From Bacillota bacterium (GTDB lineage Bacteria; Bacillota; Dethiobacteria; DTU022): a stretch of 64,000 nucleotides of DNA. Under the pieces are notes generated by a model. That model did not search any database and had not been told where the DNA came from. It saw only the letters and a list, made by a program, of their open reading frames with translations. The position numbers were made by a program, and so were the translations under genes. The stretch's first letter is position 1, and each line of letters starts with the position of its first letter. Of this stretch, positions 1 through 64,000 are shown piece after piece. The stretch is from positions 4,158-68,157 of the forward strand of contig JAABTH010000001.1 of assembly GCA_011389985.1 (NCBI GenBank), given 5' to 3'.

Positions 1-336
1 CGCGCTAAACATCATTACAACCCCTATGGCCACTCGGAGCTGATGTTCATCCCAGGCTCCGAACAGGTAAATTCCTATGGGAAGGCCTGCTGCCAATCCT
101 GCTACTGGAGTCAACCAGTCTTTCCAATTAAATTTGTCTCGTACGCTCCAAAAGACACGCAGATTCGTGATAAAAACGACAATGGAGACTACAATGGAAG
201 CTGAACTTGCGTTGCGGAAGAAGGGGAGCACTCCCATTGTAATTTGACCTGTGCCGAAACCGGTAATGCCGTGCACTATAGTCGCAATCAGAACAACAAG
301 AGCCGACCACAGTGTTACAATCCAATCTATGTCCAT
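1..336 (-). CDS. TauE/SafE-family (sulfite exporter-like) membrane protein, partial; N-terminal ~112 aa, gene continues past window start
   Basis: Minus-strand translation from ATG at ~336 reads MDIDWIVTLWSALVVLIATIVHGITGFGTGQITMGVLPFF..., hydrophobic with a TGFG-type motif typical of TauE/SafE permeases. GGATGGAGAA RBS upstream. Missing from the ORF track because no stop falls inside the window. Confidence 0.45.
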   Translation of the reverse strand, partial: MDIDWIVTLWSALVVLIATIVHGITGFGTGQITMGVLPFFRNASSASIVVSIVVFITNLRVFWSVRDKFNWKDWLTPVAGLAAGLPIGIYLFGAWDEHQLRVAIGVVMMFSA

Positions 337-350
337 ATTTGTTCTCCATC

Positions 351-1805
351 CTATACCGCGACGAACGTGTTCCGAAGTTCTGCGCGCAGCGGGTGGTGTT
401 TGGATAGATATGATTTCAGTGCCTCTACGCTTCGCTCATTGTGCTGTTGGCGGTTGCGCCCGTACTTGTCCGCGACGCCCTGTGTGGTAATAAAAGTCGT
501 GGGGTAATAGCGCCCGGGTTGCAGCTCTTCATCACCGATAAAAATTTGTTGCACGCGTTGCCCTGGAGGGTTCTCAATCTTGATGTAGGCGTTGAAACCA
601 AGACTGCGTTTGACGTAACCGCCCATTTGGTTGTACGGATCGCGGGCAAATGTTCGTTCCAGATTTTCCTCCAGCATCGCGACAATTTCCTCGCCCATCA
701 ACTCGACCGTTGAGATCGGCGGGTTCATTGGGGTCATGTTGTAGAGGTCATTCAACGTGACCTCCCCGGGAATTACCGGTGCGCCATAGCGCCATCCATT
801 CGAGAATGCCAATTGTGCGCCCGTGCTTTCCAGCAAAGACTGCAGTAGGAAATTATCCATTGTTGTTTCCAACGTAGTGCCTCGATTGAGGGCCGTTGCT
901 GTTTCACCTACAACTGTTGATAAGTCCTCTTGATAGGGCGCGATTGCTTGGTGCACGAGGTCATCAACTTCGGGATCAGGATTTATCTTGGCTTCTACCT
1001 CAATCAGTTGGTGGCGGTAGTCAACGACATGACCTTCTCCATCAATTTCTAGATCCAGGCGGCCCAGGAAAGATCCATGGCAGCCTGACTGTATGACCAA
1101 TGTTTTCTCTTGGATGGCTGGTTTAAAGAGCCGATTATGGGTGTGCCCACTCAGACACACATCAATACCTTGCACTTCCGACAATAGCTTCATGTCCTGA
1201 GAAAATCCGAGGTGTGAGATGAGGACGATCAGGTCTACCTTCTCCTTGGTGCGAAGATCATTAATAATGGAAGGGAGTTCTTCTCGCCCAAGGGTGAATT
1301 CCAGACCTTTGCTGAAGGAGGGCGGCATGGTTTTGTCTATAATGTTGGAGGCAATGCCCACCAGGCCGATCCGTAACCCGCCGATTTCCTTCAAGCTGTA
1401 CGGTGGGAAAAACCGCTTTTTTGTCGTTTGATCGTAAACATTGATCGCAAGCATCGGATAGCTGAGCTCCGTTGCGCGCTGTTTGAAGATCTCGGGACCA
1501 TAAGCAAACTCCCAGTGGGCTGTCATCGCGTCGAGACCCAATGTATTTAGAACAGGGATCAATGCCTGACCCTGTGTTTTTAGGGCGGGATAAGTGCCGT
1601 GGAGAGTATCGCCGCAATCGCAAAAGAGTACATGTCCCTTGTTCGCAGCCCGAATTTGTTTTACGAGTGTGGCAATGCGGGCATATCCTCCCGCAGGGCG
1701 ATAGACTGCCTGACCACCTTGCCAGAACATCTCCTGGTGTAGATTAAAATAGGCATGGCTGTCATTTAGTTGAATGATTGTGAGTGAACTTCTGTGTTTT
1801 TTCAT
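351..1805 (-). CDS. bifunctional metallophosphatase/5'-nucleotidase family protein (calcineurin-like phosphoesterase N-domain plus 5'-nucleotidase C-domain)
   Basis: 484-aa ORF with N-terminal DSH and GDxxHG-type metallophosphoesterase motifs and a C-terminal 5'-nucleotidase-like domain. No signal peptide. The stop lies 14 nt before the next minus-strand start. Confidence 0.8.
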   Translation of the reverse strand: MKKHRSSLTIIQLNDSHAYFNLHQEMFWQGGQAVYRPAGGYARIATLVKQIRAANKGHVLFCDCGDTLHGTYPALKTQGQALIPVLNTLGLDAMTAHWEFAYGPEIFKQRATELSYPMLAINVYDQTTKKRFFPPYSLKEIGGLRIGLVGIASNIIDKTMPPSFSKGLEFTLGREELPSIINDLRTKEKVDLIVLISHLGFSQDMKLLSEVQGIDVCLSGHTHNRLFKPAIQEKTLVIQSGCHGSFLGRLDLEIDGEGHVVDYRHQLIEVEAKINPDPEVDDLVHQAIAPYQEDLSTVVGETATALNRGTTLETTMDNFLLQSLLESTGAQLAFSNGWRYGAPVIPGEVTLNDLYNMTPMNPPISTVELMGEEIVAMLEENLERTFARDPYNQMGGYVKRSLGFNAYIKIENPPGQRVQQIFIGDEELQPGRYYPTTFITTQGVADKYGRNRQQHNERSVEALKSYLSKHHPLRAELRNTFVAV

Positions 1806-2065
1806 AGAAAAAGGCCTCCATTCATTTTATTCCATCAGCGGTTGAAACATCATGATATATGGATCCCTGATCAGTTTAGCCATAACCCCGTTGTTATTGA
1901 TCTTCTTTATACATGCAGGGTTTCTTCTATTAATACTGGGGTGAGCATAAAGCTGCCCAGTGCGCAAGCATCAACTTGGTTCAAATCCCTTCGTTTTTCT
2001 GCATTAATAATGAGGCCATCATTTGCTGATTGCGAATGATGACCTCAATGTCGAAAAATCCAGTA

Positions 2066-2149
2066 TTATCTTCGATATCGACTATAACCAAACCCACCAA
2101 ATAATACAATTACGACAATCACAATGATTACAATTGTGGTAGTACTCAT
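2066..2149 (-). CDS. 27-aa hydrophobic peptide (MSTTTIVIIVIVVIVLFGGFGYSRYRR)
   Basis: Strong RBS AAGGGGAGA 7 nt upstream of the ATG. Single TM-like segment. Below the 60-aa ORF-track cutoff. Confidence 0.25.
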   Translation of the reverse strand: MSTTTIVIIVIVVIVLFGGFGYSRYRR

Positions 2150-2345
2150 TTGATTATCTCCCCTTTTTGTATCGTGATTAGACGTCATTATGAAATTTGC
2201 TGAGAAATCTATTAGCAATTTTTCACTATTTTTGATCTTTACGCAGCGATGTGACGGTGTAGATTTTGGCTGTGCCCTACAACCGTGACTCCCTCGGTCA
2301 GCCGTTTATTTTTGGAATTGCTGATCGAGGGTTGCTATTTATTTT

Positions 2346-2612
2346 CTATTCACCACTACGGCTCCCGCTCCGTCCTACCAGGAACACAAGCAGGATAATG
2401 ACCACAAGCAGTAGTATACCCAGGATCCAGATAGTGGTGCCTTCAAAAAAGCCACTACCTTCTTCAGTTATTTGTATTTCAACATCAGGAACTTCAGGAA
2501 GGGGATCGTCATCCTGGCCTAAGGCGATTCCGGGAATTAACATAAGCAATATAAGAGCCACAATAATTATGGCTGTAAAACGCAGATTACCACGCAATAA
2601 TGAGGCGGACAT
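2346..2612 (-). CDS. small membrane/secreted protein of unknown function
   Basis: 88-aa ORF with an N-terminal signal/TM segment, an acidic middle and a C-terminal TM helix. Consensus RBS AAAGGAGA 8 nt upstream of the ATG. Confidence 0.45.
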   Translation of the reverse strand: MSASLLRGNLRFTAIIIVALILLMLIPGIALGQDDDPLPEVPDVEIQITEEGSGFFEGTTIWILGILLLVVIILLVFLVGRSGSRSGE

Positions 2613-2781
2613 AATTTATGTCTCCTTTCTTTTGGTAAACGTTGCTCAGTCTTAAAGCATGTGCCGATAATGCTGATAATAGAATAGTTATGAAGATAAT
2701 TGTTGTGATTTCAATTGCAACTCCTGCTATTGTGGTAAAGCCCAACAATCCGGAACTAATAGCAATGGCCAAAAATTTCAA
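2587..2781 (-). CDS. small hydrophobic membrane protein (hypothetical)
   Basis: 64-aa ORF with a TTG start and two predicted TM segments. Weak RBS. Its end overlaps the start of the next small gene. Confidence 0.25.
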   Translation of the reverse strand: MKFLAIAISSGLLGFTTIAGVAIEITTIIFITILLSALSAHALRLSNVYQKKGDINYVRLIIAW

Positions 2782-3077
2782 TGCTCATCTTGGCATTACT
2801 GATTCTCTCCTTTCAGCATTGAATATTATGATTCATCAAAGGTAACGTAAAGTAGATCCGTTACTTAAGGATAAGATATCCTACATTAATAGTATTAAAC
2901 AGAATGCTTATAAATCTATTAGCAAATTGCTCAATTTTAAGAGTATATGGGGACTTTGCTTATAGAATTCTGCGCATCCTTATTGATACTATAAATAATA
3001 AGATAAAATTTAATTTTACCATAATTATACAGTTTTTGTCAGAGACAATAACTGTTAAGAAAAGGAGGCTTACTCTT

Positions 3078-3221
3078 ATGCTGCCAGAAGGCGGTTTACT
3101 AATCGGAATAATCACTGTAATATTTGGGATTATCGTCATGATTTTCCCCAAGATCATTAACTATATCATCGGTATCTATCTTATCATTATCGGAATCCTG
3201 GGTATTTTGCAATCTATGTAA
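3078..3221 (+). CDS. DUF3096-like small membrane protein
   Basis: C-terminal IFPKIINYIIGIYLIIIGILGILQSM matches the DUF3096 pattern. AAGGAGG RBS ~10 nt upstream of the internal ATG. The longer track ORF 2904..3221 has no RBS. Confidence 0.5.
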   Translation: MLPEGGLLIGIITVIFGIIVMIFPKIINYIIGIYLIIIGILGILQSM

Positions 3222-3311
3222 CGATAACGATAATGCTTATGCGAGCCGGTGGATCTGCTCATGATCATAAAGTAGTTAACTTTTAGCAACGAAATAGGAG
3301 GAGGCGATATC

Positions 3312-3512
3312 GTGAACGAAGATATGGTCCAAGGAAAGTGGAACGAGCTGAAAGGCGAGGCCAAAAAAAAATGGGGAAAACTGACTGATAATGACCTGAT
3401 GATACAATCAGGGCACAAGGAAAAAATAGTCGGAACTCTACAGACGAAATACGGATATTCGAAAGAAAAGGCAGAGGAAGAATACAAGTCATTTCTTGAC
3501 AAGCATAAATAG
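3312..3512 (+). CDS. csbD: CsbD-family general stress protein
   Basis: 66-aa ORF with KGEAKKKWGKLTDNDL...GHKEKIVGTLQTKYGYSKEKAEEEY, the CsbD signature. AGGAGGAGG RBS before a GTG start. Confidence 0.75.
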   Translation: MNEDMVQGKWNELKGEAKKKWGKLTDNDLMIQSGHKEKIVGTLQTKYGYSKEKAEEEYKSFLDKHK

Positions 3513-3661
3513 CTGTTTAATGATAAGCCCTGTCTTCCTGAAAGTGCCTGATCAATGCCGCCTTGGCAGTAAGTTCATCTTCATTCAGACGAGGGATGCC
3601 AAGTATGCTGTAGAGCACATTTTCTCCGGTTCAGTATAAGCTTTCCTTAAAGTTGTAGTTT

Positions 3662-3701
3662 TCCTGCATATGGTATATACTGTGATATATATTATATGCA
3701 G
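3662..3701. promoter_or_regulatory. 9-bp inverted repeat CCTGCATAT-N22-ATATGCAGG spanning the putative vapB promoter -10 and overlapping the vapB RBS; candidate VapB autoregulation operator
   Basis: A perfect inverted repeat seen directly in the sequence. The right arm overlaps the GGAG Shine-Dalgarno 12 nt before the vapB ATG. Confidence 0.4.
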
Positions 3702-3714
3702 GAGTGTGATCATT

Positions 3715-3942
3715 ATGGATAGTGCTAAGCTTTTTTACAACGGCCGCAGCCAGGCGGTGCGCTTGCCCCGGGAATATCGCTTCGAGGGCGAAGAAGTGTA
3801 CATTAAAAAAATTGGCAGTGCGGTTGTTTTGATGCCTAAAAAGAAGGTTTGGGAAGTGCATGAAGCCGGGTTGGATTACTTCAGCGATGATTATATGGAA
3901 AATAGGAAACAACCTGACCTGAAAAAGAGGGATGACTTATGA
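3715..3942 (+). CDS. vapB: type II antitoxin VapB (AbrB/MazE/SpoVT swapped-hairpin family)
   Basis: [41 protein letters not shown] is a typical SpoVT/AbrB-type antitoxin N-domain. Its stop overlaps the vapC start (ATGA). Confidence 0.75.
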
Positions 3943-4343
3943 TCAGGTATCTGCTTGATACGAATATATGTATTTACCTGATTAAAGAAAAAGACCCTGC
4001 TTTGAAGCTGAAACTTTATAAAAAAGGGATTGGATGCTGCGCCATATCTGCCATTACCCTAGCGGAGTTAGCTTATGGGATAGAAAAAAGCAGTAAGGTG
4101 GAGCAAAATAAATTGGCGCTAGGTTTATTTCTTGCCCCTTTTGAGCTATTGTCTTTTCCAACGGATGCCGCCTTAACCTACGGAAGTATAAGGCAGCAAC
4201 TTGAACAGCGTGGGGAAATAATTGGGGGTTATGATCTGCTTATTGCAGCTCATGCTTTATCGGAAAGTTTAACTTTAGTGACCAATAATGTAGCTGAGTT
4301 TTCAAGGGTGGATGGCCTGCCTGTCGAAAACTGGAGTAACTGA
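3939..4343 (+). CDS. vapC: type II toxin VapC (PIN-domain ribonuclease)
   Basis: 134-aa ORF beginning [16 protein letters not shown], with the conserved PIN acidic residues D7 and E42 and the PIN fold pattern. Translationally coupled to vapB. Confidence 0.85.
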
Positions 4344-4352
4344 AACTATTAG

Positions 4353-4379
4353 AACACAGAGGGACGGTTCTTATGTGTT
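4353..4379 (+). repeat. REP-like palindromic element copy A (AACACAGAGGGACGGTTCTTATGTGTT)
   Basis: Member of a 6-copy family with consensus AACACAGGGGGACGGTTCTTTTGTGTT. A 6-bp stem AACACA/TGTGTT encloses a ~15-nt loop. Sits 10 nt after the vapC stop. Confidence 0.6.
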
Positions 4380-4860
4380 ATTAATTATGTAATTCTACAT
4401 AAACCAGCCTTCTGCAGGCACCAGGGACACAATAGTTATTTCTACGAGTTTCTGTCTGAGGTCATGCCCGCTTGGGAGGAAAAGCCCTTAAACTGAAGAA
4501 TTACAGATTATCGTTTTAAATGGCTAATCCTTGAGGATCAGAGGTTGAATGCCCCTGCCAAAAGAGATGTAGCACATTTTGCTGCCACCAATTTTAATTG
4601 ATTTTTCCTGCAGGTTGCCTAGCAATCTATTAAACATTTTCCATCACCCTTTAATATTTTGTAATGAGCACAGTTATAGTTAATTCGTTATTCTATTTGT
4701 ACGTTTTGCCTGCGTTTAAACGATCTTTAGAATTCAGGTGGGCCTCGTAAAAGTTTTGAAACCACTAGATGGGAAAAATGGTAAGATAGATTAAATGGGT
4801 GGTGCCGGCAGATGCCATCATCCGGTTGAAGAGCGAGGCGGGTTTTTTTGAAAGCAGTAG

Positions 4861-5520
4861 TTGTCAGGGGAAATAGAGGTAAAAAGCGCATTAAACAAGC
4901 TGAAGCGTACAGTGCCATACGGATGGGATCTTAATATCTACCGGGGTTGCCAGCACGGATGTCGTTACTGCTACACCCTCTATTCTCACCAATACCTTGG
5001 AACGGAGCAGTTTTCCAGAGAAATATTTGTGAAAAACAACATTGCCGAAAAGCTTGAAAAAGAGCTACAGGCACCGGGCTGGAAAGGCGACGTAATTAAC
5101 ATCGGCGGTGTAACCGACAGCTACCAACCGGCAGAGGCCGAGTACAGGCTGATGCCGCAAATACTGAAACTACTGACTAAATATAAAAACCCGGCCATTA
5201 TTTCGACTAAATCAGACCTGGTTTTAAGGGATTATGATCTAATTGATGAGTTGTCGAGGCTTACCTATATCAATATAGCGGCAACAATCACCACCGTTGA
5301 TGAGGCGGTTAGAGAAAAAACCGAGCCGAAAGCCGCAACTACTGCAAAGCGTTTTTCCTTGCTGAAATAGTTTAAAAAACAAATGCTTCCACCGGCTTGC
5401 ATTTAATGCCGGTTATACCTTTACTGACCGATTCTGCAGAAAATATAATTATTGTTGACTATCAATTCGTTTTATTCTCCCAGTGGAAACTCATGTAAAA
5501 GTTTTTCCAGTTCGTTAAGC
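4861..5520 (+). pseudogene. SplB-like radical SAM protein (spore-photoproduct-lyase / DNA repair photolyase family), frameshifted and truncated
   Basis: N-terminal [31 protein letters not shown] carries the CxxxCxxC radical-SAM motif. The ORF stops after 169 aa. The conserved continuation MPVIPLLTDSAEN appears in another frame at ~5407 and is followed quickly by a stop, so the gene is frameshifted and degenerate. Confidence 0.6.
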
Positions 5521-5695
5521 TTAAAAGTTTGGGCCCTGTCTGAGTTAGGCAGTTGAAAAGCGATACTGTCATCTTCGCAATAAACCCAAAGTCAAAAGCT
5601 GAGGTGGCTGTTTCGATCATTTGACTGAAACGGAAGCTATCCAAGGGTAACAGCGGATTGGCCAGGATGTAGTCGATGTTTTGAGTAATAAAAAA

Positions 5696-6418
5696 CTATT
5701 TTAATAGCAATGATGCAATAATTGTCATACTTACCATCACTACATTGCTGATACTATGCATGATCATCGGGTAATAGACACTCCCGGATTTTTCATAGCA
5801 GTCCCCATAAAATATCCCCAGGGTGATTGATAAAAAAACCTGGTAAAGGCTAAAGTCAGCTTCAAAGGGAGCAAATGAAAACCTGACATGCGCCAAACCA
5901 AATATGATGGCCGCAATGATATTTGCATAACTTAACTTCTTCTTTAAAAATCTGCCCCGTATAACAAGCGCCAGCATTGTGATGGCAAAAGCTCTGAAAA
6001 TTAGTTCTTCAGACGGGCCCGACAACACTAGCTGGAAGCTTAATTGCCCTAAGATGTTAGTAAAAGTTAGTGGGTATTGAAATGGCTGGAACGTATTGGT
6101 CAGAAAGGCGATTATATGAGAAGCTAAAGAGCCTGCAGTAAAAATCAGGGCAAATAATAGAACATAATTCCTGCCCACTGCTTTATTGCCCCAACTAAAG
6201 CCAAAGTTTAGCGGCTTAAATTTGCTTATTACAGCAATAATGAGTAAGAAAATAAAAGCTTGCACCAGGTGATGAACTGCAATCCAGGCATATGATCCGT
6301 CCGGGTCGATTTTATGATAATTAACTAGATCGGCAATATTACCTGATAACCTGGGCACTCCCAGAAGGATAACTGCCAGGAACAAGATCCAGAGCGATTT
6401 CTTCAATATATGGCCCAT
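5696..6418 (-). CDS. CPBP-family intramembrane glutamic endopeptidase (CAAX protease / Abi-like)
   Basis: Multi-TM protein with EELIFR (motif 1, EExxxR), FGLAH (motif 2) and HSISN (motif 3). Start chosen at the internal ATG (MGHILKK), which has a GAGGTG RBS. Confidence 0.75.
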   Translation of the reverse strand: MGHILKKSLWILFLAVILLGVPRLSGNIADLVNYHKIDPDGSYAWIAVHHLVQAFIFLLIIAVISKFKPLNFGFSWGNKAVGRNYVLLFALIFTAGSLASHIIAFLTNTFQPFQYPLTFTNILGQLSFQLVLSGPSEELIFRAFAITMLALVIRGRFLKKKLSYANIIAAIIFGLAHVRFSFAPFEADFSLYQVFLSITLGIFYGDCYEKSGSVYYPMIMHSISNVVMVSMTIIASLLLK

Positions 6419-6561
6419 ATATGCACCTCGTATCCTGATATCAGTAGTTTTCAATTAAGCATTCTTAAAAGGTTGTTGTGTTTTAGATCTTATCAAATTA
6501 CTGCCTGCCACATAAGATAATATATATGAAGCAGTCATGTCAATGCTTGTTTCGATCTTAG

Positions 6562-6632
6562 AACACAAGGGGACTGTTTAAAGTGTTGCAATAAATTGAT
6601 TAAGTCATCTATGCTGGTTACGAGACAAGAGG
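6562..6632 (+). repeat. extended REP-like element copy B (degenerate core plus a ~45-nt shared tail)
   Basis: Core AACACAAGGGGACTGTTTAAAGTGTT followed by GCAATAAATTGATTAAGTCATCTATGCTGGTTACGAGACAAGAGG. The tail is ~85% identical to the tail of copy C. Lies downstream of the encapsulin gene. Confidence 0.6.
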
Positions 6633-6963
6633 TAATCGAACAACAGTCTTTGGCATATAGGATGATCCTATGCTAAGAAGGGCAAAGTAAGAGACCAGTT
6701 CAGGCATTTACCATCTTGCGATAATTACCCTTAATTATTTCCAGGGCTGCAAATTTAAATATTACATTTTTATCATTTATCAGCAGATAAGTGACAAATC
6801 CGCGGCCGCTGTTGGTCTCAGGATGTATATCCGGAAACAGTGACGAAAAATCAGGGCCTGCCATGACAACCTGGTTAAACTTAAAATAGATTTATTATAA
6901 ATGAGTGTAAATTCGCCAGCATAGAAAAAGGCTGCCGGCATATTGCCAGCAGCCCTATCTCCT

Positions 6964-7755
6964 TTAGATAGTAAATTTAACTATCAGGGCCGGGTCGAGA
7001 ACCCTGAAAGTGAAAGATTCTGTAATATGCAGCCTGACTTCCTTTGCATCATGGTCCTGATAGCCGATCGAAAAATCGATGCCCAGGTTTAATTCCAGGT
7101 CTTCGTGATCAAAAGGCAATAGTAAGGCGCCTTCTAAGGCGGGTGAGAACAGAATATCACCTTCGATTAATTCTGTTATCTGCTTGTAGAGAGGGTAAGC
7201 CCCAGCTTCATGGTTGATTTGATGCCAAACTTTTTCTCCGGCAACCAGGGAGAGCGGCGTAGGTACAAAGTTATCCTGTAGAGTAAGAACACCATCTGTG
7301 AGAGCATCCATTATTGAAGAAGCGTCCTGTCCGAATTCCAGGTTCTTGTCGGCCATTTCAACTAGACCTTCAATATTACCTTTTGCATAGCCATTAAATA
7401 TAGCATTCTCTTCAAACAGGGCTGCTTTCCGGGTTGCTTCTTCCAGCGGACCCAGATCTACATCCCGGGCGCCCCGGGTTAAATTGTCCATCTCCCAGCG
7501 GTTAAGGACAAATTCACATCTGGTTTCAACTAAAGGCTGGACTTTATACAGGCCAGTACAGAGCTCTTCCGATTCTTTCTCCAGAACCGTCAGCCGCCCT
7601 TCAGGTATTACAGTATGGTTCAATCCCTTGGGGCCTTCCACATGTACGATTTTACGGGCGGTAAGAATGCTTTTCAAAACTTCTTTTGCTCTTTCATCTA
7701 TCCCATGCCAGGCTTCTTCCGTTAAAGGAGCCAGTTGGCGTTTAAGAAAATCCAT
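6964..7755 (-). CDS. family 1 encapsulin nanocompartment shell protein (HK97 fold, linocin M18-like)
   Basis: 263 aa. MDFLKRQLAPLTEEAWHGIDERAKEVLKS...DNLTRGARDVDLGPLEEATRKAALFEE...SIGYQDHDAKEVRLHITESFTFRVLDP aligns along its length with T. maritima-type encapsulin ([30 protein letters not shown]...[26 protein letters not shown]). Confidence 0.9.
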   Translation of the reverse strand: MDFLKRQLAPLTEEAWHGIDERAKEVLKSILTARKIVHVEGPKGLNHTVIPEGRLTVLEKESEELCTGLYKVQPLVETRCEFVLNRWEMDNLTRGARDVDLGPLEEATRKAALFEENAIFNGYAKGNIEGLVEMADKNLEFGQDASSIMDALTDGVLTLQDNFVPTPLSLVAGEKVWHQINHEAGAYPLYKQITELIEGDILFSPALEGALLLPFDHEDLELNLGIDFSIGYQDHDAKEVRLHITESFTFRVLDPALIVKFTI

Positions 7756-7769
7756 TGCAATTCCTCCTC

Positions 7770-8123
7770 TTATTTTTTCATGTTGCCCAGGTTCAGGCTC
7801 CCCGGGGTAACGGGGTTTTGATCATTGTCTTCATTGACCTCTTCAGAGTGGCCGATGGGCCCTTCTGTAAAAAGATTTTCTTGAAGCTCTTTCTCCCAAC
7901 CGGGCATATTTCTTCTAAGCCATTCCAAAACCATGCAGACATGCTCAATCTCTTCGTCGCGGTTATGCTTCAGAACTTCTTTAAGGGTATCATCATCGGT
8001 GGTGTCTATTCTCTGGTGATACCAGATTACCGCTTCTACTTCTTCCTTGAGGCTGTGAAGGGCACGAACGAAATCTCTTGCTTCAGTGCTCAGCTGTTCT
8101 GTTGGTTCTATATAGTTGGACAC
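7770..8123 (-). CDS. encapsulated ferritin-like protein (EncFtn) with C-terminal encapsulin targeting peptide
   Basis: 117 aa. EARDFVRALHSLKEEVEAVIWYHQRI...EEIEHVCMVLEWL carries an ExxH di-iron ferritin-like motif. The C-terminus TPGSLNLGNMKK fits the encapsulin cargo-loading peptide consensus (GSLxhGxhK). Sits immediately upstream of the shell gene. Confidence 0.8.
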   Translation of the reverse strand: MSNYIEPTEQLSTEARDFVRALHSLKEEVEAVIWYHQRIDTTDDDTLKEVLKHNRDEEIEHVCMVLEWLRRNMPGWEKELQENLFTEGPIGHSEEVNEDNDQNPVTPGSLNLGNMKK

Positions 8124-8225
8124 TTGAGTACCTCCTTATGTAAGTGATTTATACTCATATAATAAGCATATATCAGCAGTGTAATTAGGTCAAGCTAAAG
8201 GCAGAATATAGAGAATATTTTGGCC
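8124..8225 (-). promoter_or_regulatory. putative sigma-A promoter and RBS region of the EncFtn-encapsulin operon
   Basis: On the minus strand: TTGACC-N17-TATGCT, then AGGAGG, then the GTG start of EncFtn. Confidence 0.3.
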
Positions 8226-8235
8226 ATACTTTAAC

Positions 8236-8306
8236 AACACAGGGGGACGGTTCTTTTGTGTTGCAATAAATTAATAAAGCCATCTATGCTGGTTATGAGA
8301 TAAGGA
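8236..8306 (+). repeat. extended REP-like element copy C (core plus ~45-nt shared tail)
   Basis: Core AACACAGGGGGACGGTTCTTTTGTGTT followed by GCAATAAATTAATAAAGCCATCTATGCTGGTTATGAGATAAGGAG. Direct-repeat partner of copy B, upstream of the encapsulin operon promoter. Confidence 0.6.
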
Positions 8307-8711
8307 GTAGAGCTTTGAGTGATTGCACCATATAACCCTATAAGACATTATACAAACTCGCATTGCTGCCCAAAAGAGAATAAGTGCCTCGAAAATAGCG
8401 AACGGAAAAAGTTCTGCAGGCATCAGATAATCGAATAAAAGCCAGCGGGAAGCAACAAATCTGATTATAGTGAAGGCAAAGGTAGCGGACAATTGGTATT
8501 GATGCAAGTACAGTTCCGCCAGCAGCTAAAACACTTGTAAAAGCTTTATTACTCGTCAGAGAAACATCCTTGCACCTGCACGTTTATCAAGGTTTAAAAA
8601 CCATTATACTCTTTTTCATTTCCCGGCTTCCTAACTAAGGTTTAATCACTTTAATTCCGGGGATACCAAAATATCTTTGAATAGATCTAATATGTACAAG
8701 AGAATCGGATT

Positions 8712-9545
8712 TTAATAATCGCTTTCTGTTTGTGGTTTCATATAAATTAGATCACTGCTATTAACTTCAGGATGGTGATAGCGCATGACCCTAATCTTTC
8801 CTGTGCCAAGCTGAATCGCCTCCTGGGGGCACCACTGAATACAGGCAAAGCAGCTCAAGCAGTTGTTACCCCAGACCGGTTGACTATTATTTATGGTAAC
8901 ATTGTTAACCGGGCAGACTTTGCTGCAGGTTTCGCAACCCGAGCAGCGATCATTAACAGTAAAGGCCAGTGATTCCCATCCGTGCCTGACGGCATGCAGC
9001 AAAAGCGAGCTTACTGGCTTGATCACTTTAAAAAAGAGGCCGCGTAAGAGTAAAACTGAAATCAAAGTTTCAATTTCGACAGGTATAATTTGACGGTTGT
9101 TAATTACCGCTGCTATCTTGCTAACTCGAATTTTCCCCTCAGTAAGAGCTTTTTCCCTGTCAGCATTAGAAAAGCTGATATTGCCGACGGCATTATGAGG
9201 CATCATCACCGCAAAACCGGCATGTATTTTATAGCCCTTTACAGCCAGTTCATGCTGCAATTTCTCCAAACACTTCAAAGGACTAATACCATAGGTGCAG
9301 AGTGCAAAGAGGTATTTATTTTCCAACCCTTCAAATTTCGTGATAAACTCTTCTATAATCTTAGGCGTTTTAAAATCATAAACGGGAAAAACCAAGCCTA
9401 TAGCTTCGGCTTGGCTATTAATCGTTTTAGCTTTAATTAAAGGGGCCAATGGTTTAAGCCGTGCGCCGGTTATTAAGGCAAGATCTCTGGCTAAAGCAAG
9501 CGAATTGCCTGTTCCTGAAAACCAGTATATCTCCATGTTGCTCAA
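8712..9545 (-). CDS. EFR1-family ferredoxin (flavodoxin-like N-domain fused to a 2x[4Fe-4S] ferredoxin domain)
   Basis: N-terminus MEIYWFSGTGNS matches the flavodoxin-like nucleotide loop. The C-terminus carries CSGCETCSKVCP and CLSCFACIQWCP ferredoxin motifs. Confidence 0.55.
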   Translation of the reverse strand: MSNMEIYWFSGTGNSLALARDLALITGARLKPLAPLIKAKTINSQAEAIGLVFPVYDFKTPKIIEEFITKFEGLENKYLFALCTYGISPLKCLEKLQHELAVKGYKIHAGFAVMMPHNAVGNISFSNADREKALTEGKIRVSKIAAVINNRQIIPVEIETLISVLLLRGLFFKVIKPVSSLLLHAVRHGWESLAFTVNDRCSGCETCSKVCPVNNVTINNSQPVWGNNCLSCFACIQWCPQEAIQLGTGKIRVMRYHHPEVNSSDLIYMKPQTESDY

Positions 9546-9782
9546 AGGTAGTCATCCTTTCGTCGAGCCAGTTTATTCAGGTAAGCTTGATTTAATGCCC
9601 AGATAAGCAGGGCAAAGAGGGCAGCGGCAGAAATACCCTGGATTATTCGGACAACTTGTTTCTTGCTGGATAAGGGTGCGAAATTTAAGTTGCCTGATAT
9701 AAAGGCTTTGCTTAACACCAAGAGTTTATATAGTGACAGAATAAAAATAGTATGACATATCTTTAAGTCTCCGGTTTAATCA

Positions 9783-11453
9783 TTACACTTCTATATCCCG
9801 GTATCGGTTTGGAGCGATTCTGATTAGGATAAGATAAAGCATCGCTCCAATTGCCAGCGAAACAGCGGCAACGGCAAGGTACACAGCAAGGTCTGCACCG
9901 GATACCTGGTAAACGAGCCAACCGGCCAAAAATAATAGGGTATAGATCACTCCACCGGCAAGCATAGCTAAAAGAACATTAATATTCTGTTTGATCGCTT
10001 TTTGGGGGTTATCCCAGTTCAGGTAGGGCCTGAGCAGATCGATCAGCAAACTGACAACAATAGCCGGTAGGCCGGCTAGCAGGCCGATTACGATAACCAA
10101 GAGCAGTTCTGCCAGCCCCAGGGGCAGGAGAACAAAGCTGACCAGCAAAACAAGAGGGATACTTAATGCAGACATCATGTAGCCGTATAATATTTTACCG
10201 TTAACCTGCTCTTTAGCGCTGACGGGGATAACCTGGGAAATCCAGAATTGACTGCCTTCACGCGAGTAGGAACTAGAAGCAGCAGGTGTGAATAGTGCCA
10301 TAACTGCAATAAAGCCAGCCAGTGCGCTAACCTGAACCAGGCGGGGAATTTCGCTGCGTAGCGAGTCGATCAAAGTGGTCAGGGCTCCACCGCTGATCAG
10401 TGGAACAACCAGAATCACCGGGACAATTACCAGGATCGCAAGGCTATTAAATAGATAAACAGGGGTGCGCAAAAGATATTTTATTTCACGCATGGCAATT
10501 GCTACTGCCGGTGTTGATGAGGAGTTTAGCTTTTGCGCCATTACATCCTTAGAAAGAGCTTTGCCCTTGCTGACTTCATTACCACCAATTAGCCCGCGGT
10601 AAAAAAGCTTCTGCCCGGCCATAAATACAAGCGCAGCTCCAGCCAGGTTCAGCAGCAGGAAATAGAGGAACCAGATTAATTTCGCGGGGCCTGCTGATGA
10701 CAGGGCGCGTACCGCAAGTAAGGCGGGCGGGTAGATACGGGTTATGTGCATCAGCAGCCCCTCACTTTTTAGCAGCAGGTCCTCGATGTAGGCTATTTCT
10801 TCTCCCTCGGGGATGCCGGTCAGGAAGTAGTTAAGCAGGAAGATGAGCAGCAAAAAGAAGACCATGCCGATTATTCTTAAGGTGTCGCGTTTTCTGCTTA
10901 GATTTGTTAGGCTCATCAACGCAAGGGTAAAAAGTGTGGCCACTCCTAAGGGAATGATTGGTGTGAGCAGGAACACCAGTAGAGCAATGATCCAGTAAAG
11001 AAGACCTGCTCCGCTGCCAATACCAAAAACCCAGATTGCCGGAATCAGAAATGGCGCTATGGTCAGGTATTCATAAACAATGATTAGGGCAAATTTTGAA
11101 CCCATAATCGTGCCCGGCTGCAGGGGCAGGGGTACCAGGATGCTTAGATCTCTGGAAAAGAAAAAGACAGAAAGAACAGCAGTCAGGCCAAAAAAAAGCA
11201 CCAACATGGAAGAAATCATTAAACCTGTTGCCAGCACAATTTCAGGCTGACCAAGTTCAGCTGTAATTTGGTAAGCTCCCTGAAGCAGCCTCAGATAGAG
11301 GAAGAATATAGGGCCCAGGCTGAAGAGAACCAGGGCGACGATACCAACTGCACCGAGAAATTTTTTCAAATCATGCTTCATGTACCAACGCAGGGCTGAA
11401 AGCCCAAGATTTATTCTTAACTGGATCAGAATCAATTTAAAAATGTTCATCAT
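9783..11453 (-). CDS. ABC transporter permease (large polytopic membrane subunit, ABC-2/exporter-like)
   Basis: 556-aa hydrophobic protein with >10 predicted TM helices. The downstream ATPase gene's stop overlaps its start codon (ATGA). Confidence 0.55.
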   Translation of the reverse strand: MMNIFKLILIQLRINLGLSALRWYMKHDLKKFLGAVGIVALVLFSLGPIFFLYLRLLQGAYQITAELGQPEIVLATGLMISSMLVLFFGLTAVLSVFFFSRDLSILVPLPLQPGTIMGSKFALIIVYEYLTIAPFLIPAIWVFGIGSGAGLLYWIIALLVFLLTPIIPLGVATLFTLALMSLTNLSRKRDTLRIIGMVFFLLLIFLLNYFLTGIPEGEEIAYIEDLLLKSEGLLMHITRIYPPALLAVRALSSAGPAKLIWFLYFLLLNLAGAALVFMAGQKLFYRGLIGGNEVSKGKALSKDVMAQKLNSSSTPAVAIAMREIKYLLRTPVYLFNSLAILVIVPVILVVPLISGGALTTLIDSLRSEIPRLVQVSALAGFIAVMALFTPAASSSYSREGSQFWISQVIPVSAKEQVNGKILYGYMMSALSIPLVLLVSFVLLPLGLAELLLVIVIGLLAGLPAIVVSLLIDLLRPYLNWDNPQKAIKQNINVLLAMLAGGVIYTLLFLAGWLVYQVSGADLAVYLAVAAVSLAIGAMLYLILIRIAPNRYRDIEV

Positions 11454-12172
11454 TCAGTCAACTCCAGGAAGATATTTTCAAGGTTTTCCCGGTTGGCGGC
11501 CATTGTCTTAAGCTCATCCATAGTGCCGCAGGCAATAAGGCGGCCCTTATTTATTATGCCAATCCGGTCGCATAACTTTTCAGCCACTTCGAGAACGTGG
11601 GTGGAGAAAAAGACTGTTTTGCCTGCATTACAGTGTTCGCGCATGTATTTTTTCAGGTTGTTCGATGAACGGGGATCAAGCCCAACCATCGGTTCATCAA
11701 GAATGAACAGGTCGGGTTCATGAAGCATGGCCCCGACTAAAACAATTTTTTGCCGCATTCCGTGGGAATATGATTGGATCAGGTCGCCTACAGCATCGCT
11801 CAGCGAAAAGAGATCAAGCAGATAGGTCAGCCTTTCGCGGCGCAGCTCCGCAGGAACAGAATAAACATCGCCCATAAAGTTCAAGTATTCAATTCCGGTC
11901 AGCTTTTCGTAAACTTCCGGGCTGTCGGGAACGAAACTGATTGCCCTTTTAACCTCCAGCGGGTTATCCATTATTGATATTCCATTAATGGCAACTGTTC
12001 CACTGTCCGGTTTGAGCAGCCCCACCATCATCTTGATCGTGGTTGTTTTTCCGGCCCCGTTAGGGCCCAGAAAACCGAAGATTTCACCATTATTAACGGT
12101 CAGGTTTAAATCATCGACAGCCTTGACCGTTCCCTTGTTGTAGCTTTTGGAAAGATTATTGATTACAATCAT
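11450..12172 (-). CDS. ABC transporter ATP-binding protein
   Basis: Walker A GPNGAGKTT, Q-loop, signature YSHGMRQK, Walker B LFILDEP, H-loop. 240 aa. Confidence 0.85.
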   Translation of the reverse strand: MIVINNLSKSYNKGTVKAVDDLNLTVNNGEIFGFLGPNGAGKTTTIKMMVGLLKPDSGTVAINGISIMDNPLEVKRAISFVPDSPEVYEKLTGIEYLNFMGDVYSVPAELRRERLTYLLDLFSLSDAVGDLIQSYSHGMRQKIVLVGAMLHEPDLFILDEPMVGLDPRSSNNLKKYMREHCNAGKTVFFSTHVLEVAEKLCDRIGIINKGRLIACGTMDELKTMAANRENLENIFLELTE

Positions 12173-12202
12173 ATTGGTACCTCCACAAATTTCATTTGAC
12201 GA

Positions 12203-12604
12203 TTAATAGAAATAAAGTGTGGCTGCCAGAATAATCAGGCCGATTGCCGAAGCGGCGATATCAATCAAGATTACACCACGGCCCCGATCTTTACGCAGCA
12301 TAGCCGCAACTGTCTTCTGGAATTTTTGGTAATTTAGCAGCAAAATCAGAGCTTTAACCGCGGTCAGAGAAAATAGGACGGTCAGGTAAATAGAGTTTGT
12401 AATATCTAAGGTAAAGTGCATATACCAGGTCAGAGCAACTAAGGCCAGGCCGAGCAGGGCAATAACCACTATGTAGGGTGGGCGTTTTTCTGAGTAAAAT
12501 TTTTCGATAAAGCTATTTTCATCCCAGGGCAGAATGTGCATGTAAAAAGGTTTAAGAAAGGCTGCCAAACCGAAGATTATGCCGAGTACTTTAAAGTAGT
12601 TCAT
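12203..12604 (-). CDS. membrane protein of unknown function (paralog 1 of a tandem pair)
   Basis: 133 aa with 4 predicted TM helices. Shares MNYF(K/Q)VL.IIFGL and ~35% identity with the adjacent ORF 12626..13027. Confidence 0.5.
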   Translation of the reverse strand: MNYFKVLGIIFGLAAFLKPFYMHILPWDENSFIEKFYSEKRPPYIVVIALLGLALVALTWYMHFTLDITNSIYLTVLFSLTAVKALILLLNYQKFQKTVAAMLRKDRGRGVILIDIAASAIGLIILAATLYFY

Positions 12605-12625
12605 AACTTTTACCTCCCAGTAAAA

Positions 12626-13027
12626 TTAGTAAAGTAGAAATCCGATTAAAAGTGATGCTATTCCCAAGATTAGAGCAAATAAGTTGATCAGGGCCAGGGT
12701 TTTGCGATCTTTTTCCAGCACCCTCACTACAAAGGCCCGGAATTGTTTGTAGTTGAAAAGCACTTGTGACATTTTAACCAAAGTCAGGGTCACAAACAGG
12801 GTGATAACAATGGAATAGGGAATATCTGCAGTGAAGTGCTTATACCAGGTGAAGGCCACCAGGCCAAGACCGAAAAGCCCGATATACCAGACCCAGCGGG
12901 GTTGTTTTTCCGTGTAAGCAGTATTTAGCTCAAAAGTGTTCCATTGCTTCGGGAAAAACTGAATCGCCGGTCGGGTTAGGATCAGGATCAAACCAAAAAT
13001 AATGCTTAAAACCTGAAAGTAGTTCAT
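12626..13027 (-). CDS. membrane protein of unknown function (paralog 2 of a tandem pair)
   Basis: 133 aa with the same architecture as 12203..12604. Its start overlaps the tetR stop (ATGA). Confidence 0.5.
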   Translation of the reverse strand: MNYFQVLSIIFGLILILTRPAIQFFPKQWNTFELNTAYTEKQPRWVWYIGLFGLGLVAFTWYKHFTADIPYSIVITLFVTLTLVKMSQVLFNYKQFRAFVVRVLEKDRKTLALINLFALILGIASLLIGFLLY

Positions 13028-13683
13028 TTTAAATCCTCCTTGTTGCTGTTTTTTTGCAAGCCTTTTTTCAGGAATGCTGACAGCTTGAGAGTCTCCTCTT
13101 TTAAAGCCCTGCTGTCATCAGCCATGAACTCTTCAAAGTCAGGATAGAGATCCATGAAATGCAACAGGTTAAATTTTAAAATACGAATGACAAAATCCCT
13201 GTCGAAATAATCCCTGATTTCACCCGCTTTAATCGCTTCATCAACCATGGCTATTACGTAATCTTCAAAGGCTCTGTTTAGATCTCCAAACAGTCTTTCT
13301 TTAAGCGGCCCTTCAGCCATGTTTTGCAGGTGAACGCTCAGCTGGTGCTGACGGTAATGCTGCATGGCAAAATCGACGGAGGCCAGCATTTGAAATTCCA
13401 GATTTTCAAAGAAGTTCATTTCTTCAAACGGTTTGCCCAATTCGGCCAGGGCCTGCTTTAGAAAGATCGCTTTCATCTTCAGGATCTGGTCGATCAGGTA
13501 TAAGTAGAGGTCTTCCTTGTTGGCAAAATAATGGTACATGCTGCCCTTCGAAATGCCGGCCCTGGCAATGATGTTGTTAAGAGACGCCGCTTCAAAATCC
13601 TTTTCGGCATACTCGTCGAGCGCGGCATCAATGATCCTGTTCTGTTCCTCCGTTGTTAAATTGAGAAAACCTTGTTTGACCAA
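13024..13683 (-). CDS. TetR/AcrR-family transcriptional regulator
   Basis: The N-terminal HTH (LNNIIARAGISKGSMYHYFANKEDLY) is a canonical TetR_N domain. TTG start with a GGAGG RBS. First gene of the operon tetR / 2x membrane protein / ABC ATPase / permease. Confidence 0.8.
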   Translation of the reverse strand: MVKQGFLNLTTEEQNRIIDAALDEYAEKDFEAASLNNIIARAGISKGSMYHYFANKEDLYLYLIDQILKMKAIFLKQALAELGKPFEEMNFFENLEFQMLASVDFAMQHYRQHQLSVHLQNMAEGPLKERLFGDLNRAFEDYVIAMVDEAIKAGEIRDYFDRDFVIRILKFNLLHFMDLYPDFEEFMADDSRALKEETLKLSAFLKKGLQKNSNKEDLK

Positions 13684-13695
13684 TAGATTACCTCC

Positions 13696-13727
13696 TTAGA
13701 CCAGGCAGTCTAGACCGCCTGGTCTAA
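13696..13727. promoter_or_regulatory. 32-nt near-perfect palindrome TTAGACCAGGC-N10-GCCTGGTCTAA; candidate TetR operator, or RBS-sequestering hairpin
   Basis: 11-bp perfect inverted-repeat arms, seen directly. On the coding (minus) strand it lies between a TTGCTT-N17-TATCCT promoter-like sequence and the tetR start, and one arm abuts the GGAGG Shine-Dalgarno. Confidence 0.5.
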
Positions 13728-14131
13728 GGATAACATTTCACTTCCAAAAAAGCAATAGCTTTTTAAAAAAATATCGTACGAAATATATTGCCATAGATTG
13801 CTACAATTGGGATAACACGAGGTGATGGTTCTGAGTGACCTCCTTAAGATGACAGAAATTAAGTACGGTTAAAGCAGACACATTTTTCATTAATCTATTA
13901 TAGAGAGGCTTGAAGGCAGACTCTCAAACGCTATTTGTGGTTTTCAATTGTATTAAATGTATACCAACCTTTTAATATAGAAATTCCAGTTTTTAGAAAG
14001 CATCTAAATGGTATTTTGCATCCGTTAAGATTAAAAATGAGAAATCTCATAATTTTGACAGCTTCAGCAAAATTTTGATATGATCATAAAAAGATAAAAG
14101 TTCACAATACAATGCCTGGGAGGTGAATATA

Positions 14132-14380
14132 TTGGGAATCCTGGCTTGGATTATTGTTGGAGCTATCGCTGGTCTGCTCGCTAACCTAATTATTGGTGGC
14201 GGGTTTGGATTGATTGGTAATATCCTGCTTGGAATAGTCGGAGCTCTGGTAGGCGGTTGGCTTTCCACCTCTATTTTGAGTTTGCCTTATGATGTTACTG
14301 GTATTAACTTAATTTCAATTCTGGTGGCAACTGGAGGAGCTGTTGTTGTATTATTTGTAGTTAATTTATTAAGACGATAA
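14132..14380 (+). CDS. GlsB/YeaQ/YmgE-family stress-response membrane protein (transglycosylase-associated protein)
   Basis: LGILAWIIVGAIAGLLANLIIGGGFGLIGNILLGIVGALVGGW matches the family signature. GGGAGG RBS 9 nt before the TTG start. A TTGACA-N18-TATGAT promoter sits at ~14056. Confidence 0.7.
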   Translation: MGILAWIIVGAIAGLLANLIIGGGFGLIGNILLGIVGALVGGWLSTSILSLPYDVTGINLISILVATGGAVVVLFVVNLLRR

Positions 14381-14414
14381 GTATAAATAGAGATGAGTGA
14401 AAAGAGAGGTAAAA

Positions 14415-14585
14415 ATGATAGCTAAAATATTAGGAGCTACAAAAAATTTGGGGATGCTGTTGCTTGGTATCTGGCTGATACTAAACGGGCTTTTGCAGTT
14501 GTTCGATTTTGCAATTCCCGGAGGAGGAACCATCATGGCCCTACTGGCCCTCGCAGCCGGAGTTTTAATTTTACTTGGCAAGTAG
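14415..14585 (+). CDS. small two-TM membrane protein (hypothetical)
   Basis: MIAKILGATKNLGMLLLGIWLILNGLLQLFDFAIPGGGTIMALLALAAGVLILLGK. GAGAGGT RBS before the ATG. Confidence 0.4.
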   Translation: MIAKILGATKNLGMLLLGIWLILNGLLQLFDFAIPGGGTIMALLALAAGVLILLGK

Positions 14586-14688
14586 AGTCTTTAATCAGTA
14601 GAGCCTTGAATCAATAAACGTAAAAAAGTGAGGATTCTATATGATAGAAGTTGATGACCAAAGTTAGGCAGGAAAGAAGAGTGCATAA

Positions 14689-15951
14689 TTGAGAATCTCT
14701 TATTTTTTATACGTTTTATTAGTTATATTGACACTATCTGGTAGTGCCTGTAACGGGTTGGAAGAAAGTACTCTGGAGACTGAGCCGGATAATAATATTA
14801 CCGGGGAAATAGATCCAGAACCTGAACGGGGAGCAGATAGTTTAGATGATTTAACTGTTGAAGAGCTGCCTGTTGCTGACCAAATTGAAAACCGGTTTGA
14901 ACCGGAATTTGTTTTTCAGGGAGCGGAATTTATCCGACCCTTACTGCTGACAGAAGCCGGAGATGAAAGCGGACGATTATTTGTAGTTGAACAGGCCGGG
15001 TTAATCTATGTAATGGCGGGAATAGACACACAGGAAAAAGTGCTTTTCCTTGATATTAGTGATTCGATTGACGACAGTGGTAATGAAATGGGACTTTTAG
15101 GGTTGGCTTTTCACCCTGATTATGTTAATAATGGCTATTTTTTTGTTAACTACACAGACAGAGAGGGAACAGTGGTAGCACGTTTTACGTCTGTAGGAAG
15201 TGATGCAAATCCAGAAAGTCATGAGACTGTTCTTAGTTTTAACCAACCATATAGCAATCATAATGGAGGACATATTGAATTCGGGCCGGATGGATTTCTT
15301 TACATAGCTACAGGCGATGGAGGTAGCGGTGGTGATCCACAGGGACATGCGCAGAATCGCCAGACTCTTTATGGCAATATCCTGCGCATTGATATTGATA
15401 ATCAGGGACCGCTGGGTAGCTATTCTATCCCGCCGGATAACCCCTTTGTTGGGAATCGTGATGATTTTCGTGAAGAAATATATGCCTATGGTTTGAGAAA
15501 TCCCTGGCGTTTCAGCTTTGATCCATTAACCGGTCAGCTATGGGCAGCTGATGTGGGGCAAAATGCAGTAGAAGAAATAAATGTTATTGAAAAGGGTAAA
15601 AATTATGGTTGGAATATCATGGAAGGAAGCCAGTGTTATGATCCGCCCAATAATTGCGACACTGCCGGTCTTGAAATGCCTGTATTTGAGTACTCCCATT
15701 CCCTTGGGCGTTCGATAACCGGCGGTTATGTATACCGGGGAACGGAACATCCATTACTAAAAGGCGCATATATATATGCTGATTTTATTACTGGCCTGAT
15801 CTGGGCTTTATGGTACCAAGATGGAGAAGTAAAAGCAAATTATGTTCTTGCTGATACTGGGTTAAACATATCTTCATTTGGTGTGGGTGAGCATAATGAA
15901 CTTTATTTCACTGCTTTCGATGGTTATGTATACAAATTAGTTTATAACTAA
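14689..15951 (+). CDS. PQQ-dependent sugar dehydrogenase (soluble glucose/sorbosone dehydrogenase family) lipoprotein
   Basis: GLLGLAFHPDY, HNGGHIEFGPDGFLYIATGDGG and YAYGLRNPWRFSFD motifs of the GSDH beta-propeller. N-terminal signal with lipobox LSGSAC. Confidence 0.8.
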   Translation: MRISYFLYVLLVILTLSGSACNGLEESTLETEPDNNITGEIDPEPERGADSLDDLTVEELPVADQIENRFEPEFVFQGAEFIRPLLLTEAGDESGRLFVVEQAGLIYVMAGIDTQEKVLFLDISDSIDDSGNEMGLLGLAFHPDYVNNGYFFVNYTDREGTVVARFTSVGSDANPESHETVLSFNQPYSNHNGGHIEFGPDGFLYIATGDGGSGGDPQGHAQNRQTLYGNILRIDIDNQGPLGSYSIPPDNPFVGNRDDFREEIYAYGLRNPWRFSFDPLTGQLWAADVGQNAVEEINVIEKGKNYGWNIMEGSQCYDPPNNCDTAGLEMPVFEYSHSLGRSITGGYVYRGTEHPLLKGAYIYADFITGLIWALWYQDGEVKANYVLADTGLNISSFGVGEHNELYFTAFDGYVYKLVYN

Positions 15952-16358
15952 ACATGCCACAGAAACATTTATATAGTAAATATGCATTTATGAAAGCGAA
16001 GATGGCTGACTAACATCTTCAAACAGTGATATAAAGAAACATTCGTCCTTTTAGTGGAAGTATTGAAAAGAAAAGTCAGGAGAAACTGCCTCAAAACAGA
16101 TAGTTATTTTTATTGGTTTAACTTTGGAATATTGTCCTCAAAACAAATGATAAGTTTAGATTTTGCTAGTTCAAATGATGCAAACGTGGTTATAACTTCA
16201 TAAGATCTGGTATTTCAAAACCTGATTCCCATCGATGATTTCGAGAGTTATAAAAAAAACTTTACAAAGATGAAATCATTTGCGATAATCGTTATTAGTT
16301 TTATATGTAGTGGAATAGAACAAACAGGTAACTGGATATTGTAAAGGAGACCGATATA

Positions 16359-16520
16359 ATGAAGGCAAAAGAAAGTAACAGCCAAACTACTTCAAACAAG
16401 AAAGGGATGACAAGAATAGGAGCCACCAATTATTATCCCTGCACAAACATTGCTGTCAGGCATATTTGTATGCAACATTGCCGAAAATGCTTTTTTGAAA
16501 TTGCATATTGCCAAAAATAA
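16359..16520 (+). CDS. 53-aa Cys-rich small protein: polar N-terminal half, C-terminal half with 5 Cys (YYPCTNIAVRHICMQHCRKCFFEIAYCQK)
   Basis: Strong RBS AAAGGAG 8 nt before the ATG. Isolated in a ~1 kb region with no other ORF >60 aa. Below the ORF-track length cutoff. No similarity recognised. Confidence 0.35.
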   Translation: MKAKESNSQTTSNKKGMTRIGATNYYPCTNIAVRHICMQHCRKCFFEIAYCQK

Positions 16521-16855
16521 TTTAGTACTAGCAATTTATAGTTTCATGCCAATACAGATTTTATTATAATTACGGTTCTGGTCTTGACAGAAGTGATTTC
16601 GCTGTTGGATGTAGCCGTTTTATGATGATTACTTCGCCAGTGGTTTAATCGCACCGGGTTCACTTGTTTCAGAAGTGCGCAGAGCTCTGAGTTCAGGGTT
16701 TAGGCAGGGCTTTGACTCAGGTTAAATACGGCCGGGATGTAGCAACTAATAGTAACAATGCATTGAATATGTTTTAATTTAGTTTAGGCAAAGTGCATTT
16801 GGTAGTTAACTATATAAAATAATTTACCAACAAAAAAAGTGTGATCGTAAATTAA

Positions 16856-16907
16856 GAACAAGGGATGGGAATCAATAATGATCGCCATCCCTTGTTCTCT
16901 TTGTTTG
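16856..16907. terminator. strong intrinsic terminator hairpin (13-bp perfect stem GAACAAGGGATGG/CCATCCCTTGTTC, 16-nt loop) with a T-rich tail; likely bidirectional
   Basis: Seen directly. Followed on the plus strand by TCTTTGTTTG. On the minus strand it lies just downstream of the LapA-like gene's stop at 16943. Confidence 0.6.
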
Positions 16908-16942
16908 AAAACTTTATTTATGTTTACTACGTCTCTTGAAGG

Positions 16943-17464
16943 TTAATCTCTTTCGCTGTTCTCTTCGCGTTCTTTTTGCTGCTTTAATAATTCCTCTTCT
17001 AATCTTTTCTTTTCAGCTTCTAACTCGGTTTGTTCTTGCACTGCGGATTCTTCACGTTCTTTTTGTTGTCTGTTTAGCTCTTCTTCAAGTTTTTTCTTTT
17101 CAGCTTCTAACTCTGCCTGCGCTTTTGCAGCAGCTTCTTCACGTTCTTTCTGCATTTTGTTTAACTCGTTTTCAAGCTTTTTGTTTTCATTCTCTAGAGT
17201 TTTTATTTGTTGTTGCAGCTCTTTTTTGAGACCGCGTTCAGCCTGAGAGCCCATGTACTTTTGAATACTGCGAAATATACCAAAAAAGATCATAACCAGA
17301 ACTCCAGCAGCAGCAGAACCAAGGATCACCATAGACAAGGTGAGGTTTGACTGGTCTAAAAGATAGTTTAATGTGACAGCTTCGGTATTGATTATAGCTA
17401 CAACAGCGATAACTATTGCAAGAATTAAAGCTAACGCAAGAAATATCATTCTCATTTTTATCAT
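16943..17464 (-). CDS. LapA-family (DUF1049) membrane protein with a C-terminal repetitive coiled-coil region
   Basis: N-terminal double-TM LapA-like domain. The C-terminus carries ~30-aa repeats (ELEAEKKKLEEELNRQQKEREE...) encoded by ~90-nt tandem DNA repeats. Confidence 0.6.
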   Translation of the reverse strand: MIKMRMIFLALALILAIVIAVVAIINTEAVTLNYLLDQSNLTLSMVILGSAAAGVLVMIFFGIFRSIQKYMGSQAERGLKKELQQQIKTLENENKKLENELNKMQKEREEAAAKAQAELEAEKKKLEEELNRQQKEREESAVQEQTELEAEKKRLEEELLKQQKEREENSERD

Positions 17465-17533
17465 TCCTTTCTATTTATCTGTGGTCATATAGTAATTATA
17501 GTATATCACAAAATACATGTTTAACACAGCAGT

Positions 17534-17560
17534 AACACAGGGGGACGGTTCTTTTGTGTT
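17534..17560 (+). repeat. REP-like element copy D (exact consensus AACACAGGGGGACGGTTCTTTTGTGTT)
   Basis: 44 nt upstream of the RAYT start. A partial duplicate stub AACACAG lies at 17523-17529. Confidence 0.65.
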
Positions 17561-17603
17561 GCTTTCTGCTTTCTTTTTTGTTATTGTTAGTCAGGGTGAT
17601 CAC

Positions 17604-18359
17604 ATGCCAAGAAACGTAAGGGTAAAAAGCAGTTCCGGTATATACCATATAATCCTCAGGGGGATCAATAAACAACGTATTTTCGAAGATGATGAAGATA
17701 GCCGTTATTTTCTGAAAAAACTAAAAACCTATAAAGAAATAAGCGAGTATGAAGTATATGCTTACTGCTTGATGAATAATCATGTTCATCTTTTGCTAAA
17801 AGAAGGTGAAGAAAGTGTAGGGACAGTATTTCGTAGGATAGGGGCAAGCTATGTCTACTGGTATAATCAGAAATATAACAGAACCGGTCATCTATTTCAG
17901 GACCGTTTTAGAAGTGAACCGGTAGAAACTGATCAGTATTTTCTTACAGTTATGAGATACATACATCAGAATCCGATTAAAGCTGGAATTGTAGAGAAGA
18001 TAGAGGACTATCTGTGGAGTAGTTACCGGGAGTATAGCCAAAAACCGGTGATATGTGATACTAAATTTGTTTTAAATATGTTCTCTAAAGTTTCGAAAGA
18101 TGCTTTAGACTTATGGGTTAAGTTTATTAATGAAAAGAACAATGACCAATGTTTGGAGTATGATGGTGGAAGATTGAATGATGATGAGGCCACAGAACTG
18201 ATTAAAACTGTTGCCAAAATAAAAACCCCTACAGATATTCAGGCTTATGAAAAGCAAAAAAGGAATATGTTAATTAAATTGCTAAAGCAAAAGGGTTTAT
18301 CTATTAGGCAAATTGAAAGATTAACCGGTATAAGCTTTGGGATTATTAGGGGAGCATAA
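17604..18359 (+). CDS. REP-associated tyrosine transposase (RAYT; IS200/IS605-like Y1 HUH transposase with C-terminal HTH)
   Basis: IYHIILRGINKQRIF...YEVYAYCLMNNHVHLLL carries the HuH motif (HVH) of Y1 transposases, and there is a C-terminal HTH (LSIRQIERLTGISFGIIRGA). Flanked by inverted REP copies D and E. Start placed at the internal ATG, because the track ORF runs through the REP. Confidence 0.75.
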   Translation: MPRNVRVKSSSGIYHIILRGINKQRIFEDDEDSRYFLKKLKTYKEISEYEVYAYCLMNNHVHLLLKEGEESVGTVFRRIGASYVYWYNQKYNRTGHLFQDRFRSEPVETDQYFLTVMRYIHQNPIKAGIVEKIEDYLWSSYREYSQKPVICDTKFVLNMFSKVSKDALDLWVKFINEKNNDQCLEYDGGRLNDDEATELIKTVAKIKTPTDIQAYEKQKRNMLIKLLKQKGLSIRQIERLTGISFGIIRGA

Positions 18360-18383
18360 ATGATGACGGTTGCATTGTATTTC

Positions 18384-18410
18384 AACACAAAAGAACCGTC
18401 CCTCTGTGTT
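18384..18410 (-). repeat. REP-like element copy E (reverse orientation: AACACAAAAGAACCGTCCCTCTGTGTT)
   Basis: 25 nt downstream of the RAYT stop. One mismatch to the reverse complement of the consensus. Confidence 0.65.
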
Positions 18411-18443
18411 CTCCCTGTAGTTTGAACGAAGGGATATTTAACA

Positions 18444-19067
18444 TTGAGCAAAAAGAATAGTAGTTTATTATTCAATTCAATAGCGCCTGTATATGGATTA
18501 TTTTATGATGCGCAGAAAAAGCGGTTTGCTGAAGTTATAGAAGGGGTAGAGAAAGAGCTGGATTTGTCATCTTTTGAAACTATCATTGATATTGGATGCG
18601 GAACAGGCGCGTTATGTTCAGTTTTAAATGATAAGGGTCTGTCAGTGACCGGTATCGACCCGGCCGATAAGATGTTAGAAATAGCCAGAAATAAACAGGA
18701 GAACAAAGATATTAGTTTTATTCAGGCCGATGTTCTTGAAGGGTTGCCTTTTGATGACAAAAGTTTTGATATTGCCATCGCCAGTTATGTGGCTCATGGA
18801 TTAAAGGCTGAGGAAAGAAAGCGAATGTATGCTGAAATGAGTCGTGTTACAAATCAGTGGGTGGTAATATATGATTATAATGATGAAAGGTCATTATTGA
18901 TTACAATTATTGAATGGTTGGAAGGCGGTGACTACTTCCACTTCATTAAATATGCCGAACCTGAAATGAGAGATTGTGTTTCAGAGATGAAAAGCTGTTT
19001 TTCGGAGGTAAAAGTAATCAATGTGGATACAAGAGCAGCCTGGTATATCTGTAAACCTTATGCGTGA
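18444..19067 (+). CDS. class I SAM-dependent methyltransferase
   Basis: Motif I IIDIGCGTGALCSVL, an acidic motif II, and a post-I D/E pattern. 207 aa. Lies between REP copies E and F. Confidence 0.75.
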   Translation: MSKKNSSLLFNSIAPVYGLFYDAQKKRFAEVIEGVEKELDLSSFETIIDIGCGTGALCSVLNDKGLSVTGIDPADKMLEIARNKQENKDISFIQADVLEGLPFDDKSFDIAIASYVAHGLKAEERKRMYAEMSRVTNQWVVIYDYNDERSLLITIIEWLEGGDYFHFIKYAEPEMRDCVSEMKSCFSEVKVINVDTRAAWYICKPYA

Positions 19068-19133
19068 TGGAATCTCAGGAAGCATAAAAGATCACAAAAT
19101 CGCCCACCTGTGCAATTTGCCCGGTGTCAATTT

Positions 19134-19160
19134 AACACAAAAGAACCGTCCCCTTGTGTT
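19134..19160 (-). repeat. REP-like element copy F (reverse orientation: AACACAAAAGAACCGTCCCCTTGTGTT)
   Basis: Followed by a partial duplicate (GCCCTTGTGTT) at ~19161-19171. Confidence 0.65.
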
Positions 19161-19198
19161 GCCCTTGTGTTATGTTTTATGAAATGAGGTCTTAGTGT

Positions 19199-20167
19199 GT
19201 GAATAAAGAATACCATATAGTACCGGCAAAGCCGGAACATCTAGCTGCATTACCCTTGATTGAATCTGCTGCTGCTGAAGTTTTTCCAGAGGGCATGATT
19301 TCTGATGATGCTAAGAATTATGTTCTGTCATTGGATGAGTTTGAAAATGCGCTGGCCAAAAATCAACTTTGGGTAGCTGCAACTTCAGATAATCAGCCTG
19401 TTGGTTTTGCTATGGCTTCTGTAAATGGCGAATCTGCAATGCTGGCAGAAATTGATGTAGATCCGGAACATCAACAGAAAGGCCTTGGCAAGACCCTGGT
19501 GCAAATTGTGCTAGAGTGGGCCCGCAGCGAAGGTATTAAGCGCATATCGCTTACCACATTTAACAATGTTCCATGGAATGCTCCTTTTTACGAAAAAATG
19601 GGTTTTCGGCGTTTGTCCCGGAATGAATTGACTGCAAACCTTGTTGCCATTTTGGACAAGGAAGATGAGCTTGGTCTTAAAGACAGGGTGGCGATGCAAA
19701 TTGAATTGTCGGCTTCTGCAATGAAAGAACAATTGATTGCCCCCTGTGGAATGAACTGTGGCCTGTGTATAGCTTACCAGGCGAACAAGTTTGATCTTGA
19801 TAAAAAGGGTTTTAGAAGAAAGTATTGTCCCGGTTGTCTGCCACGCGGCAAAAATTGCACATATATGAAAGACAAGTGCGAATTAGTCGGCAAAGGGCTG
19901 GTTCGGTTTTGTTATGAATGCAAAGATTTTCCCTGTAAACGCCTAAAAGGGCTCGATAAACGCTACAGAACCAAATATCATATGAGTATGATTGAAAACC
20001 TTAAGTGCATCAGCGAACATGGCATGAAGCTTTTCCTCGAACGAGAAGAAACGAAGTGGCGCTGCCCCAAATGTAGAGCTACTATTTGCTGCCATAACGG
20101 TCTTTGTCTAAGTTGTGATCTGCATAAATTGCGTCAGAACCGGAAATATCGCTGGGGAGAGCATTAA
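19199..20167 (+). CDS. GNAT-family N-acetyltransferase fused to a C-terminal Cys-rich DUF3795 domain
   Basis: Residues ~60-160 carry the GNAT acetyl-CoA motif (QQKGLGKTLVQIVLEWARSEG). Residues ~180-322 carry CGMNCGLC...YCPGC...C...CYEC...C...CPKC, characteristic of DUF3795. GTG start. Confidence 0.7.
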   Translation: MNKEYHIVPAKPEHLAALPLIESAAAEVFPEGMISDDAKNYVLSLDEFENALAKNQLWVAATSDNQPVGFAMASVNGESAMLAEIDVDPEHQQKGLGKTLVQIVLEWARSEGIKRISLTTFNNVPWNAPFYEKMGFRRLSRNELTANLVAILDKEDELGLKDRVAMQIELSASAMKEQLIAPCGMNCGLCIAYQANKFDLDKKGFRRKYCPGCLPRGKNCTYMKDKCELVGKGLVRFCYECKDFPCKRLKGLDKRYRTKYHMSMIENLKCISEHGMKLFLEREETKWRCPKCRATICCHNGLCLSCDLHKLRQNRKYRWGEH

Positions 20168-20300
20168 TCTGAATAGATGAGACATGCTGCTTAAGCAGAC
20201 TTGGATAAAAGGCAATCTACCGGACTGAACGGAAAAAATTAGAGGGTAGCTGCTAAAACACAAGTAGCCACCCCCTCTGACTAAAGATCCTGAAAACGCT

Positions 20301-20678
20301 CTATTCTTCGCTGTAGGAACCGGAACCGGCTTCCGATTTGTGGCTTTCAACTTTGGATAATATTTCAGGGACCATTTCAACGATTTTTTCCAGCGAACCT
20401 CTGCTGGTAAGTGGAACGACGCTTAATTCATCATTTTTAATTACCAGGATGGCATTGGGAGCAATTTTACATCCCGCACCACCACCACCGCCGCTTCCAT
20501 CGTTACCTTTATTATCTTTGCCCGATCCTTCTCCTCCGCCAACACCAAAGCTCACTGTGATTATCGGAACCATGGTGATACTGCCTACCTGAAAAGGTTC
20601 TCCTATTACAGTTTCCGTGCGGATAAACTTTTCCAGTTTATCAAAGAGAGTGTTAAATACTTCGCTGCCACTGGTCAT
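20301..20678 (-). CDS. ytfJ: sporulation protein YtfJ / GerW family
   Basis: VGSITMVPIITVSFGVGGGEGSG...GGGGGAG gly-rich core typical of GerW/YtfJ. Perfect RBS AAAGGAGG. Confidence 0.8.
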   Translation of the reverse strand: MTSGSEVFNTLFDKLEKFIRTETVIGEPFQVGSITMVPIITVSFGVGGGEGSGKDNKGNDGSGGGGGAGCKIAPNAILVIKNDELSVVPLTSRGSLEKIVEMVPEILSKVESHKSEAGSGSYSEE

Positions 20679-20767
20679 GCTTTCTTCCTCCTTTTTACTT
20701 TCTAATCATTAATACAGGATTATTTAACGAAAGTTGCATCACATAAAAATTATATCTCTGGCAAATA

Positions 20768-21439
20768 TCAGGCAGTCGATGTTGCCTTGTTATTTTCAAC
20801 TTTGCTGAACAGCGGCCTGATCCGGTTTATAAATAAGAACCAGCCTATTTTTATAAGAATGAGACCTAACCTGATTTTTCCTCTAATCATTGTTTCAAAT
20901 TCATAATATTCTTCTCCCCAGACTGGTTCAATATCAATAAAAGTATTCTTGCAGCAATTGCTAAGTGTGTTGGTTATGGCTGCCAGCCAACCGGTTTGGT
21001 GTGGTTCTTCAAAGCCGATTTTGCCCTTAATGGTAAGCAGATCTGGTTCCAGGATTTTTGATAGATCTTTAATTAAAGCTATTCCTCTAAGCTTAAAATC
21101 TGTGTCAATGACTGGTAAGAGCGAGAGGAAATTCTTTTTTTTACTCTCTTTTTTTTCTTTATCTAACTTATTTTTTTTGCCTGATTTTTTAGGGTTAAAT
21201 TTCAAAGGTATACCGAAAAGAATTAATCTGGCTTGTAACTCTGTGCTTTCATGTTTATCCCAGGTTCCATTTAATATGAAGGCAGGAGAGCATCTCAAAT
21301 TAAAATTAATCCAGGGGCGATTTTCATAACCACCTTTAAGATTGTATCTAAAAGGAACCAGCAAAACAAAGATTACGATAATAATAATCAGTACTAAAAT
21401 GATGCCAAGTATATTGAGCAGAATAAAGATTAAGTTCAA
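20768..21439 (-). CDS. ytfI: DUF2953-family sporulation membrane protein (YtfI-like)
   Basis: N-terminal TM helix followed by a Lys-rich linker. Gene order with ytfJ matches the B. subtilis ytfI-ytfJ pair. Confidence 0.6.
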   Translation of the reverse strand: MNLIFILLNILGIILVLIIIIVIFVLLVPFRYNLKGGYENRPWINFNLRCSPAFILNGTWDKHESTELQARLILFGIPLKFNPKKSGKKNKLDKEKKESKKKNFLSLLPVIDTDFKLRGIALIKDLSKILEPDLLTIKGKIGFEEPHQTGWLAAITNTLSNCCKNTFIDIEPVWGEEYYEFETMIRGKIRLGLILIKIGWFLFINRIRPLFSKVENNKATSTA

Positions 21440-21455
21440 AATGATTTACTCTCCT

Positions 21456-21905
21456 TTAGGCCTGGCCCGGGATAAACTTTGAAAGCAAAGGGTTTCTTTT
21501 TCTTAAACTATTTCCGGCCGCCCTGGTAATAGTAGAAACGGTCTTTTTTACAGAACGGGTAACAGTGTGGTTGACCGGGTTATATGAAATAAAGCTAAAA
21601 GTGTGTTGTAAAATATGTTTCTGTAAGCGCCATGCCTCATTAAGAGGAACGCTATTTTCAGCGGTTTTAACGCTGGCCAGGTGTGTTTTTATCGCAACCA
21701 TGCGAGAAGATTCCAGCTCTGGCGGTATATCAACAGTCGGCTGATGTTTCAGATCCCAATCCATCAATTTAAGCTGATTCAGGAAACGGCGGCAAGACGG
21801 GCAGGTTGTCAAATGTTCTTCAAGAATGATCATATTCAGAAACTCAAGTTCCCCGTCTATGTATTGCTGAAATAAATCATGAAAATTTTCATGCATCGGT
21901 TTCAT
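21456..21905 (-). CDS. anti-sigma factor (zf-HC2 / ZAS-type)
   Basis: EEHLTTCPSCRRF is the HxxxCxxC zinc-binding anti-sigma motif. Its start overlaps the stop of the upstream ECF sigma gene (ATGA). Confidence 0.6.
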   Translation of the reverse strand: MKPMHENFHDLFQQYIDGELEFLNMIILEEHLTTCPSCRRFLNQLKLMDWDLKHQPTVDIPPELESSRMVAIKTHLASVKTAENSVPLNEAWRLQKHILQHTFSFISYNPVNHTVTRSVKKTVSTITRAAGNSLRKRNPLLSKFIPGQA

Positions 21906-22534
21906 ACCTCCAATAGCTCACATGCCTGCATTTTATTGCGTAAAATTTTTCTCGCCCGGTAAACATTACTCTTTACCGTCCCTAGCGGCTGCTGCAGTGC
22001 GGAAGCAATTTCGTCATAACTCATATCTTCATGATAGCGTAAGGTCAATGCCAGCCTGAATGTTTCCGGCAGTTCGGCAATCATCTTTTCAATTATTTTA
22101 CGGGTGTCATTGTAGATTACCTGTTCTTCAGTATTAGCCGTGGCTGTCAGGTATGATTCAGGGGTTATTGTATTTTCTTCCGACCAGTTGCCATCAAGAG
22201 ATGTTTCCGGTAAGCCTGTTTTTTTACTGTGATTGATCATTGTATTAATCGCTATTGTCTTCAGCCAGGGCTGAAGAGGCCTGGTTTCGTCAAAAGTATT
22301 TAAACCGCGAAATATTTTGACATAAACCTCCTGCATCATATCAAGAGCTTCTTCTTTGTTTCGGGTGTAGTTATAGCAAATACGATAAAGATATGCTTCG
22401 TGTCGGCTGATCAACTGGTTGTATGCATATTCATCATTATTTTTACAGCGTTTAATCAGATTGGCCTCGACTGCATTAACCAGTTTGTCCGCCTCCAAAG
22501 AGTGAAAATATCCCTTATGGTTAATATACTCCAA
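21902..22534 (-). CDS. RNA polymerase ECF sigma factor (sigma-70 family, group 4)
   Basis: sigma-70 region 2 (EEALDMMQEVYVKIFRGLNTF) and region 4 HTH (MSYDEIASALQQPLGTVKSNVYRARKIL). Confidence 0.85.
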   Translation of the reverse strand: MEYINHKGYFHSLEADKLVNAVEANLIKRCKNNDEYAYNQLISRHEAYLYRICYNYTRNKEEALDMMQEVYVKIFRGLNTFDETRPLQPWLKTIAINTMINHSKKTGLPETSLDGNWSEENTITPESYLTATANTEEQVIYNDTRKIIEKMIAELPETFRLALTLRYHEDMSYDEIASALQQPLGTVKSNVYRARKILRNKMQACELLEV

Positions 22535-22649
22535 AAATCAGAAATAGTTGCAGCTTAAAGGTGAAAATTTTATATCTTTGTTTTAAAGTGAAGAGCTTTA
22601 TCAAATAGCTTCGCACAGGATCTAAGAAAAGGTTGATAGCTATTGAACG

Positions 22650-23714
22650 GTGGAAGATATGGCTAATTGTATCATAGCGCATTTAAACGATGGAATGTTT
22701 ATGGAAGAACAGCTCCTGTCAGCTGGGGCTGTTAAAATTATGCAGCATCGGCAATTTTCTCACCATGAAGCGCTGCCGGGCTGGGCTTACGGTTTTTATG
22801 AAAAATATCTAAACGGGCATCGTATTATCATGCATGGAGGGGCGAATCGCCTGGGCCATTCAAGCAAGCTTTTTATTATGCCTGATGAACAACTTGGGTT
22901 TTTCTTTGCATCAAATGTATTTAATCCGCAGGTTCGGGACAGGTTGACCTCAGAGTTTATGAATCACTTTTTTCCTCCAGCAGCGGAAACTGTAGCTCCG
23001 GTGAGCATAGCTGTTGATCCTGAGCACGACAAACAATATGCCGGTTACTACTACTCTACAAGGCGGGCCAGAAATTCTGTTGAAAAGATTATGCTGCTTC
23101 TCGGACAGTTAAAGGTTGAAGTAGATGACGATAAATTGCAGGTTATATATCCTCAGGGTTCTTTAGTACCGGATGAAAACTGGGTTAAGATTAAACCAGG
23201 TTTGTTTCAGAATAAAACCGGCGATACCTTGATGGCTTTCAGGGAAGATGAAGCAGGCAATGTAACGCACATGTTTATCGGAACAGAGGCTTATGAAAGA
23301 CTGCCCTGGCATGCAATTCCCGTTGTTCATGCTGGATATTTCGCAATAACGGTTATCCTTATATTATCAATATTTTTCAGACGGCCGATTACGCAATCCA
23401 GATTAATGAAGAGAAGTGTATTGGCTGCGCGTTTGTTAGCAGGCATAAATATAGCATTTCTGGCCGGAGTGATTATCATATTCTTAAACTACCAGGTTGA
23501 GCTGGCCTACGGCATGCCTGCTCCCGCAAAAGCTTTATTTTTTGTTCCTTTTGTTTCCATAGTTCTGACTGCACCTGTACTTTATTATTGCCTGATAGCC
23601 TGGCTTGATAAGCAGAAGAGCTTTGCTTACCCTTTATACTATACTTTTTTCAGCATTGGCGCAGTTGGCTTTTTACTCTTTCTTAAATACTGGAATCTGA
23701 TCGGCATAAATTAA
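22650..23714 (+). pseudogene. 5'-truncated serine hydrolase (beta-lactamase/PBP-like family) remnant retaining only the C-terminal part of the catalytic domain plus a C-terminal polytopic membrane extension
   Basis: The ORF begins inside the conserved region (ANCIIAHLNDG...GWAYGFYEKYLNGHRIIMHGGANRLGHSSKLFIMPDEQLGFFFASNVF). The ~230 N-terminal residues carrying the SxxK and YxN motifs are absent. An in-frame stop lies 6 nt upstream, and only 115 nt separate it from the divergent sigma gene. Confidence 0.55.
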
Positions 23715-23717
23715 AGG

Positions 23718-24143
23718 TTAATATTCAATTACAGGTATTTCAGTTTCAGCCCCTGCAGCAACAAATTTAACAGGAAGGCCGGGATCATCAAGCATGGCCA
23801 GGTCATAAGGGTAGGTAAGGGCTTGACTTACAAAGTCATCTTCACCGGGTTCGGTAAAATAGGCAGTTACAATCAGTTTTCCCTCTTCTTCTTTAATCTC
23901 AGTTATTTCAACTTCATAGCCTCCGGTTGGTTTCTCGCCGTAAGTAACGAGCAGGTATAAGATATCTTCATGTATGAAGGTCTGGCCTCCGAAACTATCA
24001 ATAGCTGCATCTATCCTGGCTTGAACTTCGGCTGGTAGCTCATCTGTTAGGGTTACCTCTTCAGGTTCGTCTGGCCCTCCACATGCAAAAACAAACAACA
24101 TGGTAACAGTCAAAATCATAAAAAATACAGTTTTTCTGATCAT
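23718..24143 (-). CDS. PrcB_C-domain lipoprotein (protease-complex subunit PrcB family)
   Basis: Signal peptide with lipobox VFACGG. YLLVTYGEKPTGGYEVEITEIKEEEGKLIV matches the PrcB C-terminal domain. Confidence 0.55.
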   Translation of the reverse strand: MIRKTVFFMILTVTMLFVFACGGPDEPEEVTLTDELPAEVQARIDAAIDSFGGQTFIHEDILYLLVTYGEKPTGGYEVEITEIKEEEGKLIVTAYFTEPGEDDFVSQALTYPYDLAMLDDPGLPVKFVAAGAETEIPVIEY

Positions 24144-24490
24144 TTTCTTACCCCCTATAGTATTTCCAACTGCACTAAATTTGATTCTGTAATAGAGACA
24201 AACAGTTAGGGTTATTAGTTCAATTCAGATTCCTTTTTAGCTGCAGTTTCAGTTAGGCATTCTCCTGGATTCAACATTCACATAAAGATTGCTGAAGTTT
24301 AGCATTTTAAAAGCCATATTTGAAGCCATGCAAGCTGCGATTCAGCGCAAACCCATTAATAAAATCATTGATATTTATATCATTTACTGGAAATGAAAAT
24401 TAATCAGATGTAGAATAAACTTGGCTATATGTACTAAAGCCTATGTTGCAGCACAACCGAGATCATCTCTACGCAGAGGAGAACCTAAAA

Positions 24491-24706
24491 ATGAATAAGA
24501 CAACAGTGGGTATGGCGGCAGCAGCTTTAATATTAATTGTAATAGCTTTTATTCAGGGCGGCTTCTCAATGGTTAGCAGAGGCTTTATTATAGCCGGTGA
24601 AAAATTTATCGGGATCTTTCTTATTCTGATAATTGCTTTTATAGTGGCCGGTTTTGTTTCAATACTGGTTCCTCAGAAATTAGTATCAAGGTGGCTGGGA
24701 AAATAA
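24491..24706 (+). CDS. small two-TM membrane protein (hypothetical)
   Basis: MNKTTVGMAAAALILIVIAFIQ... with a GAGGAGAA RBS. Confidence 0.35.
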   Translation: MNKTTVGMAAAALILIVIAFIQGGFSMVSRGFIIAGEKFIGIFLILIIAFIVAGFVSILVPQKLVSRWLGK

Positions 24707-24745
24707 TATACGCAGTATTTTCAGAGAGAGGCAGGTTGATGTAAT

Positions 24746-26152
24746 TTGACTGTGACAATTGATCAGGCTGAAATAATTGTAATTGGTTCGGGGTTTGCCG
24801 GTCTTGCCGCTGCTATTGAGGCTGCAGAAGCAGGCAGGTCGGTTATTGTTTTGGAGAAAATGATGGCTTTCGGGGGCAACTCGGCCATCAGCGATGGTGG
24901 AATTGCTGCTCCTGAAACAGATTATCAAGCTAATGCCGGTATAGTTGATTCTCCCGACTTAATGTATAGTGATATGCTGGCTGCCGGGGAAGGGTTAAAT
25001 TATCCTGAGCTGGCCAGAGTTGTAGCAGATAATGCTAAAGATGCATTTTTGTGGTCCAGAGACAGTCTTGGAGTTAAATATATGAATAGGGTAGATATAT
25101 TTGGCGGTCATTCAGTGCCGAGATGTTATACCCCGGAATTGATATCAGGATTATCGCTGATTAAGAATCAGCTTGCCCGGCTTTCAGAACTGAAGGTAAC
25201 TCTTTACCTTGGAGCTTTTGTTTATAAATTGCTTCAGGATAGTAAAAATAATTTGACCGGTGTGCAAATTATCGACAATTATCGGTTCAACAAATCTAAT
25301 GCAGGCAGTTGTAAAAATATCAGAGCAACAAAGGCAATAATTATTTCTTCAGGTGGTTTCGGCAGTGATGTTTCATTCAGGCAAGCACAGGATCCCCGTC
25401 TGGGTGATTTTGTTCAGAGTACAAACAAGTTATTTGCCACAGCCGAAGTTCTTAAAGAATGCCTGAGAATTGGCGCTAATCCTGTGCAGCTATCGAGAAT
25501 TCAGCTGGGCCCCTGGGCCTCTCCTGACGAAAAAGGTTTTGGGGCAGGCCCTTTATTCGGAGATTATGTAGTGATGCCTTACGGCATAATAATCGATCCG
25601 GCTACCGGAAATCGATTTGTTAATGAGCTCTGTGATCGTCGGAAACTGGCAGATGCCTTGCTCAGCAGGGAGAAACCTGTTGTCGGTATAGCTGATTCTG
25701 CCGGGGTAGAGGTTGCCGGTTGGGATTTAACAAGGCCATTGAAAAAAGGGGTTGTGAAAACTTATCAAACACTCGATGATCTCGCCCGGAACTATCAGAT
25801 TAACCCGGCCATGTTGAAGGAATCGGTTGCAACTTATAATGATGCTGTTAATAAAGGTTTTGACAGTTATTATCATAAGCAGATTCTTAAGGAGGCAAAA
25901 CCTTTGGAAAAAGCTCCTTATTATGCTATGCGAATGTGGCCAAAGGTTCACTATACTATGGGTGGCATCCAAATTGATACAACGGCGCGGGTAATAGACC
26001 GGGAGATGCACCCTATTAAAGGTTTGTTCGCAGCTGGTGAAGTAACCGGTGGCATTCACGGAGCCAGCCGGCTGGGCAGCTGTGCAATTACTGAATGCCT
26101 TGTATTTGGAAGAATAGCTGGAAGAGCAGCAGCAGAGGATGTGAGCTTCTAA
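24746..26152 (+). CDS. FAD-dependent oxidoreductase of the fumarate reductase / flavocytochrome c flavoprotein (FAD_binding_2) family
   Basis: N-terminal Rossmann IVIGSGFAGLAAAIEAAEAG, and C-terminal GLFAAGEVTGGIHGASRLGS, typical of the soluble fumarate/urocanate reductase-type flavoproteins. No heme or FMN-binding domain present. Confidence 0.8.
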   Translation: MTVTIDQAEIIVIGSGFAGLAAAIEAAEAGRSVIVLEKMMAFGGNSAISDGGIAAPETDYQANAGIVDSPDLMYSDMLAAGEGLNYPELARVVADNAKDAFLWSRDSLGVKYMNRVDIFGGHSVPRCYTPELISGLSLIKNQLARLSELKVTLYLGAFVYKLLQDSKNNLTGVQIIDNYRFNKSNAGSCKNIRATKAIIISSGGFGSDVSFRQAQDPRLGDFVQSTNKLFATAEVLKECLRIGANPVQLSRIQLGPWASPDEKGFGAGPLFGDYVVMPYGIIIDPATGNRFVNELCDRRKLADALLSREKPVVGIADSAGVEVAGWDLTRPLKKGVVKTYQTLDDLARNYQINPAMLKESVATYNDAVNKGFDSYYHKQILKEAKPLEKAPYYAMRMWPKVHYTMGGIQIDTTARVIDREMHPIKGLFAAGEVTGGIHGASRLGSCAITECLVFGRIAGRAAAEDVSF

Positions 26153-26228
26153 CAGTAGATTATTCTTCATCCGCTCTGGTTGAATTTGTTTCAATAATAC
26201 TCAGGAAAGAAGGAGGTTTTAAAACAAA

Positions 26229-26891
26229 ATGCAAGCTTTAAATAATATCATCACTAGGCGCAGTTATCGCGTATTCAAAGATGATCCTATCTTAAAATCT
26301 GATCTGAATAAAATCATTGAGGTTGCAAGCAACAGCCCGTCTTATACCAATACCCAGCCCTGGGAATTGGCTGTTGTTACCGGCAAAAATAAGGATAAAC
26401 TTACCGGAGAGTTGCTGGAGTTGGCGAAAATGAATGCGCCAACCAGCCCAGATATCCCCAAACCGGAAAGCTGGCCGTCTGTTCTGGAAGCACGATCAAG
26501 GGAACATGGAAAACGTAGGCTTGAAATCCTGGGAATAGAAAGATCTGATAAAGAAGGCAGGGAAAAGTTGAGATTGATGAATTACGAATTTTATGGTGCC
26601 CCATGTGCGCTGTTTTTCTTTATGGATGGTTCCCTGGGAGAATGGTCGGTTTACGACATGGGTCTGTTCACTCAAAACCTGATTTTGGCTGCTCACTCTC
26701 TTGGAATTGGAAGCTGCATTCAGGCTTCAGTTGTCGATTATGCAAAAGAAATCAAGAGATTCCTTAATATATCTGAGTCCAGTAAACTACTCGCTTGTGT
26801 ATCAATGGGCTATCCTGATCCTGATGCTAAACTGAATTTATATCGCAGCATCAAGAAAAAACCAGAGCAGTTTGTACAATGGTATGAGTAA
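26229..26891 (+). CDS. nitroreductase-family protein (FMN-dependent)
   Basis: IITRRSYRVFKDDPI...NTQPWELAVV is the N-terminal nitroreductase signature. GGAGG RBS. Confidence 0.8.
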   Translation: MQALNNIITRRSYRVFKDDPILKSDLNKIIEVASNSPSYTNTQPWELAVVTGKNKDKLTGELLELAKMNAPTSPDIPKPESWPSVLEARSREHGKRRLEILGIERSDKEGREKLRLMNYEFYGAPCALFFFMDGSLGEWSVYDMGLFTQNLILAAHSLGIGSCIQASVVDYAKEIKRFLNISESSKLLACVSMGYPDPDAKLNLYRSIKKKPEQFVQWYE

Positions 26892-26982
26892 TGTAAACAC
26901 AGTCTTCCGGGGTATATTTTATAGAAGGTAAAATAAAATCATTGAGAGCCTTATGAAATATTTATATTAGTTAAGGAATAAG

Positions 26983-28038
26983 ATGAAAAACATTGAGCTA
27001 ATTATACTAAAGACTATGCTGGCAACTTATATTTTTATGGCCCTGGTGCTTGCCGGGTTAAATTTTGGTTATGCTAATCAGGCTCCAGAAAACATTGCCG
27101 TCCTGATCACCTGGAGCTGGCACTTTTATGAGAACTGGGTTAAAACAATATTTATTGCAGTTGGCGGTTACCTGACCCTGCGCATCATTGGCGATTCTAA
27201 AAAAAACAGCCTTCGTAGGAAAAATCTTTGGGGTTTTTTAATAGTTGCTTTAATTATCCATATAGCCGGACCTTTTCTGTTTAAGAATCCTGAACTCTAC
27301 TATTTTGCGATGCCTCTGCCGTGGACCACAATGCCATTACAGCTTTTAATTCCCGAATCATCTTTTTATCAGAGTTTCGTTTCGTACCATGGAGCATTGG
27401 GAATATCGGCAACTCTTGTCTTTTACCTGTTGGTTACTCTTGTAGTTTTTACCGGAACCATTATTAAAGGCAGAAGATGGCAGTGCTCAACTCTTTGTCT
27501 CTTCAATGGTTTTGCTTCAGAGGTTTTTGCCCCGGCATTTCCTCTGGTGGGAAAACCGAAAAAGGCCGGACCAGTTATGCTTAAAACGTTTTTCATAATA
27601 CGCTGGGTATTTCTGGTGATTTCAATATTATTTACAGGTTATTGGCTGTTACTAATTGCCGGAGTTCCCATTATGAGCCATATTGACATGTTAAGTCAGC
27701 TTGAAACTTATAAATACCTGGCCTTTGAACTCCTGACGGCGATGTTGTTCTGGGTTGTTTTTACCGGGAGAGGCTACTGCTATTACTGTCCTTTAGGCAC
27801 CATAACAGGGTTGATTGGCCGGGCTGCCGGTCAGCGCATAGTCACTGATATCACAAAATGCATCAACTGCAGCAAATGCAATTGGGCCTGTCCCATGGCT
27901 ATTGATATCAATAAGCAGGCTGTGGAGGGCAAAGCAGTTAATGATCTTAACTGTGTCGGCTGTGGCCACTGCATTGATGCATGCCCAACTGGCACACTCG
28001 CCTATACCACAAGGTTTTCAAGTTCCCGGCCGGGGTGA
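26983..28038 (+). CDS. polytopic membrane protein with a C-terminal 4Fe-4S ferredoxin-type domain (NapH/MauN-like polyferredoxin)
   Basis: ~6 TM helices, GRGYCYYCPLG, then CINCSKCNWACP and CVGCGHCIDACP cluster motifs. Confidence 0.65.
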   Translation: MKNIELIILKTMLATYIFMALVLAGLNFGYANQAPENIAVLITWSWHFYENWVKTIFIAVGGYLTLRIIGDSKKNSLRRKNLWGFLIVALIIHIAGPFLFKNPELYYFAMPLPWTTMPLQLLIPESSFYQSFVSYHGALGISATLVFYLLVTLVVFTGTIIKGRRWQCSTLCLFNGFASEVFAPAFPLVGKPKKAGPVMLKTFFIIRWVFLVISILFTGYWLLLIAGVPIMSHIDMLSQLETYKYLAFELLTAMLFWVVFTGRGYCYYCPLGTITGLIGRAAGQRIVTDITKCINCSKCNWACPMAIDINKQAVEGKAVNDLNCVGCGHCIDACPTGTLAYTTRFSSSRPG

Positions 28039-28124
28039 CAAATAAAAGGAACTATTCGGTTATATGCACAGTCTTATTTCATGATAGTAAATATATTTTG
28101 AGTCCCAAGAGGGAGGATGTTACT

Positions 28125-29090
28125 ATGTTTGTAAAAAGAAATATTCTAATTGCGATTGCTGTCCTATTAACGTGCTTAATTATACTGGTTTTTACCACCC
28201 TTAATATAGGCAGTACAGTAACAAATAGTGATGGGTATGTCTCAACTGTCCGAACCAATAATATTGAACCTGATAATTGGTCTCATCTGGGGTTACAGCT
28301 ACACTATGCCTCTGGAAATGAAGAAATTGCCAAGAAGTTTCTTGAGAATATCGCGCAGTTGTTACAATCCAAAGGTATAAGTAATGTGGTCATTTTGCCT
28401 CCTTTAATTGATTTGCAGGAGATAGATGCAGATTTAGAGGGAGTTTTTATATTTCATTTTGATTTCAAATCGAGTGGATGGCAATTAACACGTCAGGGTA
28501 AATTATTGACTGCGGCTGAATTTGTTTCCTTTAAGAAAGGTTCACTGGTAACGATGAACATAGGCGCCACTACTTCAGCTGCCGGCCGCGGCTGGTTTAA
28601 CCGGGCTCATTTTAATAGTGAGCTTATCGGTGCATCTGCAGAGTACTGGGTGCAGGAAGCATTAAGAGGTTTTAACCTTGTTGACAATCAAGGCGCATCC
28701 GAGTCGAATATAAATTATCTTGAGAGTAATATTGATGATATCCCACCGGTTTTATCAGGTTTGATTATTGGTGATGGTAATCTGCAGGCCTATATTAAGC
28801 AGAGTGGTAACTATGTTCTCAGTTATCTCACAGCCAATAGAGATTTAGAAAGCATGCTGGAAAGTGAACTAACAGATCAGCACAACATGAAAGTTGTCAT
28901 GCCCTGGGTAGATGCTACAGGTGGTCGCCGCTTGATTGAATTAATATCTGAAGATGGTTCACAGGAGGTCAGGATCTATTATTCAGATACTGCAAAAATT
29001 CCCTATACGGGAGGTTTTACTAGCTCAATATCCAGTGATAGTGTGCAAGAAGAATTTTTAGTTACCATAATATCACTTAACTATGAATAA
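28125..29090 (+). CDS. membrane-anchored/secreted protein of unknown function
   Basis: Start at the internal ATG (MFVKRNILIAIAVLLTCLIILVF), which has a GAGGGAGG RBS. The track ORF start at 27981 overlaps the upstream gene and lacks an RBS. No recognised domains. Confidence 0.5.
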   Translation: MFVKRNILIAIAVLLTCLIILVFTTLNIGSTVTNSDGYVSTVRTNNIEPDNWSHLGLQLHYASGNEEIAKKFLENIAQLLQSKGISNVVILPPLIDLQEIDADLEGVFIFHFDFKSSGWQLTRQGKLLTAAEFVSFKKGSLVTMNIGATTSAAGRGWFNRAHFNSELIGASAEYWVQEALRGFNLVDNQGASESNINYLESNIDDIPPVLSGLIIGDGNLQAYIKQSGNYVLSYLTANRDLESMLESELTDQHNMKVVMPWVDATGGRRLIELISEDGSQEVRIYYSDTAKIPYTGGFTSSISSDSVQEEFLVTIISLNYE

Positions 29091-29206
29091 ACTTAGCACC
29101 TCATATCAGAGCATTGGCCAGTCTGCATATAATTATTACCTTGCCCGAAACGACTAGTCAATTGTAATATTTCTACGAGATTATTTAAATTGTATATTCA
29201 TATGCC

Positions 29207-29237
29207 CTTGACATGATATCAAAATATGATACTATAT
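29207..29237 (+). promoter_or_regulatory. sigma-A-type promoter TTGACA-N16-TGaTACTAT (extended -10) upstream of hicB
   Basis: Near-consensus -35 plus a TG-extended -10, seen directly, ~75 nt upstream of the hicB start. Confidence 0.5.
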
Positions 29238-29313
29238 AGATAGGCTAATTAATTGCAATAGATATGAGAGATAGAGGAGATGCTTTAGGAAATTTACTGA
29301 AGCAGGGTGAAGG

Positions 29314-29643
29314 ATGATGAAATATAAAGGCTATTATTCCAAAATAGAATTTGATGAAGAGACTGAACTTTTCAGAGGCGAAGTAATAAATATTAGGGAT
29401 GCTATAACTTTTAAGGGAACAACTGTAGAAGATTTGAAAAAGGCTTTTCATGATTCAGTTGATAAATATCTGGATCTTTGTGCTGAGAAGGGAGAATCTC
29501 CTGCGAGGCAATATTCCGGTAGGTTTGTTGTCCGAAGCAAACCCCAATTACATATGCGCATTGCTGTTGCCGCCAAAGAGAAGAGAGTAAGTATAAATGC
29601 ACTTGTAAATGAGTTGTTAGCAAGTGCACTGGATGTAAAGTAA
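29314..29643 (+). CDS. hicB: HicB-family antitoxin (HicB_lk_antitox N-domain plus RHH C-terminus); no cognate hicA detected
   Basis: MMKYKGYYSKIEFDEETELFRGEVINIRDAITFKGTTVEDLKKAFHDSVDKYLDLCAEKGESP is the HicB fold signature. The C-terminal ribbon-helix-helix reads SINALVNELLASAL. Confidence 0.75.
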   Translation: MMKYKGYYSKIEFDEETELFRGEVINIRDAITFKGTTVEDLKKAFHDSVDKYLDLCAEKGESPARQYSGRFVVRSKPQLHMRIAVAAKEKRVSINALVNELLASALDVK

Positions 29644-29789
29644 ACCCTTAAGAAAAAAAAGATCACTCAGGGTTGTTGTGTAGAGATAGAAGATGAGAAT
29701 TTCTGTCCAGAGCTGTTCATGAATGTATTAAGATTAATGATAAATATATGCAGGAGTTTATTAAATCAGCTTAAAAAGGAGGGATTATT

Positions 29790-30107
29790 TTGAAAAAGTT
29801 AATGACATATCTTTTCCTTTTAATGTTAGTGATTGGTGTAGGATCAATTATTGGCTGTGACACAACAGAAGATGTGCAAGTTGAAGATATTAGAGAACAA
29901 ATTGAAGAAACACTTAATACTATCGAAGGAGAGATAGAAGCAATAGAGGTTGAAGAAAATATAGAAGAGATTAGTGAAGATGTTGAACAGAGATTAGCAG
30001 AAATTGAAAAGCAAATTGAAGATATTGAGATGGAAGAAATTGATTATGGTATCGAACAAAGGATAGAAGATATAGAGAGAAGAGTCGAAGATATCCGGAT
30101 GAGATAA
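29790..30107 (+). CDS. highly acidic coiled-coil lipoprotein (hypothetical)
   Basis: Signal peptide with lipobox IIGC. ~35% Glu/Asp with repetitive IE..IE heptads. AAAAAGGAGGGA RBS and TTG start. Confidence 0.5.
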   Translation: MKKLMTYLFLLMLVIGVGSIIGCDTTEDVQVEDIREQIEETLNTIEGEIEAIEVEENIEEISEDVEQRLAEIEKQIEDIEMEEIDYGIEQRIEDIERRVEDIRMR

Positions 30108-30152
30108 GTACTCTGTATCGTTTAATATCAACCCTTATAGGAGGTTTAACAA

Positions 30153-30377
30153 ATGGATGAAGAAAGAATGACCAACCTGGCAAAAGTAATCGAGGTGGTC
30201 GGAGTATCAAACGAAAGCTGGGAAGATGCAGCTTTAAATGCAGTAAAAGAAGCTTCTAAAACATTAGATAATATAACCGGCGTTGAAGTAATTACTTATA
30301 ATGGAATTGTTAAAGACGGTAAGGTAACAGTCTTCAAGGCTGTTGTAAAAATAGCCTTTGGTCTTACAGACCGATAA
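30153..30377 (+). CDS. dodecin-family flavin-binding protein
   Basis: 74-aa ORF with KVIEVVGVSNESWEDAALNAVKEASKTLDNITGVEVI...DGKVTVFKAVVKIAF, which matches the dodecin fold signature. Confidence 0.7.
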   Translation: MDEERMTNLAKVIEVVGVSNESWEDAALNAVKEASKTLDNITGVEVITYNGIVKDGKVTVFKAVVKIAFGLTDR

Positions 30378-30536
30378 ACAGTAACGTTAGAAACCCGGTT
30401 ATTTAAATTGCATTTAATGCAAATTTCAATAAAGAACTTAACTAAGTCCGGGATGACATCAAATCCCGGACTTAGATGTAAGTAGATTAAGAACTAAAAG
30501 GTGCTTACAACTAAATTATATGGGGAGGATTTAAAA

Positions 30537-30989
30537 ATGAATATTTTAGTATGCACAGATGGATCAGAGCATAGTCAAAAAGCTGTTGAAAAAGCATCGC
30601 TAATTGCTGAAGGGCCAAATGTCGATGAAGTGGCTATTATTAATGTTTTTGAGGATAAATTAGATTTATCTTTTTTACCACTTGGGGCAAAAGTTACAGA
30701 AGAGGATATGGAAAATTTTGAAAGACTTCGGGAAGAAAACCAGAACGAAAGAAACAAAATCATGAAAGATGCCTTGAAGGTGTTTGAAGAAAAAAGTATC
30801 AAAGCACGAACTATATTAGAAGAAGGCCGCCCTGCCGATACGATCGTAAAAGTAGCGACCGATGAAGGTTTCGATCTGATTGTTCTCGGTAGCAGGGGAT
30901 TAAATAGTCTGAAAAAAATATACCTCGGTAGCGTAAGCAGTGCAGTAATTCAGGAAGCCCAAAATTCCAGTGTAATGGTAGTGAAGTAA
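30537..30989 (+). CDS. universal stress protein (UspA family)
   Basis: MNILVCTDGSEHSQKAV...LIVLGSRGLNSLKKIYLGSVSSAVIQEAQNSSVMVV, with the C-terminal ATP-binding G-x2-G-x9-GS motif. GGGGAGG RBS. Confidence 0.8.
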   Translation: MNILVCTDGSEHSQKAVEKASLIAEGPNVDEVAIINVFEDKLDLSFLPLGAKVTEEDMENFERLREENQNERNKIMKDALKVFEEKSIKARTILEEGRPADTIVKVATDEGFDLIVLGSRGLNSLKKIYLGSVSSAVIQEAQNSSVMVVK

Positions 30990-31026
30990 ACTCCAAACTC
31001 TTTTTATTTATACGACAAATTGTAAA

Positions 31027-31059
31027 GTAGCGGCTCCCACTATCATGAGGAGCCGCTAC
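31027..31059. terminator. 11-bp perfect hairpin GTAGCGGCTCC-N11-GGAGCCGCTAC downstream of usp (weak U-tract)
   Basis: Seen directly, 38 nt after the usp stop. Lacks a strong T-run, so termination efficiency is uncertain. Confidence 0.35.
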
Positions 31060-31534
31060 TAAGGGCAGTTAATATTAGCTAAAATCATATGTTTGTTAAC
31101 GGTTATAGCTTTATGCTTGTCTAAGTTGCTACTGCCCATATTTTAAACCGGTGTCTGGCAGCCTCTGGACATCATTTGCCGGAATGAGGCGCCAAGACCT
31201 CCGGGAATAATTTGCTTAAAAGGCATAGTTACAAACATTTGGCCTTACCTCTAATCATTATTAACGCCAGTTGAGTGTTTGTGAGCTTTATTATAGAATC
31301 TCTTTGTGGCATTAAGATGTGATAAATATTAAGTTATTGTAAAATATTTTTGATGGCTGTAAAAGTGGGATGAGTGTGCCTTTGATTAAATCAAACAGTA
31401 ATAATGTTTTCCGCGGTCTTTTGTGTTATTATTTGCTGAGTGCCGGGTTTTTATAGAATTATTGACTAAAAGGGCATCAATCTAAACCGATTTTTAAATA
31501 GACTGGCTATGTCAACTGAGAACCTGTAAAGGGT

Positions 31535-32548
31535 ATGATCCAGGTGTTTTATACATTGTTGCAAGTTTTTCGTGAACTGTTTAGCAATGCATTTCAAACC
31601 AGCATAATGTTATTTAAAATTATTGTACCGATCAGTATCTTAACCCGGCTGCTTCAGCAGTGGGGTATTGTTGATTACTTCGGAATCATCCTAAGTCCGG
31701 TTATGGAGTTGGTAGGGTTACCGGGGCGAATAGGTTTGGTCTGGGCTACAGCAATGATAACCAACCTATATGGAGGTATGGTGGTTTTTGCTTCTCTGGC
31801 GCCAGGACTTGATCTGACTGTTGCTCAGGTTTCAGTTTTGGGAACGATGATTCTTGTCGCTCACTCACTACCGGTGGAAGGTCTGATAGCTCAAAAAGCA
31901 GGAGTGCGTCTCAGGGCTACATTATTAATACGGGTAATGGGAGCTCTACTCATCGGCTGGATTCTGCATCTTGTATATCAAATGACCGGAGTTTTACAGC
32001 AGACAAACCAGGCTTTGTGGAATCCACCTGTAGTAGGGCATACGTGGAGCTCATGGGTTATTGCCGAACTGCGAAATATGTTCTATATCTTTTTAATCAT
32101 CTTAACTTTGACGGCAGTGCTGATGTTACTAAAAAGGCTGGGGATAAGCGATTTAATGACCAGACTGCTTGCTCCTGTTTTAAAAACGCTCGGTATAAGC
32201 CGGGAGGCTGCACCGATTACGATTATCGGGATAACTCTGGGTTTGAGTTATGGAGGCGGCCTTATTATTCAGGAGGCAAGATCTGGAAAATTGTCCAAAG
32301 CAGACCTATTCGCTTCAATTACACTAATGGGTTTATGCCATAGCATTTTTGAAGATACGCTGTTGATGATGGTGCTTGGCGCTCATATATCCGGTATTAT
32401 CTGGGCAAGACTGGTCTTTTCGCTATTGGTAATATATCTGCTGGTAAAATTGATCCGGAAAATTCCCGGAGACATAGTTGATCGTTACCTGATGCGCAGC
32501 GTCGGAGGAATAGAAAGCAAAGAGGTATCGCAAGAGCAGAGTTATTAG
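31535..32548 (+). CDS. nucleoside-recognition (Gate) domain membrane protein (SpmA/SpmB / YjiH-like transporter-like)
   Basis: Two Gate-like hydrophobic repeats (GLPGRIGLVWATAMITNLYGGMVVF...; ...IIGITLGLSYGGGLIIQEA), 337 aa. Confidence 0.6.
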   Translation: MIQVFYTLLQVFRELFSNAFQTSIMLFKIIVPISILTRLLQQWGIVDYFGIILSPVMELVGLPGRIGLVWATAMITNLYGGMVVFASLAPGLDLTVAQVSVLGTMILVAHSLPVEGLIAQKAGVRLRATLLIRVMGALLIGWILHLVYQMTGVLQQTNQALWNPPVVGHTWSSWVIAELRNMFYIFLIILTLTAVLMLLKRLGISDLMTRLLAPVLKTLGISREAAPITIIGITLGLSYGGGLIIQEARSGKLSKADLFASITLMGLCHSIFEDTLLMMVLGAHISGIIWARLVFSLLVIYLLVKLIRKIPGDIVDRYLMRSVGGIESKEVSQEQSY

Positions 32549-32588
32549 TGGTTTTTTATATTAATTAATGATAAGGAAAGGATCTAAG

Positions 32589-32894
32589 ATGACCAATAAA
32601 GAAAACTACCGTGCTTATCTGCAGAAGCAGCTGGATGGATGGGTTGAAGAAGTTAATGCTTTAAGGAAAAAGGTTGGTGCTGCCGGATCTGAAGCGATGA
32701 AGAACATGCCTGAGCAAATTAAGATTCTCGAAAATAAAATTGATCAAGGCACGGCAAAACTAAAAGAACTGGCCGAAACAAATGAAGATGCCTGGGAATC
32801 TGTGAAAGATGGTTTTGAATCAGCCTGGAAATCTTTATCGGCAGGTTTTAAGGATGCCGCGACAAAATTTAAGTGGGAAAGGGACAAAGATTGA
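32589..32894 (+). CDS. hypothetical coiled-coil protein (phasin-like helical protein)
   Basis: MTNKENYRAYLQKQLDGWVEEVNALRKK... is all alpha-helical. AAGGAAAGGA RBS before the internal ATG. Confidence 0.4.
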   Translation: MTNKENYRAYLQKQLDGWVEEVNALRKKVGAAGSEAMKNMPEQIKILENKIDQGTAKLKELAETNEDAWESVKDGFESAWKSLSAGFKDAATKFKWERDKD

Positions 32895-33124
32895 ACAAAG
32901 TGGCACTTCCAATAGTTGCTATTAAAACTTATATTTGTTATTATCTTAAAGTGAATAAAGAAAAGTAAGGGCTAAGTATACCAAGTAAAGCTTGCTCAAT
33001 TTGAAACCTGGTCTGCTTTTGTTTCTCAAGTTTAAAATTGATTAATAAAAAAGCTTATTTAAGCCCTCCACTAACTAAACTAGAAAATGGCTAACAAGAT
33101 ACTTATATGGGGTGCTAAAGCAAA

Positions 33125-33709
33125 ATGGTATTTGCAATAGTTTTAGGTTCAGTTGCTATCTTACTATTTATGATTACAGAATATGTAAGCTATAAAGGCA
33201 TTGATTTTAAACTTCTAAGGTTATTACAACTCTTTACTTTAATATTTGCGGTTTTAGCTCACGTTATTGTATTAATCGGCCCGCATAGTCCCAGAACATA
33301 TATTGCGATCATTCCCGGCATAGTTACCATTATAATTGCCGGTTATTTATTATATCGTTCTTTATGGGTAGAACTGCCCGGTAATCCTCATTATGGGCAC
33401 ACTCTTAATACTTCAAACAGCTTATGCCAAAAAGGCACATATGCTTTGATGAGGCACCCCGGCCTGTGGTGGTACGGGTTATTTTTAATTGGTCTATACT
33501 TGTTGACTGGATCACAATGGCTGTTAGTTGCTGCACCAATCTGGTGGATATTAGATCTCTTTCTCGTTCTTGTTGAAGATCTATACCTTTATCCACGGAT
33601 ATTTAAAGATTACGATGTTTACAAAAAAAAAGTGCCTATGCTCTTTCCAAAGCTGGCTAACCTGAAAGATTGCTTGCGAACATGGAATACTTTTAGACGA
33701 AAAAGTTAA
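33125..33709 (+). CDS. isoprenylcysteine carboxyl methyltransferase (ICMT/PEMT) family membrane methyltransferase
   Basis: GTYALMRHPGLWWYG (RHPxY) and VEDLYLYPRIFKDYDVYKKKVPMLFP (EE..L...FG..Y..Y...VP-like) motifs. ~5 TM helices. Confidence 0.65.
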   Translation: MVFAIVLGSVAILLFMITEYVSYKGIDFKLLRLLQLFTLIFAVLAHVIVLIGPHSPRTYIAIIPGIVTIIIAGYLLYRSLWVELPGNPHYGHTLNTSNSLCQKGTYALMRHPGLWWYGLFLIGLYLLTGSQWLLVAAPIWWILDLFLVLVEDLYLYPRIFKDYDVYKKKVPMLFPKLANLKDCLRTWNTFRRKS

Positions 33710-33790
33710 AACAAGAGAATAAACCTGATTTTCTATCAATATTTTTAAATTCATCAATCATAGTCTATCTATACTAAAGGGGGATCTTCA

Positions 33791-35401
33791 TTGATGGAAT
33801 TAACAGCGAGGAAGTTATTGCAGGAAGGAAGGCCTAATGATATATATCCTTTGTATTGTGGTTTTCTTGATCTTACAGTGGAAGAGATTATGGATATTCA
33901 AAAGCGCCTTTTAAAAGAACAGATTACTATGCTGGAAAAGTCGGAAATTGGCCAGGCAATTTTGCCCGGAACATGGCCAAGGAATATCGAGGATTTTAAA
34001 AACAAAATTCCGTTAACGACTTATGATGATTATGCATCATTCTTATCTAAAAAAAATGAAGATGCATTACCAGACAAGCCTCACTGCTGGGTTCGTACTT
34101 CCGGACGTTCCGGTTACAATGAAGTTAAGTGGATGCCCTATACAAAACGTTACTGGTCAAAAGCAGCACATAATGCTTTTGCCAGCATGATTATCGGTTC
34201 TTCAAAAAATAAAGGAGAGTTTTTATTGGAGCAAGGTGATAAAATACTTTATGCTCTTGCCCCGAGGCCTTATACTTCAGGTGAAATAATGGTTTATGGT
34301 ATGCTGCATCACTTTCCATTTCAATTTTTACCTGAACCGGAAGAAGCTGAAAAGATGGATTTTTTTGAGCGAATTGAAAAAGGGTTCAGCCTCAGTTTGG
34401 ATGAAGGGCTAGATATTTTCTATGGTTTGGCCAGTATTTTGCTTGCGGTAGGAAAGCAGTTCTCTGGAGGTTCAAATACCGGTAAAAGAAATATGCTTTC
34501 GATGCTTAAGAGGCCTAAAGCATTGAGCCGACTGCTGAAAGGTTATATTCGTAGTAAAAAAAATAAACGAGAACTCTTACCCTGTGATATCTGGGATCCT
34601 AAAATCTTAGGGATGGCCGGTATGGATTGTGATATCTTCAGAGATAAAGTTAAATATTACTGGGGCAAAAACCCTCTTGAAGGTTATGGTTTAACTGAGG
34701 GGGGCATCGCTGCGATTCAGACTTGGGCCCGGGATGGTATGGTCTTTTTCCCCGATATGAATTTTCTTGAATTTATTTCATTTGAAGAGCATTTGAAGTT
34801 AAAAGCAGATCCTACTTATAAGCCCGATACTCTCTTATTGGATCAGGTCCAGGAAGGTGAAGTATATGAATTGATTATTTCTAATTTTTATGGGTCCCCA
34901 TTGGTTCGTTACCGGGTTGGAGATCTGATTAAGATTGTTGCTCTTCAAGATGAAAAGTGGGGGATCAAGATGCCTCATATGCGATTTTTCAGCCGGGCTG
35001 ATGATTTAATTGATATCGCCGGTTTTACGCGGCTTACTGAAAATATAATATGGAAAGCTATCGAAAAAAGTGAAGTTTCTTACAACGATTGGGTGGTTCG
35101 TAAAGAAACAGCAGAAGAAAAAACTTTCGTGCATTTTTATATTGATTCCAGTTCGGTTATGGATAAAGAACTTGCCGAAGGTCTTATCCATCGCAAATTA
35201 TGTGAACTCGATTCGGATTATGCTCAATTAGAACAAATGGTTGGGCTTAAGCCGGTCAAGGTGACCTACTTGGAAGAGGGAGTTTTTCAGCGTTATTTAC
35301 AAGAACGAATAGCCGAAGGGGCTGATATTGCCCACCTGAAACCGCCGCGACTGAATCCTTCTTTAGCGGTGATGGAAAAACTGCAAAATAGGTCAGGGTA
35401 A
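33791..35401 (+). CDS. GH3-family (auxin-responsive GH3-like) acyl-acid amido synthetase / adenylating enzyme
   Basis: TSGRSGYNEVKWMPYT (the TSGTSxGxxK P-loop analogue) and EGYGLTEGG (YGxSE) motifs of GH3/ANL-superfamily adenylating enzymes. 536 aa. Confidence 0.7.
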   Translation: MMELTARKLLQEGRPNDIYPLYCGFLDLTVEEIMDIQKRLLKEQITMLEKSEIGQAILPGTWPRNIEDFKNKIPLTTYDDYASFLSKKNEDALPDKPHCWVRTSGRSGYNEVKWMPYTKRYWSKAAHNAFASMIIGSSKNKGEFLLEQGDKILYALAPRPYTSGEIMVYGMLHHFPFQFLPEPEEAEKMDFFERIEKGFSLSLDEGLDIFYGLASILLAVGKQFSGGSNTGKRNMLSMLKRPKALSRLLKGYIRSKKNKRELLPCDIWDPKILGMAGMDCDIFRDKVKYYWGKNPLEGYGLTEGGIAAIQTWARDGMVFFPDMNFLEFISFEEHLKLKADPTYKPDTLLLDQVQEGEVYELIISNFYGSPLVRYRVGDLIKIVALQDEKWGIKMPHMRFFSRADDLIDIAGFTRLTENIIWKAIEKSEVSYNDWVVRKETAEEKTFVHFYIDSSSVMDKELAEGLIHRKLCELDSDYAQLEQMVGLKPVKVTYLEEGVFQRYLQERIAEGADIAHLKPPRLNPSLAVMEKLQNRSG

Positions 35402-35423
35402 ACTTAGATAAGAAAGGCATAAT

Positions 35424-37925
35424 ATGAATCTCTTTATCATTCCTGCAATTACTTTAACTGTATATTTAATTATGACAGCAGTTATCCTCCGTCAGAGAGG
35501 GTATAAAGTATTAAGCCGATCTTTTGCTTTTTACTTTTTAGCGCTGGCTTTTTGGCAATTTTGTGCTCTAATGGTTAGGGTTTACAGTCTGTCGGAACAG
35601 CCGGAAATGGTCTTGTTCTGGTATCAAATGACTGTGCCTGCTATACCGGCTTGCTTTATACTTATTTTTATAATTATTAATGCTTTTCGCAGGGATTCAA
35701 GTAGAAATTGGCTCTGCCTGTTGGGCTATTACCTGATTGCTGCTTTCATAGGCATGGCCTTCTTTTCGGGAGATTGGTTCATGCAGGGAGTCACCCTGCA
35801 TGATTCCGGTATATATGTTCCTAGTTTCGGGCCTTTAATTCTGTTGACTGCGGTTGTCGTGATAATCTATCTGGCTGTATCACTTTATGACTTATGGAAT
35901 GACTATAATAAGCTGCTGGAGCCAACTATACGGTCCCGGGTACATTACCTGATTATATGCATTTTCTTGATCATCTTTGCTATAGCTTCCAATTTCATAT
36001 TTGATTTTCAGGGGCATCCGGTGGATCACTTGTTTTTACTTGTGCAGGCTTTACTGCTAAACTATGCTATCTATGATCGGAATATTCTGGATTTACCTTT
36101 AGTTGTGCGCATGAATCTTTCATTTTTATTTGTATCATTAATGACGGTTTTAGCTCTAATAATTGCACTACTTGCTTTTATACTAAACATGCATACTTTA
36201 GTCAGTTATTTTGCTGTAGTATATTCAGCTGTTATAGCTCTTTTATTAATTGTTGTTTTCCTGTTTTTGCGTTCCCGTTTTGAAATATTTTTTGATCTGC
36301 TCTTTTATCCTGAAAGAGCCAGAATCTATCTTGCTGTTAATGAATTGATCAGAATGTCTGCTGAAGAAACAAAGATAGAGGATGTTTTTGAAAAGATTGG
36401 TTTAATTTGTAAAAAAAGTTTGAGTGTTAAAGATGTTTTTTTCTTTTTAAAAGATACAGATGGAAATTATTATATTGAGAAGTCATCTTCTAATCCTATT
36501 CCAACAAGCGCTTCTTTGCATCAGGAAAATCCGATTATAAAAATGTTGGAAAATGAGCAGTCATCCATTTTATTATCAGATGCGCTGCTGAAACCTCAAC
36601 TACAAGGGCTCTGGAAGGAAGAGCTTGAGGTTATCAATACTTATGATATTAAATCATTTTTTCCTTTAATCACAAAATCTAAGGTCTTTGGCATAATGTG
36701 TTTAACGTCAAGGATAACCAATCGTCCATATACCCAGCATTTTATGCAGATGGCACAATATTTTGCCCAACAATGCGCAATATTAATTAATAATACTATT
36801 TTATATGATGAAGTGAAAAAAGCAGCTATTATTGATCCCCTGACTGGTGCTTACAATCGAAGGATGTTAGAGGACTCATATACTTTAGATGGTTATGAAG
36901 AGGATCTGTCGGTGGGTATGATTATTACCGATGTTAATAATTTTAAGCATATCAATGATCAATATGGCCATCAGGCCGGCGATTTAGTTTTACGGGAATT
37001 AACTGATGTTATGAAAAACAGTGTTCGGGATCAGGATTTGGTCGTAAGGTTTGGAGGGGATGAGTTTATAGTACTGATGCCGGGAGCCGAACCATATATT
37101 ACCAAGAAAGTGGTTAGCAGGATTGAACGCAACCTGGAAAAGTGGAATAAGAAACAAAAATATACCAACGGAGAAGAGGTATCTTTAAAAATAGGCACTT
37201 ACACTGCTGCAGGTGAAAGCATGGATAAGCTTGTATATGAAGCAGACCAAAAGTTACTGGTGGCAAATCATGATCATAAACAGCAGCAGCTTGCCAAGCT
37301 GCTTAATGAATCAGTAAGAGACCGCAAAACGCTTACTGAACAAGCCGTACTGGCTTTGGCAAAATCTACAGAGCTGGGTGATCCTTACACCAGTGGTCAT
37401 TCTGAGCGGGTCATGGCTTATGCGCTGAAGATAGCAGAAAAATTGGGTTTAGTTGGCCCTCAAATAGAAGCGCTCCGTCATGCTGCTATACTTCATGATA
37501 TTGGTAAAATAGGTATACATAAGAACGTTTTACTTAAAGAAGGCCCTTTAAATAAAGAGGAATGGGAACTGATGAAGCTTCATCCGGTGATGGGCGCCCA
37601 GATTCTTGCCAAGGTTAAGCAGTTTGAAGATATGGCCGATATAGTTCGTCATCACCATGAGAGATATGATGGTGATCTTAACGCTTCGCCTCCTGCTTAT
37701 CCGGATGGATTAAAAGGAGAAGATATTCCATTGCTAACCCGCATTATAACTGTCGCGGATGCTTTTGACGCAATGATTTCATCAAGGCCTTACCGCCCGG
37801 CAATCTCGCTTGATAAAGTAAAAGAAATATTTGAGAACGAGGCCGGTAAACAGTTTGATCGGAATGTAACTATCGCTTTGTTTTCCTGCTTAGAAAGTGA
37901 AGATTTTATAGAAGAAAAAATTTAA
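35424..37925 (+). CDS. membrane sensor with GGDEF (diguanylate cyclase) and HD-GYP (c-di-GMP phosphodiesterase-like) domains
   Basis: An N-terminal ~8-TM sensor region, then GGDEF (RFGGDEFIVLM), then an HD domain (AILHDIGKI...HHERYDGD...YPDGL, a degenerate GYP). Confidence 0.8.
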   Translation: MNLFIIPAITLTVYLIMTAVILRQRGYKVLSRSFAFYFLALAFWQFCALMVRVYSLSEQPEMVLFWYQMTVPAIPACFILIFIIINAFRRDSSRNWLCLLGYYLIAAFIGMAFFSGDWFMQGVTLHDSGIYVPSFGPLILLTAVVVIIYLAVSLYDLWNDYNKLLEPTIRSRVHYLIICIFLIIFAIASNFIFDFQGHPVDHLFLLVQALLLNYAIYDRNILDLPLVVRMNLSFLFVSLMTVLALIIALLAFILNMHTLVSYFAVVYSAVIALLLIVVFLFLRSRFEIFFDLLFYPERARIYLAVNELIRMSAEETKIEDVFEKIGLICKKSLSVKDVFFFLKDTDGNYYIEKSSSNPIPTSASLHQENPIIKMLENEQSSILLSDALLKPQLQGLWKEELEVINTYDIKSFFPLITKSKVFGIMCLTSRITNRPYTQHFMQMAQYFAQQCAILINNTILYDEVKKAAIIDPLTGAYNRRMLEDSYTLDGYEEDLSVGMIITDVNNFKHINDQYGHQAGDLVLRELTDVMKNSVRDQDLVVRFGGDEFIVLMPGAEPYITKKVVSRIERNLEKWNKKQKYTNGEEVSLKIGTYTAAGESMDKLVYEADQKLLVANHDHKQQQLAKLLNESVRDRKTLTEQAVLALAKSTELGDPYTSGHSERVMAYALKIAEKLGLVGPQIEALRHAAILHDIGKIGIHKNVLLKEGPLNKEEWELMKLHPVMGAQILAKVKQFEDMADIVRHHHERYDGDLNASPPAYPDGLKGEDIPLLTRIITVADAFDAMISSRPYRPAISLDKVKEIFENEAGKQFDRNVTIALFSCLESEDFIEEKI

Positions 37926-38100
37926 TTTATTGGTTTTTCAACAATTTTTACTACAGAACTATAATTTTGTCTGCTTAGAGGAAAAAGGTAATATCAAAGT
38001 TGTAATGTTTGAAAATATCCATTTAAAATAGTCAGAATAAAAGCATCCTGTTTTTAGTATATAGCGCATGTTATAATAAACAAAAAGGTTAAATTATAAA

Positions 38101-39201
38101 ATGAACAAAACGGCTGAGCTATTCATTAAAACAGTTTCAAAATATAACCCCATTGCTATTTATATTCCCGGTTCTCCGGATCCCGATGCAATTGCTTCGG
38201 CATATGCCATAAAACAGATCCTCAATAAACTCAATCTAGATTCTGATATTTTTGCGGAAAAAAGATTGTCTCTTTCACAAAATCAGGCTTTTATCGACAG
38301 GTTGAAGATTCCTGTTTATTTTGGTAAAGATATCAATGTAAAAAAGTATCAGGGCTACATTGTCCCTGATTTTCAGAATAACCGGATTGAAAATGTAAGT
38401 GATAAGATTCCCTGCATAGCGCATATTGATCATCATGGCAATTCAGAAAATGCAATTGAAGCCGAGTTTTCGTTGATCAAAACGGATGTTGGTTCCACAA
38501 GCACTATGGTAGCCTTGATTATGAAGTATTCAAACCTTAATTTTTCCAGTGATGAAAAAGGTTCGATAGCTACTGCACTCACCTTTGGCATTCAAACAGA
38601 CACGGATAAATATCAAAATGTTACCGCCATGGATCTGGAAGCTTTAATATTCCTAGCAGAAAATGCCGACAGTCAGATATTGCAGGAGATTAACAGTATG
38701 CCAATTTCGCCGAAAACACTTCAATACTTCAAAAAGGCGAAGGAAAATGAGGTTGTCTACAAGGACTGGGCTTTTTACGGGATTGGTTTTATTAATGCAA
38801 GTAAAAGGGATTCAATCGCTATTATTGCCGATATGCTAATGAAAAACAGTGATCATAAAGTAGTTGCTGTTTTTGCTATTATAGAAAATCACAAAAGCAG
38901 GGAGACTTACCTCGATGTATCCCTTAGATCTGCCAGCAGCGCTGTTGATCTTAACAGGGTCATTAAAAAAATAACTCCGAACGGAGGAGGCAGGAAATAT
39001 AAAGGGGCTTACCAGGTTAAGCTTAACTATTTGAAAAATGTTCCAGATAAAGATATGTTATGGCAGGTTGTTCAAGCGGCAACTGTTGAAACATTGCGTA
39101 TAAGCAGAGATACCTTTTATATCTCAGGCATAGAAAAACTTTATGGCAACGTCAAAAACAAGGTTCTATCACTCATTAATAAAGGGAAAGAAGAGTTCTA
39201 A
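38101..39201 (+). CDS. DHH/DHHA1-family phosphoesterase (NrnA-like nanoRNase / pAp phosphatase)
   Basis: Motifs DPDAIAS, AHIDHHGN (DHH) and a GGG-containing DHHA1 region (TPNGGGRKYKGAYQV). Confidence 0.75.
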   Translation: MNKTAELFIKTVSKYNPIAIYIPGSPDPDAIASAYAIKQILNKLNLDSDIFAEKRLSLSQNQAFIDRLKIPVYFGKDINVKKYQGYIVPDFQNNRIENVSDKIPCIAHIDHHGNSENAIEAEFSLIKTDVGSTSTMVALIMKYSNLNFSSDEKGSIATALTFGIQTDTDKYQNVTAMDLEALIFLAENADSQILQEINSMPISPKTLQYFKKAKENEVVYKDWAFYGIGFINASKRDSIAIIADMLMKNSDHKVVAVFAIIENHKSRETYLDVSLRSASSAVDLNRVIKKITPNGGGRKYKGAYQVKLNYLKNVPDKDMLWQVVQAATVETLRISRDTFYISGIEKLYGNVKNKVLSLINKGKEEF

Positions 39202-39277
39202 TTAGTCCTGGAAGCTGCCGGCCGGTTAAACGAGTTTTTCTTAAGCCGGATGCAATTTCAGACTGCTGAGGTGGGGA

Positions 39278-39772
39278 ATGCTAAACATTCGTCCTATTGA
39301 AAGTAATGACTGGCCTGCTGCATGGCAGATTATTGAGCCTGTATTTCGTTCAGGTGAAAGTTATGCCTTTTCGCCTGATATTACCGAAGAGGAAGCTTAC
39401 AAAGTCTGGATTGATATACCGGAGATCACATTTGTTGCACTGGACAGCAGAAATAGTGTTTTGGGTACATACTATATCAAACCGAATCAGCCTGCTCTTG
39501 GCGCTCATGTTTGTAACTGTGGATATATTGTTGCAGCGGATGCCCGCGGAAGAGGTATCGCTTCTGCCATGTGCGAACATTCATTACAAGAAGCAGTCGC
39601 ACGAGGTTTCAGGGCAATGCAATACAACCTGGTTGTTTCAACCAACGAGAGTGCAGTGCATTTATGGAAGAAGCACGGTTTTAATATTGCAGGGACTTTG
39701 CAGAACTCATTCAGGCATTTGCGATTTGGTTATGTTGATTCTTATGTGATGTATCAAGAGCTGGTAAAATAA
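39278..39772 (+). CDS. GNAT-family N-acetyltransferase
   Basis: Acetyl-CoA binding motif ARGRGIASAMCEHSLQEAVARGF. 164 aa. Confidence 0.8.
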   Translation: MLNIRPIESNDWPAAWQIIEPVFRSGESYAFSPDITEEEAYKVWIDIPEITFVALDSRNSVLGTYYIKPNQPALGAHVCNCGYIVAADARGRGIASAMCEHSLQEAVARGFRAMQYNLVVSTNESAVHLWKKHGFNIAGTLQNSFRHLRFGYVDSYVMYQELVK

Positions 39773-39780
39773 TTAAACTA

Positions 39781-40062
39781 CTATTTGCCTCCATCACTGG
39801 TACAGTAATAAGTATTCTTGAGTTCATAATTCTTGAATACTTCACAACTTCCGCATTTACATCCCTTTTCTTCATTAATACACTGGCTTTTTTCATAAGC
39901 ACAAAACAGGGTTTCAGCATGAAGTTTGTCATCATCCATTTTATCAACTAAAAGAATAATATTGCCTGGCATGGCCATTAGCTTACAGGCAAAAGTATAA
40001 CTGGGGCAACTTTTACACTTACACTTAAGCAGATTCTCCTTCGTTTTTTCTACTTTGGACAT
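39781..40062 (-). CDS. DUF2769-family Cys-rich small protein
   Basis: KENLLKCKCKSCPSY...LFCAYEKSQCINEEKGCKCGSCEVFKNYEL...YYC matches the DUF2769 pattern (CxCxxCP ... CxCxxC). Confidence 0.55.
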   Translation of the reverse strand: MSKVEKTKENLLKCKCKSCPSYTFACKLMAMPGNIILLVDKMDDDKLHAETLFCAYEKSQCINEEKGCKCGSCEVFKNYELKNTYYCTSDGGK

Positions 40063-40310
40063 ATGTAAACCTCCAAGTCTTTAACATCTATTTTGAATTT
40101 CCTGATTCTAATGTACAATTGGCGTCTTAAAATGTCAATCAGTTTATTTTTACGTCATTATCAGCATGACGGAATTATTATTGATTCAAAGGAGATTAAT
40201 TTAAAGCAGTAGAATAATACATATTAATATTAATTTGTTTTTTTATTCATTAAAGTAAAGTTACGCTAAGATTGACATTTACCAGGCAAGGTAAAGAAAG
40301 AGGTAAATTC

Positions 40311-41426
40311 ATGAGAAAAAGATTTGGGTGCCTGTTAATGATTGTTTTGATAATGTTAATCGCCGGATGTTCTGAAAGGCCACATGAAGAGCTGCCGCCC
40401 GAGTTAGAAGTAGTTGAAGATAAACCTGATCGGATTGAAGAAACTATTGCAAACATGAGCCTGCGTCAGAAAATAGCCGGATTAATTATAATCGGCCTAG
40501 AAGGTACTTCAGTGAATACACGGATTAAACAAATGTGGGCGGAATATCCTTTCGGTGGGGTGATTCTTTATGAACGAAATTATATCCGGGATGATTGGTT
40601 AAAAGATTTTATTTCTGAACTGAGCGATTTATCCAAACCTGAATATCCCCTGTTAATATGTATTGATGAAGAAGGCGGGGCTATAACGCGCTTGCCCGGT
40701 GAAACCTTTCCGGCTGCTGCAGAACTGGCTTTAATGAGTGAAGAAGAAGCTTACCACGTAGGGCAGGCTATGGCTAAAAAACTTACCGACTTTGGTATAA
40801 ACGTGAACTTTGCTCCTGTTCTAGATGTTAATATTGATCCACGTAATAGTATAATCGGCAGTCGATCATTTGGCAATGATCCGGATCTTGTCAGCGCTTA
40901 CGGAATTGCTCTATTTAAAGGCATGGAATCAGGAGGTGTTGTCCCTGTTGGCAAGCATTTCCCCGGGCATGGATCGACATTGGCTGATTCACACGTTGAG
41001 CTGCCGGTGCTGGAGAAAAACAGGGATGAACTTTTTGCTTTTGAATTAATCCCTTTTATGAAGGCAGTTGAAGCAGGTATACCAATGATAATGACCGCTC
41101 ATATTGTTGTCAATGGTATTGATGATAAACCAACAACTATGTCAAAAACTATGATCGATATATTACGTAATGATCTTGGGTTTGAGGGCGTTATTATTAC
41201 TGATGATCTTGAAATGGGAGCGTTAACTGAGAATTACAGCTGGAAAGAGATTGTAGTTGAAACATTTATGGCAGGAGCAGACCTGTTGTTGATTGGTCAT
41301 GACTATGATTTACAGGTTGAAGCGGTCGATATACTGGAAGAAGCTTTCGAGGCAGGTTTAATCAGTGATGAAAGGTTAAAGAGTTCTTTGCGCCGGGTGA
41401 TGGAAATGCAGGATGAATCATTTTAA
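40311..41426 (+). CDS. nagZ: glycoside hydrolase family 3 N-terminal domain lipoprotein (beta-N-acetylhexosaminidase, NagZ-like)
   Basis: Lipobox LIAGCS. ICIDEEGGAITRL and KHFPGHGSTLADSHVELPVL match the GH3 catalytic region (the D in the KHFPGHG context). Confidence 0.8.
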   Translation: MRKRFGCLLMIVLIMLIAGCSERPHEELPPELEVVEDKPDRIEETIANMSLRQKIAGLIIIGLEGTSVNTRIKQMWAEYPFGGVILYERNYIRDDWLKDFISELSDLSKPEYPLLICIDEEGGAITRLPGETFPAAAELALMSEEEAYHVGQAMAKKLTDFGINVNFAPVLDVNIDPRNSIIGSRSFGNDPDLVSAYGIALFKGMESGGVVPVGKHFPGHGSTLADSHVELPVLEKNRDELFAFELIPFMKAVEAGIPMIMTAHIVVNGIDDKPTTMSKTMIDILRNDLGFEGVIITDDLEMGALTENYSWKEIVVETFMAGADLLLIGHDYDLQVEAVDILEEAFEAGLISDERLKSSLRRVMEMQDESF

Positions 41427-41517
41427 TGCAGGAACTTTGCTAAATTTGAAAGAAAGAAATAATTAATAATTAAATAGTAAAAATTGTCCTCAATTGAATG
41501 GAGATGATCTGAGTATT

Positions 41518-41970
41518 ATGGTTACCGCAACCCAAATAGAGAAAGACTACAGATACAAGAGAACTTACCTTCACAATCTGGCGATGGCGATAGGCGCTAT
41601 TGCTGTAGTTTATTTTATTGTCATGTTCTATATTACAATAAAATTAGCCGGGGCTTTTATACCTTCAGTTCACTTACTAATCATTGCGATGATTGTTATA
41701 ATGGTTTTTATCGTAACCATTTCAGTAAAGCCACCTGTATACGTGAAAATTTCTGGCGGAGAACTCAAAGTGAGGCAAATGTATATCGGGAGCTGGAAAA
41801 AATTAATTCTAAGCGAGTTAAAAACCGTTCGTAATAAAGATGAAATAATTTATTTGGTATCCGGTAACAATAATTACAGGGAAGTTCAGATTAAACCTGA
41901 GCTTCTGCACTCCAATGATGCGAAAGAGTTGCATGGTTTGCTTGATGATATCGTAGCAAACAACAGGTAA
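41518..41970 (+). CDS. membrane protein of unknown function
   Basis: Two predicted TM helices followed by a soluble C-terminal domain. No recognisable motifs. Confidence 0.4.
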   Translation: MVTATQIEKDYRYKRTYLHNLAMAIGAIAVVYFIVMFYITIKLAGAFIPSVHLLIIAMIVIMVFIVTISVKPPVYVKISGGELKVRQMYIGSWKKLILSELKTVRNKDEIIYLVSGNNNYREVQIKPELLHSNDAKELHGLLDDIVANNR

Positions 41971-42092
41971 AATAGAGAAAAAGAAGATACTCCAGGGTCA
42001 GCATAATCCTTAAGGGTGACATAATAATGGTATAAGTCGTATCGACTAACGATACGACCTATACTAATTTATGTTTTTAAAGCCAGCTTATA

Positions 42093-42833
42093 TCAGAAGG
42101 AGAATTCTGCCACTACAGTTGCTCTTACTGTTACTTCATCGGGATTAATTGGTGTTGATGCAGAATCCATGGCCATTTCTTCCTGGATCATATCGTCCTG
42201 TAGCCGGTAGGGAATATAGTCTGCTCTTTCTTCACGAATGCTGTAAAGACCGGATACTTTTTCACCACTACCTTTCGCGATAGCATCTGCTTTTTTAGCA
42301 GCCTGTTCAGTTGCTGTTTGCAGGGCCAGCATCAACATTTCCTGTGGGTCATTTAGCTCAAAGCTGATATAGTTGATGTTGTTAGCTCCTGCACGGACAG
42401 CAGCGTCAATTAATTCACCAATATTTTCAAGCTTTGTTGTGGATATAATAATTTCATTAACAGCCTGAAATGTTTGCAGTTCTTCTTCAGCGGCCGGACG
42501 TTCTTCAAACCATTCCCGGTAACTATACAGCCTGTACGAACCTGTAATGATATCTTCTTCTGCCAATCCGAAATCAAGCAAAGCTTCATGAACAGCTGCA
42601 GCCCTTTGGGCATTTTCTTCAACAGCATCTTCAGCCCGTTTGCTGCGGGTTTCAATAGCCAAACTAACTTTTGCCAGTTCAGGTGGCGCAGTTAATTCAG
42701 CTTCGCCATATGTTTGGATAACTTTTGGCGCATCAGCCGAACCTGTAGTTGACTGATTTCCTCCACAGCCACTGATTACCAATGCTATTATTACTACAAA
42801 AAGAGAAACATACATTACTTTCCTGATACTCAT
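42093..42833 (-). CDS. SIMPL-domain (DUF541, BP26/OMP28-like) lipoprotein
   Basis: Lipobox ISGCGG. The SIMPL-domain pattern runs through ...VSGLYSIRE...NPDEVTVRATVVAEFSF. GGGGAGG RBS 9 nt before the chosen ATG. Confidence 0.7.
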   Translation of the reverse strand: MSIRKVMYVSLFVVIIALVISGCGGNQSTTGSADAPKVIQTYGEAELTAPPELAKVSLAIETRSKRAEDAVEENAQRAAAVHEALLDFGLAEEDIITGSYRLYSYREWFEERPAAEEELQTFQAVNEIIISTTKLENIGELIDAAVRAGANNINYISFELNDPQEMLMLALQTATEQAAKKADAIAKGSGEKVSGLYSIREERADYIPYRLQDDMIQEEMAMDSASTPINPDEVTVRATVVAEFSF

Positions 42834-43083
42834 TGTTATAATCCTCCCCGAATTTAATCCAATTAACTGTCCCACAATTAATATAGCACCAAATAGTAAA
42901 TATGTAAATAACAGTTAATACTGTGCATTGTAGAATTTTTTGTCATTCTATTCACCTTCTTATTAAATTGACAAATTATTAGCTGTTATGGTTCCTGGAA
43001 GGTTAAAAGCACTAAAAATAAAAGATTATTGCGCTGCAAGTAATATAATGGTAACTTGTGAAAAAGATACTTTCTCCCAGATG

Positions 43084-43112
43084 TTGACATTGGGATGATT
43101 TCATAGTATACT
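43084..43112 (+). promoter_or_regulatory. consensus sigma-A promoter TTGACA-N17-TATACT
   Basis: Seen directly, ~45 nt upstream of the Cys-rich ORF at 43159. Confidence 0.5.
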
Positions 43113-43158
43113 ATATCTATAGTAATAATCATATAAAGGGTTTAGGAGGTTGAGCAGC

Positions 43159-43473
43159 ATGATGGAAGCCAATAGTCATGAAAAAGTTTGTCCCATGTGT
43201 AATAAGGTTTTTTATCCTGAAGATAAGGTTGTTCATAAAACCTTTTGCGGAGATGAATTAGTTTGTGCACCTATCGATGAGAAACATCAAAGTAAAGAAT
43301 GCCGGGTTTATGATTTCTGTTCAGATGAATGTGTGGAAGCTTATGCTAAAAATACTCCGGAGTGCTCATATGAGCCAGGCTGGAAAAAGCTTATGGAGAG
43401 AATTAACAAGGTTAGCAAAACCAGCGGAGTTGCAGGAGCAAGGCCGCATAATATACGTGCAGTATGTAAGTAA
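43159..43473 (+). CDS. Cys-rich zinc-ribbon-like small protein (hypothetical)
   Basis: VCPMCNKVFYPEDKVVHKTFCGDELVCAP...CRVYDFCSDECVEAY...CSYEPGW shows several CxxC-like pairs. GGAGG RBS 9 nt before ATGATG. Confidence 0.45.
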   Translation: MMEANSHEKVCPMCNKVFYPEDKVVHKTFCGDELVCAPIDEKHQSKECRVYDFCSDECVEAYAKNTPECSYEPGWKKLMERINKVSKTSGVAGARPHNIRAVCK

Positions 43474-43547
43474 AAATTTATGCATAAAACCAGTATGGGG
43501 CAGAGATATCATTTATCTTTCTGCCCTATACTGGTTTTTAAATTTTG

Positions 43548-44252
43548 CTACCGGCTAACTTCAGCTTCGTTAGTGTACCCCCGGCTTTCCCAGTACCCTT
43601 TATATTCCAGGTCGGCCGATATCTCTATTTCAGTAACCCATCGGGCCCATTTATAGCCCAATTTATCTTCAGCAATTACTATAAAAGGAAAGCCCAGTGA
43701 ATCCGGTAATGTTATACCGTTACTTGAATAGGCCAGGAGCATATCCCGGTCTTTAATAGTTTCAAGGGACAATGAGGTTGTGTAGCCATCAACACAATGA
43801 AAAATTGCAATCTCGCCACTTCTAAGCACACCCGCATCCTCTAAAAGGTCTGTTATCCGCACACCTTCCCACAAAACTGTTGCATCCCATCCTTCAACAC
43901 AGTAAAGCGTAATCAGCCGTTGGTAACTATCTTTTTCCAGAACCTGATCATAGCTGTATGATAAAGGCTTTTCAACCAGGCCTGTAATCAATAGGTTATA
44001 GCTTTCAAGATCAACCTGTTGTATGCCTGATATGGAATTATCCCTGGGGCCGACAGACGGGTCAAGCCGGGCTCCTTCGTAATCCTTTATTTCCATTTCT
44101 TTGTAGCGGTTTTCGGTCGCCAGGGAAACTAAGTCAGGCTCTTGATCGGAGCTGCTATCAGACAGCCGGCTTCCAGTGATGCCCAGGTATAGGACAACAG
44201 CGGCCAGGATTATGCCTGTTATATAAATTAACTTTTTTTGCATTTTTCTCAC
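43548..44252 (-). CDS. molybdopterin-dependent oxidoreductase domain protein (sulfite-oxidase-fold Mo-binding, YedY/MsrP-like), membrane-anchored
   Basis: LYCVEGWD...GYKWARWVTEIEI...YKGYWESRGY matches the Oxidored_molyb domain. N-terminal TM anchor. Confidence 0.65.
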   Translation of the reverse strand: MRKMQKKLIYITGIILAAVVLYLGITGSRLSDSSSDQEPDLVSLATENRYKEMEIKDYEGARLDPSVGPRDNSISGIQQVDLESYNLLITGLVEKPLSYSYDQVLEKDSYQRLITLYCVEGWDATVLWEGVRITDLLEDAGVLRSGEIAIFHCVDGYTTSLSLETIKDRDMLLAYSSNGITLPDSLGFPFIVIAEDKLGYKWARWVTEIEISADLEYKGYWESRGYTNEAEVSR

Positions 44253-44488
44253 CTTCTTAAGCTAGTCAGGTGCCTTTTAACAATATATTAACACAGAATC
44301 AGGTGAAACCAATAACTTATCTGTCTTATGATTATGAAAATAGAGAGGGTTAGGTAAAAGCGAATAATGCTTCGGTCTATTTATGCCGTAACATTTGCTG
44401 CGATCTAGCCCTTCAAAGAGGATATAGATGGTTACGTTGTAGCATTTAGTTCATGATGATATAATCCTACAGGGATATTATTGTATAT

Positions 44489-46303
44489 ATGGGGGATTAC
44501 CTATTGAAACCTGAAAATATAAGGAATTTTTGTATTATAGCCCACATCGACCATGGCAAATCGACTCTGGCCGACAGACTGCTTGAGGCGACCGGAACCC
44601 TTACTGCCAGGCAGATGAAGGAGCAGGTCTTAGACCAGATGGATCTGGAAAGAGAACGGGGCATAACCATAAAACTGCAGGCGGTGCGCCTGGCTTACAG
44701 GGCATTGGACGGAGAGGATTATATTCTTAACCTTATTGATACTCCGGGGCATGTTGATTTTACTTATGAGGTATCAAGAAGCCTTGCAGCCTGTGAAGGG
44801 GCTATTTTGGTTGTAGATGCCGTACAGGGTATCGAAGCGCAAACTCTGGCTAATACCTACCTGGCTTTGGAACAGGATCTGGCTATTGTACCGGTTATCA
44901 ATAAAATTGATCTGGATAGTGCAGACCCCGATCGAGTTAAAAAAGAGCTGGCTGAGGTGATCGGGATTGAAGCAGAGGGTGCTTTAGAGGTTTCGGCAAA
45001 AAAAGGGATTGGTATAAATGAAGTTCTTGAAGCTGTGGTTAGGATGGTACCGCCTCCGGCTGCATGCGATCCTGAAGCGCCCCTGAAGGCGCTTGTATTT
45101 GATTCGCACTATGATAAATACCGTGGAGTAATCGCCTACATCAGGGTAATGGAAGGCCATATCAGCAAGGGTGAAAAGATTAAATTTATGAATACGGGGA
45201 AAATTTTCGAAGTAACAGAAACCGGTGTTTTTCGGCCGGGAATGGAACCGACCACAGGTCTTGCTGCCGGAGAAGTAGGCTACCTGATGGCATCAGTCAA
45301 AAATGTCGGTGACGCCCGGGTAGGTGACACAATTACTGCTGCGGAAAAACCTGCGGCTCAGGCTCTGCCGGGCTACCGTAAAGTTGTCTCAATGGTTTTC
45401 TGTGGTCTGTTTCCTCAGGACAGCAATGATTTTGTAGCCCTTCGTGAAGCAATTGAGAGGCTAAAACTTAATGACTCGGCTCTCACTTATGAACCTGAGA
45501 AGTCAACTGCCCTGGGCCTTGGTTTCCGCTGCGGGTTCCTGGGATTGCTGCACATGGATATTGTCAGGGAAAGGCTCGAACGGGAATACGGTCTTGATCT
45601 GATTGTTTCGGCTCCGAGTGTTGTCTACAGGGTTCATCTAAGAAACAGTGATGTAATCGAAGTCGATAATCCCGCCCTGATGCCAGCTACTGACGAGAGG
45701 GTGGCTATTGAAGAACCTTATGTGGATGCTTCAATCTTAATACCTGCAGAGTATATGGGGGCAGTTATGGAGCTTTGCCAGGAGAAAAGAGGCGAATTTC
45801 GCAATTCCGAATACCTGGAATCCGGAAGAGTAAAGGTTTCATACTTGTTGCCCCTGGCAGAAATTATCTATGATTTCTTTGATTTACTCAAGTCACGCAC
45901 CAGGGGCTATGCGTCGCTTGATTATCAGCTGCATGGATACAGAGAATCAAAACTGGTTCTGATGGATATTCTTGTTAATACTGAAAAAGTTGATGCCCTC
46001 TCTTTCATAATCCACGAAGAGAAAGCTTACCCGAGAGGCAGGGAAATGGTCGAAAAGCTGAAAGATATAATACCGAGGCAGATGTTTGATGTGCCTGTTC
46101 AGGCTGCTGTTGAAAACAAGATTATTGCCCGGGAGACAATAAAGGCTTTGCGTAAGAATGTTACAGAAAAACTTTACGGCGGCGACATTACCCGTAAACG
46201 AAAACTTCTGGAAAAGCAAAAAGAGGGTAAGAAAAAGATGAAGAAAATTGGGCGGGTTGATATTCCTCAGGAAGCTTTCACAGCTGTTCTAAAGGTAAAA
46301 TAA
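44489..46303 (+). CDS. lepA: translation elongation factor 4 (LepA)
   Basis: [20 protein letters not shown], the G-domain motifs, and the unique LepA C-terminal domain. 604 aa. Confidence 0.95.
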
Positions 46304-46495
46304 AATTATTTAAATTAAAATAATGAGTAGAATTTGAATAGCAAAACTGATGAAATGGTGTTTGTGATAAAATAGTTTCTGTTCTGCATTCTGTTCGACA
46401 TAGTGCAGACATATGAAGAAATCTATGATAGTATGTATTTGTCCGGTCGCTGATAAAATTAATAATGGCCGGGCAATATTTTTGTGAGGATATAG

Positions 46496-47434
46496 ATGAT
46501 CGAACCGACAGATAGTAAAAAAACTGTATTGGCTGATATTTCTTTGGTCTTTGTGGCCCTTTTCTGGGGCTCTAATTTTGTGATCATGAAGCATGCTTTT
46601 GAGGTTATAGAACCTTTTACCTACCTGGGTATTCGCTTCCTTCTTGCTGCTGCCCTATTGGCAATAATTTTTTGGAAAAGGTTAAAAAAAGCCCCAATCG
46701 GTGATTACTGGGCGGGCTGTGTAATCGGCATATTATTATTTACCGGTTATGTTTTTCAGACTATTGGCCTGTTGTATAGCACTCCGGCTAATACCGGTTT
46801 TATCACAGGGATTGCCGTGGTCATAGTCCCCTTTCTTTATTTTATAGTTACGAAGCGTTCTCCCGGTTGGTGGGCATTTCTTGGTGGAGGTTTAGCCGCA
46901 ATTGGTCTTTACCTTATGTCGGCTAATGAATCAATGGGTCTTAGTTTTGGTGATGGGCTCACTCTGATCGGAGCATTCCTGTTTGCCGGTCACCTTATTG
47001 CAATAGCAATGTATGTGAAACAACGTGATCCCATAGTTCTGGCAGTAACCCAGATAGCAGTGACAGGCTTGGCCAGCTTTGTTGTTGCCCTTTTTGTAGA
47101 GCCGGCATCCGGCATGTTCAGTCATTCAATGGCTATCTGGGGAGCTATACTATATGCAGTTATATTCTGTACAATTGGCGCTTTTGTTACGCAGACCATC
47201 GCCCAACGTTACACCCCGCCTATGCATGCCGTTTTGATACTTTCAACAGAGGCAATATTTGCCGGGTTATTCTCATTCCTCTTCTGGGGTGAAATATTTA
47301 CAGCTCAAAAACTTAGCGGGGCGGCATTAATTCTTGCCGGTATTTTGATCACTGAACTCAGGCCGGTTTTGGCCTCAAAAATAGCTGCTTACCAGGCATC
47401 TTCCACCAGGAGAGGCATCCCACCGGTGGAATAA
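46496..47434 (+). CDS. DMT-superfamily transporter (EamA-like, 10 TM)
   Basis: Two EamA repeats. GAGGATATAG RBS. Confidence 0.8.
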   Translation: MIEPTDSKKTVLADISLVFVALFWGSNFVIMKHAFEVIEPFTYLGIRFLLAAALLAIIFWKRLKKAPIGDYWAGCVIGILLFTGYVFQTIGLLYSTPANTGFITGIAVVIVPFLYFIVTKRSPGWWAFLGGGLAAIGLYLMSANESMGLSFGDGLTLIGAFLFAGHLIAIAMYVKQRDPIVLAVTQIAVTGLASFVVALFVEPASGMFSHSMAIWGAILYAVIFCTIGAFVTQTIAQRYTPPMHAVLILSTEAIFAGLFSFLFWGEIFTAQKLSGAALILAGILITELRPVLASKIAAYQASSTRRGIPPVE

Positions 47435-47444
47435 AATTGTTCTC

Positions 47445-48788
47445 ATGTTTTCTAAAGGGGGTTCAGCTTTGACCGCTTTGGGGAATAAAGGGTACCTTTA
47501 TAACAGTGTGAATTTAAAAATTCGCTGGATTATGTGGTTTTCGTTGATCCTTCTTCATTTGGTTACTTCGTTTCATCGTGTTTCTTTTAATGTAGTCGCC
47601 GATCTTTTAACCGCTGAATTTAATCTAACCGGGGCCGGTCTCGGTAACCTGGCTGCAGCTTATACATACATGTATGTTCTGATGCAAATACCGGGCGGCA
47701 TTCTGGTTGATCGACTGGGCCCAAGACGCATAGCCCTTTTAACCGGGCTGGCGATGGCAAGTGGTTCAATCGTAATCGGGTTTGCTCCAAGCGCTGATTT
47801 TGTTTTTCTGGGCCGCATGCTGATTGGTTTCGGGGGCTCAGTTGTTTTGATCAACATTTTTAAATTCCAGGCTTCATGGTTCCGTGCGGCTGAATTTGCT
47901 ACCATGTCGGGTTTTGCCCTGCTCATAAGCACAAGTGGCGCACTGTTGGCAGCTACTCCGCTGGCCGTGGCGGTAAATGCATATGGGTGGCGTACATCTT
48001 TTATTGCTTTCGGGCTGATGACAATAGTGGTGGCATTTTTCTGCCTATTTATTGTTCGTAACAGCCCCGGAGAAAACCAGGATAACATTGCTTCCGGTAT
48101 TGATAATGATTCAGTCCAAAATGAACCAATAAAAATAAACCTGCAGGCAATTAAAACTGTTTTATCAAACCGCAAGTTATGGATTCCCTTCCTGATAAAT
48201 CTTGGCACCTACAGCGGTTTTGTTGTTTTTGCCGGAACATGGGGGGTTTCATACCTTGTTCATGTGTACGGTATCGGTATTGAAAGAGCATCGGGTTTTA
48301 TGGTGGCCGCTTACATCGGTTACATGGTAGGAGCGCCGTCTGCCGGGGCAATATCTGATCGAATCGGCTCCCGGAAAACACCTGCCGTGGTATTGATCGG
48401 CTTAGCTGCCCTTTTCTGGTTAGCCCTTGCTGCCTGGCCGGGCGGCTTGCTTCCTTTGTGGCTGATCTACGTTTTATGTGTGCTCCTGGGTTTGGGGAGC
48501 GCAGCAACTGTGCTCAGTTTCCCCATGGCCCGTGAAGTTAGTATTCCCGGATATACGGGCCTGGTGACGGCTGCAGTGAACCTTGGAGTTTTCCTCGGTA
48601 TGGCAATATTACAACCTTTTTTCGGTTACATTTTAGATCAGGGCTGGCAGGGTTTAATAATTGATGGCGCCCGCATTTATCCGTTGGAAGCTTACCGGAT
48701 TGGTTTTATTGTTACTTTTATTTTTGCCGCCCTGTCGTTTGTTGCAACTCTTTTTTACCGGGAAAGCAGAATGGGAGAGAAAGCTTAA
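47445..48788 (+). CDS. MFS transporter
   Basis: 12-TM MFS with a G-x-LaD-r-x-G-rr-like loop (LVDRLGPRRIALLTG). True start uncertain; possibly the internal Met at ~47532. Confidence 0.75.
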   Translation: MFSKGGSALTALGNKGYLYNSVNLKIRWIMWFSLILLHLVTSFHRVSFNVVADLLTAEFNLTGAGLGNLAAAYTYMYVLMQIPGGILVDRLGPRRIALLTGLAMASGSIVIGFAPSADFVFLGRMLIGFGGSVVLINIFKFQASWFRAAEFATMSGFALLISTSGALLAATPLAVAVNAYGWRTSFIAFGLMTIVVAFFCLFIVRNSPGENQDNIASGIDNDSVQNEPIKINLQAIKTVLSNRKLWIPFLINLGTYSGFVVFAGTWGVSYLVHVYGIGIERASGFMVAAYIGYMVGAPSAGAISDRIGSRKTPAVVLIGLAALFWLALAAWPGGLLPLWLIYVLCVLLGLGSAATVLSFPMAREVSIPGYTGLVTAAVNLGVFLGMAILQPFFGYILDQGWQGLIIDGARIYPLEAYRIGFIVTFIFAALSFVATLFYRESRMGEKA

Positions 48789-49786
48789 TGAAGAAAATGA
48801 CATCCAGGGAAAGAATTCTGGCTGCGCTTGCCCTGAATGAACCTGATCAGATCCCTTTTGCAGACGATGTGGATCCTGCTGTCAGGGCTATGGTTATGGA
48901 GTCTGAACAATACAGCGATATCAAATTTTGCCGTAAACTGGGTCTTGATGCAATTGATTACCGGGGCAAAGAGTACTGGTCGCCCCTGTTTTATAAGACT
49001 GTAATTAAAAACGGATACGAATTTCAGCTTGACGGCATGATCAAAAGGGAACGTGACCTCAATTTAATGATTTTTCCTGATTCATCGGATGCAAGCCTGT
49101 ATGATCCGATTAAACGTTATGTTGATAAATATGCTGGGGAAGATCTGGCAATTTTTCTCTACATGGCCTGGGGCATGGATTGTGTGATCAGTTCAATGGG
49201 TTTTGAGGCATTTTCAGAAGCTTTATATGACAACAGAAAACTTGTCGAGAATATTCTCGACCGTTATACAGAGTGGAACAGTGCTATAGTCGATCGCTTA
49301 AATTCAGTGGGAATTGATTTCATCATAACCTATAATAACATTGCTTTTAACAGCGGGCCGTTATTTTCTCCCCAGGTTCTACGAGAGATATTTTTGCCGA
49401 AAATAAAATTGGTTGCAGATGCCTGTAAAATCCCCTGGGTATTTCACAGTGATGGTAACATCAGTCCGATTTTGGAAGACTTGCTTACCCTGCGCATGAA
49501 CGGTATCCACCCGGTTGATCCTTTAAGTATGGATTTGCGTAAAATCAAAAAGCGCTATGGTGAGCGGGTATGCCTTTGGGGTAATGTTGACCTGTCATAT
49601 GCACTGACAAGAGGTACCACTGCTGAAGCGGAGGCAGAAGTAATAAGATGCATTAAATCGGCCGGCCCGGGTGGAGGATACATTTTGGGAAGTGCCAACT
49701 GCCTGCCCGGCTACGTTAAGAAAGATAATGTGCTGGCCATGGCCGGGGCTGTAAAAAAATATGGCAAATACCCGCTTAAGCTCTAA
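48788..49786 (+). CDS. uroporphyrinogen decarboxylase (URO-D) family protein (MtaA/MtbA/MtqA-like methylcobamide methyltransferase family)
   Basis: URO-D fold pattern throughout. Start overlaps the MFS stop (ATGA). GGGAGAGAAAG RBS. Confidence 0.7.
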   Translation: MKKMTSRERILAALALNEPDQIPFADDVDPAVRAMVMESEQYSDIKFCRKLGLDAIDYRGKEYWSPLFYKTVIKNGYEFQLDGMIKRERDLNLMIFPDSSDASLYDPIKRYVDKYAGEDLAIFLYMAWGMDCVISSMGFEAFSEALYDNRKLVENILDRYTEWNSAIVDRLNSVGIDFIITYNNIAFNSGPLFSPQVLREIFLPKIKLVADACKIPWVFHSDGNISPILEDLLTLRMNGIHPVDPLSMDLRKIKKRYGERVCLWGNVDLSYALTRGTTAEAEAEVIRCIKSAGPGGGYILGSANCLPGYVKKDNVLAMAGAVKKYGKYPLKL

Positions 49787-49819
49787 ATGTTATAATTGTA
49801 AAAAGGGGAGGCGGTTTGG

Positions 49820-50938
49820 GTGGAAAGGAAAATCAGGGAATATGCTCTGGAGATAGGTTTTGATGAAGTAGGCTTTACAACCGCTGATCCATTTCCTCAG
49901 CTCATTAGCGCTCTAGAAGAGAGAAAAGAAGGTTACAGCTGGATTAGTGAAAGACTGCTGCAGCTTGCTCATGTGGCTGATCCCCATTTTGTTCTCCCCT
50001 CGGCCAAATCGATTGTTGTCCTTTTATATGATTACTACAAGCAGGCTTATCCGGAAGAGCTTCTCGGCCGGATCGGCAAGGCTTACCAGTCAAGACTGTA
50101 TCCCGGGAAAAAGCGCTTATTCGGAAGCCGCCTACGCCTGATCAGGGAGTTTCTTGAAGAGAAGGGAATGGAAGTGGGTATAAGACCGGCTATGCCGGAA
50201 CGTCAGGCAGCGGTAAGGGCAGGGGTAGGCAGGTTTGGCTGCAATACTTTTGTTTATGCCCCTGGCAGGGGTAGTTATATCGGGATCGTGGCAATGGCCG
50301 TCAGCGCCGAATTAGATCCAACAAGTGCAGATGCCGAATCAGGATGCCCCGATGATTGCCGCCGCTGCATCGAGGCCTGCCCAACAGGTGCGCTCTATGC
50401 TCCCTTTAAAATGGATCCCCTTCGCTGTATTGCTTTCAACACTTACGGCGCCGGAAATTTCCCCGGCGCACCTGAAGATATTCCCAATGATATCCGTGAA
50501 AAAATGGGCTCATGGATCTATGGTTGCGATCTCTGTCAGGATGCATGCCCAAAAAATCAAAAACGCCTAAACCAGGAGCTGCTACCTGATGTATACCTTG
50601 AGGAGGCAGCACCCGGGTTTGCGCCCGAGGTTCTCCTCGGTATGGATGATCGCTATTTCAGGGAGAAAGTGCAACAACTTCTTTATGGTTATATCTGGGA
50701 GAAGAAGTTTATCCAGCGCAATGCTGCCATTGCTCTTGGCAACCGCGGAGATGATGCTTATATTGGACTGATAGCGGATGCTCTTAAAGATCCCGAAGAT
50801 ATAGTTCGTCGCTACAGCGCCTGGGCTTTGGGACGTATAGGCGGGCTTAAAAGTAGGAAAGTTTTGGATGTGGCTCTGAAAAGAGAAGATCTACCGGCTG
50901 TGAAAGAAGAGATTAAAGAAGCACTTGGTAAAAGCTGA
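49820..50938 (+). CDS. QueG-like 4Fe-4S / HEAT-repeat protein (epoxyqueuosine reductase family; related to reductive dehalogenase-type cobalamin enzymes)
   Basis: CPDDCRRCIEACP and CDLCQDACP ferredoxin motifs, followed by C-terminal HEAT/PBS-lyase-like repeats (RRYSAWALGRIGG). Confidence 0.5.
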   Translation: MERKIREYALEIGFDEVGFTTADPFPQLISALEERKEGYSWISERLLQLAHVADPHFVLPSAKSIVVLLYDYYKQAYPEELLGRIGKAYQSRLYPGKKRLFGSRLRLIREFLEEKGMEVGIRPAMPERQAAVRAGVGRFGCNTFVYAPGRGSYIGIVAMAVSAELDPTSADAESGCPDDCRRCIEACPTGALYAPFKMDPLRCIAFNTYGAGNFPGAPEDIPNDIREKMGSWIYGCDLCQDACPKNQKRLNQELLPDVYLEEAAPGFAPEVLLGMDDRYFREKVQQLLYGYIWEKKFIQRNAAIALGNRGDDAYIGLIADALKDPEDIVRRYSAWALGRIGGLKSRKVLDVALKREDLPAVKEEIKEALGKS

Positions 50939-50988
50939 ACGGGATGATGTAAAGTTTTAAGCGAGAGATTAAAACAGGGAGGCTTAAT

Positions 50989-51807
50989 ATGGATAAGTTG
51001 ATCGTAACGGTTGCGCCAACAGGAAATGTGCCTACCAGGAAAACAAATCCTTACCTGCCGGTAACTCCCGAAGAGATTGCAGAGGATCTATACCGCTGTT
51101 ACAAAGCCGGTGCATCTGTTGCCCATATTCATGCCCGGGATGAACAAGGTAAACCTTCAGCCGACCCGGATCTGTTTCAGGCAATTACAGAACTAATCCG
51201 TGAAAAATGCGACATCATTATTCAGTTATCTACCGGTGCGCGTGCCGGCAAAAGCGCTGATGAACGCAGCGCCTGCATAGCCCTAAAGCCTGAAATGGCC
51301 AGCCTTTCAACCGGATCAACAAATTTTGCCCGTTCGGTTAATTATAACCCGCCGGCGTTGATCAAAGAGCTTGCCGGGCGAATGGAGAATCATGGCGTTA
51401 AGCCTGAAATAGAGGTTTTCGATCTTTCAGCCCTTGAGTATGCCATCTATCTGGTCGAAAAAAAGATCCTGAAAGGGCCCATGCACATTAATCTTGTTCT
51501 GGGTGTGCCCGGATCTATCAGCGGAAGCCCCCGCAATTTATTTTTTCTGGTGGAAAGTTTGCCTGCCGGTTGCACGTGGTCTGTGACAAGCATAGGCAGT
51601 AGCCACCGGCAATTGAGTGCCCTTGCTCTTATTCTGGGCGGGCATGTTCGCACCGGTCTTGAAGATGTTCTGGAACTGGAAGCCGGAAAGCCTGCTTCAA
51701 ATCTTAAACTGGTTGAAAGAATCGTTGCTTTGGCCCGTTTTTACGGTCGTGAGCCTGCTACACCGGCAGAGGCCCGCTCTATTCTCGGTTTACCTGCACT
51801 TTTCTGA
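50989..51807 (+). CDS. BKACE-family enzyme (3-keto-5-aminohexanoate cleavage enzyme-like, DUF849)
   Basis: LIVTVAPTGNVPT...HIHARDEQGKP...IIIQLSTG...INLVLGVPG matches the Kce/BKACE TIM-barrel signature. Confidence 0.7.
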   Translation: MDKLIVTVAPTGNVPTRKTNPYLPVTPEEIAEDLYRCYKAGASVAHIHARDEQGKPSADPDLFQAITELIREKCDIIIQLSTGARAGKSADERSACIALKPEMASLSTGSTNFARSVNYNPPALIKELAGRMENHGVKPEIEVFDLSALEYAIYLVEKKILKGPMHINLVLGVPGSISGSPRNLFFLVESLPAGCTWSVTSIGSSHRQLSALALILGGHVRTGLEDVLELEAGKPASNLKLVERIVALARFYGREPATPAEARSILGLPALF

Positions 51808-51833
51808 GATTTCCAAGAATTCCTGAGATATTG

Positions 51834-51863
51834 TTGACACAACAGGCACTGGTAAGATAATAT
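51834..51863 (+). promoter_or_regulatory. sigma-A-type promoter TTGACA-N17-ATAATA for the hisC-like gene leader
   Basis: Seen directly, ~120 nt upstream of the start codon. Confidence 0.45.
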
Positions 51864-51912
51864 TGGTATTAAGAAAAGCAGAATTAGTAACATTTTTTAA
51901 ACCTGCTGCTCA

Positions 51913-51970
51913 TAGCTAACAGATATGAGGGAGCACCGGGGTATTATCCCGCGTGCTCTTAATTTATTTT
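51913..51970 (+). promoter_or_regulatory. leader attenuator: TAG-N4-CAG-N4-GAG triplet array abutting a strong intrinsic terminator (10-bp bulged stem, 7-nt loop) and U-tract, 13 nt before the RBS of the hisC-like gene; candidate HutP-type antitermination site
   Basis: Seen directly: cat-TAG-ctaa-CAG-atat-GAG-ggag, then GAGCACCGGG-gtattat-CCCGcGTGCTC, then TTAATTTATTTT. The third NAG overlaps the 5' arm of the hairpin. Confidence 0.5.
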
Positions 51971-51983
51971 CGGAGGGGAAAAG

Positions 51984-53087
51984 ATGCAAATAATCAGTAA
52001 GCGTGCGAACCTGGATACAATTAAGGCTTATGTGCCCGGTAAACCTGTTGAAGAGGTGGAACGTGAACTGGGTGTAAAAGTTGAAGCAAAACTGGCCTCT
52101 AATGAAAATACTCTGGGGCCTTCTCCCCTGGCCGTTCGAGCAATTATTGAATCAGCCGATCATGTGAACCTATATCCTGATGGAAGCTGTCACTATCTGC
52201 GCAATGCGTTGGCCAGTAAAATTGGAGTTGATCCCGGCCAGCTAATGGTCACGAATGGAGCTGACGAGGCTCTCTCACTGATTGCCCGCACTTACATTAA
52301 CCCCGGCGAAGAAACAGTAATGCCTGATCCAAGCTTTCCCCAATATGAATTTGCAACAAGGGTGATGGACGGCAAACCACAGGTGGTTCCTCTTAGAAAA
52401 GATTTCAGCTATGATTTAGATGCGATGCTTTCTGCAGTTAATGAACATACTCGCATATTCTATTTATGCAGCCCAAATAACCCGACAGGAACCATTCTGA
52501 CAAAACCTGAACTTGAGAAAGCGCTTGATCAATTACCCGGGAACGTTTTGGTTGTGCTTGATGAAGCCTATTATGAATATGTGACCGAACCTGATTATTT
52601 CAATGCGCTGGATTATATCAGGAGCGGATATCCTGTTATAGCGCTTCGAACATTCTCCAAGATTTATGGCCTGGCAGGCTTGCGGGTGGGCTACGCTATA
52701 GCTGACGAAATGATAATAAAAGATCTGAATTCCGTGCGTGAACCCTTCAATGTGAACCGTGTTGCCCAGGTTGCTGCAGCTGCTGCGCTCGAAGATGATC
52801 AGCACGTTACGAGGAGCCTTGAAACAGTTGAAAGAGGAAAAGAATTACTTTTCGGCGAGCTTAAGTCGCTTGGTTTTTACTGTTACCCCACTCAGACCAA
52901 CTTTATTTTTGTTGATTTCAGACAGCCAACAGATCAGCTCTTTCAGGAACTGCTTAGAAAAGGCATTATTATAAGACCGGGCGGTATCTATGGTTATCCT
53001 GAACATGCCCGGGTGACAATTGGTACGGATATGGAAAACAAAAAGTTCCTGGAGAAACTGAAAGAAATTGTGAGCGCAAAGGTTTGA
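51984..53087 (+). CDS. hisC: histidinol-phosphate/aromatic aminotransferase family protein (class II PLP aminotransferase, HisC-like)
   Basis: LASNENTLGPSP at the N-terminus. PLP-lysine context FSKIYGLAGLRVGY. 367 aa. Confidence 0.8.
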   Translation: MQIISKRANLDTIKAYVPGKPVEEVERELGVKVEAKLASNENTLGPSPLAVRAIIESADHVNLYPDGSCHYLRNALASKIGVDPGQLMVTNGADEALSLIARTYINPGEETVMPDPSFPQYEFATRVMDGKPQVVPLRKDFSYDLDAMLSAVNEHTRIFYLCSPNNPTGTILTKPELEKALDQLPGNVLVVLDEAYYEYVTEPDYFNALDYIRSGYPVIALRTFSKIYGLAGLRVGYAIADEMIIKDLNSVREPFNVNRVAQVAAAAALEDDQHVTRSLETVERGKELLFGELKSLGFYCYPTQTNFIFVDFRQPTDQLFQELLRKGIIIRPGGIYGYPEHARVTIGTDMENKKFLEKLKEIVSAKV

Positions 53088-53105
53088 GGAAGGTGAGATG
53101 TTAAG

Positions 53106-55127
53106 ATGCTCCATCCGTTATTCTATCCCCGGGCAGTCGCCGTTATCGGCTCTGCCGCTGAAGGTAAAATTGGCCATACCCTGATCAGCCAGCTGGTTGA
53201 AGGTGGTTTCAGCAACGTTTTTGCTGTAAACCCCAAATCACAGGGAGTCGGTACAGTACCCGGTTTTGAATCGGTAAGTGTTATTGGCAGCCCGGTAGAC
53301 CTGGCTGTTATAGCTTCACCTGCATCAACTGTCAGCGCAATTCTTGAAGATTGCGGAAAAGCCGGCGTTAAGGCGGCGATTGTAATTACTGCCGGATTTT
53401 CTGAAACCGGCAACATCGATGGCGAAATCGAGCTTAAAGCTATTGCAGACAGATATAAAATTCGCTTTGCCGGTCCTAACTGTGCAGGCATAATCAATAA
53501 CCACCACAATCTTTCTCTGACCCTTGAAACAGTACCGCCACTGGGCAAAACAGCCCTTGTTTCTCAAAGTGGCGCTCTTGGTGGTTTAATTCTCTCCTGG
53601 GCTGAAGAACAGGGCCTGGGGTTTTCAAAATTTATCAGCTACGGCAATGCTGCTGATATAAATGAGACAGATCTTCTGGAATATCTGATCAACGACAGCG
53701 AAACTGAAGTTGTGGCTTTATATGTGGAAAGTGTAAAAGACGGGCGTCGTTTTTATGAAGTTGCTTCCCGGTTAACAAAGACAAAACCGCTTGTCGTGAT
53801 CAAATCAGGACGAACTGAATCAGGCAGAAGGGCTGCTCAGTCGCATACCGGTTCAATGGCCGGCTCAGATGCTGTTTTTGACAGTGTGTTGCTTGATTGT
53901 GGCGCTATGAGAGTTTATAACGTGGAGGAAATGTTTGACCTCTGTAAGGGATTGACATCCCTCCCCCCCTTGAAAGGGAAGCGTCTAGCAGTTGTGACAA
54001 ATTCAGGAGGTCCAGGGGTGATGGCTGCAGACCATGCTGAATCTATCGGTTTGGATCTAGCCGAACCGGGCAAAAGACTCCGTGAAAAGCTTTCAGTTTT
54101 TCTGCCTCCCCAGTGTGCCCTGAAAAACCCTATTGATTTAACCGTTGAGGGAACTGAAGAAGGATACAGAAAAGCGCTTATGGCTGTACTGGAAGAATAT
54201 GATGCTGCTGTCGCAGTTTACGTGGGCACCCCCAGTCTTGCCTCGGGGCCGATTGCCGCAGGGGTATGCCAGGTAGCAATGGATACAGAAAAACCGGTTG
54301 TTCCCACTTTTATGGCGGGCAATACAGTAACAGAAGCATTAAAGCGTTTTAAGGAGTGCGGACTGCCAAATTATGCAACAGGAGAAAGGGCAGTTTCAGT
54401 GTTGGCTAAAATGGCGGAATATGAGAATGGAAAGCAGAAAGAGGCAGCCCTTTTAAAATATGACGGACCGGTGACAGGTCTGCCCGCCCGGGGACAATTG
54501 CTCGAGCCTGAAGCGATGACTTTGTTAAAGGAAAACGATCTGCCCGTGCCGCGGTTTTTATTTGCATTAAACCCGGATGATGCAGTTGGCGCTGCAGCGG
54601 AGATAGGCTATCCTGTTGTTATGAAAGTTGTTTCTCCTGATATCCTGCACAAGTCGGAATATGGCGGGGTAATAATAAATATTATGGGTGCTAAAGAGGT
54701 TGAGGCTGCTTTTGAAAAGATAGAAGATGGTGCAGCCGGGAAAGATTTTCGAGGCGTTGTAATTTATCCTATGATTAAAGATGCGAGGGAAGTAATACTG
54801 GGGCTCTATCGCGATCCGCAGTTTGGCCCGGTTGTTGCTTTCGGCATGGGCGGTATATACACGGAAATCATTGGAGATATTGCTTTAAGGCTTGCCCCGC
54901 TGACCCAAAAGAGAGCAGCCGGGATGATCAGGGAAATAAAAACTTTACCTTTGCTGGAAGGTATGCGCGGGCAGAAGGCAGTCAATTTCGATCTGCTCGA
55001 AAGAATGCTTGTCAGCTTTTCTTTATTACCCTTTAAGTATCCGGATATTACAGAAATGGATCTCAATCCTGTATTCCTGAAAGAGGATGATATATTTGTC
55101 GGGGATGTGCGGATAATCCGAGCCTGA
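53106..55127 (+). CDS. ADP-forming acyl-CoA synthetase (acetate--CoA ligase (ADP-forming) family, fused alpha/beta subunits)
   Basis: N-terminal CoA-binding and succinyl-CoA-synthetase-like domains (AVIGSAAEGKIGHTL...), then a C-terminal ATP-grasp domain. 673 aa. Confidence 0.8.
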   Translation: MLHPLFYPRAVAVIGSAAEGKIGHTLISQLVEGGFSNVFAVNPKSQGVGTVPGFESVSVIGSPVDLAVIASPASTVSAILEDCGKAGVKAAIVITAGFSETGNIDGEIELKAIADRYKIRFAGPNCAGIINNHHNLSLTLETVPPLGKTALVSQSGALGGLILSWAEEQGLGFSKFISYGNAADINETDLLEYLINDSETEVVALYVESVKDGRRFYEVASRLTKTKPLVVIKSGRTESGRRAAQSHTGSMAGSDAVFDSVLLDCGAMRVYNVEEMFDLCKGLTSLPPLKGKRLAVVTNSGGPGVMAADHAESIGLDLAEPGKRLREKLSVFLPPQCALKNPIDLTVEGTEEGYRKALMAVLEEYDAAVAVYVGTPSLASGPIAAGVCQVAMDTEKPVVPTFMAGNTVTEALKRFKECGLPNYATGERAVSVLAKMAEYENGKQKEAALLKYDGPVTGLPARGQLLEPEAMTLLKENDLPVPRFLFALNPDDAVGAAAEIGYPVVMKVVSPDILHKSEYGGVIINIMGAKEVEAAFEKIEDGAAGKDFRGVVIYPMIKDAREVILGLYRDPQFGPVVAFGMGGIYTEIIGDIALRLAPLTQKRAAGMIREIKTLPLLEGMRGQKAVNFDLLERMLVSFSLLPFKYPDITEMDLNPVFLKEDDIFVGDVRIIRA

Positions 55128-55229
55128 AAACCGGATATATTTGACATTGATTTCAGCGGTATTTATAGTAAAATAAAGTTGTGTTTAATTTCACAACAGC
55201 GTTTAAACCGCTCTCGGAGGATATAATAT

Positions 55230-55676
55230 TTGAGTACTTTAGGTAGTATTGCTATAGGTATCGCCATTGCCGAAGCTGGTGAAGAGGCAGAAACGTTAAT
55301 TAGCGAGGCGCGAAAACTGGGCTATAAGGCTATCCGCAGCCAGGTAGGTTCAATGTCAATGGATAAGGTTATTGCCGCTATTGAGACAGCTTCGCGCCGA
55401 GAAGGGATAATTTCCGACACATATCACCAGGAACATGCTCTTTACCATGCTATAATTGATGCTTTGCTCGGAGTTTGCCGGGGCCAGCTTGAATTGGGTA
55501 ACATTGTAAGGACCGTAGGGTTAAGCTATTCGGTGGTGTGTGGACCGATCAAGTCTGACTGCAACAGGGAAGAAAATTGGATCATGGTAGTTTTATACGG
55601 AACGATTGGAGCTCCGATTAAAGGTTTTGAGCATGAGGCAATTGGCCTCGGCACTTACCATATAGACACCAGATAA
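55230..55676 (+). CDS. hutP: HutP-family RNA-binding antiterminator protein
   Basis: 148 aa. VGSMSMDKVIAAIETASRREGII...HALYHAIIDALLGVCRGQ...VRTVGL...LYGTIGAPIKGFEHEAIGLGTYHI aligns closely with B. subtilis HutP (VGSMDAHKVIAAIETASKKSGVI...HALYHATMEALHGVTRGE...LRTVGL...LYGTIGAPIKGLEHETFGVGINHI). TTG start with a GGAGG RBS. A TTGACA-N17-TATAGT promoter lies at ~55143. Confidence 0.8.
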   Translation: MSTLGSIAIGIAIAEAGEEAETLISEARKLGYKAIRSQVGSMSMDKVIAAIETASRREGIISDTYHQEHALYHAIIDALLGVCRGQLELGNIVRTVGLSYSVVCGPIKSDCNREENWIMVVLYGTIGAPIKGFEHEAIGLGTYHIDTR

Positions 55677-55690
55677 AAGTCAGGCAATAT

Positions 55691-55806
55691 CAGATTGCAG
55701 GTGTCAGCCCGGCCTTGCAGTAACAAACCAAATAGTTAATGCTTTTTACAGGCACATTAGACAACAGACAAGAGAGTGTTCTAGATTCTGGCGCTCTTTT
55801 TTTGTT
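55691..55806 (+). promoter_or_regulatory. hutP-iorA intergenic leader with two NAG-N4-NAG-N4-NAG arrays (CAG-attg-CAG-gtgt-CAG at 55691-55707; TAG-acaa-CAG-acaa-GAG at 55758-55774), an imperfect hairpin (55770-55798) and T-run (55796-55806); candidate HutP-dependent terminator/antiterminator
   Basis: Triplet spacing seen directly. The second array overlaps the 5' arm of the hairpin. The stem is imperfect (7 bp with one mismatch), so terminator strength is uncertain. Confidence 0.45.
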
Positions 55807-55843
55807 TAGAATTAATACAGAAAATTGTACAGGAGGTGCTGAT

Positions 55844-57721
55844 TTGAGCTTAAAATTTATATCCGGCAATGAAGCGATTGCGTACGGTTCACTCCGGGCC
55901 GGAGTTAAGGTTGTTTCAGGTTATCCCGGAACCCCTTCGTCAGAAGTAATTACAAGTTTGTTGAAGAATAAACCGGAAGGTGTATATGTTGAATGGAGCA
56001 GTAATGAAAAGGTAGCTTTTGAAATTGCAGCGGCTGCTTCCTGGGCGGGACAGCGTGCTTTATGCACCATGAAAATGTCCGGTCTGAACGTGGCCTATGA
56101 TTCACTGGCTTCTGTTGCTTATTCCGGCTGCAGCGGTGCTCTGGTAGTATATGTTGCTGATGATCCCGGTGTTAGTGCAGGGATGTGCGAGCAGGACTCA
56201 AGAGGTTTTGCCCTGATGTCGGATATGCCCATGCTTGAGCCTGCCTCGGTTGAAGAAGCTTACAGCTTAACCCGGTTTGCCTTTGAGCTGTCAGAGTCAA
56301 CCGGGACCCCTGTTTTTATCAGGATGGTAACGGCTACTGCTCTTTCATATGGTGGAATGGATCTAGAGGACCCTCCTGTGTTCCCGGAGCGCGAACCGAA
56401 ACTGATAAAAGATATTGCCAAGTATACAAAAGCCGGTTCAGCAATCTGCCTCGATCAGCACAGTGATGTAATTGAGCGCTTGAGTGAAGCAGGAGAGATC
56501 ATCAGGGGAAAAAAGATAAACAGGTTATCGCTTTCTCCTAAAGCCGGCGGCCTTGGCATTATTGTTGCCGGAGCTGTTTTCCCCTACCTGGAAGAAGGTT
56601 TAAGGCTGGTTGAAGAACATGGTTTCAAAATCGGTCCCGTTTCAACTTTAAAAGTGACAGCGACTGTGCCTTTTCCTGCTGAAGAGGTTAGAAGCTTAAT
56701 CAAGCATTGTTCATCCCTGCTTATTTTGGAAGAGCTCGAGCCCCACCTGGAAAAAGATCTTTATATCGAGGCTCATAAGTTTGGTTTTTCCGGAAAGATA
56801 ATCGGCAAACTTGACGGCACCCTGAGCCGAATTGGTGATTATTCCGCTGAACAAGTGGTTAAAGGGATCGCGGCAGCGTTTACTCTTAATTTACCCGCCG
56901 GTATTTTCGGAGATGAATATAAAGGTGAGAAACTTACTGCTTCAAGGCCTATTACCACCTGTGCCGGCTGCCCACACCGCGGAACATTCTTGGCAATCAA
57001 TAAAGCTATAAAAGAGCTTAAATTTAAAAAAGATGAAGTGGTGGTCACCGGTGACATCGGCTGCACCATTCTTGGCATGAACCCGCCATTTAACACGGTA
57101 TGGACAGAGATATCGATGGGTGCAAGCATCGGATTTGCCCAGGGCTATTATCACAGCGGGGTAAAAACCCCGGTTATCGCCACCATAGGTGATTCTACAT
57201 TTTTCCATGCAGGCATACCATCTCTGGTAAATGCTATTCAGCACCAGGTTCCATTAACGCTGATTATAATGGATAACGGCTGGACCAGTATGACCGGAAT
57301 GCAGGTCAGCCCGGGTACTGATGAAAAGTTTCAGCAGCCAGGCAATCAGCGTCTTGATCTGGCTAAAATATTGCCGGCTCTGGGTATCGATCATTTTAAA
57401 ATGATTAATCCATACGAACTTGAAGAGTCTACTGCGGCAATTCGCGAAGCGATGACTCTTCCCGGTGTAAAGGTAATTCTATCCCGCCAGGAATGTGCAA
57501 TTCAGGCTATGCGTCAGGGTAAACGTTACGGGAAAAGCACGGTTATTGAAGATAACTGTAATAAATGCAAGCTGTGCATTACTGTTACCGGCTGCCCGGC
57601 AATTTCTCTCGGAGAGGAATCGATCGTTATAGATCCGGCTTTATGCTATGGCTGCGGTCTTTGCAGCCAGGTGTGCAATCGCGAAGCGATTGAAAGGGGG
57701 CCTGTAAAAGATGTATTATGA
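55844..57721 (+). CDS. iorA: indolepyruvate:ferredoxin oxidoreductase subunit alpha (IorA; TPP enzyme with 2x[4Fe-4S])
   Basis: ISGNEAIAYGSLRAGVKVVSGYPGTPSSEV at the N-terminus, a TPP-binding GDIGC/GDSTFFH region, and C-terminal CNKCKLCITVTGCP / CYGCGLCSQVC. Start placed at a TTG with a GGAGG RBS 7 nt upstream; the track ORF starts earlier, inside the leader. Confidence 0.85.
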   Translation: MSLKFISGNEAIAYGSLRAGVKVVSGYPGTPSSEVITSLLKNKPEGVYVEWSSNEKVAFEIAAAASWAGQRALCTMKMSGLNVAYDSLASVAYSGCSGALVVYVADDPGVSAGMCEQDSRGFALMSDMPMLEPASVEEAYSLTRFAFELSESTGTPVFIRMVTATALSYGGMDLEDPPVFPEREPKLIKDIAKYTKAGSAICLDQHSDVIERLSEAGEIIRGKKINRLSLSPKAGGLGIIVAGAVFPYLEEGLRLVEEHGFKIGPVSTLKVTATVPFPAEEVRSLIKHCSSLLILEELEPHLEKDLYIEAHKFGFSGKIIGKLDGTLSRIGDYSAEQVVKGIAAAFTLNLPAGIFGDEYKGEKLTASRPITTCAGCPHRGTFLAINKAIKELKFKKDEVVVTGDIGCTILGMNPPFNTVWTEISMGASIGFAQGYYHSGVKTPVIATIGDSTFFHAGIPSLVNAIQHQVPLTLIIMDNGWTSMTGMQVSPGTDEKFQQPGNQRLDLAKILPALGIDHFKMINPYELEESTAAIREAMTLPGVKVILSRQECAIQAMRQGKRYGKSTVIEDNCNKCKLCITVTGCPAISLGEESIVIDPALCYGCGLCSQVCNREAIERGPVKDVL

Positions 57722-58307
57722 TATTTATCTGGTTGGCGTAGGCGGCCAGGGTATACTTACAATCGGTGAAATTATTGCCGAAGCGGCCTTAAAACTTGAT
57801 ATTCCTGCCAATTTTTACCCGACCAAGGGGATGGCTCAGCGGGGTGGTTTTGTTAAAGCTCAGCTGCGTCTGGGTAGTTACAATGTGGGTCCAAGTATCG
57901 CTGAAAAAGGAGCTAACCTGGTTATTGCCATGGAGCTTTCCGAATCGCTGAAAGCACTGCGTTACTTTAAACCGGATGGTGATTTTGCCCTTTACAGTTC
58001 GGTCTGGTCTCCTACGGCTGTAATGCTTGGAAAAGCGCCATATCCGGCAGTAGAAGAAGTTTTAGCAGAGATTAACAAAACAGGTGGAAGGACTATCCAC
58101 ATCAAACCTGAAGAAAGACCGCAATTTGAAGGACAGCCCGTCCCTGAAAATGTTTATGTTTTAGGAGCTGTATGTCGCCATTCTTCATTGGGCCGGTTTA
58201 TCGACCCTGAGGAAATCAGGGCTACCATAAAGACCAGGTGGAAAAAGGGAATAGAAAGAAATCTATATACTTTTGATGCCGGGTTTAATCTTAACAATCA
58301 AGATTAA
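57711..58307 (+). CDS. iorB: indolepyruvate:ferredoxin oxidoreductase subunit beta (IorB)
   Basis: MYYDIYLVGVGGQGILTIGEIIAEAA is the pyruvate/ketoisovalerate oxidoreductase gamma-like signature. Overlaps the iorA stop (ATGA). Confidence 0.85.
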   Translation: MYYDIYLVGVGGQGILTIGEIIAEAALKLDIPANFYPTKGMAQRGGFVKAQLRLGSYNVGPSIAEKGANLVIAMELSESLKALRYFKPDGDFALYSSVWSPTAVMLGKAPYPAVEEVLAEINKTGGRTIHIKPEERPQFEGQPVPENVYVLGAVCRHSSLGRFIDPEEIRATIKTRWKKGIERNLYTFDAGFNLNNQD

Positions 58308-58367
58308 TATGCGTCCTCTTATGATAAAATAGTAATAATTATTCATTGTGATGTTGATAATTCGGAG

Positions 58368-59810
58368 GTGTTCAAAATAACCGCGTATCGTTCAAATTAT
58401 AGTCAACAGTTATCCCCGAAGTTAAGCTGGTTCTGCGAAAGCCAGATCGAAGAGATTCACAGCGCTACAATTGATGTTCTTGAGAGAGTTGGTGTAAGGG
58501 TTGATCATGATCAAGCCCTCAGACTTTTAAAAGATGCAGGGTGTATAGTAAAAGACCGCGTGGCCAGAATTCCGGGCTGGCTCGTCGATGAAGCAATCAA
58601 ACTTGCTCCTTCAAAAGTCAATATTTACAGCCGTGAGGGCGAACCGGCGATGAGCCTGGAAAAGAATTGCACTTATTATGGCACTGGTTCAGATTTGCCC
58701 TTTCACCTTGATCTTGAAACGGGAGAAAGGCGGGGATCTGTTAAACAAGATATCATTAATGCTGCAGCTATTATGGAAAATCTTCCTAATTTTGATTTTG
58801 TGATGAGCTACGCCATACCAGGCGATGTAGAGGCTGCAAGAGGCTGCCTGCACCAATTTGCAGCGCTCACCCTACATACGGCCAAGCCAGTTATCTTTAC
58901 CGCTTTGAGTGAAGAGCACACCAGGACAATTATCGAAATGGCCGCTGCCGCGGCCGGTTCTTATGACAACCTGCGGGCTAAACCTTATATTATTATCTAC
59001 GATGAACCAATTTCACCCCTGGTCCATACTTATGATGGTATTGCTAAAATGTTTGCCTGCATAGAACATGGCATACCGGTTATTTATACACCCGGTGTTG
59101 TTGCCGGAGGAACCTGCCCGGTAACAAAGGCCGGCACAATTGTGCAGATGAACGCGGAATCTCTTTCCGGCCTTGTTATAGCCCAGCTTAAGCAAAAGGG
59201 CGCTGCCGTTATTATTGGCGGTGGGGCAACCCCGATGGATATGAAAACTACGGCGACGCTTTATGGCTCACCGGAGGCGGCGATGAACTATGCTGCTATG
59301 ACAGAGCTTGCTCAGTATTACAGGTTACCCAATTTCACTGAGGCGGGCTGCTGCAATGCTCCTGTGCCCGACGCCCAGGCCGGGATGGAAGCGGCAATTG
59401 GTCTTTTGCTTAACCAGCTGTGCGGCGCCAACCTGGTTCACGACGTGGGCTACCTTGATTGTGGAAAAACCGGATCACTGCCTTTCCTGGTAATGTGTGA
59501 TGATTTTATCAGCGCTGTTCGGTATATCGGGGCAGGAACCCCGATCAACAGCGATACAATCGGCGTCGATACCATTGTAGAGGTTGGCCCGGCAGGCCAT
59601 TATCTTGGTGAAGATCATACCATGAAACATTTTCGTAATGAGATCTGGATGCCTGCAGTATTTAACAGAATGATGTATGAAGTCTGGGAGCAGCTGGGCA
59701 GTAAAGACTGTTTGGATCTGGCCCGGGAAAAGGTAATCAATATTCTAAAGGATGAGCCGACTAATGAACTATCGCCGGCTATATCCAGGCAGATTATAAG
59801 CTTGTTGTAA
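58368..59810 (+). CDS. MttB-superfamily methyltransferase (trimethylamine methyltransferase family, non-pyrrolysine member; quaternary-amine:corrinoid methyltransferase-like)
   Basis: 480 aa, continuous with no in-frame TAG. Conserved MttB-family N-terminal region (QIEEIHSATIDVLERVGVRVDHDQALRLLKDAGC). Start codon uncertain: the GTG at 58368 abuts the GGAGG. Confidence 0.8.
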   Translation: MFKITAYRSNYSQQLSPKLSWFCESQIEEIHSATIDVLERVGVRVDHDQALRLLKDAGCIVKDRVARIPGWLVDEAIKLAPSKVNIYSREGEPAMSLEKNCTYYGTGSDLPFHLDLETGERRGSVKQDIINAAAIMENLPNFDFVMSYAIPGDVEAARGCLHQFAALTLHTAKPVIFTALSEEHTRTIIEMAAAAAGSYDNLRAKPYIIIYDEPISPLVHTYDGIAKMFACIEHGIPVIYTPGVVAGGTCPVTKAGTIVQMNAESLSGLVIAQLKQKGAAVIIGGGATPMDMKTTATLYGSPEAAMNYAAMTELAQYYRLPNFTEAGCCNAPVPDAQAGMEAAIGLLLNQLCGANLVHDVGYLDCGKTGSLPFLVMCDDFISAVRYIGAGTPINSDTIGVDTIVEVGPAGHYLGEDHTMKHFRNEIWMPAVFNRMMYEVWEQLGSKDCLDLAREKVINILKDEPTNELSPAISRQIISLL

Positions 59811-60509
59811 GAATTAAGGTGAACCTTAATAAGAGACTGAACAAGTGGATTACTTTTCGGGAAGATTTATTTCCCCTCTAAGAAGGAGATCCGGGTGGAT
59901 TAGAACCTGACGAACATGTACATCGCTAGCAGGATTATAATCCGACAGCATTCTCAAGACAAAAGAAGTATTGGAGGGTTTTTGGTATGCAACCATTTAC
60001 ACACAAGCAATCTTTCTTTGGATATGTTATGTTGGCGACATTTTTAACATTTTAATAGCACCTTGAGGACAAGAGTTAGAGCAAAGCCCACAGCCTATAC
60101 ATAAATCTTGGTTAAATGCAACTTCTTTCTAGAAATAATAATTAATCATGGCAAGAAAAAAATGAACATTTAGCTGCTCAAATTAACAACCCTATGCTAT
60201 AGGCTGCTACATACACATTAAGATTTAACTGTATTTAATGGAGCAATGCATTCTTTTGAAAGGGAATATGAGGAACGCCTGAGTCAAGCGAAGAGAATCA
60301 TACAATTATTCACAAGATTATTCAACGCAATTATTGAAACATAAGCATTATTGTTAACTATACAAGCAAAATAGATTTAACTATGCCTGACCGTATCAAG
60401 GATAAAAGTTATGCAAATCGTATAAATGTTATGCATTTTCGGATAGCCCCTACCACTATTAATGATATAGAGTTTAAAATATTAGTGATGCATAAATTTT
60501 ATGCGAATA

Positions 60510-62222
60510 CTATTCAGGTTTAGTAATATCAAGCTTTTTCATCCTATAATCCAGGCTTTGTCTTATTATACCTAATTCTTTAGATGTTTTAGTCAAATGC
60601 CAGTTGTTTTTCAACAAGCTTTTTCGAAGTATCCTTGCTTCAAACGTATTTAGCATTTTGGGCAATGATTGAGTTGAATTTGTGCGAGAACTCAAATCGT
60701 CTTGTTGGACGAGACTGTCTATAAAGAAGTCTGGTAAATGTTCAACGCCTAATTGCTTTCCATCAGCTTTTATCATTGCAGATTGTATGGTGTGTTCAAG
60801 TTCACGTATATTCCCCGGCCATTGATATTTAATTAATGTCTGTTGAAGTTCATTCACCAAAAATTCAATTTTCTTACCTAACAGCTTTTTATGTTTATTG
60901 ATGAAATAATAAGAGAGATAAATAATATCCTTATCGCGTTCTCTTAAAGGCGGTATTTGAATAATCGCTCCAGCAATTCTATAATAGAAATCTTCTCGTA
61001 GAATATTTCTTTCGATTAATTCCGCAGGGTTTTTATTAGTAGCACAGATTAATCTACAATTAACTGGTATTGTATTTAACCCCCCGATTTTCCTAATAAG
61101 CTTTTCTTCAACCGCCCGAAGAAGTTTAGTTTGTAGCGTGATTGGGAGTGAATTGACTTCATCTAAAAACAAGGTCCCCTTCTTGGCTGCTTCAAATAAA
61201 CCAATTCGATCTACTGCACCAGTATAGGAACCCTTAACAGTACCAAAGAGTGTACTTTCAAGTAAATTTTCAGGGATAGCGGCACAGTTAATAGCAATAA
61301 ATGGTTCGTTTTGATTCTGACCAAAGTTATGGATACTCTGGGCAAAAAGCTCTTTTCCTGTTCCCGTTTCACCTACAATTAGTACATTGGTCTGCATTAA
61401 AGCAACATTCTGGGCTTCTTTAATTAGACCTTTCATCTTCTTGCTTTCTGATTTTATATTATCAAATGTATACTTTGTGCCATTTCTGTTTATCGGTCTT
61501 TCGCTTTGACTACTATCATTTGAGAATAATTGTCTTTTTAAATCAATGGTTTCGTGTAGCAGGTTTCTTAATGACGTTTCATTTTTACTGACAGTATAGA
61601 CGGCAATGGTCTTGCCGTTTTTATAAATTGGATATGTGCTATATGAAAGATATTTAGCTTCGCCATTAGTAAATGCATGTGCCTTATAAGCATTAAATAT
61701 CGGTTTGCCGGAATTAAACACCTCTCTGTGCTCAGACAGCTCTGGATTATTGTATCCATATGCATCCCAGAGATATTTTCTTAGTATATTTTTTGCTTTT
61801 AATCCTTCCAATTCTTCTTGAGACTTATTATATAGAACTAATCTGCCATTATGGTCGCTGATAATGACACCCTCATAGATGTTATCAATAATCTCTTCCA
61901 GGCAATAAAGCCTAACACTATCATTGCAAAAATCTACCATGCTGTTAAAAATAATAATCTGGTATTCGTTTTCTTCAGATTGGCATAGCTTTAACTTTAC
62001 CTCATATACTTTATCTCTTATAGTATGTAAGGTCTCGCCATCTTTTTTCAAGGATTTTAGATCAATATCAATCACAGATGATAGTGAATTACCATATATA
62101 ACTTCCCTGGTGCATAACGGTTTTATTTTTCGATCAGCAAAAATAATTTGATCACTTTCATCTAATACTATGCAACCATCTATATATTCTTCCAGTAATT
62201 CAATTAAAAACAACCCTTCCAT
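60510..62222 (-). CDS. sigma-54-dependent transcriptional activator (bacterial enhancer-binding protein) with N-terminal PAS domains and C-terminal Fis-type HTH
   Basis: AAA+ sigma-54 interaction domain (VLIVGETGTGKELFAQSIH; the GAFTGA-type loop reads GSYTGA; ...), then C-terminal HTH LTKTSKELGIIRQSLDYRMKKL. Transcribed divergently from hutU. Confidence 0.85.
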   Translation of the reverse strand: MEGLFLIELLEEYIDGCIVLDESDQIIFADRKIKPLCTREVIYGNSLSSVIDIDLKSLKKDGETLHTIRDKVYEVKLKLCQSEENEYQIIIFNSMVDFCNDSVRLYCLEEIIDNIYEGVIISDHNGRLVLYNKSQEELEGLKAKNILRKYLWDAYGYNNPELSEHREVFNSGKPIFNAYKAHAFTNGEAKYLSYSTYPIYKNGKTIAVYTVSKNETSLRNLLHETIDLKRQLFSNDSSQSERPINRNGTKYTFDNIKSESKKMKGLIKEAQNVALMQTNVLIVGETGTGKELFAQSIHNFGQNQNEPFIAINCAAIPENLLESTLFGTVKGSYTGAVDRIGLFEAAKKGTLFLDEVNSLPITLQTKLLRAVEEKLIRKIGGLNTIPVNCRLICATNKNPAELIERNILREDFYYRIAGAIIQIPPLRERDKDIIYLSYYFINKHKKLLGKKIEFLVNELQQTLIKYQWPGNIRELEHTIQSAMIKADGKQLGVEHLPDFFIDSLVQQDDLSSRTNSTQSLPKMLNTFEARILRKSLLKNNWHLTKTSKELGIIRQSLDYRMKKLDITKPE

Positions 62223-62366
62223 TTATTCACATCCCCAGTCAAATCTTTTGGATATTAAAGCTTACTTCTTCTTCCTGATAATATTTCCTTTTCTAACTAC
62301 CAACTGATAACTAAAATTTAATCTGCATTATAAAAAAAATACAGGCCAAACTTTTATATAACAACT

Positions 62367-62381
62367 TGGCATGATAGTTGC
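62367..62381 (+). promoter_or_regulatory. sigma-54 (-24/-12) promoter TGGCAT-N5-TTGC upstream of hutU
   Basis: TTGGCATGATAGTTGC is seen directly, ~40 nt upstream of the hutU start and adjacent to the divergent sigma-54 activator gene. Confidence 0.65.
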
Positions 62382-62421
62382 GTTGTAGTATCAAGTAATT
62401 ATTGTTGAGGAGGTAATCAAA

Positions 62422-64000
62422 TTGACAAAACCGGAAATCTATTATTCTGTTAAGGCAGAGCGGGGAGCGAACCTACGTTGCAAAGGTTGGAAACAGGAGA
62501 CCATCCTGCGCATGCTCGAAAATAACATGGAAAACGCAGAAAAACCGGAAGAATTGGTTATATATGGAGGCATCGGCAAGTGTGCCCGAAACTGGGAATC
62601 ATATCACGCCATAGTTAAAGCCTTAAAAGATCTGGAAAATGACGAGACACTGGTCATGCAGTCAGGAATGCCTGTAGCAGTTTTTAAAACGCACAGGCTA
62701 GCCCCGACAGTTGTGATGGCCAACACTAATATAATGAAAGCAACCTGGCCTATTTTTTACGAATTGCAGGACAAAAATTTAACAATGTTTGCCCAGTACA
62801 CAGCTGCTCCCTGGGAATATATTGGCACCCAGGGAGTAATTCAGGGAACTTTTGAAACCCTTTCAGCGGTGGCCAGAAAATGCTATGATGACTCGCTCGT
62901 TGGTAAAATTTTATTGACGGCAGGTGCTGGTGGGATGGGTGGCAATCAAACCAGGGCGATGACCATGCATGGAGGTGTAGCTATACTGTGTGATGCTAAC
63001 AGGGAGATTATCGAAAGACGTATAAGTAAAAAATTTATGGATGTTTTGGTAGGTTCACTGGACGAAGCGATTATAATGGCGAAAGAGTTTGCTGCGAAAA
63101 AAGAAACTATTGGCATCGGCGTTGTTGGCAACGCTGCTGATATTTTTGAAGAGGCTCTAGCAAAGGGGTTTAGCCCGGATATCGTTACAGAGATGTGCCC
63201 CTGTCACGATCCTCTTTCTTATATCCCATCCGGTTTTACCCCCCAGGAAGCTGACCGACTGAGAATTGAAAACAGGGAACTTTATCTTAAAAAAGCACAG
63301 GAGACTATGATCAGGCAGCTTAGGGCAATGAATGAGTTCTATGAAAGGGAAATCCCCACTTTCGAATATGGAACCAGTATCCGCAAAGAATGTCGTGACG
63401 CAGGGATGCCGGAAGAAGAGGCAATGATAATACCTGGTTTTGTCGCCGAATATATCCGGCCCTTATTCTGTGAAGGGCGTGGCCCTTTCCGCTGGACTTG
63501 TATATCAGGTGAAGCGAGTGATTTAAGCAAACTTGATGATCTTTGCCTTGAGATGTTTGAAGATGATCTTTTAGTAACAAGATGGATCGGGCTTGCCAGG
63601 CAGCATATTCCGATTGAAGCCTTGCCGGCAAGGATTTGTTATCTTGGTTTCGGGCAGCGTAAGAGATTTGCCCTTGCAGTAAATGCTTTGATTAGAACAG
63701 GCGAAGTGAAAGGCCCTGTGGCTTTTTCAAGAGATAATCTAGATTCCGGCTCTATAGTTAACCCTACTTTCGAATCAGAGAATATGCCGGACGGTAGTGA
63801 CCTTATATCGGACTGGCCAATGTTAAACGGGCTGTTAAATGCTATTGGGATGTCTGATTTAATAGCAATACAGGCTAATTACTCGATGGGCGAAGCGGTG
63901 CATACAGGGGTTACTATGATTGCCGATGGCACGGATGAAGCGGATCTCAGGCTTTCCGTTTGCATGACTGTAGACTCGGGTATCGGAGTTGTCCGGCATG
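62422..64000 (+). CDS. hutU: urocanate hydratase (HutU), partial; continues beyond window end
   Basis: LRCKGWKQETILRMLENNMENAEKPEELVIYGGIGKCARNWESYHAIVKALKDLENDETLVMQSGMPVAVFKTH...GAGGMGGNQ aligns with HutU along the whole visible length. TTG start with a GAGGAGG RBS. Missing from the ORF track because it has no stop inside the window. Confidence 0.9.
   Translation, partial: MTKPEIYYSVKAERGANLRCKGWKQETILRMLENNMENAEKPEELVIYGGIGKCARNWESYHAIVKALKDLENDETLVMQSGMPVAVFKTHRLAPTVVMANTNIMKATWPIFYELQDKNLTMFAQYTAAPWEYIGTQGVIQGTFETLSAVARKCYDDSLVGKILLTAGAGGMGGNQTRAMTMHGGVAILCDANREIIERRISKKFMDVLVGSLDEAIIMAKEFAAKKETIGIGVVGNAADIFEEALAKGFSPDIVTEMCPCHDPLSYIPSGFTPQEADRLRIENRELYLKKAQETMIRQLRAMNEFYEREIPTFEYGTSIRKECRDAGMPEEEAMIIPGFVAEYIRPLFCEGRGPFRWTCISGEASDLSKLDDLCLEMFEDDLLVTRWIGLARQHIPIEALPARICYLGFGQRKRFALAVNALIRTGEVKGPVAFSRDNLDSGSIVNPTFESENMPDGSDLISDWPMLNGLLNAIGMSDLIAIQANYSMGEAVHTGVTMIADGTDEADLRLSVCMTVDSGIGVVRH

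Follow-up and report, generated by a model that had tools for sequence, protein, structure and literature searches.

The window, a 64,000-nucleotide stretch of DNA from a member of the Bacillota, carries a group of genes that had all been named in an earlier sequence-only reading and were recovered on the + strand by Pfam and NCBIfam profile matches, the activator gene being on the - strand. The first encodes a class I/II PLP aminotransferase of the HisC class (51984–53087; Pfam Aminotran_1_2, 5.9e-68), which scores 344 bits against TIGR01141 (NCBIfam hisC; cutoff 276.6), has Listeria HisC (3FFH) and then the aromatic aminotransferase of M. tuberculosis (4R2N) as its best PDB relatives, and is proposed here as a candidate histidine:2-oxoacid transaminase. 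Next to it lies the gene for a fused alpha/beta ADP-forming acyl-CoA synthetase (ACS; 53106–55127, +), a protein of 673 amino acids that combines four Pfam domains (CoA_binding, Succ_CoA_lig, Ligase_CoA_2, and ATP-grasp_5) and scores under all NCBIfam equivalog cutoffs; such enzymes convert acyl-CoA, ADP, and Pi into the acid, ATP, and CoA. The RNA-binding antiterminator gene hutP (55230–55676, +; Pfam HutP, 2.4e-25; NF002838, 164 bits, cutoff 155) is followed by genes for the iorA-like alpha subunit of a 2-oxoacid:ferredoxin oxidoreductase (55844–57721, +; Pfam POR_N, TPP_enzyme_C, and Fer4) and an iorB-like subunit (57711–58307, +; Pfam POR, 1.5e-25), whose reading frames overlap by 11 nt. 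The iorA-like product contains TPP and 2x[4Fe-4S] domains, and the top NCBIfam matches of the two subunits are IOR_alpha (569.6 bits, below the cutoff of 650.9) and IOR_beta (126 bits, below 205.8). IOR is best known for arylpyruvates, and with family matches of the IOR type the IorAB, synthetase, and aminotransferase enzymes may be broad or aromatic-specific.

The enzymes of the earlier gene list were correctly assigned, but the list left out a gene co-transcribed with iorAB, that of a non-pyrrolysine MttB-family methyltransferase (58368–59810, +; Pfam MTTB, 6.9e-90). The unit therefore does not end at 58307, as mttB continues 60 nt past iorB with no terminator between them; its exact start is uncertain since the GTG at 58368 lies inside GGAGGTG. 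Upstream of the aminotransferase and synthetase genes are those of an EamA transporter (46496–47434, +), an MFS transporter (47445–48788, +), a URO-D/MtaA-like methyltransferase (48788–49786, +; Pfam URO-D, 1.4e-22), a weak assignment in which all MtaA-family matches fall below cutoff, and a BKACE (50989–51807, +). The BKACE and the two transporters, earlier noted just upstream, are probably not part of the route, as the syntenic block to which they belong lies upstream of hutH in a relative, beside lysine aminomutase genes.

Instead of the single block originally described, the genes are read from the sequence as a pair of transcription units that have separate promoters and separate HutP-type leaders: unit 1 consists of P1, leader 1, the aminotransferase, and the synthetase, and unit 2 of P2, hutP, leader 2, iorA, iorB, and mttB. 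P1 (51834–51861, +; TTGACA-16-GATAAT) and P2 (55141–55169, +; TTGACA-17-TATAGT) are predicted sigma-70-type promoters with 11/12 consensus matches each, and P1, located 27 nt past the BKACE stop codon, shares the top score in an 18-kb consensus scan. Leader 1 (51905–51970, +), with the sequence TAGctaaCAGatatGAG and then a strong terminator, displays the NAG triplets TAG (51913), CAG (51920), and GAG (51927) with 4-nt spacers, immediately 3' of which stands an intrinsic terminator (stem at about 51930–51958, T-rich tail to 51970). It folds at -31.7 kcal/mol (z -3.76; 0/200 shuffles equally stable), and its upstream arm at 51905–51911 can base-pair with the terminator's 5' arm, which would form a putative antiterminator. 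Leader 2 (55677–55843, +), with the sequence TAGacaaCAGacaaGAG continuing into a seven-T terminator, holds two NAGx3 sets, CAG-ATTG-CAG-GTGT-CAG at 55691–55707 and TAG-ACAA-CAG-ACAA-GAG at 55758–55774, the second of which enters the terminator (about 55770–55803). This terminator is weak by itself (whole-leader z -0.97), and the layout is repeated in L001 and L107/L108. The iorA start formerly placed at 55739 falls within this leader, and the likely start is the TTG at 55844 after the ribosome-binding site GGAGG (55832–55836).

Of 20 loci spanning several phyla, 15 have the combination of three NAG triplets and a terminator adjoining hutP; across 1.7 Mb of loci without HutP, the background density is about 0.09 sites per 10 kb. 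In an alignment of leader 1 with 16 other HutP-linked leaders (n=17), the A and G never vary in any of the three triplets, and pairing in the helix that closes the NAG loop reaches 78.9% versus 67% in shuffles, with 19 double-change cells versus 8.8 expected (0/500 shuffles as high in either measure) and a pairing that exceeds all slid registers. The proposal of HutP control thereby gains sequence-level support from two conserved leaders and from helix covariation. Leader 1 shares homology with the leaders that stand before hutH in the sister genomes L006 and L004, whose lyases, at 700 and 694 bits, exceed the hutH equivalog cutoff of 539, and the same riboregulator therefore appears to drive either a bona fide histidase or the aminotransferase-synthetase pair.

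To our knowledge, the role of HutP has so far been solely the activation of the classical histidine-degradation operon. The window HutP matches B. subtilis HutP in the PDB at 4e-36, scores above cutoff in the curated HutP models, and retains the residues known as L-His/Mg2+ ligands of HutP; Y69, H73, H77, R88, R98, T99, E137, and H138 are conserved, and E81 is replaced by D. As in B. subtilis hutPHUIGM, hutP is the gene nearest to a sigma-70 promoter and has a leader after it, and the three NAG triplets with 4-nt spacers set against a terminator stem resemble B. subtilis site I (PMC2425495; PMC12591593). In contrast to that system, the window has two regulated units, its leaders precede aminotransferase, ADP-forming synthetase, IorAB, and MttB-family genes rather than hutHUIG, and its classical hut genes appear to be sigma-54-controlled. 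Leader 1 has one regular NAGx3 site and no evident second one, whereas antitermination by B. subtilis HutP requires two NAG sites (PMC2425495), and the covariation in the helix is suggestive of a classical antiterminator hairpin and not merely of terminator melting. The HutP subtype of the window and L001 shows a unique R70H/E71Q change adjoining the ligand residues and just 53–59% identity to the HutP proteins that are linked to hutH in sister genomes, and its effector may differ.

The module of IorA, IorB, synthetase, and HisC-like aminotransferase is widely conserved, being present at 80 metagenomic loci, and the window IorA, synthetase, and aminotransferase are nested in a large HutP-free clade of such modules (IorA 50–65% identical). 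No hutP was found near these 80 closest modules (0/80), and the leader motif upstream of iorA in HutP-free modules stays at background level (4/70 versus 4.7 expected). The association of HutP with IorAB and the synthetase recurs in three Dethiobacteria-like arrangements and in Atribacterota. The window gene order is identical in two other MAGs (L107/L108). In L001, whose iorA is 79% identical to that of the window (67% for L109 and at most 65% for the 80 non-HutP loci), HutP, leader, IorAB, and MttB adjoin a histidine-racemase-like gene, itself under a HutP leader. In L109–L111, the order is leader, corrinoid protein, MtmB-like, IorAB, class-III aminotransferase, ACS, HutP, and MttB, the aminotransferase slot being taken by a non-homologous enzyme. 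The Atribacterota order is HutP, leader, polar-amino-acid ABC transporter, LarA-like, IorAB, and ACS, and as this IorA falls outside the clade of the window IorA, the association with HutP arose at least twice.

The reading we favor, with slightly better than even confidence, is that both units are governed by HutP and encode an oxidative, ATP-yielding histidine branch to imidazole acetate, for which MttB likely supplies histidine. In the presence of Mg2+ and either L-histidine or a closely related alpha-amino-acid analogue, a HutP hexamer would bind the three NAG triplets of each leader. The triplets would occupy a hairpin loop, the 3' arm of this hairpin doubling as the 5' arm of the terminator; HutP binding would therefore block the terminator and allow RNA polymerase to read through, and hutP, located upstream of leader 2 and also reachable by read-through from unit 1, would be placed under positive feedback. 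The HisC-class aminotransferase would convert histidine to imidazolepyruvate, the IorAB-type oxidoreductase would convert the latter to imidazol-4-ylacetyl-CoA, CO2, and reduced ferredoxin, and the ADP-forming synthetase would release imidazole-4-acetate with formation of ATP. Histidine as the substrate, suggested in the sequence-only reading, gains comparative support from the hutH-leader homology, the HutP residues, and the Atribacterota recurrence, while specificity, like the HutP effector, all other substrates, and the direction of flux, is what we infer.

The proposed chemistry is that of the Thermococcus ICS system, in which histidine is transaminated, the product is oxidatively decarboxylated to imidazolylacetyl-CoA, and an ADP-forming synthetase then makes ATP, the histidine oxidoreductase still to be identified (PMC9986279). 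In that archaeal system the genes are scattered, the synthetase has two subunits, and no regulator is known, whereas the bacterial genes of the window are clustered and encode a fused synthetase, IorAB as candidate oxidoreductase, and a histidine-type riboregulator. The coupling of IorA/IorB, with TPP and 2x[4Fe-4S], to a synthetase and an aminotransferase is shared with Pyrococcus/Thermococcus IOR and ACS II and with bacterial IorAB modules, but the window subunits fall below the IOR equivalog cutoffs, the gene order is rearranged (aminotransferase-synthetase, hutP, IorAB), and the HutP leaders are absent from the other 80 loci.

Downstream, a separate hutU system that appears to be sigma-54-controlled was found as previously described, comprising an enhancer-binding activator with PAS (60510–62222, -; Pfam Sigma54_activat, PAS, and HTH_8; PrdR-like, 351 bits, below the cutoff of 795), a predicted promoter, TGGCAT-N5-TTGC (62367–62381, +), and a urocanate hydratase family gene cut at the window end (62422–64000, +; three Urocanase Pfam domains; TIGR01228, 606 bits, cutoff 375), for which an identical full-length protein has 566 amino acids. 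Homologues 91% identical to this hutU lead hutU-hutI-ftcD-hutH, and the C. thermophila homologue is located behind a sigma-54 activator; the window hutU thus probably heads a classical operon of that order, whose remaining genes likely lie past the window end. Next to such an operon, another route for free histidine would in part be redundant.

Free histidine also leaves the MttB gene unaccounted for. Like MtgB, MtpB, MtcB, and MtyB of the MttB superfamily, its product has a full-length MTTB domain without pyrrolysine, with a Cys, within a Cys-Cys pair, at the pyrrolysine position; it is about 30% identical to the MttB and MtgB structures, conserves MtgB His348, and reaches 407 bits against the TMA-specific TIGR02369, below the cutoff of 525. 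Unlike in that superfamily, its genomic partner is HutP, and neither a corrinoid protein nor an MtgA-type methyltransferase or RamA is encoded next to it. The MttB-family enzyme would most likely transfer an N-methyl group of a methylated histidine derivative to a corrinoid, feeding histidine to the branch and the methyl group to C1 metabolism, and the URO-D gene product is a possible partner. MttB orthologues lie 3' of HutP in L001, L004, L006, and L107, and the adjacency persists in L001, L004–L007, and L107 though the deaminating enzyme varies; a URO-D orthologue (53% identical) stands between hutP and mttB in L006/L007, and a URO-D gene comes immediately after a HutP leader in L020. In other Bacillota, HutP leaders go together with another MttB paralogue (L010), a corrinoid protein (L011), or a pterin methyltransferase (L014). 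This recurrence of HutP beside MttB, MtmB-like, corrinoid, URO-D, and pterin methyltransferase genes suggests a shift of the likely feedstock toward methylated histidine.

An extension of the favored reading, which does not exclude it and which we regard as possible though clearly less probable, is a regulon whose growth substrate is hercynine, N-alpha-methylhistidine, or N-pi/N-tau-methylhistidine, possibly as a peptide. The MttB-family and related corrinoid methyltransferases would remove the methyl group(s), and the freed histidine would activate HutP and be consumed by the aminotransferase, IorAB, and ACS (HutH in sister genomes). Besides the HutP-linked methyltransferase genes described above, this is consistent with the co-transcription of mttB with iorAB, with the corrinoid protein, MtmB-like, IorAB, aminotransferase, and ACS genes after a single HutP leader in L109, and with the peptide-type ABC transporters 3' of MttB in relatives. 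Known non-pyrrolysine members of the family take one methyl group off a quaternary amine, and a single demethylation of hercynine would not give a transaminable primary amine, and we know of no MttB-family enzyme acting on a histidine derivative. In the window MttB, Ser, Phe, and Gly stand in place of the MtgB substrate residues Y97, R312, and F356, and because the carboxylate-binding Arg, reported as conserved across all members of known function, and the aromatic residues are absent, its substrate would differ from glycine betaine (PMC13080624). Yet the family substrates listed in 2026 (TMA, glycine betaine, proline betaine, carnitine, gamma-butyrobetaine, and phosphocholine) include no histidine derivative (PMC13080624), neither a corrinoid protein nor a reductive activase or pterin methyltransferase is encoded in the window, and literature searches on MttB-family enzymes or methylated histidine under HutP yielded no match.

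Rather unlikely, in our estimate, is a generic aromatic branch in which the same enzymes oxidize phenylalanine, tyrosine, or tryptophan to arylacetates with ATP formation, HutP either using histidine as a signal of peptide or amino acid availability or having drifted to an aromatic effector. The IOR alpha/beta family matches, the second-best aminotransferase relative 4R2N, the nesting of the window IorA among 80 HutP-free modules, and the R70H/E71Q subtype accord with it, but the same leader drives true hutH in sister genomes, a histidine-racemase-like gene lies behind a HutP leader in L001, the Atribacterota version includes a polar-amino-acid transporter, and the HutP association was gained independently in two lineages; in addition, the residues known as HutP His/Mg2+ ligands are conserved, and both IorA and IorB stay under the curated IOR cutoffs. 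Very improbable is the absence of any HutP regulation, with triplets arising by chance, hairpins serving as ordinary terminators or attenuators, and hutP a mere neighbor: bare NAGx3 is not enriched in the window (30 observed versus 26 expected), and consensus scans give promoter- and terminator-like sites barely above shuffled expectation, but triplets and terminator keep a conserved register in 17 hutP-adjacent leaders from distant taxa, with a covarying flanking helix, and the arrangement is missing from HutP-free relatives of the same genes.

Least probable of all is the biosynthetic direction, in which ACS would activate arylacetate or imidazole acetate, IorAB would carboxylate the resulting CoA ester reductively to the 2-oxoacid, and the HisC-like enzyme would aminate this to the amino acid, as the match to the biosynthetic hisC equivalog and the reversibility in principle of IOR and ADP-forming synthetases might allow. 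Against it, the aminotransferase gene lies outside any his operon, the ATP-forming direction is normal for ADP-forming synthetases (PMC9986279), and activation by histidine, in whose presence B. subtilis HutP turns genes on (PMC12591593), would be the wrong logic for synthesis.

The pathway logic initially put forward, from aminotransferase through IOR-type oxidoreductase to ADP-forming synthetase, holds, in keeping with the conservation of the four-gene module in 80 metagenomic loci. The conversion of histidine to imidazole acetate with ATP formation has an archaeal precedent in Thermococcus ICS, and we know of no bacterial or HutP-linked example. HutP together with this gene set points to a bacterial route, so far undescribed, that would yield ATP from histidine or methylated histidine.

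The aminotransferase, acyl-CoA synthetase and oxidoreductase genes in this region are organized in two transcription units, both of which are very probably controlled by HutP, as judged from their leaders. The first unit comprises a HisC-class aminotransferase (51984-53087, forward strand; TIGR01141, 344.2 bits, cutoff 276.55) and a fused ADP-forming acyl-CoA synthetase (ACS; 53106-55127, forward strand) that carries five Pfam domains in one 673-aa chain. The second, on the same strand, comprises hutP (55230-55676), the IOR-like genes iorA and iorB (55844-58307), and the gene for a non-pyrrolysine MttB-family protein (58368-59810). The gene inventory of the sequence-only reading, namely the aminotransferase, ACS, HutP, IorAB, BKACE, EamA, MFS and hutU, is correct, and its claim of HutP control gains sequence-level support from conserved triplet-terminator leaders. 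Its boundaries had to be redrawn: the supposed single block divides into two units, the second of which extends past 58307, since mttB continues 60 nt further on with no terminator in between, and the mechanically assigned iorA start at 55739 lies inside the regulatory leader, TTG at 55844 behind GGAGG being the plausible start.

Upstream, also on the forward strand, profile matches assign genes for EamA (46496-47434), MFS (47445-48788), a URO-D/MtaA-like protein (48788-49786) and BKACE (50989-51807), together with a QueG-like Fe-S/HEAT protein (49820-50938; 170 bits, cutoff 200), a cobalamin/Fe-S-type enzyme adjoining the URO-D-like methyltransferase. Membership of BKACE, EamA, MFS and the QueG-like gene in the route is unsupported, the block being syntenic upstream of hutH in the sister-genome locus L006, beside lysine aminomutase genes. 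The synteny of the EamA-MFS-(URO-D)-QueG-like-BKACE block (46496-51807) extends to two relatives (L006, 1964-6566; L108, 1262-6574), with lysine 5,6-aminomutase genes ahead of it in L006 and the hutH leader behind it. Between lepA and mttB (44001-60000) the GC content is 0.43-0.49; on either side it is lower, at 0.35-0.42 over 14-44 kb and 0.34 over 60-62 kb. The 700 nt of AT-rich non-coding DNA behind mttB (59811-60509, GC about 0.34) occupies the spot where the related locus L107 carries a peptide-type ABC transporter, PrpD and a second MttB, and may be what a deletion or rearrangement left behind.

The two best sigma-70 matches of an 18-kb scan (11/12 each) are located at 51834, ahead of the aminotransferase gene, and at 55141, ahead of hutP. 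Behind the first promoter, leader 1 reads ...gctgctcaTAGctaaCAGatatGAGggagcaccggggtattatcccgcgtgctcttaatttatttt, in which three NAG triplets with 4-nt spacers run straight into a strong terminator hairpin and T-rich tail; its fold has an energy of -31.7 kcal/mol (z -3.76), and 0/200 shuffles were equally stable. Leader 2, between hutP and iorA, reads CAGattgCAGgtgtCAG, then 50 nt on TAGacaaCAGacaaGAG, entering ...gcgctcttttttt. In both leaders (51913-51970 and 55758-55803), three XAG triplets with 4-nt spacers border a G-C-rich intrinsic terminator on its 5' side, within the promoter-to-gene interval, an arrangement matching that of the B. subtilis hut leader. Neither leader has a regular counterpart of the XAG-rich site II, which lies 12-17 nt downstream across the stem: no regular NAGx3 is present within or 3' of the leader 1 terminator, and in leader 2 the NAGx3 sets other than the main one (55663, 55691) lie upstream of it, 50 nt away. 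Taken alone, the NAG-N4-NAG-N4-NAG pattern shows no enrichment in the window, with 30 sites against 26 expected; a terminator and conservation were therefore also required, and a comparison with other loci was made.

A HutP scan of the genome collection yielded 16 loci, and protein look-ups contributed further loci. In 15 of 20 loci, spread over Bacillota, Atribacterota and one candidate-phylum MAG, a triplet set with a terminator lies no more than a few kb from hutP, and the identical filter applied to 1.7 Mb of HutP-free loci gave a density of about 0.09 sites per 10 kb. Across 17 aligned HutP-linked leaders, A and G are invariant in all three triplets, and the bases just 5' of triplet 1 are complementary to those just 3' of triplet 3, with compensatory changes across lineages (GCUC/GAGC, UACUC/GAGUA, CCC/GGG, GCAC/GUGC). 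The duplex energy of this helix is better than that of same-register shuffles in 17/17 leaders (mean z -1.9). Its positions are 78.9% paired versus 67% in shuffles, a level reached by 0/500, and it holds 19 double-change cells versus 8.8 expected (0/500), exceeding every slid register; the leaders being related sequences, neither count is to be read as a probability. The helix (51905-51936 in the window) shares its 3' arm with the terminator, of which that arm forms the 5' side, and from this overlap we infer a classical antiterminator/terminator switch in which the HutP site would be exposed in the loop of an antiterminator hairpin. The published model for B. subtilis HutP is terminator melting, whereas the covarying helix of the 17 leaders implies an antiterminator hairpin as well.

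The regulator itself passes the curated HutP models (PF09021, 89.7 bits, cutoff 25; NF002838, 164 bits, cutoff 155), with B. subtilis HutP structures matched at E 4e-36. The ligands of L-histidine and Mg2+, which we take to be Y69, H73, H77, E81, R88, R98 and H138 in B. subtilis numbering, are largely preserved, as the protein keeps Y69, H73, H77, R88, R98, T99, E137 and H138; at position 81 Glu is replaced by Asp, a change shared with the classical hutP-hutH-hutU locus L012, and R70H/E71Q is peculiar to the HutP subtype of the window and of the related locus L001. In addition, leader 1 is recognizably homologous to the leaders of two sister genomes, L006 (ctcaTAGttaaTAGacatGAGggagcaccggg...cccgcgtgttcttttt) and L004, whose MttB proteins are 76-80% identical to that of the window, and there the leader precedes a lyase passing the hutH equivalog (700 and 694 bits, cutoff 539). 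One riboregulator therefore appears to drive histidase in some genomes and the aminotransferase-ACS unit here. An ergothionase or trimethylamine-lyase identity for the HutP-adjacent lyase of the sister genomes is rejected, both lyases passing the hutH equivalog. A HutP paralogue in a separate locus (L020, 9986-12564), adjoining URO-D and CobW, carries the changes E55M, Y69F and H77D, and may therefore bind a different effector.

HutP is a textbook riboregulator, and a 2025 review gives hutPHUIGM as its sole target (PMC12591593). The association of HutP with oxidation genes recurs beyond the window. Two further MAGs (HutP 96% identical) reproduce the order from EamA to MttB exactly, both leaders included. 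In L001 (HutP 85%), a HutP leader precedes UbiD and a histidine-racemase-like gene, followed by hutP, a leader, iorAB and mttB; in this stretch of L001 (1290-3607), UbiX and LpdD lie upstream of the leader that precedes the UbiD-family decarboxylase, an arrangement that suggests further HutP-controlled imidazole chemistry. In three loci with HutP at 68% identity (L109-L111), a HutP leader precedes genes for a corrinoid protein, an MtmB-like protein, IorA (67% identical), IorB, a class-III HemL-like aminotransferase and ACS (60%), then hutP and an MttB paralogue, which argues that function is selected because a non-homologous aminotransferase fills the same slot. These loci (L109, 1465-12327; also L110 and L111) have a single HutP leader, a non-Pyl MtmB-family protein, and a molybdopterin oxidoreductase cluster after the MttB paralogue. 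In Atribacterota, hutP and a leader (TAGtcatTAGataaTAGggggtgaa...) stand directly ahead of iorAB, and in another locus of that phylum they precede a polar-amino-acid ABC transporter, a LarA-like racemase, iorAB and ACS. The Atribacterota IorA proteins are 46-47% identical and fall outside the clade holding the IorA of the window, so HutP has been joined to IOR-type genes at least twice. A literature search returned no paper connecting HutP with IOR or indolepyruvate.

The enzymes under this control belong to a widespread module. In a metagenome scan, most of the 80 closest IorA loci (50-65% identity) read IorA-IorB-ACS-HisC-like aminotransferase in that order, and hutP is absent from all 80, within whose clade the IorA proteins of the window and L001 are nested; the catalytic module is therefore, by sequence, a common and conserved transaminase-oxidoreductase-synthetase branch. 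In 70 related loci without HutP, the region ahead of iorA holds the HutP motif at background only (4/70 observed, 4.7 expected), so HutP control is lineage-specific and no property of the module. What is special to this lineage, on the comparison of gene order, is that the module has been rearranged about hutP and brought under HutP leaders.

The two-subunit architecture of IorAB is present, with POR_N, TPP_enzyme_C and Fer4 in IorA (TPP plus 2x[4Fe-4S]), POR of the POR gamma type in IorB, and overlapping genes. The best family matches are IOR alpha and beta, which fall below the equivalog cutoffs (TIGR03336, 569.6 versus 650.9 bits; TIGR03334, 126 versus 205.8 bits), so the enzyme is filed as IOR-like rather than as a proven IOR. 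The ACS has its CoA-binding, CoA-ligase and ATP-grasp domains (alpha and beta) all present, and its likeness to the Thermococcus imidazole-4-acetate-type synthetase (ICS) is one of pathway logic only (PMC9986279). The aminotransferase passes the hisC equivalog, yet it stands outside any his-operon context, behind a HutP leader and translationally close to ACS; a biosynthetic HisC role is rejected because of this context, and orthologues (40-46% identical) close the IorAB-ACS-aminotransferase modules in most of the 80 loci.

Among solved structures, the aminotransferase sits between HisC and the mycobacterial aromatic aminotransferase, and the sequence-only reading had weighed histidine against aromatic amino acids as the substrate. 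With HutP and the hutH-like leader on one side and the IOR family match on the other, a histidine-family substrate for the aminotransferase-IorAB-ACS route is the best reading and somewhat favoured. Arylpyruvates are an unlikely alternative, although sequence alone gives no separation between them and imidazolepyruvate. Two deep-branching IorAB-ACS modules lie beside urocanase, one (L086, 6061-18233) together with aconitase-X, 2-hydroxyacid dehydrogenases and a TPP enzyme, and the other (L101) with a LarA-like protein and an amidohydrolase; these neighbours hint at imidazole substrates for the IOR family of the window. In the archaeal model of histidine catabolism, the 2-oxoacid:ferredoxin oxidoreductase is not yet identified (PMC9986279), and a literature search returned no paper tying imidazolepyruvate to a ferredoxin oxidoreductase.

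The MttB-family protein is a full-length MTTB TIM barrel (PF06253, 301.9 bits, profile positions 27-487 of 500), about equally far from the pyrrolysine trimethylamine enzyme and from MtgB. The former identity is excluded by an uninterrupted ORF, Cys at the pyrrolysine of 7XCL and a TIGR02369 score of 407.5 bits against a cutoff of 525; the HutP-linked clade has Cys-Cys at this position. The MtgB substrate residues Y97, R312, H348 and F356 correspond to S, F, H and G, H348 alone being kept, and the Ser, Phe and Gly rule out glycine-betaine-type specificity. Every MttB member with an established function is reported to retain R312 of MtgB (PMC13080624), and its absence from the HutP-linked clade predicts a non-betaine-type substrate. 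Most of the thousands of non-pyrrolysine MttB homologues are without a known substrate (PMC13080624).

Orthologues of this MttB follow hutP in every Dethiobacteria-like arrangement, usually with a peptide-type ABC transporter, a PrpD-family gene and a second MttB on their 3' side, a part that the window lacks. Elsewhere, Thermacetogenium (L010) has a HutP leader ahead of another MttB paralogue, L011 ahead of genes for a corrinoid protein and a peptidase, Syntrophaceticus (L014) ahead of a pterin-binding methyltransferase gene, and L020 ahead of URO-D. This repeated pairing with methyltransferase-system genes suggests, tentatively, a methylated histidine or a peptide containing one as the feedstock. 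We know of no MttB substrate of the methylated-histidine type; a literature search found nothing on MttB with hercynine and nothing relevant on methylhistidine with corrinoid, and tblastn of the window found no corrinoid protein, MtmB-like protein, pterin methyltransferase, hutH or hutI. It is conceivable, if rather doubtful, that HutP governs a regulon for methylated histidines in anaerobic Bacillota. The MttB-family clade, with MtmB-like, URO-D, corrinoid and pterin methyltransferase partners in relatives, would demethylate hercynine or N-methylhistidine onto cobalamin, and the methyl group would enter C1 metabolism; the freed histidine would induce HutP and be oxidized to imidazole acetate plus ATP via a dedicated imidazolepyruvate:ferredoxin oxidoreductase and imidazolylacetyl-CoA synthetase.

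Beyond the non-coding gap, a sigma-54 activator (60510-62222, minus strand) and a sigma-54 promoter (TGGCAT-N5-TTGC, 62367-62381) precede hutU (62422-64000, forward strand), which is truncated by the window end and still passes TIGR01228 (606 bits, cutoff 375); an identical full-length protein has 566 aa. Its identity as a thiourocanate or S-methylthiourocanate hydratase is rejected (NF058531, 625 versus 880 bits; NF058530, 568 versus 930). On the S-methylthiourocanate hydratase model the fragment reaches 625 bits, slightly above its 606 on the hutU model, and UniRef calls a 78% homologue 'N(tele)-methylurocanate hydratase', an unverified label. Homologues at 91% identity head the order hutU-hutI-ftcD-hutH, which in Crassaminicella thermophila follows a sigma-54 PAS activator, and the 5.5 kb beyond the window end is room enough for hutI, ftcD and hutH, which are predicted there from this order; the sequence-only reading had asked whether hut genes lie just past the end. 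The organism would combine a sigma-54-controlled classical route with a HutP-controlled oxidative one; either the two divide the labour, or their coexistence hints at a histidine derivative as the substrate of the HutP route.

Both the HutP riboswitch-like system and the aminotransferase/oxidoreductase/ACS fermentation branch are known kinds of system, of which the locus is a variant. A HutP leader ahead of this branch and of corrinoid methyltransferases means a wider HutP regulon and provides a ligand-based clue to the substrates of enzymes annotated by family only, a useful one because the oxidoreductase of archaeal histidine catabolism is still missing. The locus names clonable candidates (IorAB, ACS, the aminotransferase and MttB) and a list of candidate substrates (histidine, imidazolepyruvate, hercynine and N-methylhistidines). 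In anoxic habitats of the alkaline or digester type, the route would turn histidine into imidazole acetate and supply reduced ferredoxin and ATP. If the methylated-histidine regulon is real, the MttB superfamily would gain a new class of substrate, HutP its first regulon beyond hutHUIG, and the transaminase route of histidine catabolism its missing oxidoreductase.

Follow-up and report, generated by a model that had tools for sequence, protein, structure and literature searches.

Genes and regulatory features of the locus

The 64,000-nt stretch of DNA analysed here, referred to as the window, carries a hutP gene between the genes of a HisC-like aminotransferase and a fused ADP-forming acyl-CoA synthetase (ACD) on one side and iorA, iorB and an MttB-family gene on the other (Table 1). 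The best solved relatives of the aminotransferase are HisC (3FFH) and a Phe aminotransferase (4R2N). The ACD scores under every NCBIfam equivalog cut-off. The two-subunit architecture of IorAB fits an indolepyruvate:ferredoxin oxidoreductase (IOR), and since both subunits score under the NCBIfam equivalog cut-offs, the assignment is made at the family level only. The start of iorA, previously placed at 55845, is corrected to a TTG at 55844, with a GGAGG ribosome-binding site (RBS) at 55832-55836. In the 60 nt that separate iorB from the next gene, no terminator was found. The MttB-family reading frame is uninterrupted and is thus assigned to a non-pyrrolysine member. Its start codon is uncertain because the GTG at 58368 overlaps the RBS. 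The protein scores 407.5, under the trimethylamine (TMA)-methyltransferase equivalog cut-off of 525, and is about equally far from MttB (7XCL) and MtgB (2QNE).

Table 1. Features of the hisC-like/ACD and hutP-iorA-iorB-mttB region (window coordinates).
Feature	Position	Strand	Basis
Promoter-like TTGACA-16-GATAAT, hisC-like operon	51834..51861	+	11 of 12 in consensus scan
HutP attenuator motif no. 1	51903..51941	+	CM R2; homology to hutH leaders
Intrinsic-terminator-like hairpin, hisC leader	51930..51975	+	Fold; T7 in relatives
HisC-family (class I/II) aminotransferase	51984..53087	+	NCBIfam hisC TIGR01141, 344 bits (cut-off 276.55)
Fused ADP-forming acyl-CoA synthetase (ACD)	53106..55127	+	Pfam CoA_binding_2, Succ_CoA_lig, ATP-grasp_5
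hutP promoter-like site TTGACA-17-TATAGT	55141..55169	+	Consensus scan; conserved in relatives
hutP, 148 aa, TTG start	55230..55676	+	Pfam HutP, NCBIfam HutP equivalog, B. subtilis HutP structures
Two further strict NAG arrays	55663..55707	+	Pattern match; not conserved, missed by CMs
HutP attenuator motif no. 2	55748..55786	+	Array in 20-nt loop; conservation; CM R1
Intrinsic terminator, iorA leader	55773..55803	+	Folds; stem and T-run conserved
iorA-like alpha subunit (TPP and 4Fe-4S)	55844..57721	+	IOR_alpha, 569.9 bits (equivalog cut-off 650.9)
iorB-like beta subunit	57711..58307	+	IOR_beta, 126 bits (cut-off 205.8)
Non-pyrrolysine MttB-superfamily member	58368..59810	+	PF06253, 301.9 bits

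No histidine ammonia-lyase (HAL) gene was found in the 64-kb window. The canonical hutU-hutI-FTCD-hutH genes begin at 62422 and continue past the window end (locus L153); they follow a sigma-54-type promoter and carry no HutP motif. It should be mentioned that this adjacent operon was absent from the initial annotation. The idea that hutH was lost and replaced is true only of the position behind the conserved leader, as the genome keeps hutH ~10 kb downstream.

HutP and its ligand-binding residues

The initial annotation had read the 148-aa product as a HutP homolog, and profile and structure comparisons bear this out. The protein matches Pfam PF09021 with 89.7 bits (cut-off 25), passes the NCBIfam equivalog NF002838 with 164 bits (cut-off 155) over residues 3-145, and aligns with the B. 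subtilis HutP structures 1WMQ and 1VEA at E=4e-36. The promoter proposed for hutP was likewise found as a promoter-like site; it is kept in the related locus L001, and the L002 version reads TTGCTA-17-TATAGT. In B. subtilis HutP, Y69, H73, H77, R88, R98 and H138 reportedly bind Mg2+/L-histidine (work by Kumarevel et al., 2005). These six residues are invariant in our alignment, the window protein included. All family-invariant residues are kept, among them the equivalents of Y69, H73, H77, R88 and R98, as are the equivalents of E137-H138-E139 (B. subtilis numbering). The equivalent of E81 is D, a residue also frequent among hutH-linked HutPs.

The window clade departs from hutH-linked HutPs at the otherwise conserved positions G40S, K41Q, R70H, R111I, A122M and N146Y, and these substitutions may reflect a change of ligand. 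None of three candidate markers of IOR linkage held up. R70H is common to the window clade and to the unrelated locus L049, yet it also occurs in P0113, whose plain hutU-FTCD-hutI context makes it non-diagnostic; N146Y and G40S are both found in ordinary hut loci as well.

A conserved attenuator motif ahead of iorA

The hutP-iorA spacer holds an array of three NAG triplets with 4-nt spacing, TAG-acaa-CAG-acaa-GAG (55758-55774), inside a 20-nt loop. The loop is closed by a helix, P1, in which 55751-55 (GGCAC) pairs with 55776-80 (GUGUU); with three Watson-Crick and two G.U pairs, P1 is weak in this leader. The hairpin and T-run described earlier for this spacer are confirmed: 55773-80 pairs with 55790-97, and U7 comes next, at 55797-55803. 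The 5' arm of this terminator overlaps both the last NAG triplet and the 3' strand of P1. The fold of the whole spacer is not more stable than shuffled sequences (z = -0.76).

Comparison with relatives shows which parts of the leader are retained. The adjacency of hutP and iorA is present in relatives, and six lineages share both the order hutP-leader-iorA-iorB-mttB and the terminator-adjacent NAG array. In these lineages the six AG dinucleotides never change while the N bases and the spacers drift, and the terminator stem and T-run are kept, with U.G to U-A changes. Within this clade the changes in P1 and terminator are one-sided only, with no compensatory pairs. The covariance model (CM) R1 scores the iorA leader at 23.4 bits (E 5.5e-4). 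The leave-out model CM R2, built only from leaders preceding hutH in other genomes, gives 10 bits (E 1.9), a non-significant score because the register of P1 is shifted by 1 nt.

These observations bear on the alternative that the hairpin at 55773-55803 is simply the terminator of a monocistronic hutP, that iorAB has a promoter of its own, and that HutP acts only at the hisC leader or elsewhere. The low score of the leader with the hutH-leader model agrees with it, as do the frequency of array pairs by chance across the window and a promoter-like TAGACA-18-TAGATT (55758-55787) inside the leader. However, this promoter candidate was rejected as a weak match that overlaps the array and is not conserved; L002 has CAGATA and TTTTCC in place of the two hexamers, and all six lineages retain the six AG dinucleotides amid drifting neighbouring bases. 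No convincing promoter was found between 55804 and 55843 either, the layout of the leader is identical to that of canonical hut attenuators, and a high-scoring attenuator precedes iorA at L049. We regard this alternative as very unlikely.

The initial annotation had described two arrays in the spacer, taken as counterparts of the B. subtilis sites I and II. Both exist, and only 55758-55774 is conserved. The first of them, CAG-attg-CAG-gtgt-CAG at 55691-55707, is a strict match, and a third strict array at 55663-55679 overlaps the hutP stop codon. In the alignment of orthologous leaders, the triplets of 55758-55774 are kept in six lineages and those of 55691-55707 are not: both upstream arrays are gone from L002, L090, L091 and L092, and L001 retains them only in part, so that the proposed site pair is missing even in relatives with HutP proteins 84-95% identical. 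Neither upstream array is detected by the CMs, and they are at most lineage-specific auxiliary sites.

A dual-site arrangement, with 55691-55707 and 55758-55774 serving as sites I and II on two faces of the hexamer, is most improbable on this evidence, even though both arrays are strict and a cluster of three arrays is rare by chance (3/700). In B. subtilis, the GC-rich 5' arm of the terminator lies between the two HutP sites, which a 12-17-nt linker separates (PMC2425495). The arrays in the window are 50 nt apart, a geometry that does not fit, and canonical clostridial hut leaders have one array. In neither leader of the window does a second array lie within the stem or beyond it, as the dual-site type would require.

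A second attenuator motif ahead of the hisC-like gene

Judged by its sequence, the segment 51903-51975 is a second, stronger copy of the iorA-leader RNA motif. This attenuator, ahead of hisC-ACD, was absent from the initial annotation. In motif no. 1, P1 is formed by 51907-11 (UGCUC) and 51931-35 (GAGCA), and the loop presents the array UAG-cuaa-CAG-auau-GAG (51913-51929). A hairpin with a 13-bp stem follows (51930-51959), then an interrupted U-tract, CUCUUAAUUUAUUUU, where relatives carry an uninterrupted T7. For this leader the folding energy is -33.7 kcal/mol (z = -3.0) and the CM R2 score 39.0 bits (E 7e-9). The promoter-like site of this operon is conserved in L082.

This leader is homologous to that of attenuator-hutH-hutP-mttB operons at 17 soda-lake Syntrophomonadaceae loci, whose hutH leaders have near-identical flanks. 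The triplets are conserved in L082 and the 17 hutH leaders while the spacers vary.

Statistics, covariation and spread of the motif

In the window as a whole, 30 matches to the array pattern were observed against 27.5 expected, which is no enrichment. A 167-nt spacer would hold about 0.036 arrays by chance. Of 700 simulated windows of 64 kb, 3 contained a group of three non-overlapping arrays spanning no more than 120 nt, and 262 contained a pair; two arrays alone are therefore not decisive. As a positive control, a strict array is present in the spacer at 24 of 28 loci with hutH directly after hutP (29 arrays observed, 1.26 expected). Among iorA-type loci the proportion is 6/6, with 11 arrays observed against 0.29 expected. 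Canonical clostridial hutP-hutH leaders have a single array abutting the terminator, the same layout as in the window, where the array in each leader adjoins or runs into the 5' arm of its intrinsic terminator.

Across 30 attenuators, P1 is paired in 81.7% of cells compared with 65% in shuffles, and its covariation score is 0.493 compared with 0.225; neither value was reached in 500 shuffles (0/500 each). Slid controls are 33-56% paired. Across clades the array lies in a 19-20-nt loop whose closing helix covaries and competes with the terminator. A search of both strands of the 64 kb with CM R1 returns exactly two sites, the hisC and iorA leaders, and no match in the adjacent sigma-54-type hut operon. 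A scan of the window with Rfam yields no family at gathering thresholds, nor at E<=1 around the two leaders. A metagenome scan with the iorA-type core GCACAYNAG..AGAGTGC was set aside: none of its 56 matches lies near HutP, IOR or a T-run, and they are taken as chance matches.

The motif also occurs at other loci. L049, an unrelated Peptococcaceae MAG, has the order hutP-attenuator-iorA-iorB-ACD with a HutP 53% identical to that of the window, and its leader scores 38 bits (E 9e-8) with the model built only from hutH leaders. Mono Lake loci carry corrinoid protein-MtmB-iorAB-Aminotran_3-ACD-hutP-attenuator-MttB, and P0010 and P0011 adjoin corrinoid protein and MtmB genes. In Clostridia-type genomes the attenuator further precedes transporters, a UbiD-family decarboxylase and 2-hydroxyacid dehydrogenases.

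Proposed mechanism and pathway

Regulation by HutP attenuators is well supported. The earlier proposal of a HutP-type antitermination switch on iorAB gains support from the conserved gene arrangement and array and from the L049 locus; the MttB-family gene, named before as a possible member of the controlled operon, is probably included. The protein's identity, the anatomy, conservation and covariation of the motif and the gene contexts are direct observations, whereas HutP binding, read-through, the ligand and the substrates are inferred, as follows. hutP would have a sigma-70-type promoter of its own, and transcripts reading on from the ACD gene may contribute. The leaders at 51903-51975 (hisC-like/ACD) and 55748-55803 (iorA-iorB-mttB) would act as the same RNA switch, in which P1 closes the array loop and its 3' strand would serve as the start of the terminator 5' arm. 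Without ligand, the more stable terminator would form and transcription would stop. Ligand-loaded HutP, presumably a hexamer with the three triplets on one face and with L-histidine plus Mg2+ as the most likely ligand, may hold the P1/loop conformer or mask the base of the terminator hairpin, which would let RNA polymerase read through.

We consider it likely that ligand-bound HutP, the ligand probably being histidine, antiterminates both hisC-ACD and iorAB-mttB, and that the controlled enzymes form an ATP-yielding transamination route from histidine to imidazole acetate. The HisC-like aminotransferase would convert histidine to imidazolepyruvate, the IOR-family oxidoreductase would convert this to imidazol-4-ylacetyl-CoA with reduction of ferredoxin, and the ADP-forming synthetase would release imidazole acetate and ATP. 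The MttB-family methyltransferase would be co-transcribed with iorAB. It is noted that the scores of IOR and ACD under the equivalog cut-offs and their usual arylpyruvate substrates count against this reading. So do the weak P1, the one-sided changes, the unremarkable whole-spacer fold and the low CM R2 score of the iorA leader, the interrupted U-tract of the hisC leader, and the HutP substitutions of the window clade.

The same switch could respond to another signal, with HutP sensing an aromatic amino acid or an N-methylated histidine such as hercynine. In that case the operons would be used to break down aromatic amino acids or methylated amines: MttB, MtmB, corrinoid and URO-D proteins would carry out the demethylation, and transamination, IOR and ACD would come next. 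The arylpyruvates normally used by IOR-family enzymes, the aromatic aminotransferases within the HisC family (4R2N), the substitutions of the window clade at conserved HutP positions, and the repeated linkage of the nearest HutP relatives to corrinoid methyltransferase genes (Mono Lake, P0010, P0011, soda-lake) are in its favour. However, the family-invariant HutP residues are all conserved, and R70H, N146Y and G40S are also seen where the genes around hutP are ordinary hut genes (P0113; L052, Sporomusa loci). The hisC leader is homologous to leaders that control a genuine histidine ammonia-lyase, one carrying the MIO motif ASG, and no literature link of MttB enzymes to histidine betaines was found. 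A different signal is possible though unlikely. Histidine-betaine lyases and ergothionases do not have the Ala-Ser-Gly triad (bioRxiv 10.64898/2026.04.22.720169); the HALs beside MttB at L008 and L153 keep ASG, and their reading as trimethylammonia-lyases was rejected for this reason.

Comparison with known systems

Histidine-dependent antitermination by HutP, the preferred reading, shares with the B. subtilis hutP-hutH terminator the protein family, the NAG triplets with 4-nt spacing, the order hutP, terminator, regulated genes, and a last triplet touching the terminator stem. In contrast to B. subtilis, where hutHUIGM are regulated, the targets in the window are the HisC-like aminotransferase, ACD, IOR-family and MttB-family genes. 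The locus has two separate attenuators, each with a single conserved array where B. subtilis has two sites separated by 12-17 nt, and with the array looped by a covarying, terminator-competing helix; the canonical hut genes lie behind a sigma-54-type promoter without a HutP motif. In the HutP literature consulted, descriptions were found only for hutPHUIGM of Bacillus, and none of an array loop closed by a terminator-competing helix.

The soda-lake Syntrophomonadaceae MAGs (L006-L042) have attenuator-hutH-hutP-mttB-URO-D, with a leader homologous to 51903-51975, a HutP 51-59% identical to that of the window and an orthologous MttB (71-78% identical). In those MAGs a genuine histidine ammonia-lyase gene stands behind the leader, and hutP and mttB come after it with no further attenuator. 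In the window that position is taken by hisC-like/ACD, hutP has a promoter of its own, and a second attenuator precedes an inserted iorAB.

Thermococcales break histidine down with an aminotransferase, then with a 2-oxoacid:ferredoxin oxidoreductase yet to be identified, and finally with an ADP-forming imidazol-4-ylacetyl-CoA synthetase (PMC9986279, PMC3942289). The three enzyme classes (TK0548, oxidoreductase, ICS) appear in the same logical order, with substrate-level phosphorylation last. That system differs in being archaeal, with dispersed genes, no HutP and another aminotransferase subfamily; the substrates in the window are predicted. TRAP at the Bacillus trp leader is likewise an amino-acid-activated oligomer that selects alternative RNA structures through repeated NAG triplets, but it has an unrelated fold, is an 11-mer on 11 triplets, and promotes termination where HutP prevents it.

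Implications

The mechanism is known; the non-hut target genes and the modular use in Clostridia-type genomes appear to be new. A quite unlikely extension is that the HutP clade serves as sensor for a so far unrecognised anaerobic pathway for N-methylated histidines such as hercynine (histidine betaine). If so, non-pyrrolysine MttB/MtmB corrinoid methyltransferases would strip the methyls, feeding acetogenesis, and the resulting histidine would be fermented to imidazole acetate via the HisC-like aminotransferase, imidazolepyruvate:ferredoxin oxidoreductase and the ADP-forming synthetase. The IOR homologue would be the missing 2-oxoacid oxidoreductase of the histidine branch, and there would be a reason why HutP attenuators are repeatedly linked to histidine ammonia-lyase and MttB-family genes.

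Published accounts treat HutP as the regulator of one operon, the hut genes of Bacillus, while here its RNA switch is used as a module. A HutP attenuator may therefore serve as a regulatory tag that links enzymes to histidine or a close derivative, and one enzyme so tagged is a candidate for the imidazolepyruvate:ferredoxin oxidoreductase that is a gap in the Thermococcales pathway. The compact RNA motif, which is not in Rfam, is usable for genome-wide searching, and it points to a possible refined mechanism, with an antiterminator helix closing the loop that displays the triplet array.

HutP protein, its promoter and 5′ UTR

The product of hutP matches Pfam PF09021 (89.7 bits) and the NCBIfam equivalog NF002838 (164 bits, cut-off 155), and B. 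subtilis HutP crystal-structure sequences match it with E=4e-36, which bears out the initial annotation of this 148-aa protein as a HutP homolog. The gene had also been assigned its own TTGACA-N17-TATAGT promoter; this site is present, and the closest relatives keep it ahead of hutP. In the alignment, all family-invariant HutP residues are kept. Compared with hutH-linked HutPs, the window-clade proteins carry G40S, K41Q, R70H, R111I, A122M and N146Y (B. subtilis numbering), R70H being common to the HutP of L049, a locus from an independent Peptococcaceae MAG. No diagnostic signature emerged from this comparison; R70H is also found in the homologue P0113 of plain hut context, and both N146Y and G40S occur in plain-hut-context HutPs.

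It is noted that a perfect palindrome, GTTGTGTTTAATTTCACAAC (TGTG-N8-CACA, CRP/FNR-like), lies at 55178-55197 in the hutP 5′ UTR, between promoter and RBS. It is kept in the relative locus L001, not in L002, and could serve as operator site of a DNA-binding regulator or fold into a small hairpin at the 5′ end. Some genomes have two hutP paralogues within one locus, as in L067 (6064-6420 and 11515-11874) and L087 (1586-2014, minus strand, and 8001-8441, plus strand). In L087, one copy adjoins genes for URO-D and a TRAP transporter; the second, an orphan, is flanked by a FAD-oxidase/CCG pair on one side and by a 2-oxoacid dehydrogenase complex on the other.

Features of the HutP-linked region and the downstream hut genes
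Feature	Position	Strand	Remark
EamA, MFS, URO-D, QueG-like Fe-S protein, BKACE	46496-51807	+	upstream block
Promoter-like TTGACA-16-GATAAT	51834-61	+	upstream of hisC-like leader
HisC-like aminotransferase	51984-53087	+	behind promoter and first attenuator
ADP-forming acyl-CoA synthetase (ACD)	53106-55127	+	after HisC-like gene
Promoter-like TTGACA-17-TATAGT	55141-55169	+	hutP promoter, consensus match
hutP	55230-55676	+	TTG start, 148 aa; Pfam/NCBIfam matches
Third strict array	55663-679	+	overlaps hutP stop codon
NAG-N4-NAG-N4-NAG array, 'site I'	55691-707	+	strict pattern, hutP-iorA spacer
NAG-N4-NAG-N4-NAG array, terminator-adjacent	55758-774	+	strict pattern, hutP-iorA spacer
Hairpin	55773-80 with 55790-97	+	then U7 at 55797-803
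iorA-like	TTG 55844	+	GGAGG upstream; behind second attenuator
iorB-like	57711-58307	+	after iorA
Non-pyrrolysine MttB-superfamily gene	58368-59810	+	after iorB
PrdR-like sigma-54 activator	60510-62222	-	divergent from urocanase-family gene
Sigma-54-type promoter TGGCAT-N5-TTGC	62367-62382	+	precedes urocanase-family gene
Urocanase-family gene	62422-64000	+	runs off window end; profile matches

NAG array and terminator ahead of iorA

The hutP-iorA spacer had been described as holding two strict arrays and a terminator-like hairpin. Both arrays are present, together with the third one at the hutP stop codon, and folding returns the hairpin followed by U7. Strict arrays are at chance level across the whole window (30 observed vs 27.5 expected), with ~0.036 expected in the spacer; three non-overlapping arrays within 120 nt occurred in only 3/700 simulated windows and array pairs in 262/700.

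In an alignment of iorA-type leaders from six lineages (the window, L001, L002, L090, L091 and L092; HutP 84-100% identical), none of the six AG dinucleotides changes, the N bases vary (T/C, C/T, G/A) and so do the spacers. Also retained are the flanking GCAC...GUGC and the terminator together with its T-run, U.G pairs having turned into U-A in places. The rest of the leader, including 'site I', is not alignable among the six, so that only the terminator-adjacent member of the proposed pair is conserved. The two B. subtilis sites lie on either side of the GC-rich terminator arm, joined by a linker of 12-17 nt (PMC2425495), whereas the proposed pair is 50 nt apart; the B. subtilis-type dual-site architecture is therefore not supported. 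The conservation does support the terminator-adjacent array as the candidate HutP element.

Probable second attenuator ahead of the hisC-like gene

The leader of the hisC-like gene reads CCUGCUGCUCA-UAG-cuaa-CAG-auau-GAG-GGAGCACCGGGG...CCCGCGUGCUCUUAAUUUAUUUU and contains a strong hairpin (leader fold z = -3.0). In its flanks it is nearly identical to an element lying ~1.7 kb ahead of hutP in loci of soda-lake Syntrophomonadaceae MAGs; in 17 loci this element precedes a true histidine ammonia-lyase (HAL) with the ASG MIO motif kept (697 bits vs NCBIfam hutH). Downstream of the lyase come hutP, an MttB gene sharing 71-78% identity with that of the window, and the gene of a URO-D-type methyltransferase. 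A covariance model built solely from 17 leaders preceding hutH, none of them from the window clade, has its top match in the window at 51903-51941 (39.0 bits, E 7e-9); the iorA leader scores just 10 bits (E 1.9), owing to a one-nucleotide shift of its closing helix. With a model that includes all 30 attenuators, a search of the 64 kb on both strands returned exactly two significant sites, 51903-41 (37.3 bits) and 55748-86 (23.4 bits, E 5.5e-4), the next-best match reaching 14 bits. HutP-dependent attenuation of both operons is considered probable.

It should be mentioned that the U-tract after the hisC-leader hairpin (51960-51975) is interrupted in the window and in the relative L082 (CUCUUAAUUUAUUUU). 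The hutH-leader homologues L019, L023 and L009 have an uninterrupted T7 at this position, and basal termination at the hisC leader may be weaker in the window/L082 lineage.

A helix closing the array

Complementary segments that would form a helix, termed P1, border the 17-nt array in every clade: UGCUC/GAGCA and GGCAC/GUGUU in the hisC and iorA leaders, respectively, of the window, GGAGCAC/GUGCUUU in L002, CAAACCC/GGGUUUG in the soda-lake locus L007, GCUC/GGGC in Desulfosporosinus, AGCCC/GGGCU in Aneurinibacillus and Pelotomaculum, and CUACUC/GAGUAG in L049 and others. Using an ungapped alignment of 30 attenuators and 500 shuffles, 81.7% of P1 cells are paired (65.0% in shuffles) and the covariation score is 0.493 (0.225 in shuffles), neither value being reached in any shuffle (0/500 each). 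Two-sided changes are found in 4/6 pairs, and slid controls are 33-56% paired. Since the 3′ strand of P1 is the beginning of the terminator 5′ arm, P1 and the terminator are mutually exclusive. One face of the HutP hexamer binds three triplets along a triangular path; this path would bring the array ends together, which could favour P1 over the terminator. A literature search found no description of such an array-closing helix.

Attenuators in other HutP-linked loci

HutP homologues were collected, and 80 genome loci, the best from among 427 HutP-bearing GTDB genomes, were fetched, plus further contigs. Among the loci fetched, a strict array is present in the spacer of 24/28 loci with hutH directly after hutP (29 arrays observed, 1.26 expected) and in 6/6 iorA-type loci. 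Canonical clostridial hut leaders (Desulfosporosinus, Dethiobacter, Sporomusa, Aneurinibacillus) have one array each, the last AG of which reaches into the terminator stem, the same anatomy as window 55758-55803. In Sporomusa sp. KB1 (L048), a group II intron reverse transcriptase/maturase ORF (6561-8356) lies between the attenuator and hutH.

In other Bacillota, covariance-model matches also place HutP-type attenuators before many genes outside the hut set, among them a UbiD-family decarboxylase with DAP-epimerase-like and Succ_CoA_lig-domain proteins (L002, 1280-4765), a 2-hydroxyacid dehydrogenase with a LarA-like protein (Pelotomaculum), a corrinoid protein with an X-Pro dipeptidyl peptidase (L033, 858-3751), Opp-type ABC transporters, an amino-acid permease, MFS transporters and MttB-family genes. 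Besides L002 and L033, the loci concerned are L069/L070/L075 (~6480-9020), L150 (1865-6160), L083 (8724-10327), and L038 and L010 (~8130-10900).

Canonical hut genes under probable sigma-54-type control

The urocanase-family gene scores 606 bits against hutU TIGR01228 and 625 bits, below the cut-off of 880, against the S-methyl thiourocanate hydratase model. One 78%-identical homologue bears the UniRef name N(tele)-methylurocanate hydratase. Contig L153 (1-14631), 100% identical to window 59492-64000, continues downstream with hutI-FTCD_C-FTCD-HAL-MttB#2-Pro_racemase-sigma54 activator#2-MttB#3, in which HAL is a true HAL with ASG present, MttB#2 is MttB-family and Pro_racemase is a proline-racemase-family gene. 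No HutP motif was detected in L153; the HutP motifs of this genome are thus attached only to non-hut operons, and its classical hut pathway appears to be sigma-54-controlled.

Gene order and proposed function

In the window, hutP, with its own promoter, follows the ACD gene, and attenuator, iorA-like, iorB-like and MttB-family genes lie downstream. L049 (HutP 53% identical) has the order hutP-attenuator-iorA-iorB-ACD, and the hutH-only model gives its attenuator 38.2 bits. In contigs from Mono Lake, whose HutP is 68% identical, the order is corrinoid protein-MtmB-iorA-iorB-aminotransferase-ACD-hutP-attenuator-MttB.

At its mechanically assigned GTG start, the MttB-family ORF runs into its Shine-Dalgarno sequence GGAGG (58364-68), and the true start is probably a few codons downstream; in the L081 orthologue, gene callers put it 3 codons later. 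An SBP_bac_5 solute-binding protein gene follows mttB in relatives (L001/L081, soda-lake loci). The window has a 54-aa remnant, 48% identical to such a protein, on the opposite strand (59901-60062), which suggests rearrangement or decay downstream of mttB. In the upstream block, the URO-D-type protein is an MT2-like methyltransferase and the QueG-like protein is of Fe-S/HEAT type. EamA lies directly before the attenuator and URO-D directly after mttB in soda-lake loci, so the block may be part of the same metabolic island.

An aminotransferase, a 2-oxoacid:ferredoxin oxidoreductase and an ADP-forming synthetase constitute the classic peptide-fermentation module. The histidine route of Thermococcales employs aminotransferase TK0548 and imidazol-4-ylacetyl-CoA synthetase, its oxidoreductase being still unidentified (PMC9986279, PMC3942289). 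The window oxidoreductase and ACD score below equivalog cut-offs, and their substrates are putative. Given the hutH-leader homology, the HisC-family aminotransferase and the conserved HutP core, a histidine-induced, ATP-yielding route to imidazole acetate would be the most economical reading, which we put forward tentatively. Less probably, the same switch could respond to a signal other than free histidine, such as hercynine: HutP attenuators repeatedly occur together with HAL genes and genes for corrinoid methyltransferases (MttB, MtmB, corrinoid protein, URO-D), and may accordingly have a part in breaking down methylated histidine derivatives. The literature search found no link between MttB enzymes and histidine betaines.

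In a 2025 review, the Bacillus hutPHUIGM operon is the sole entry for HutP (PMC12591593). No Rfam family covers the leader, and HutP combined with MttB or indolepyruvate oxidoreductase was not found in the literature search. The mechanism is of a known kind; what is new is the regulon itself, the fact that two attenuators are used, the separation of the switch from hutH in this genome, and an architecture with a single array as loop-in-helix.
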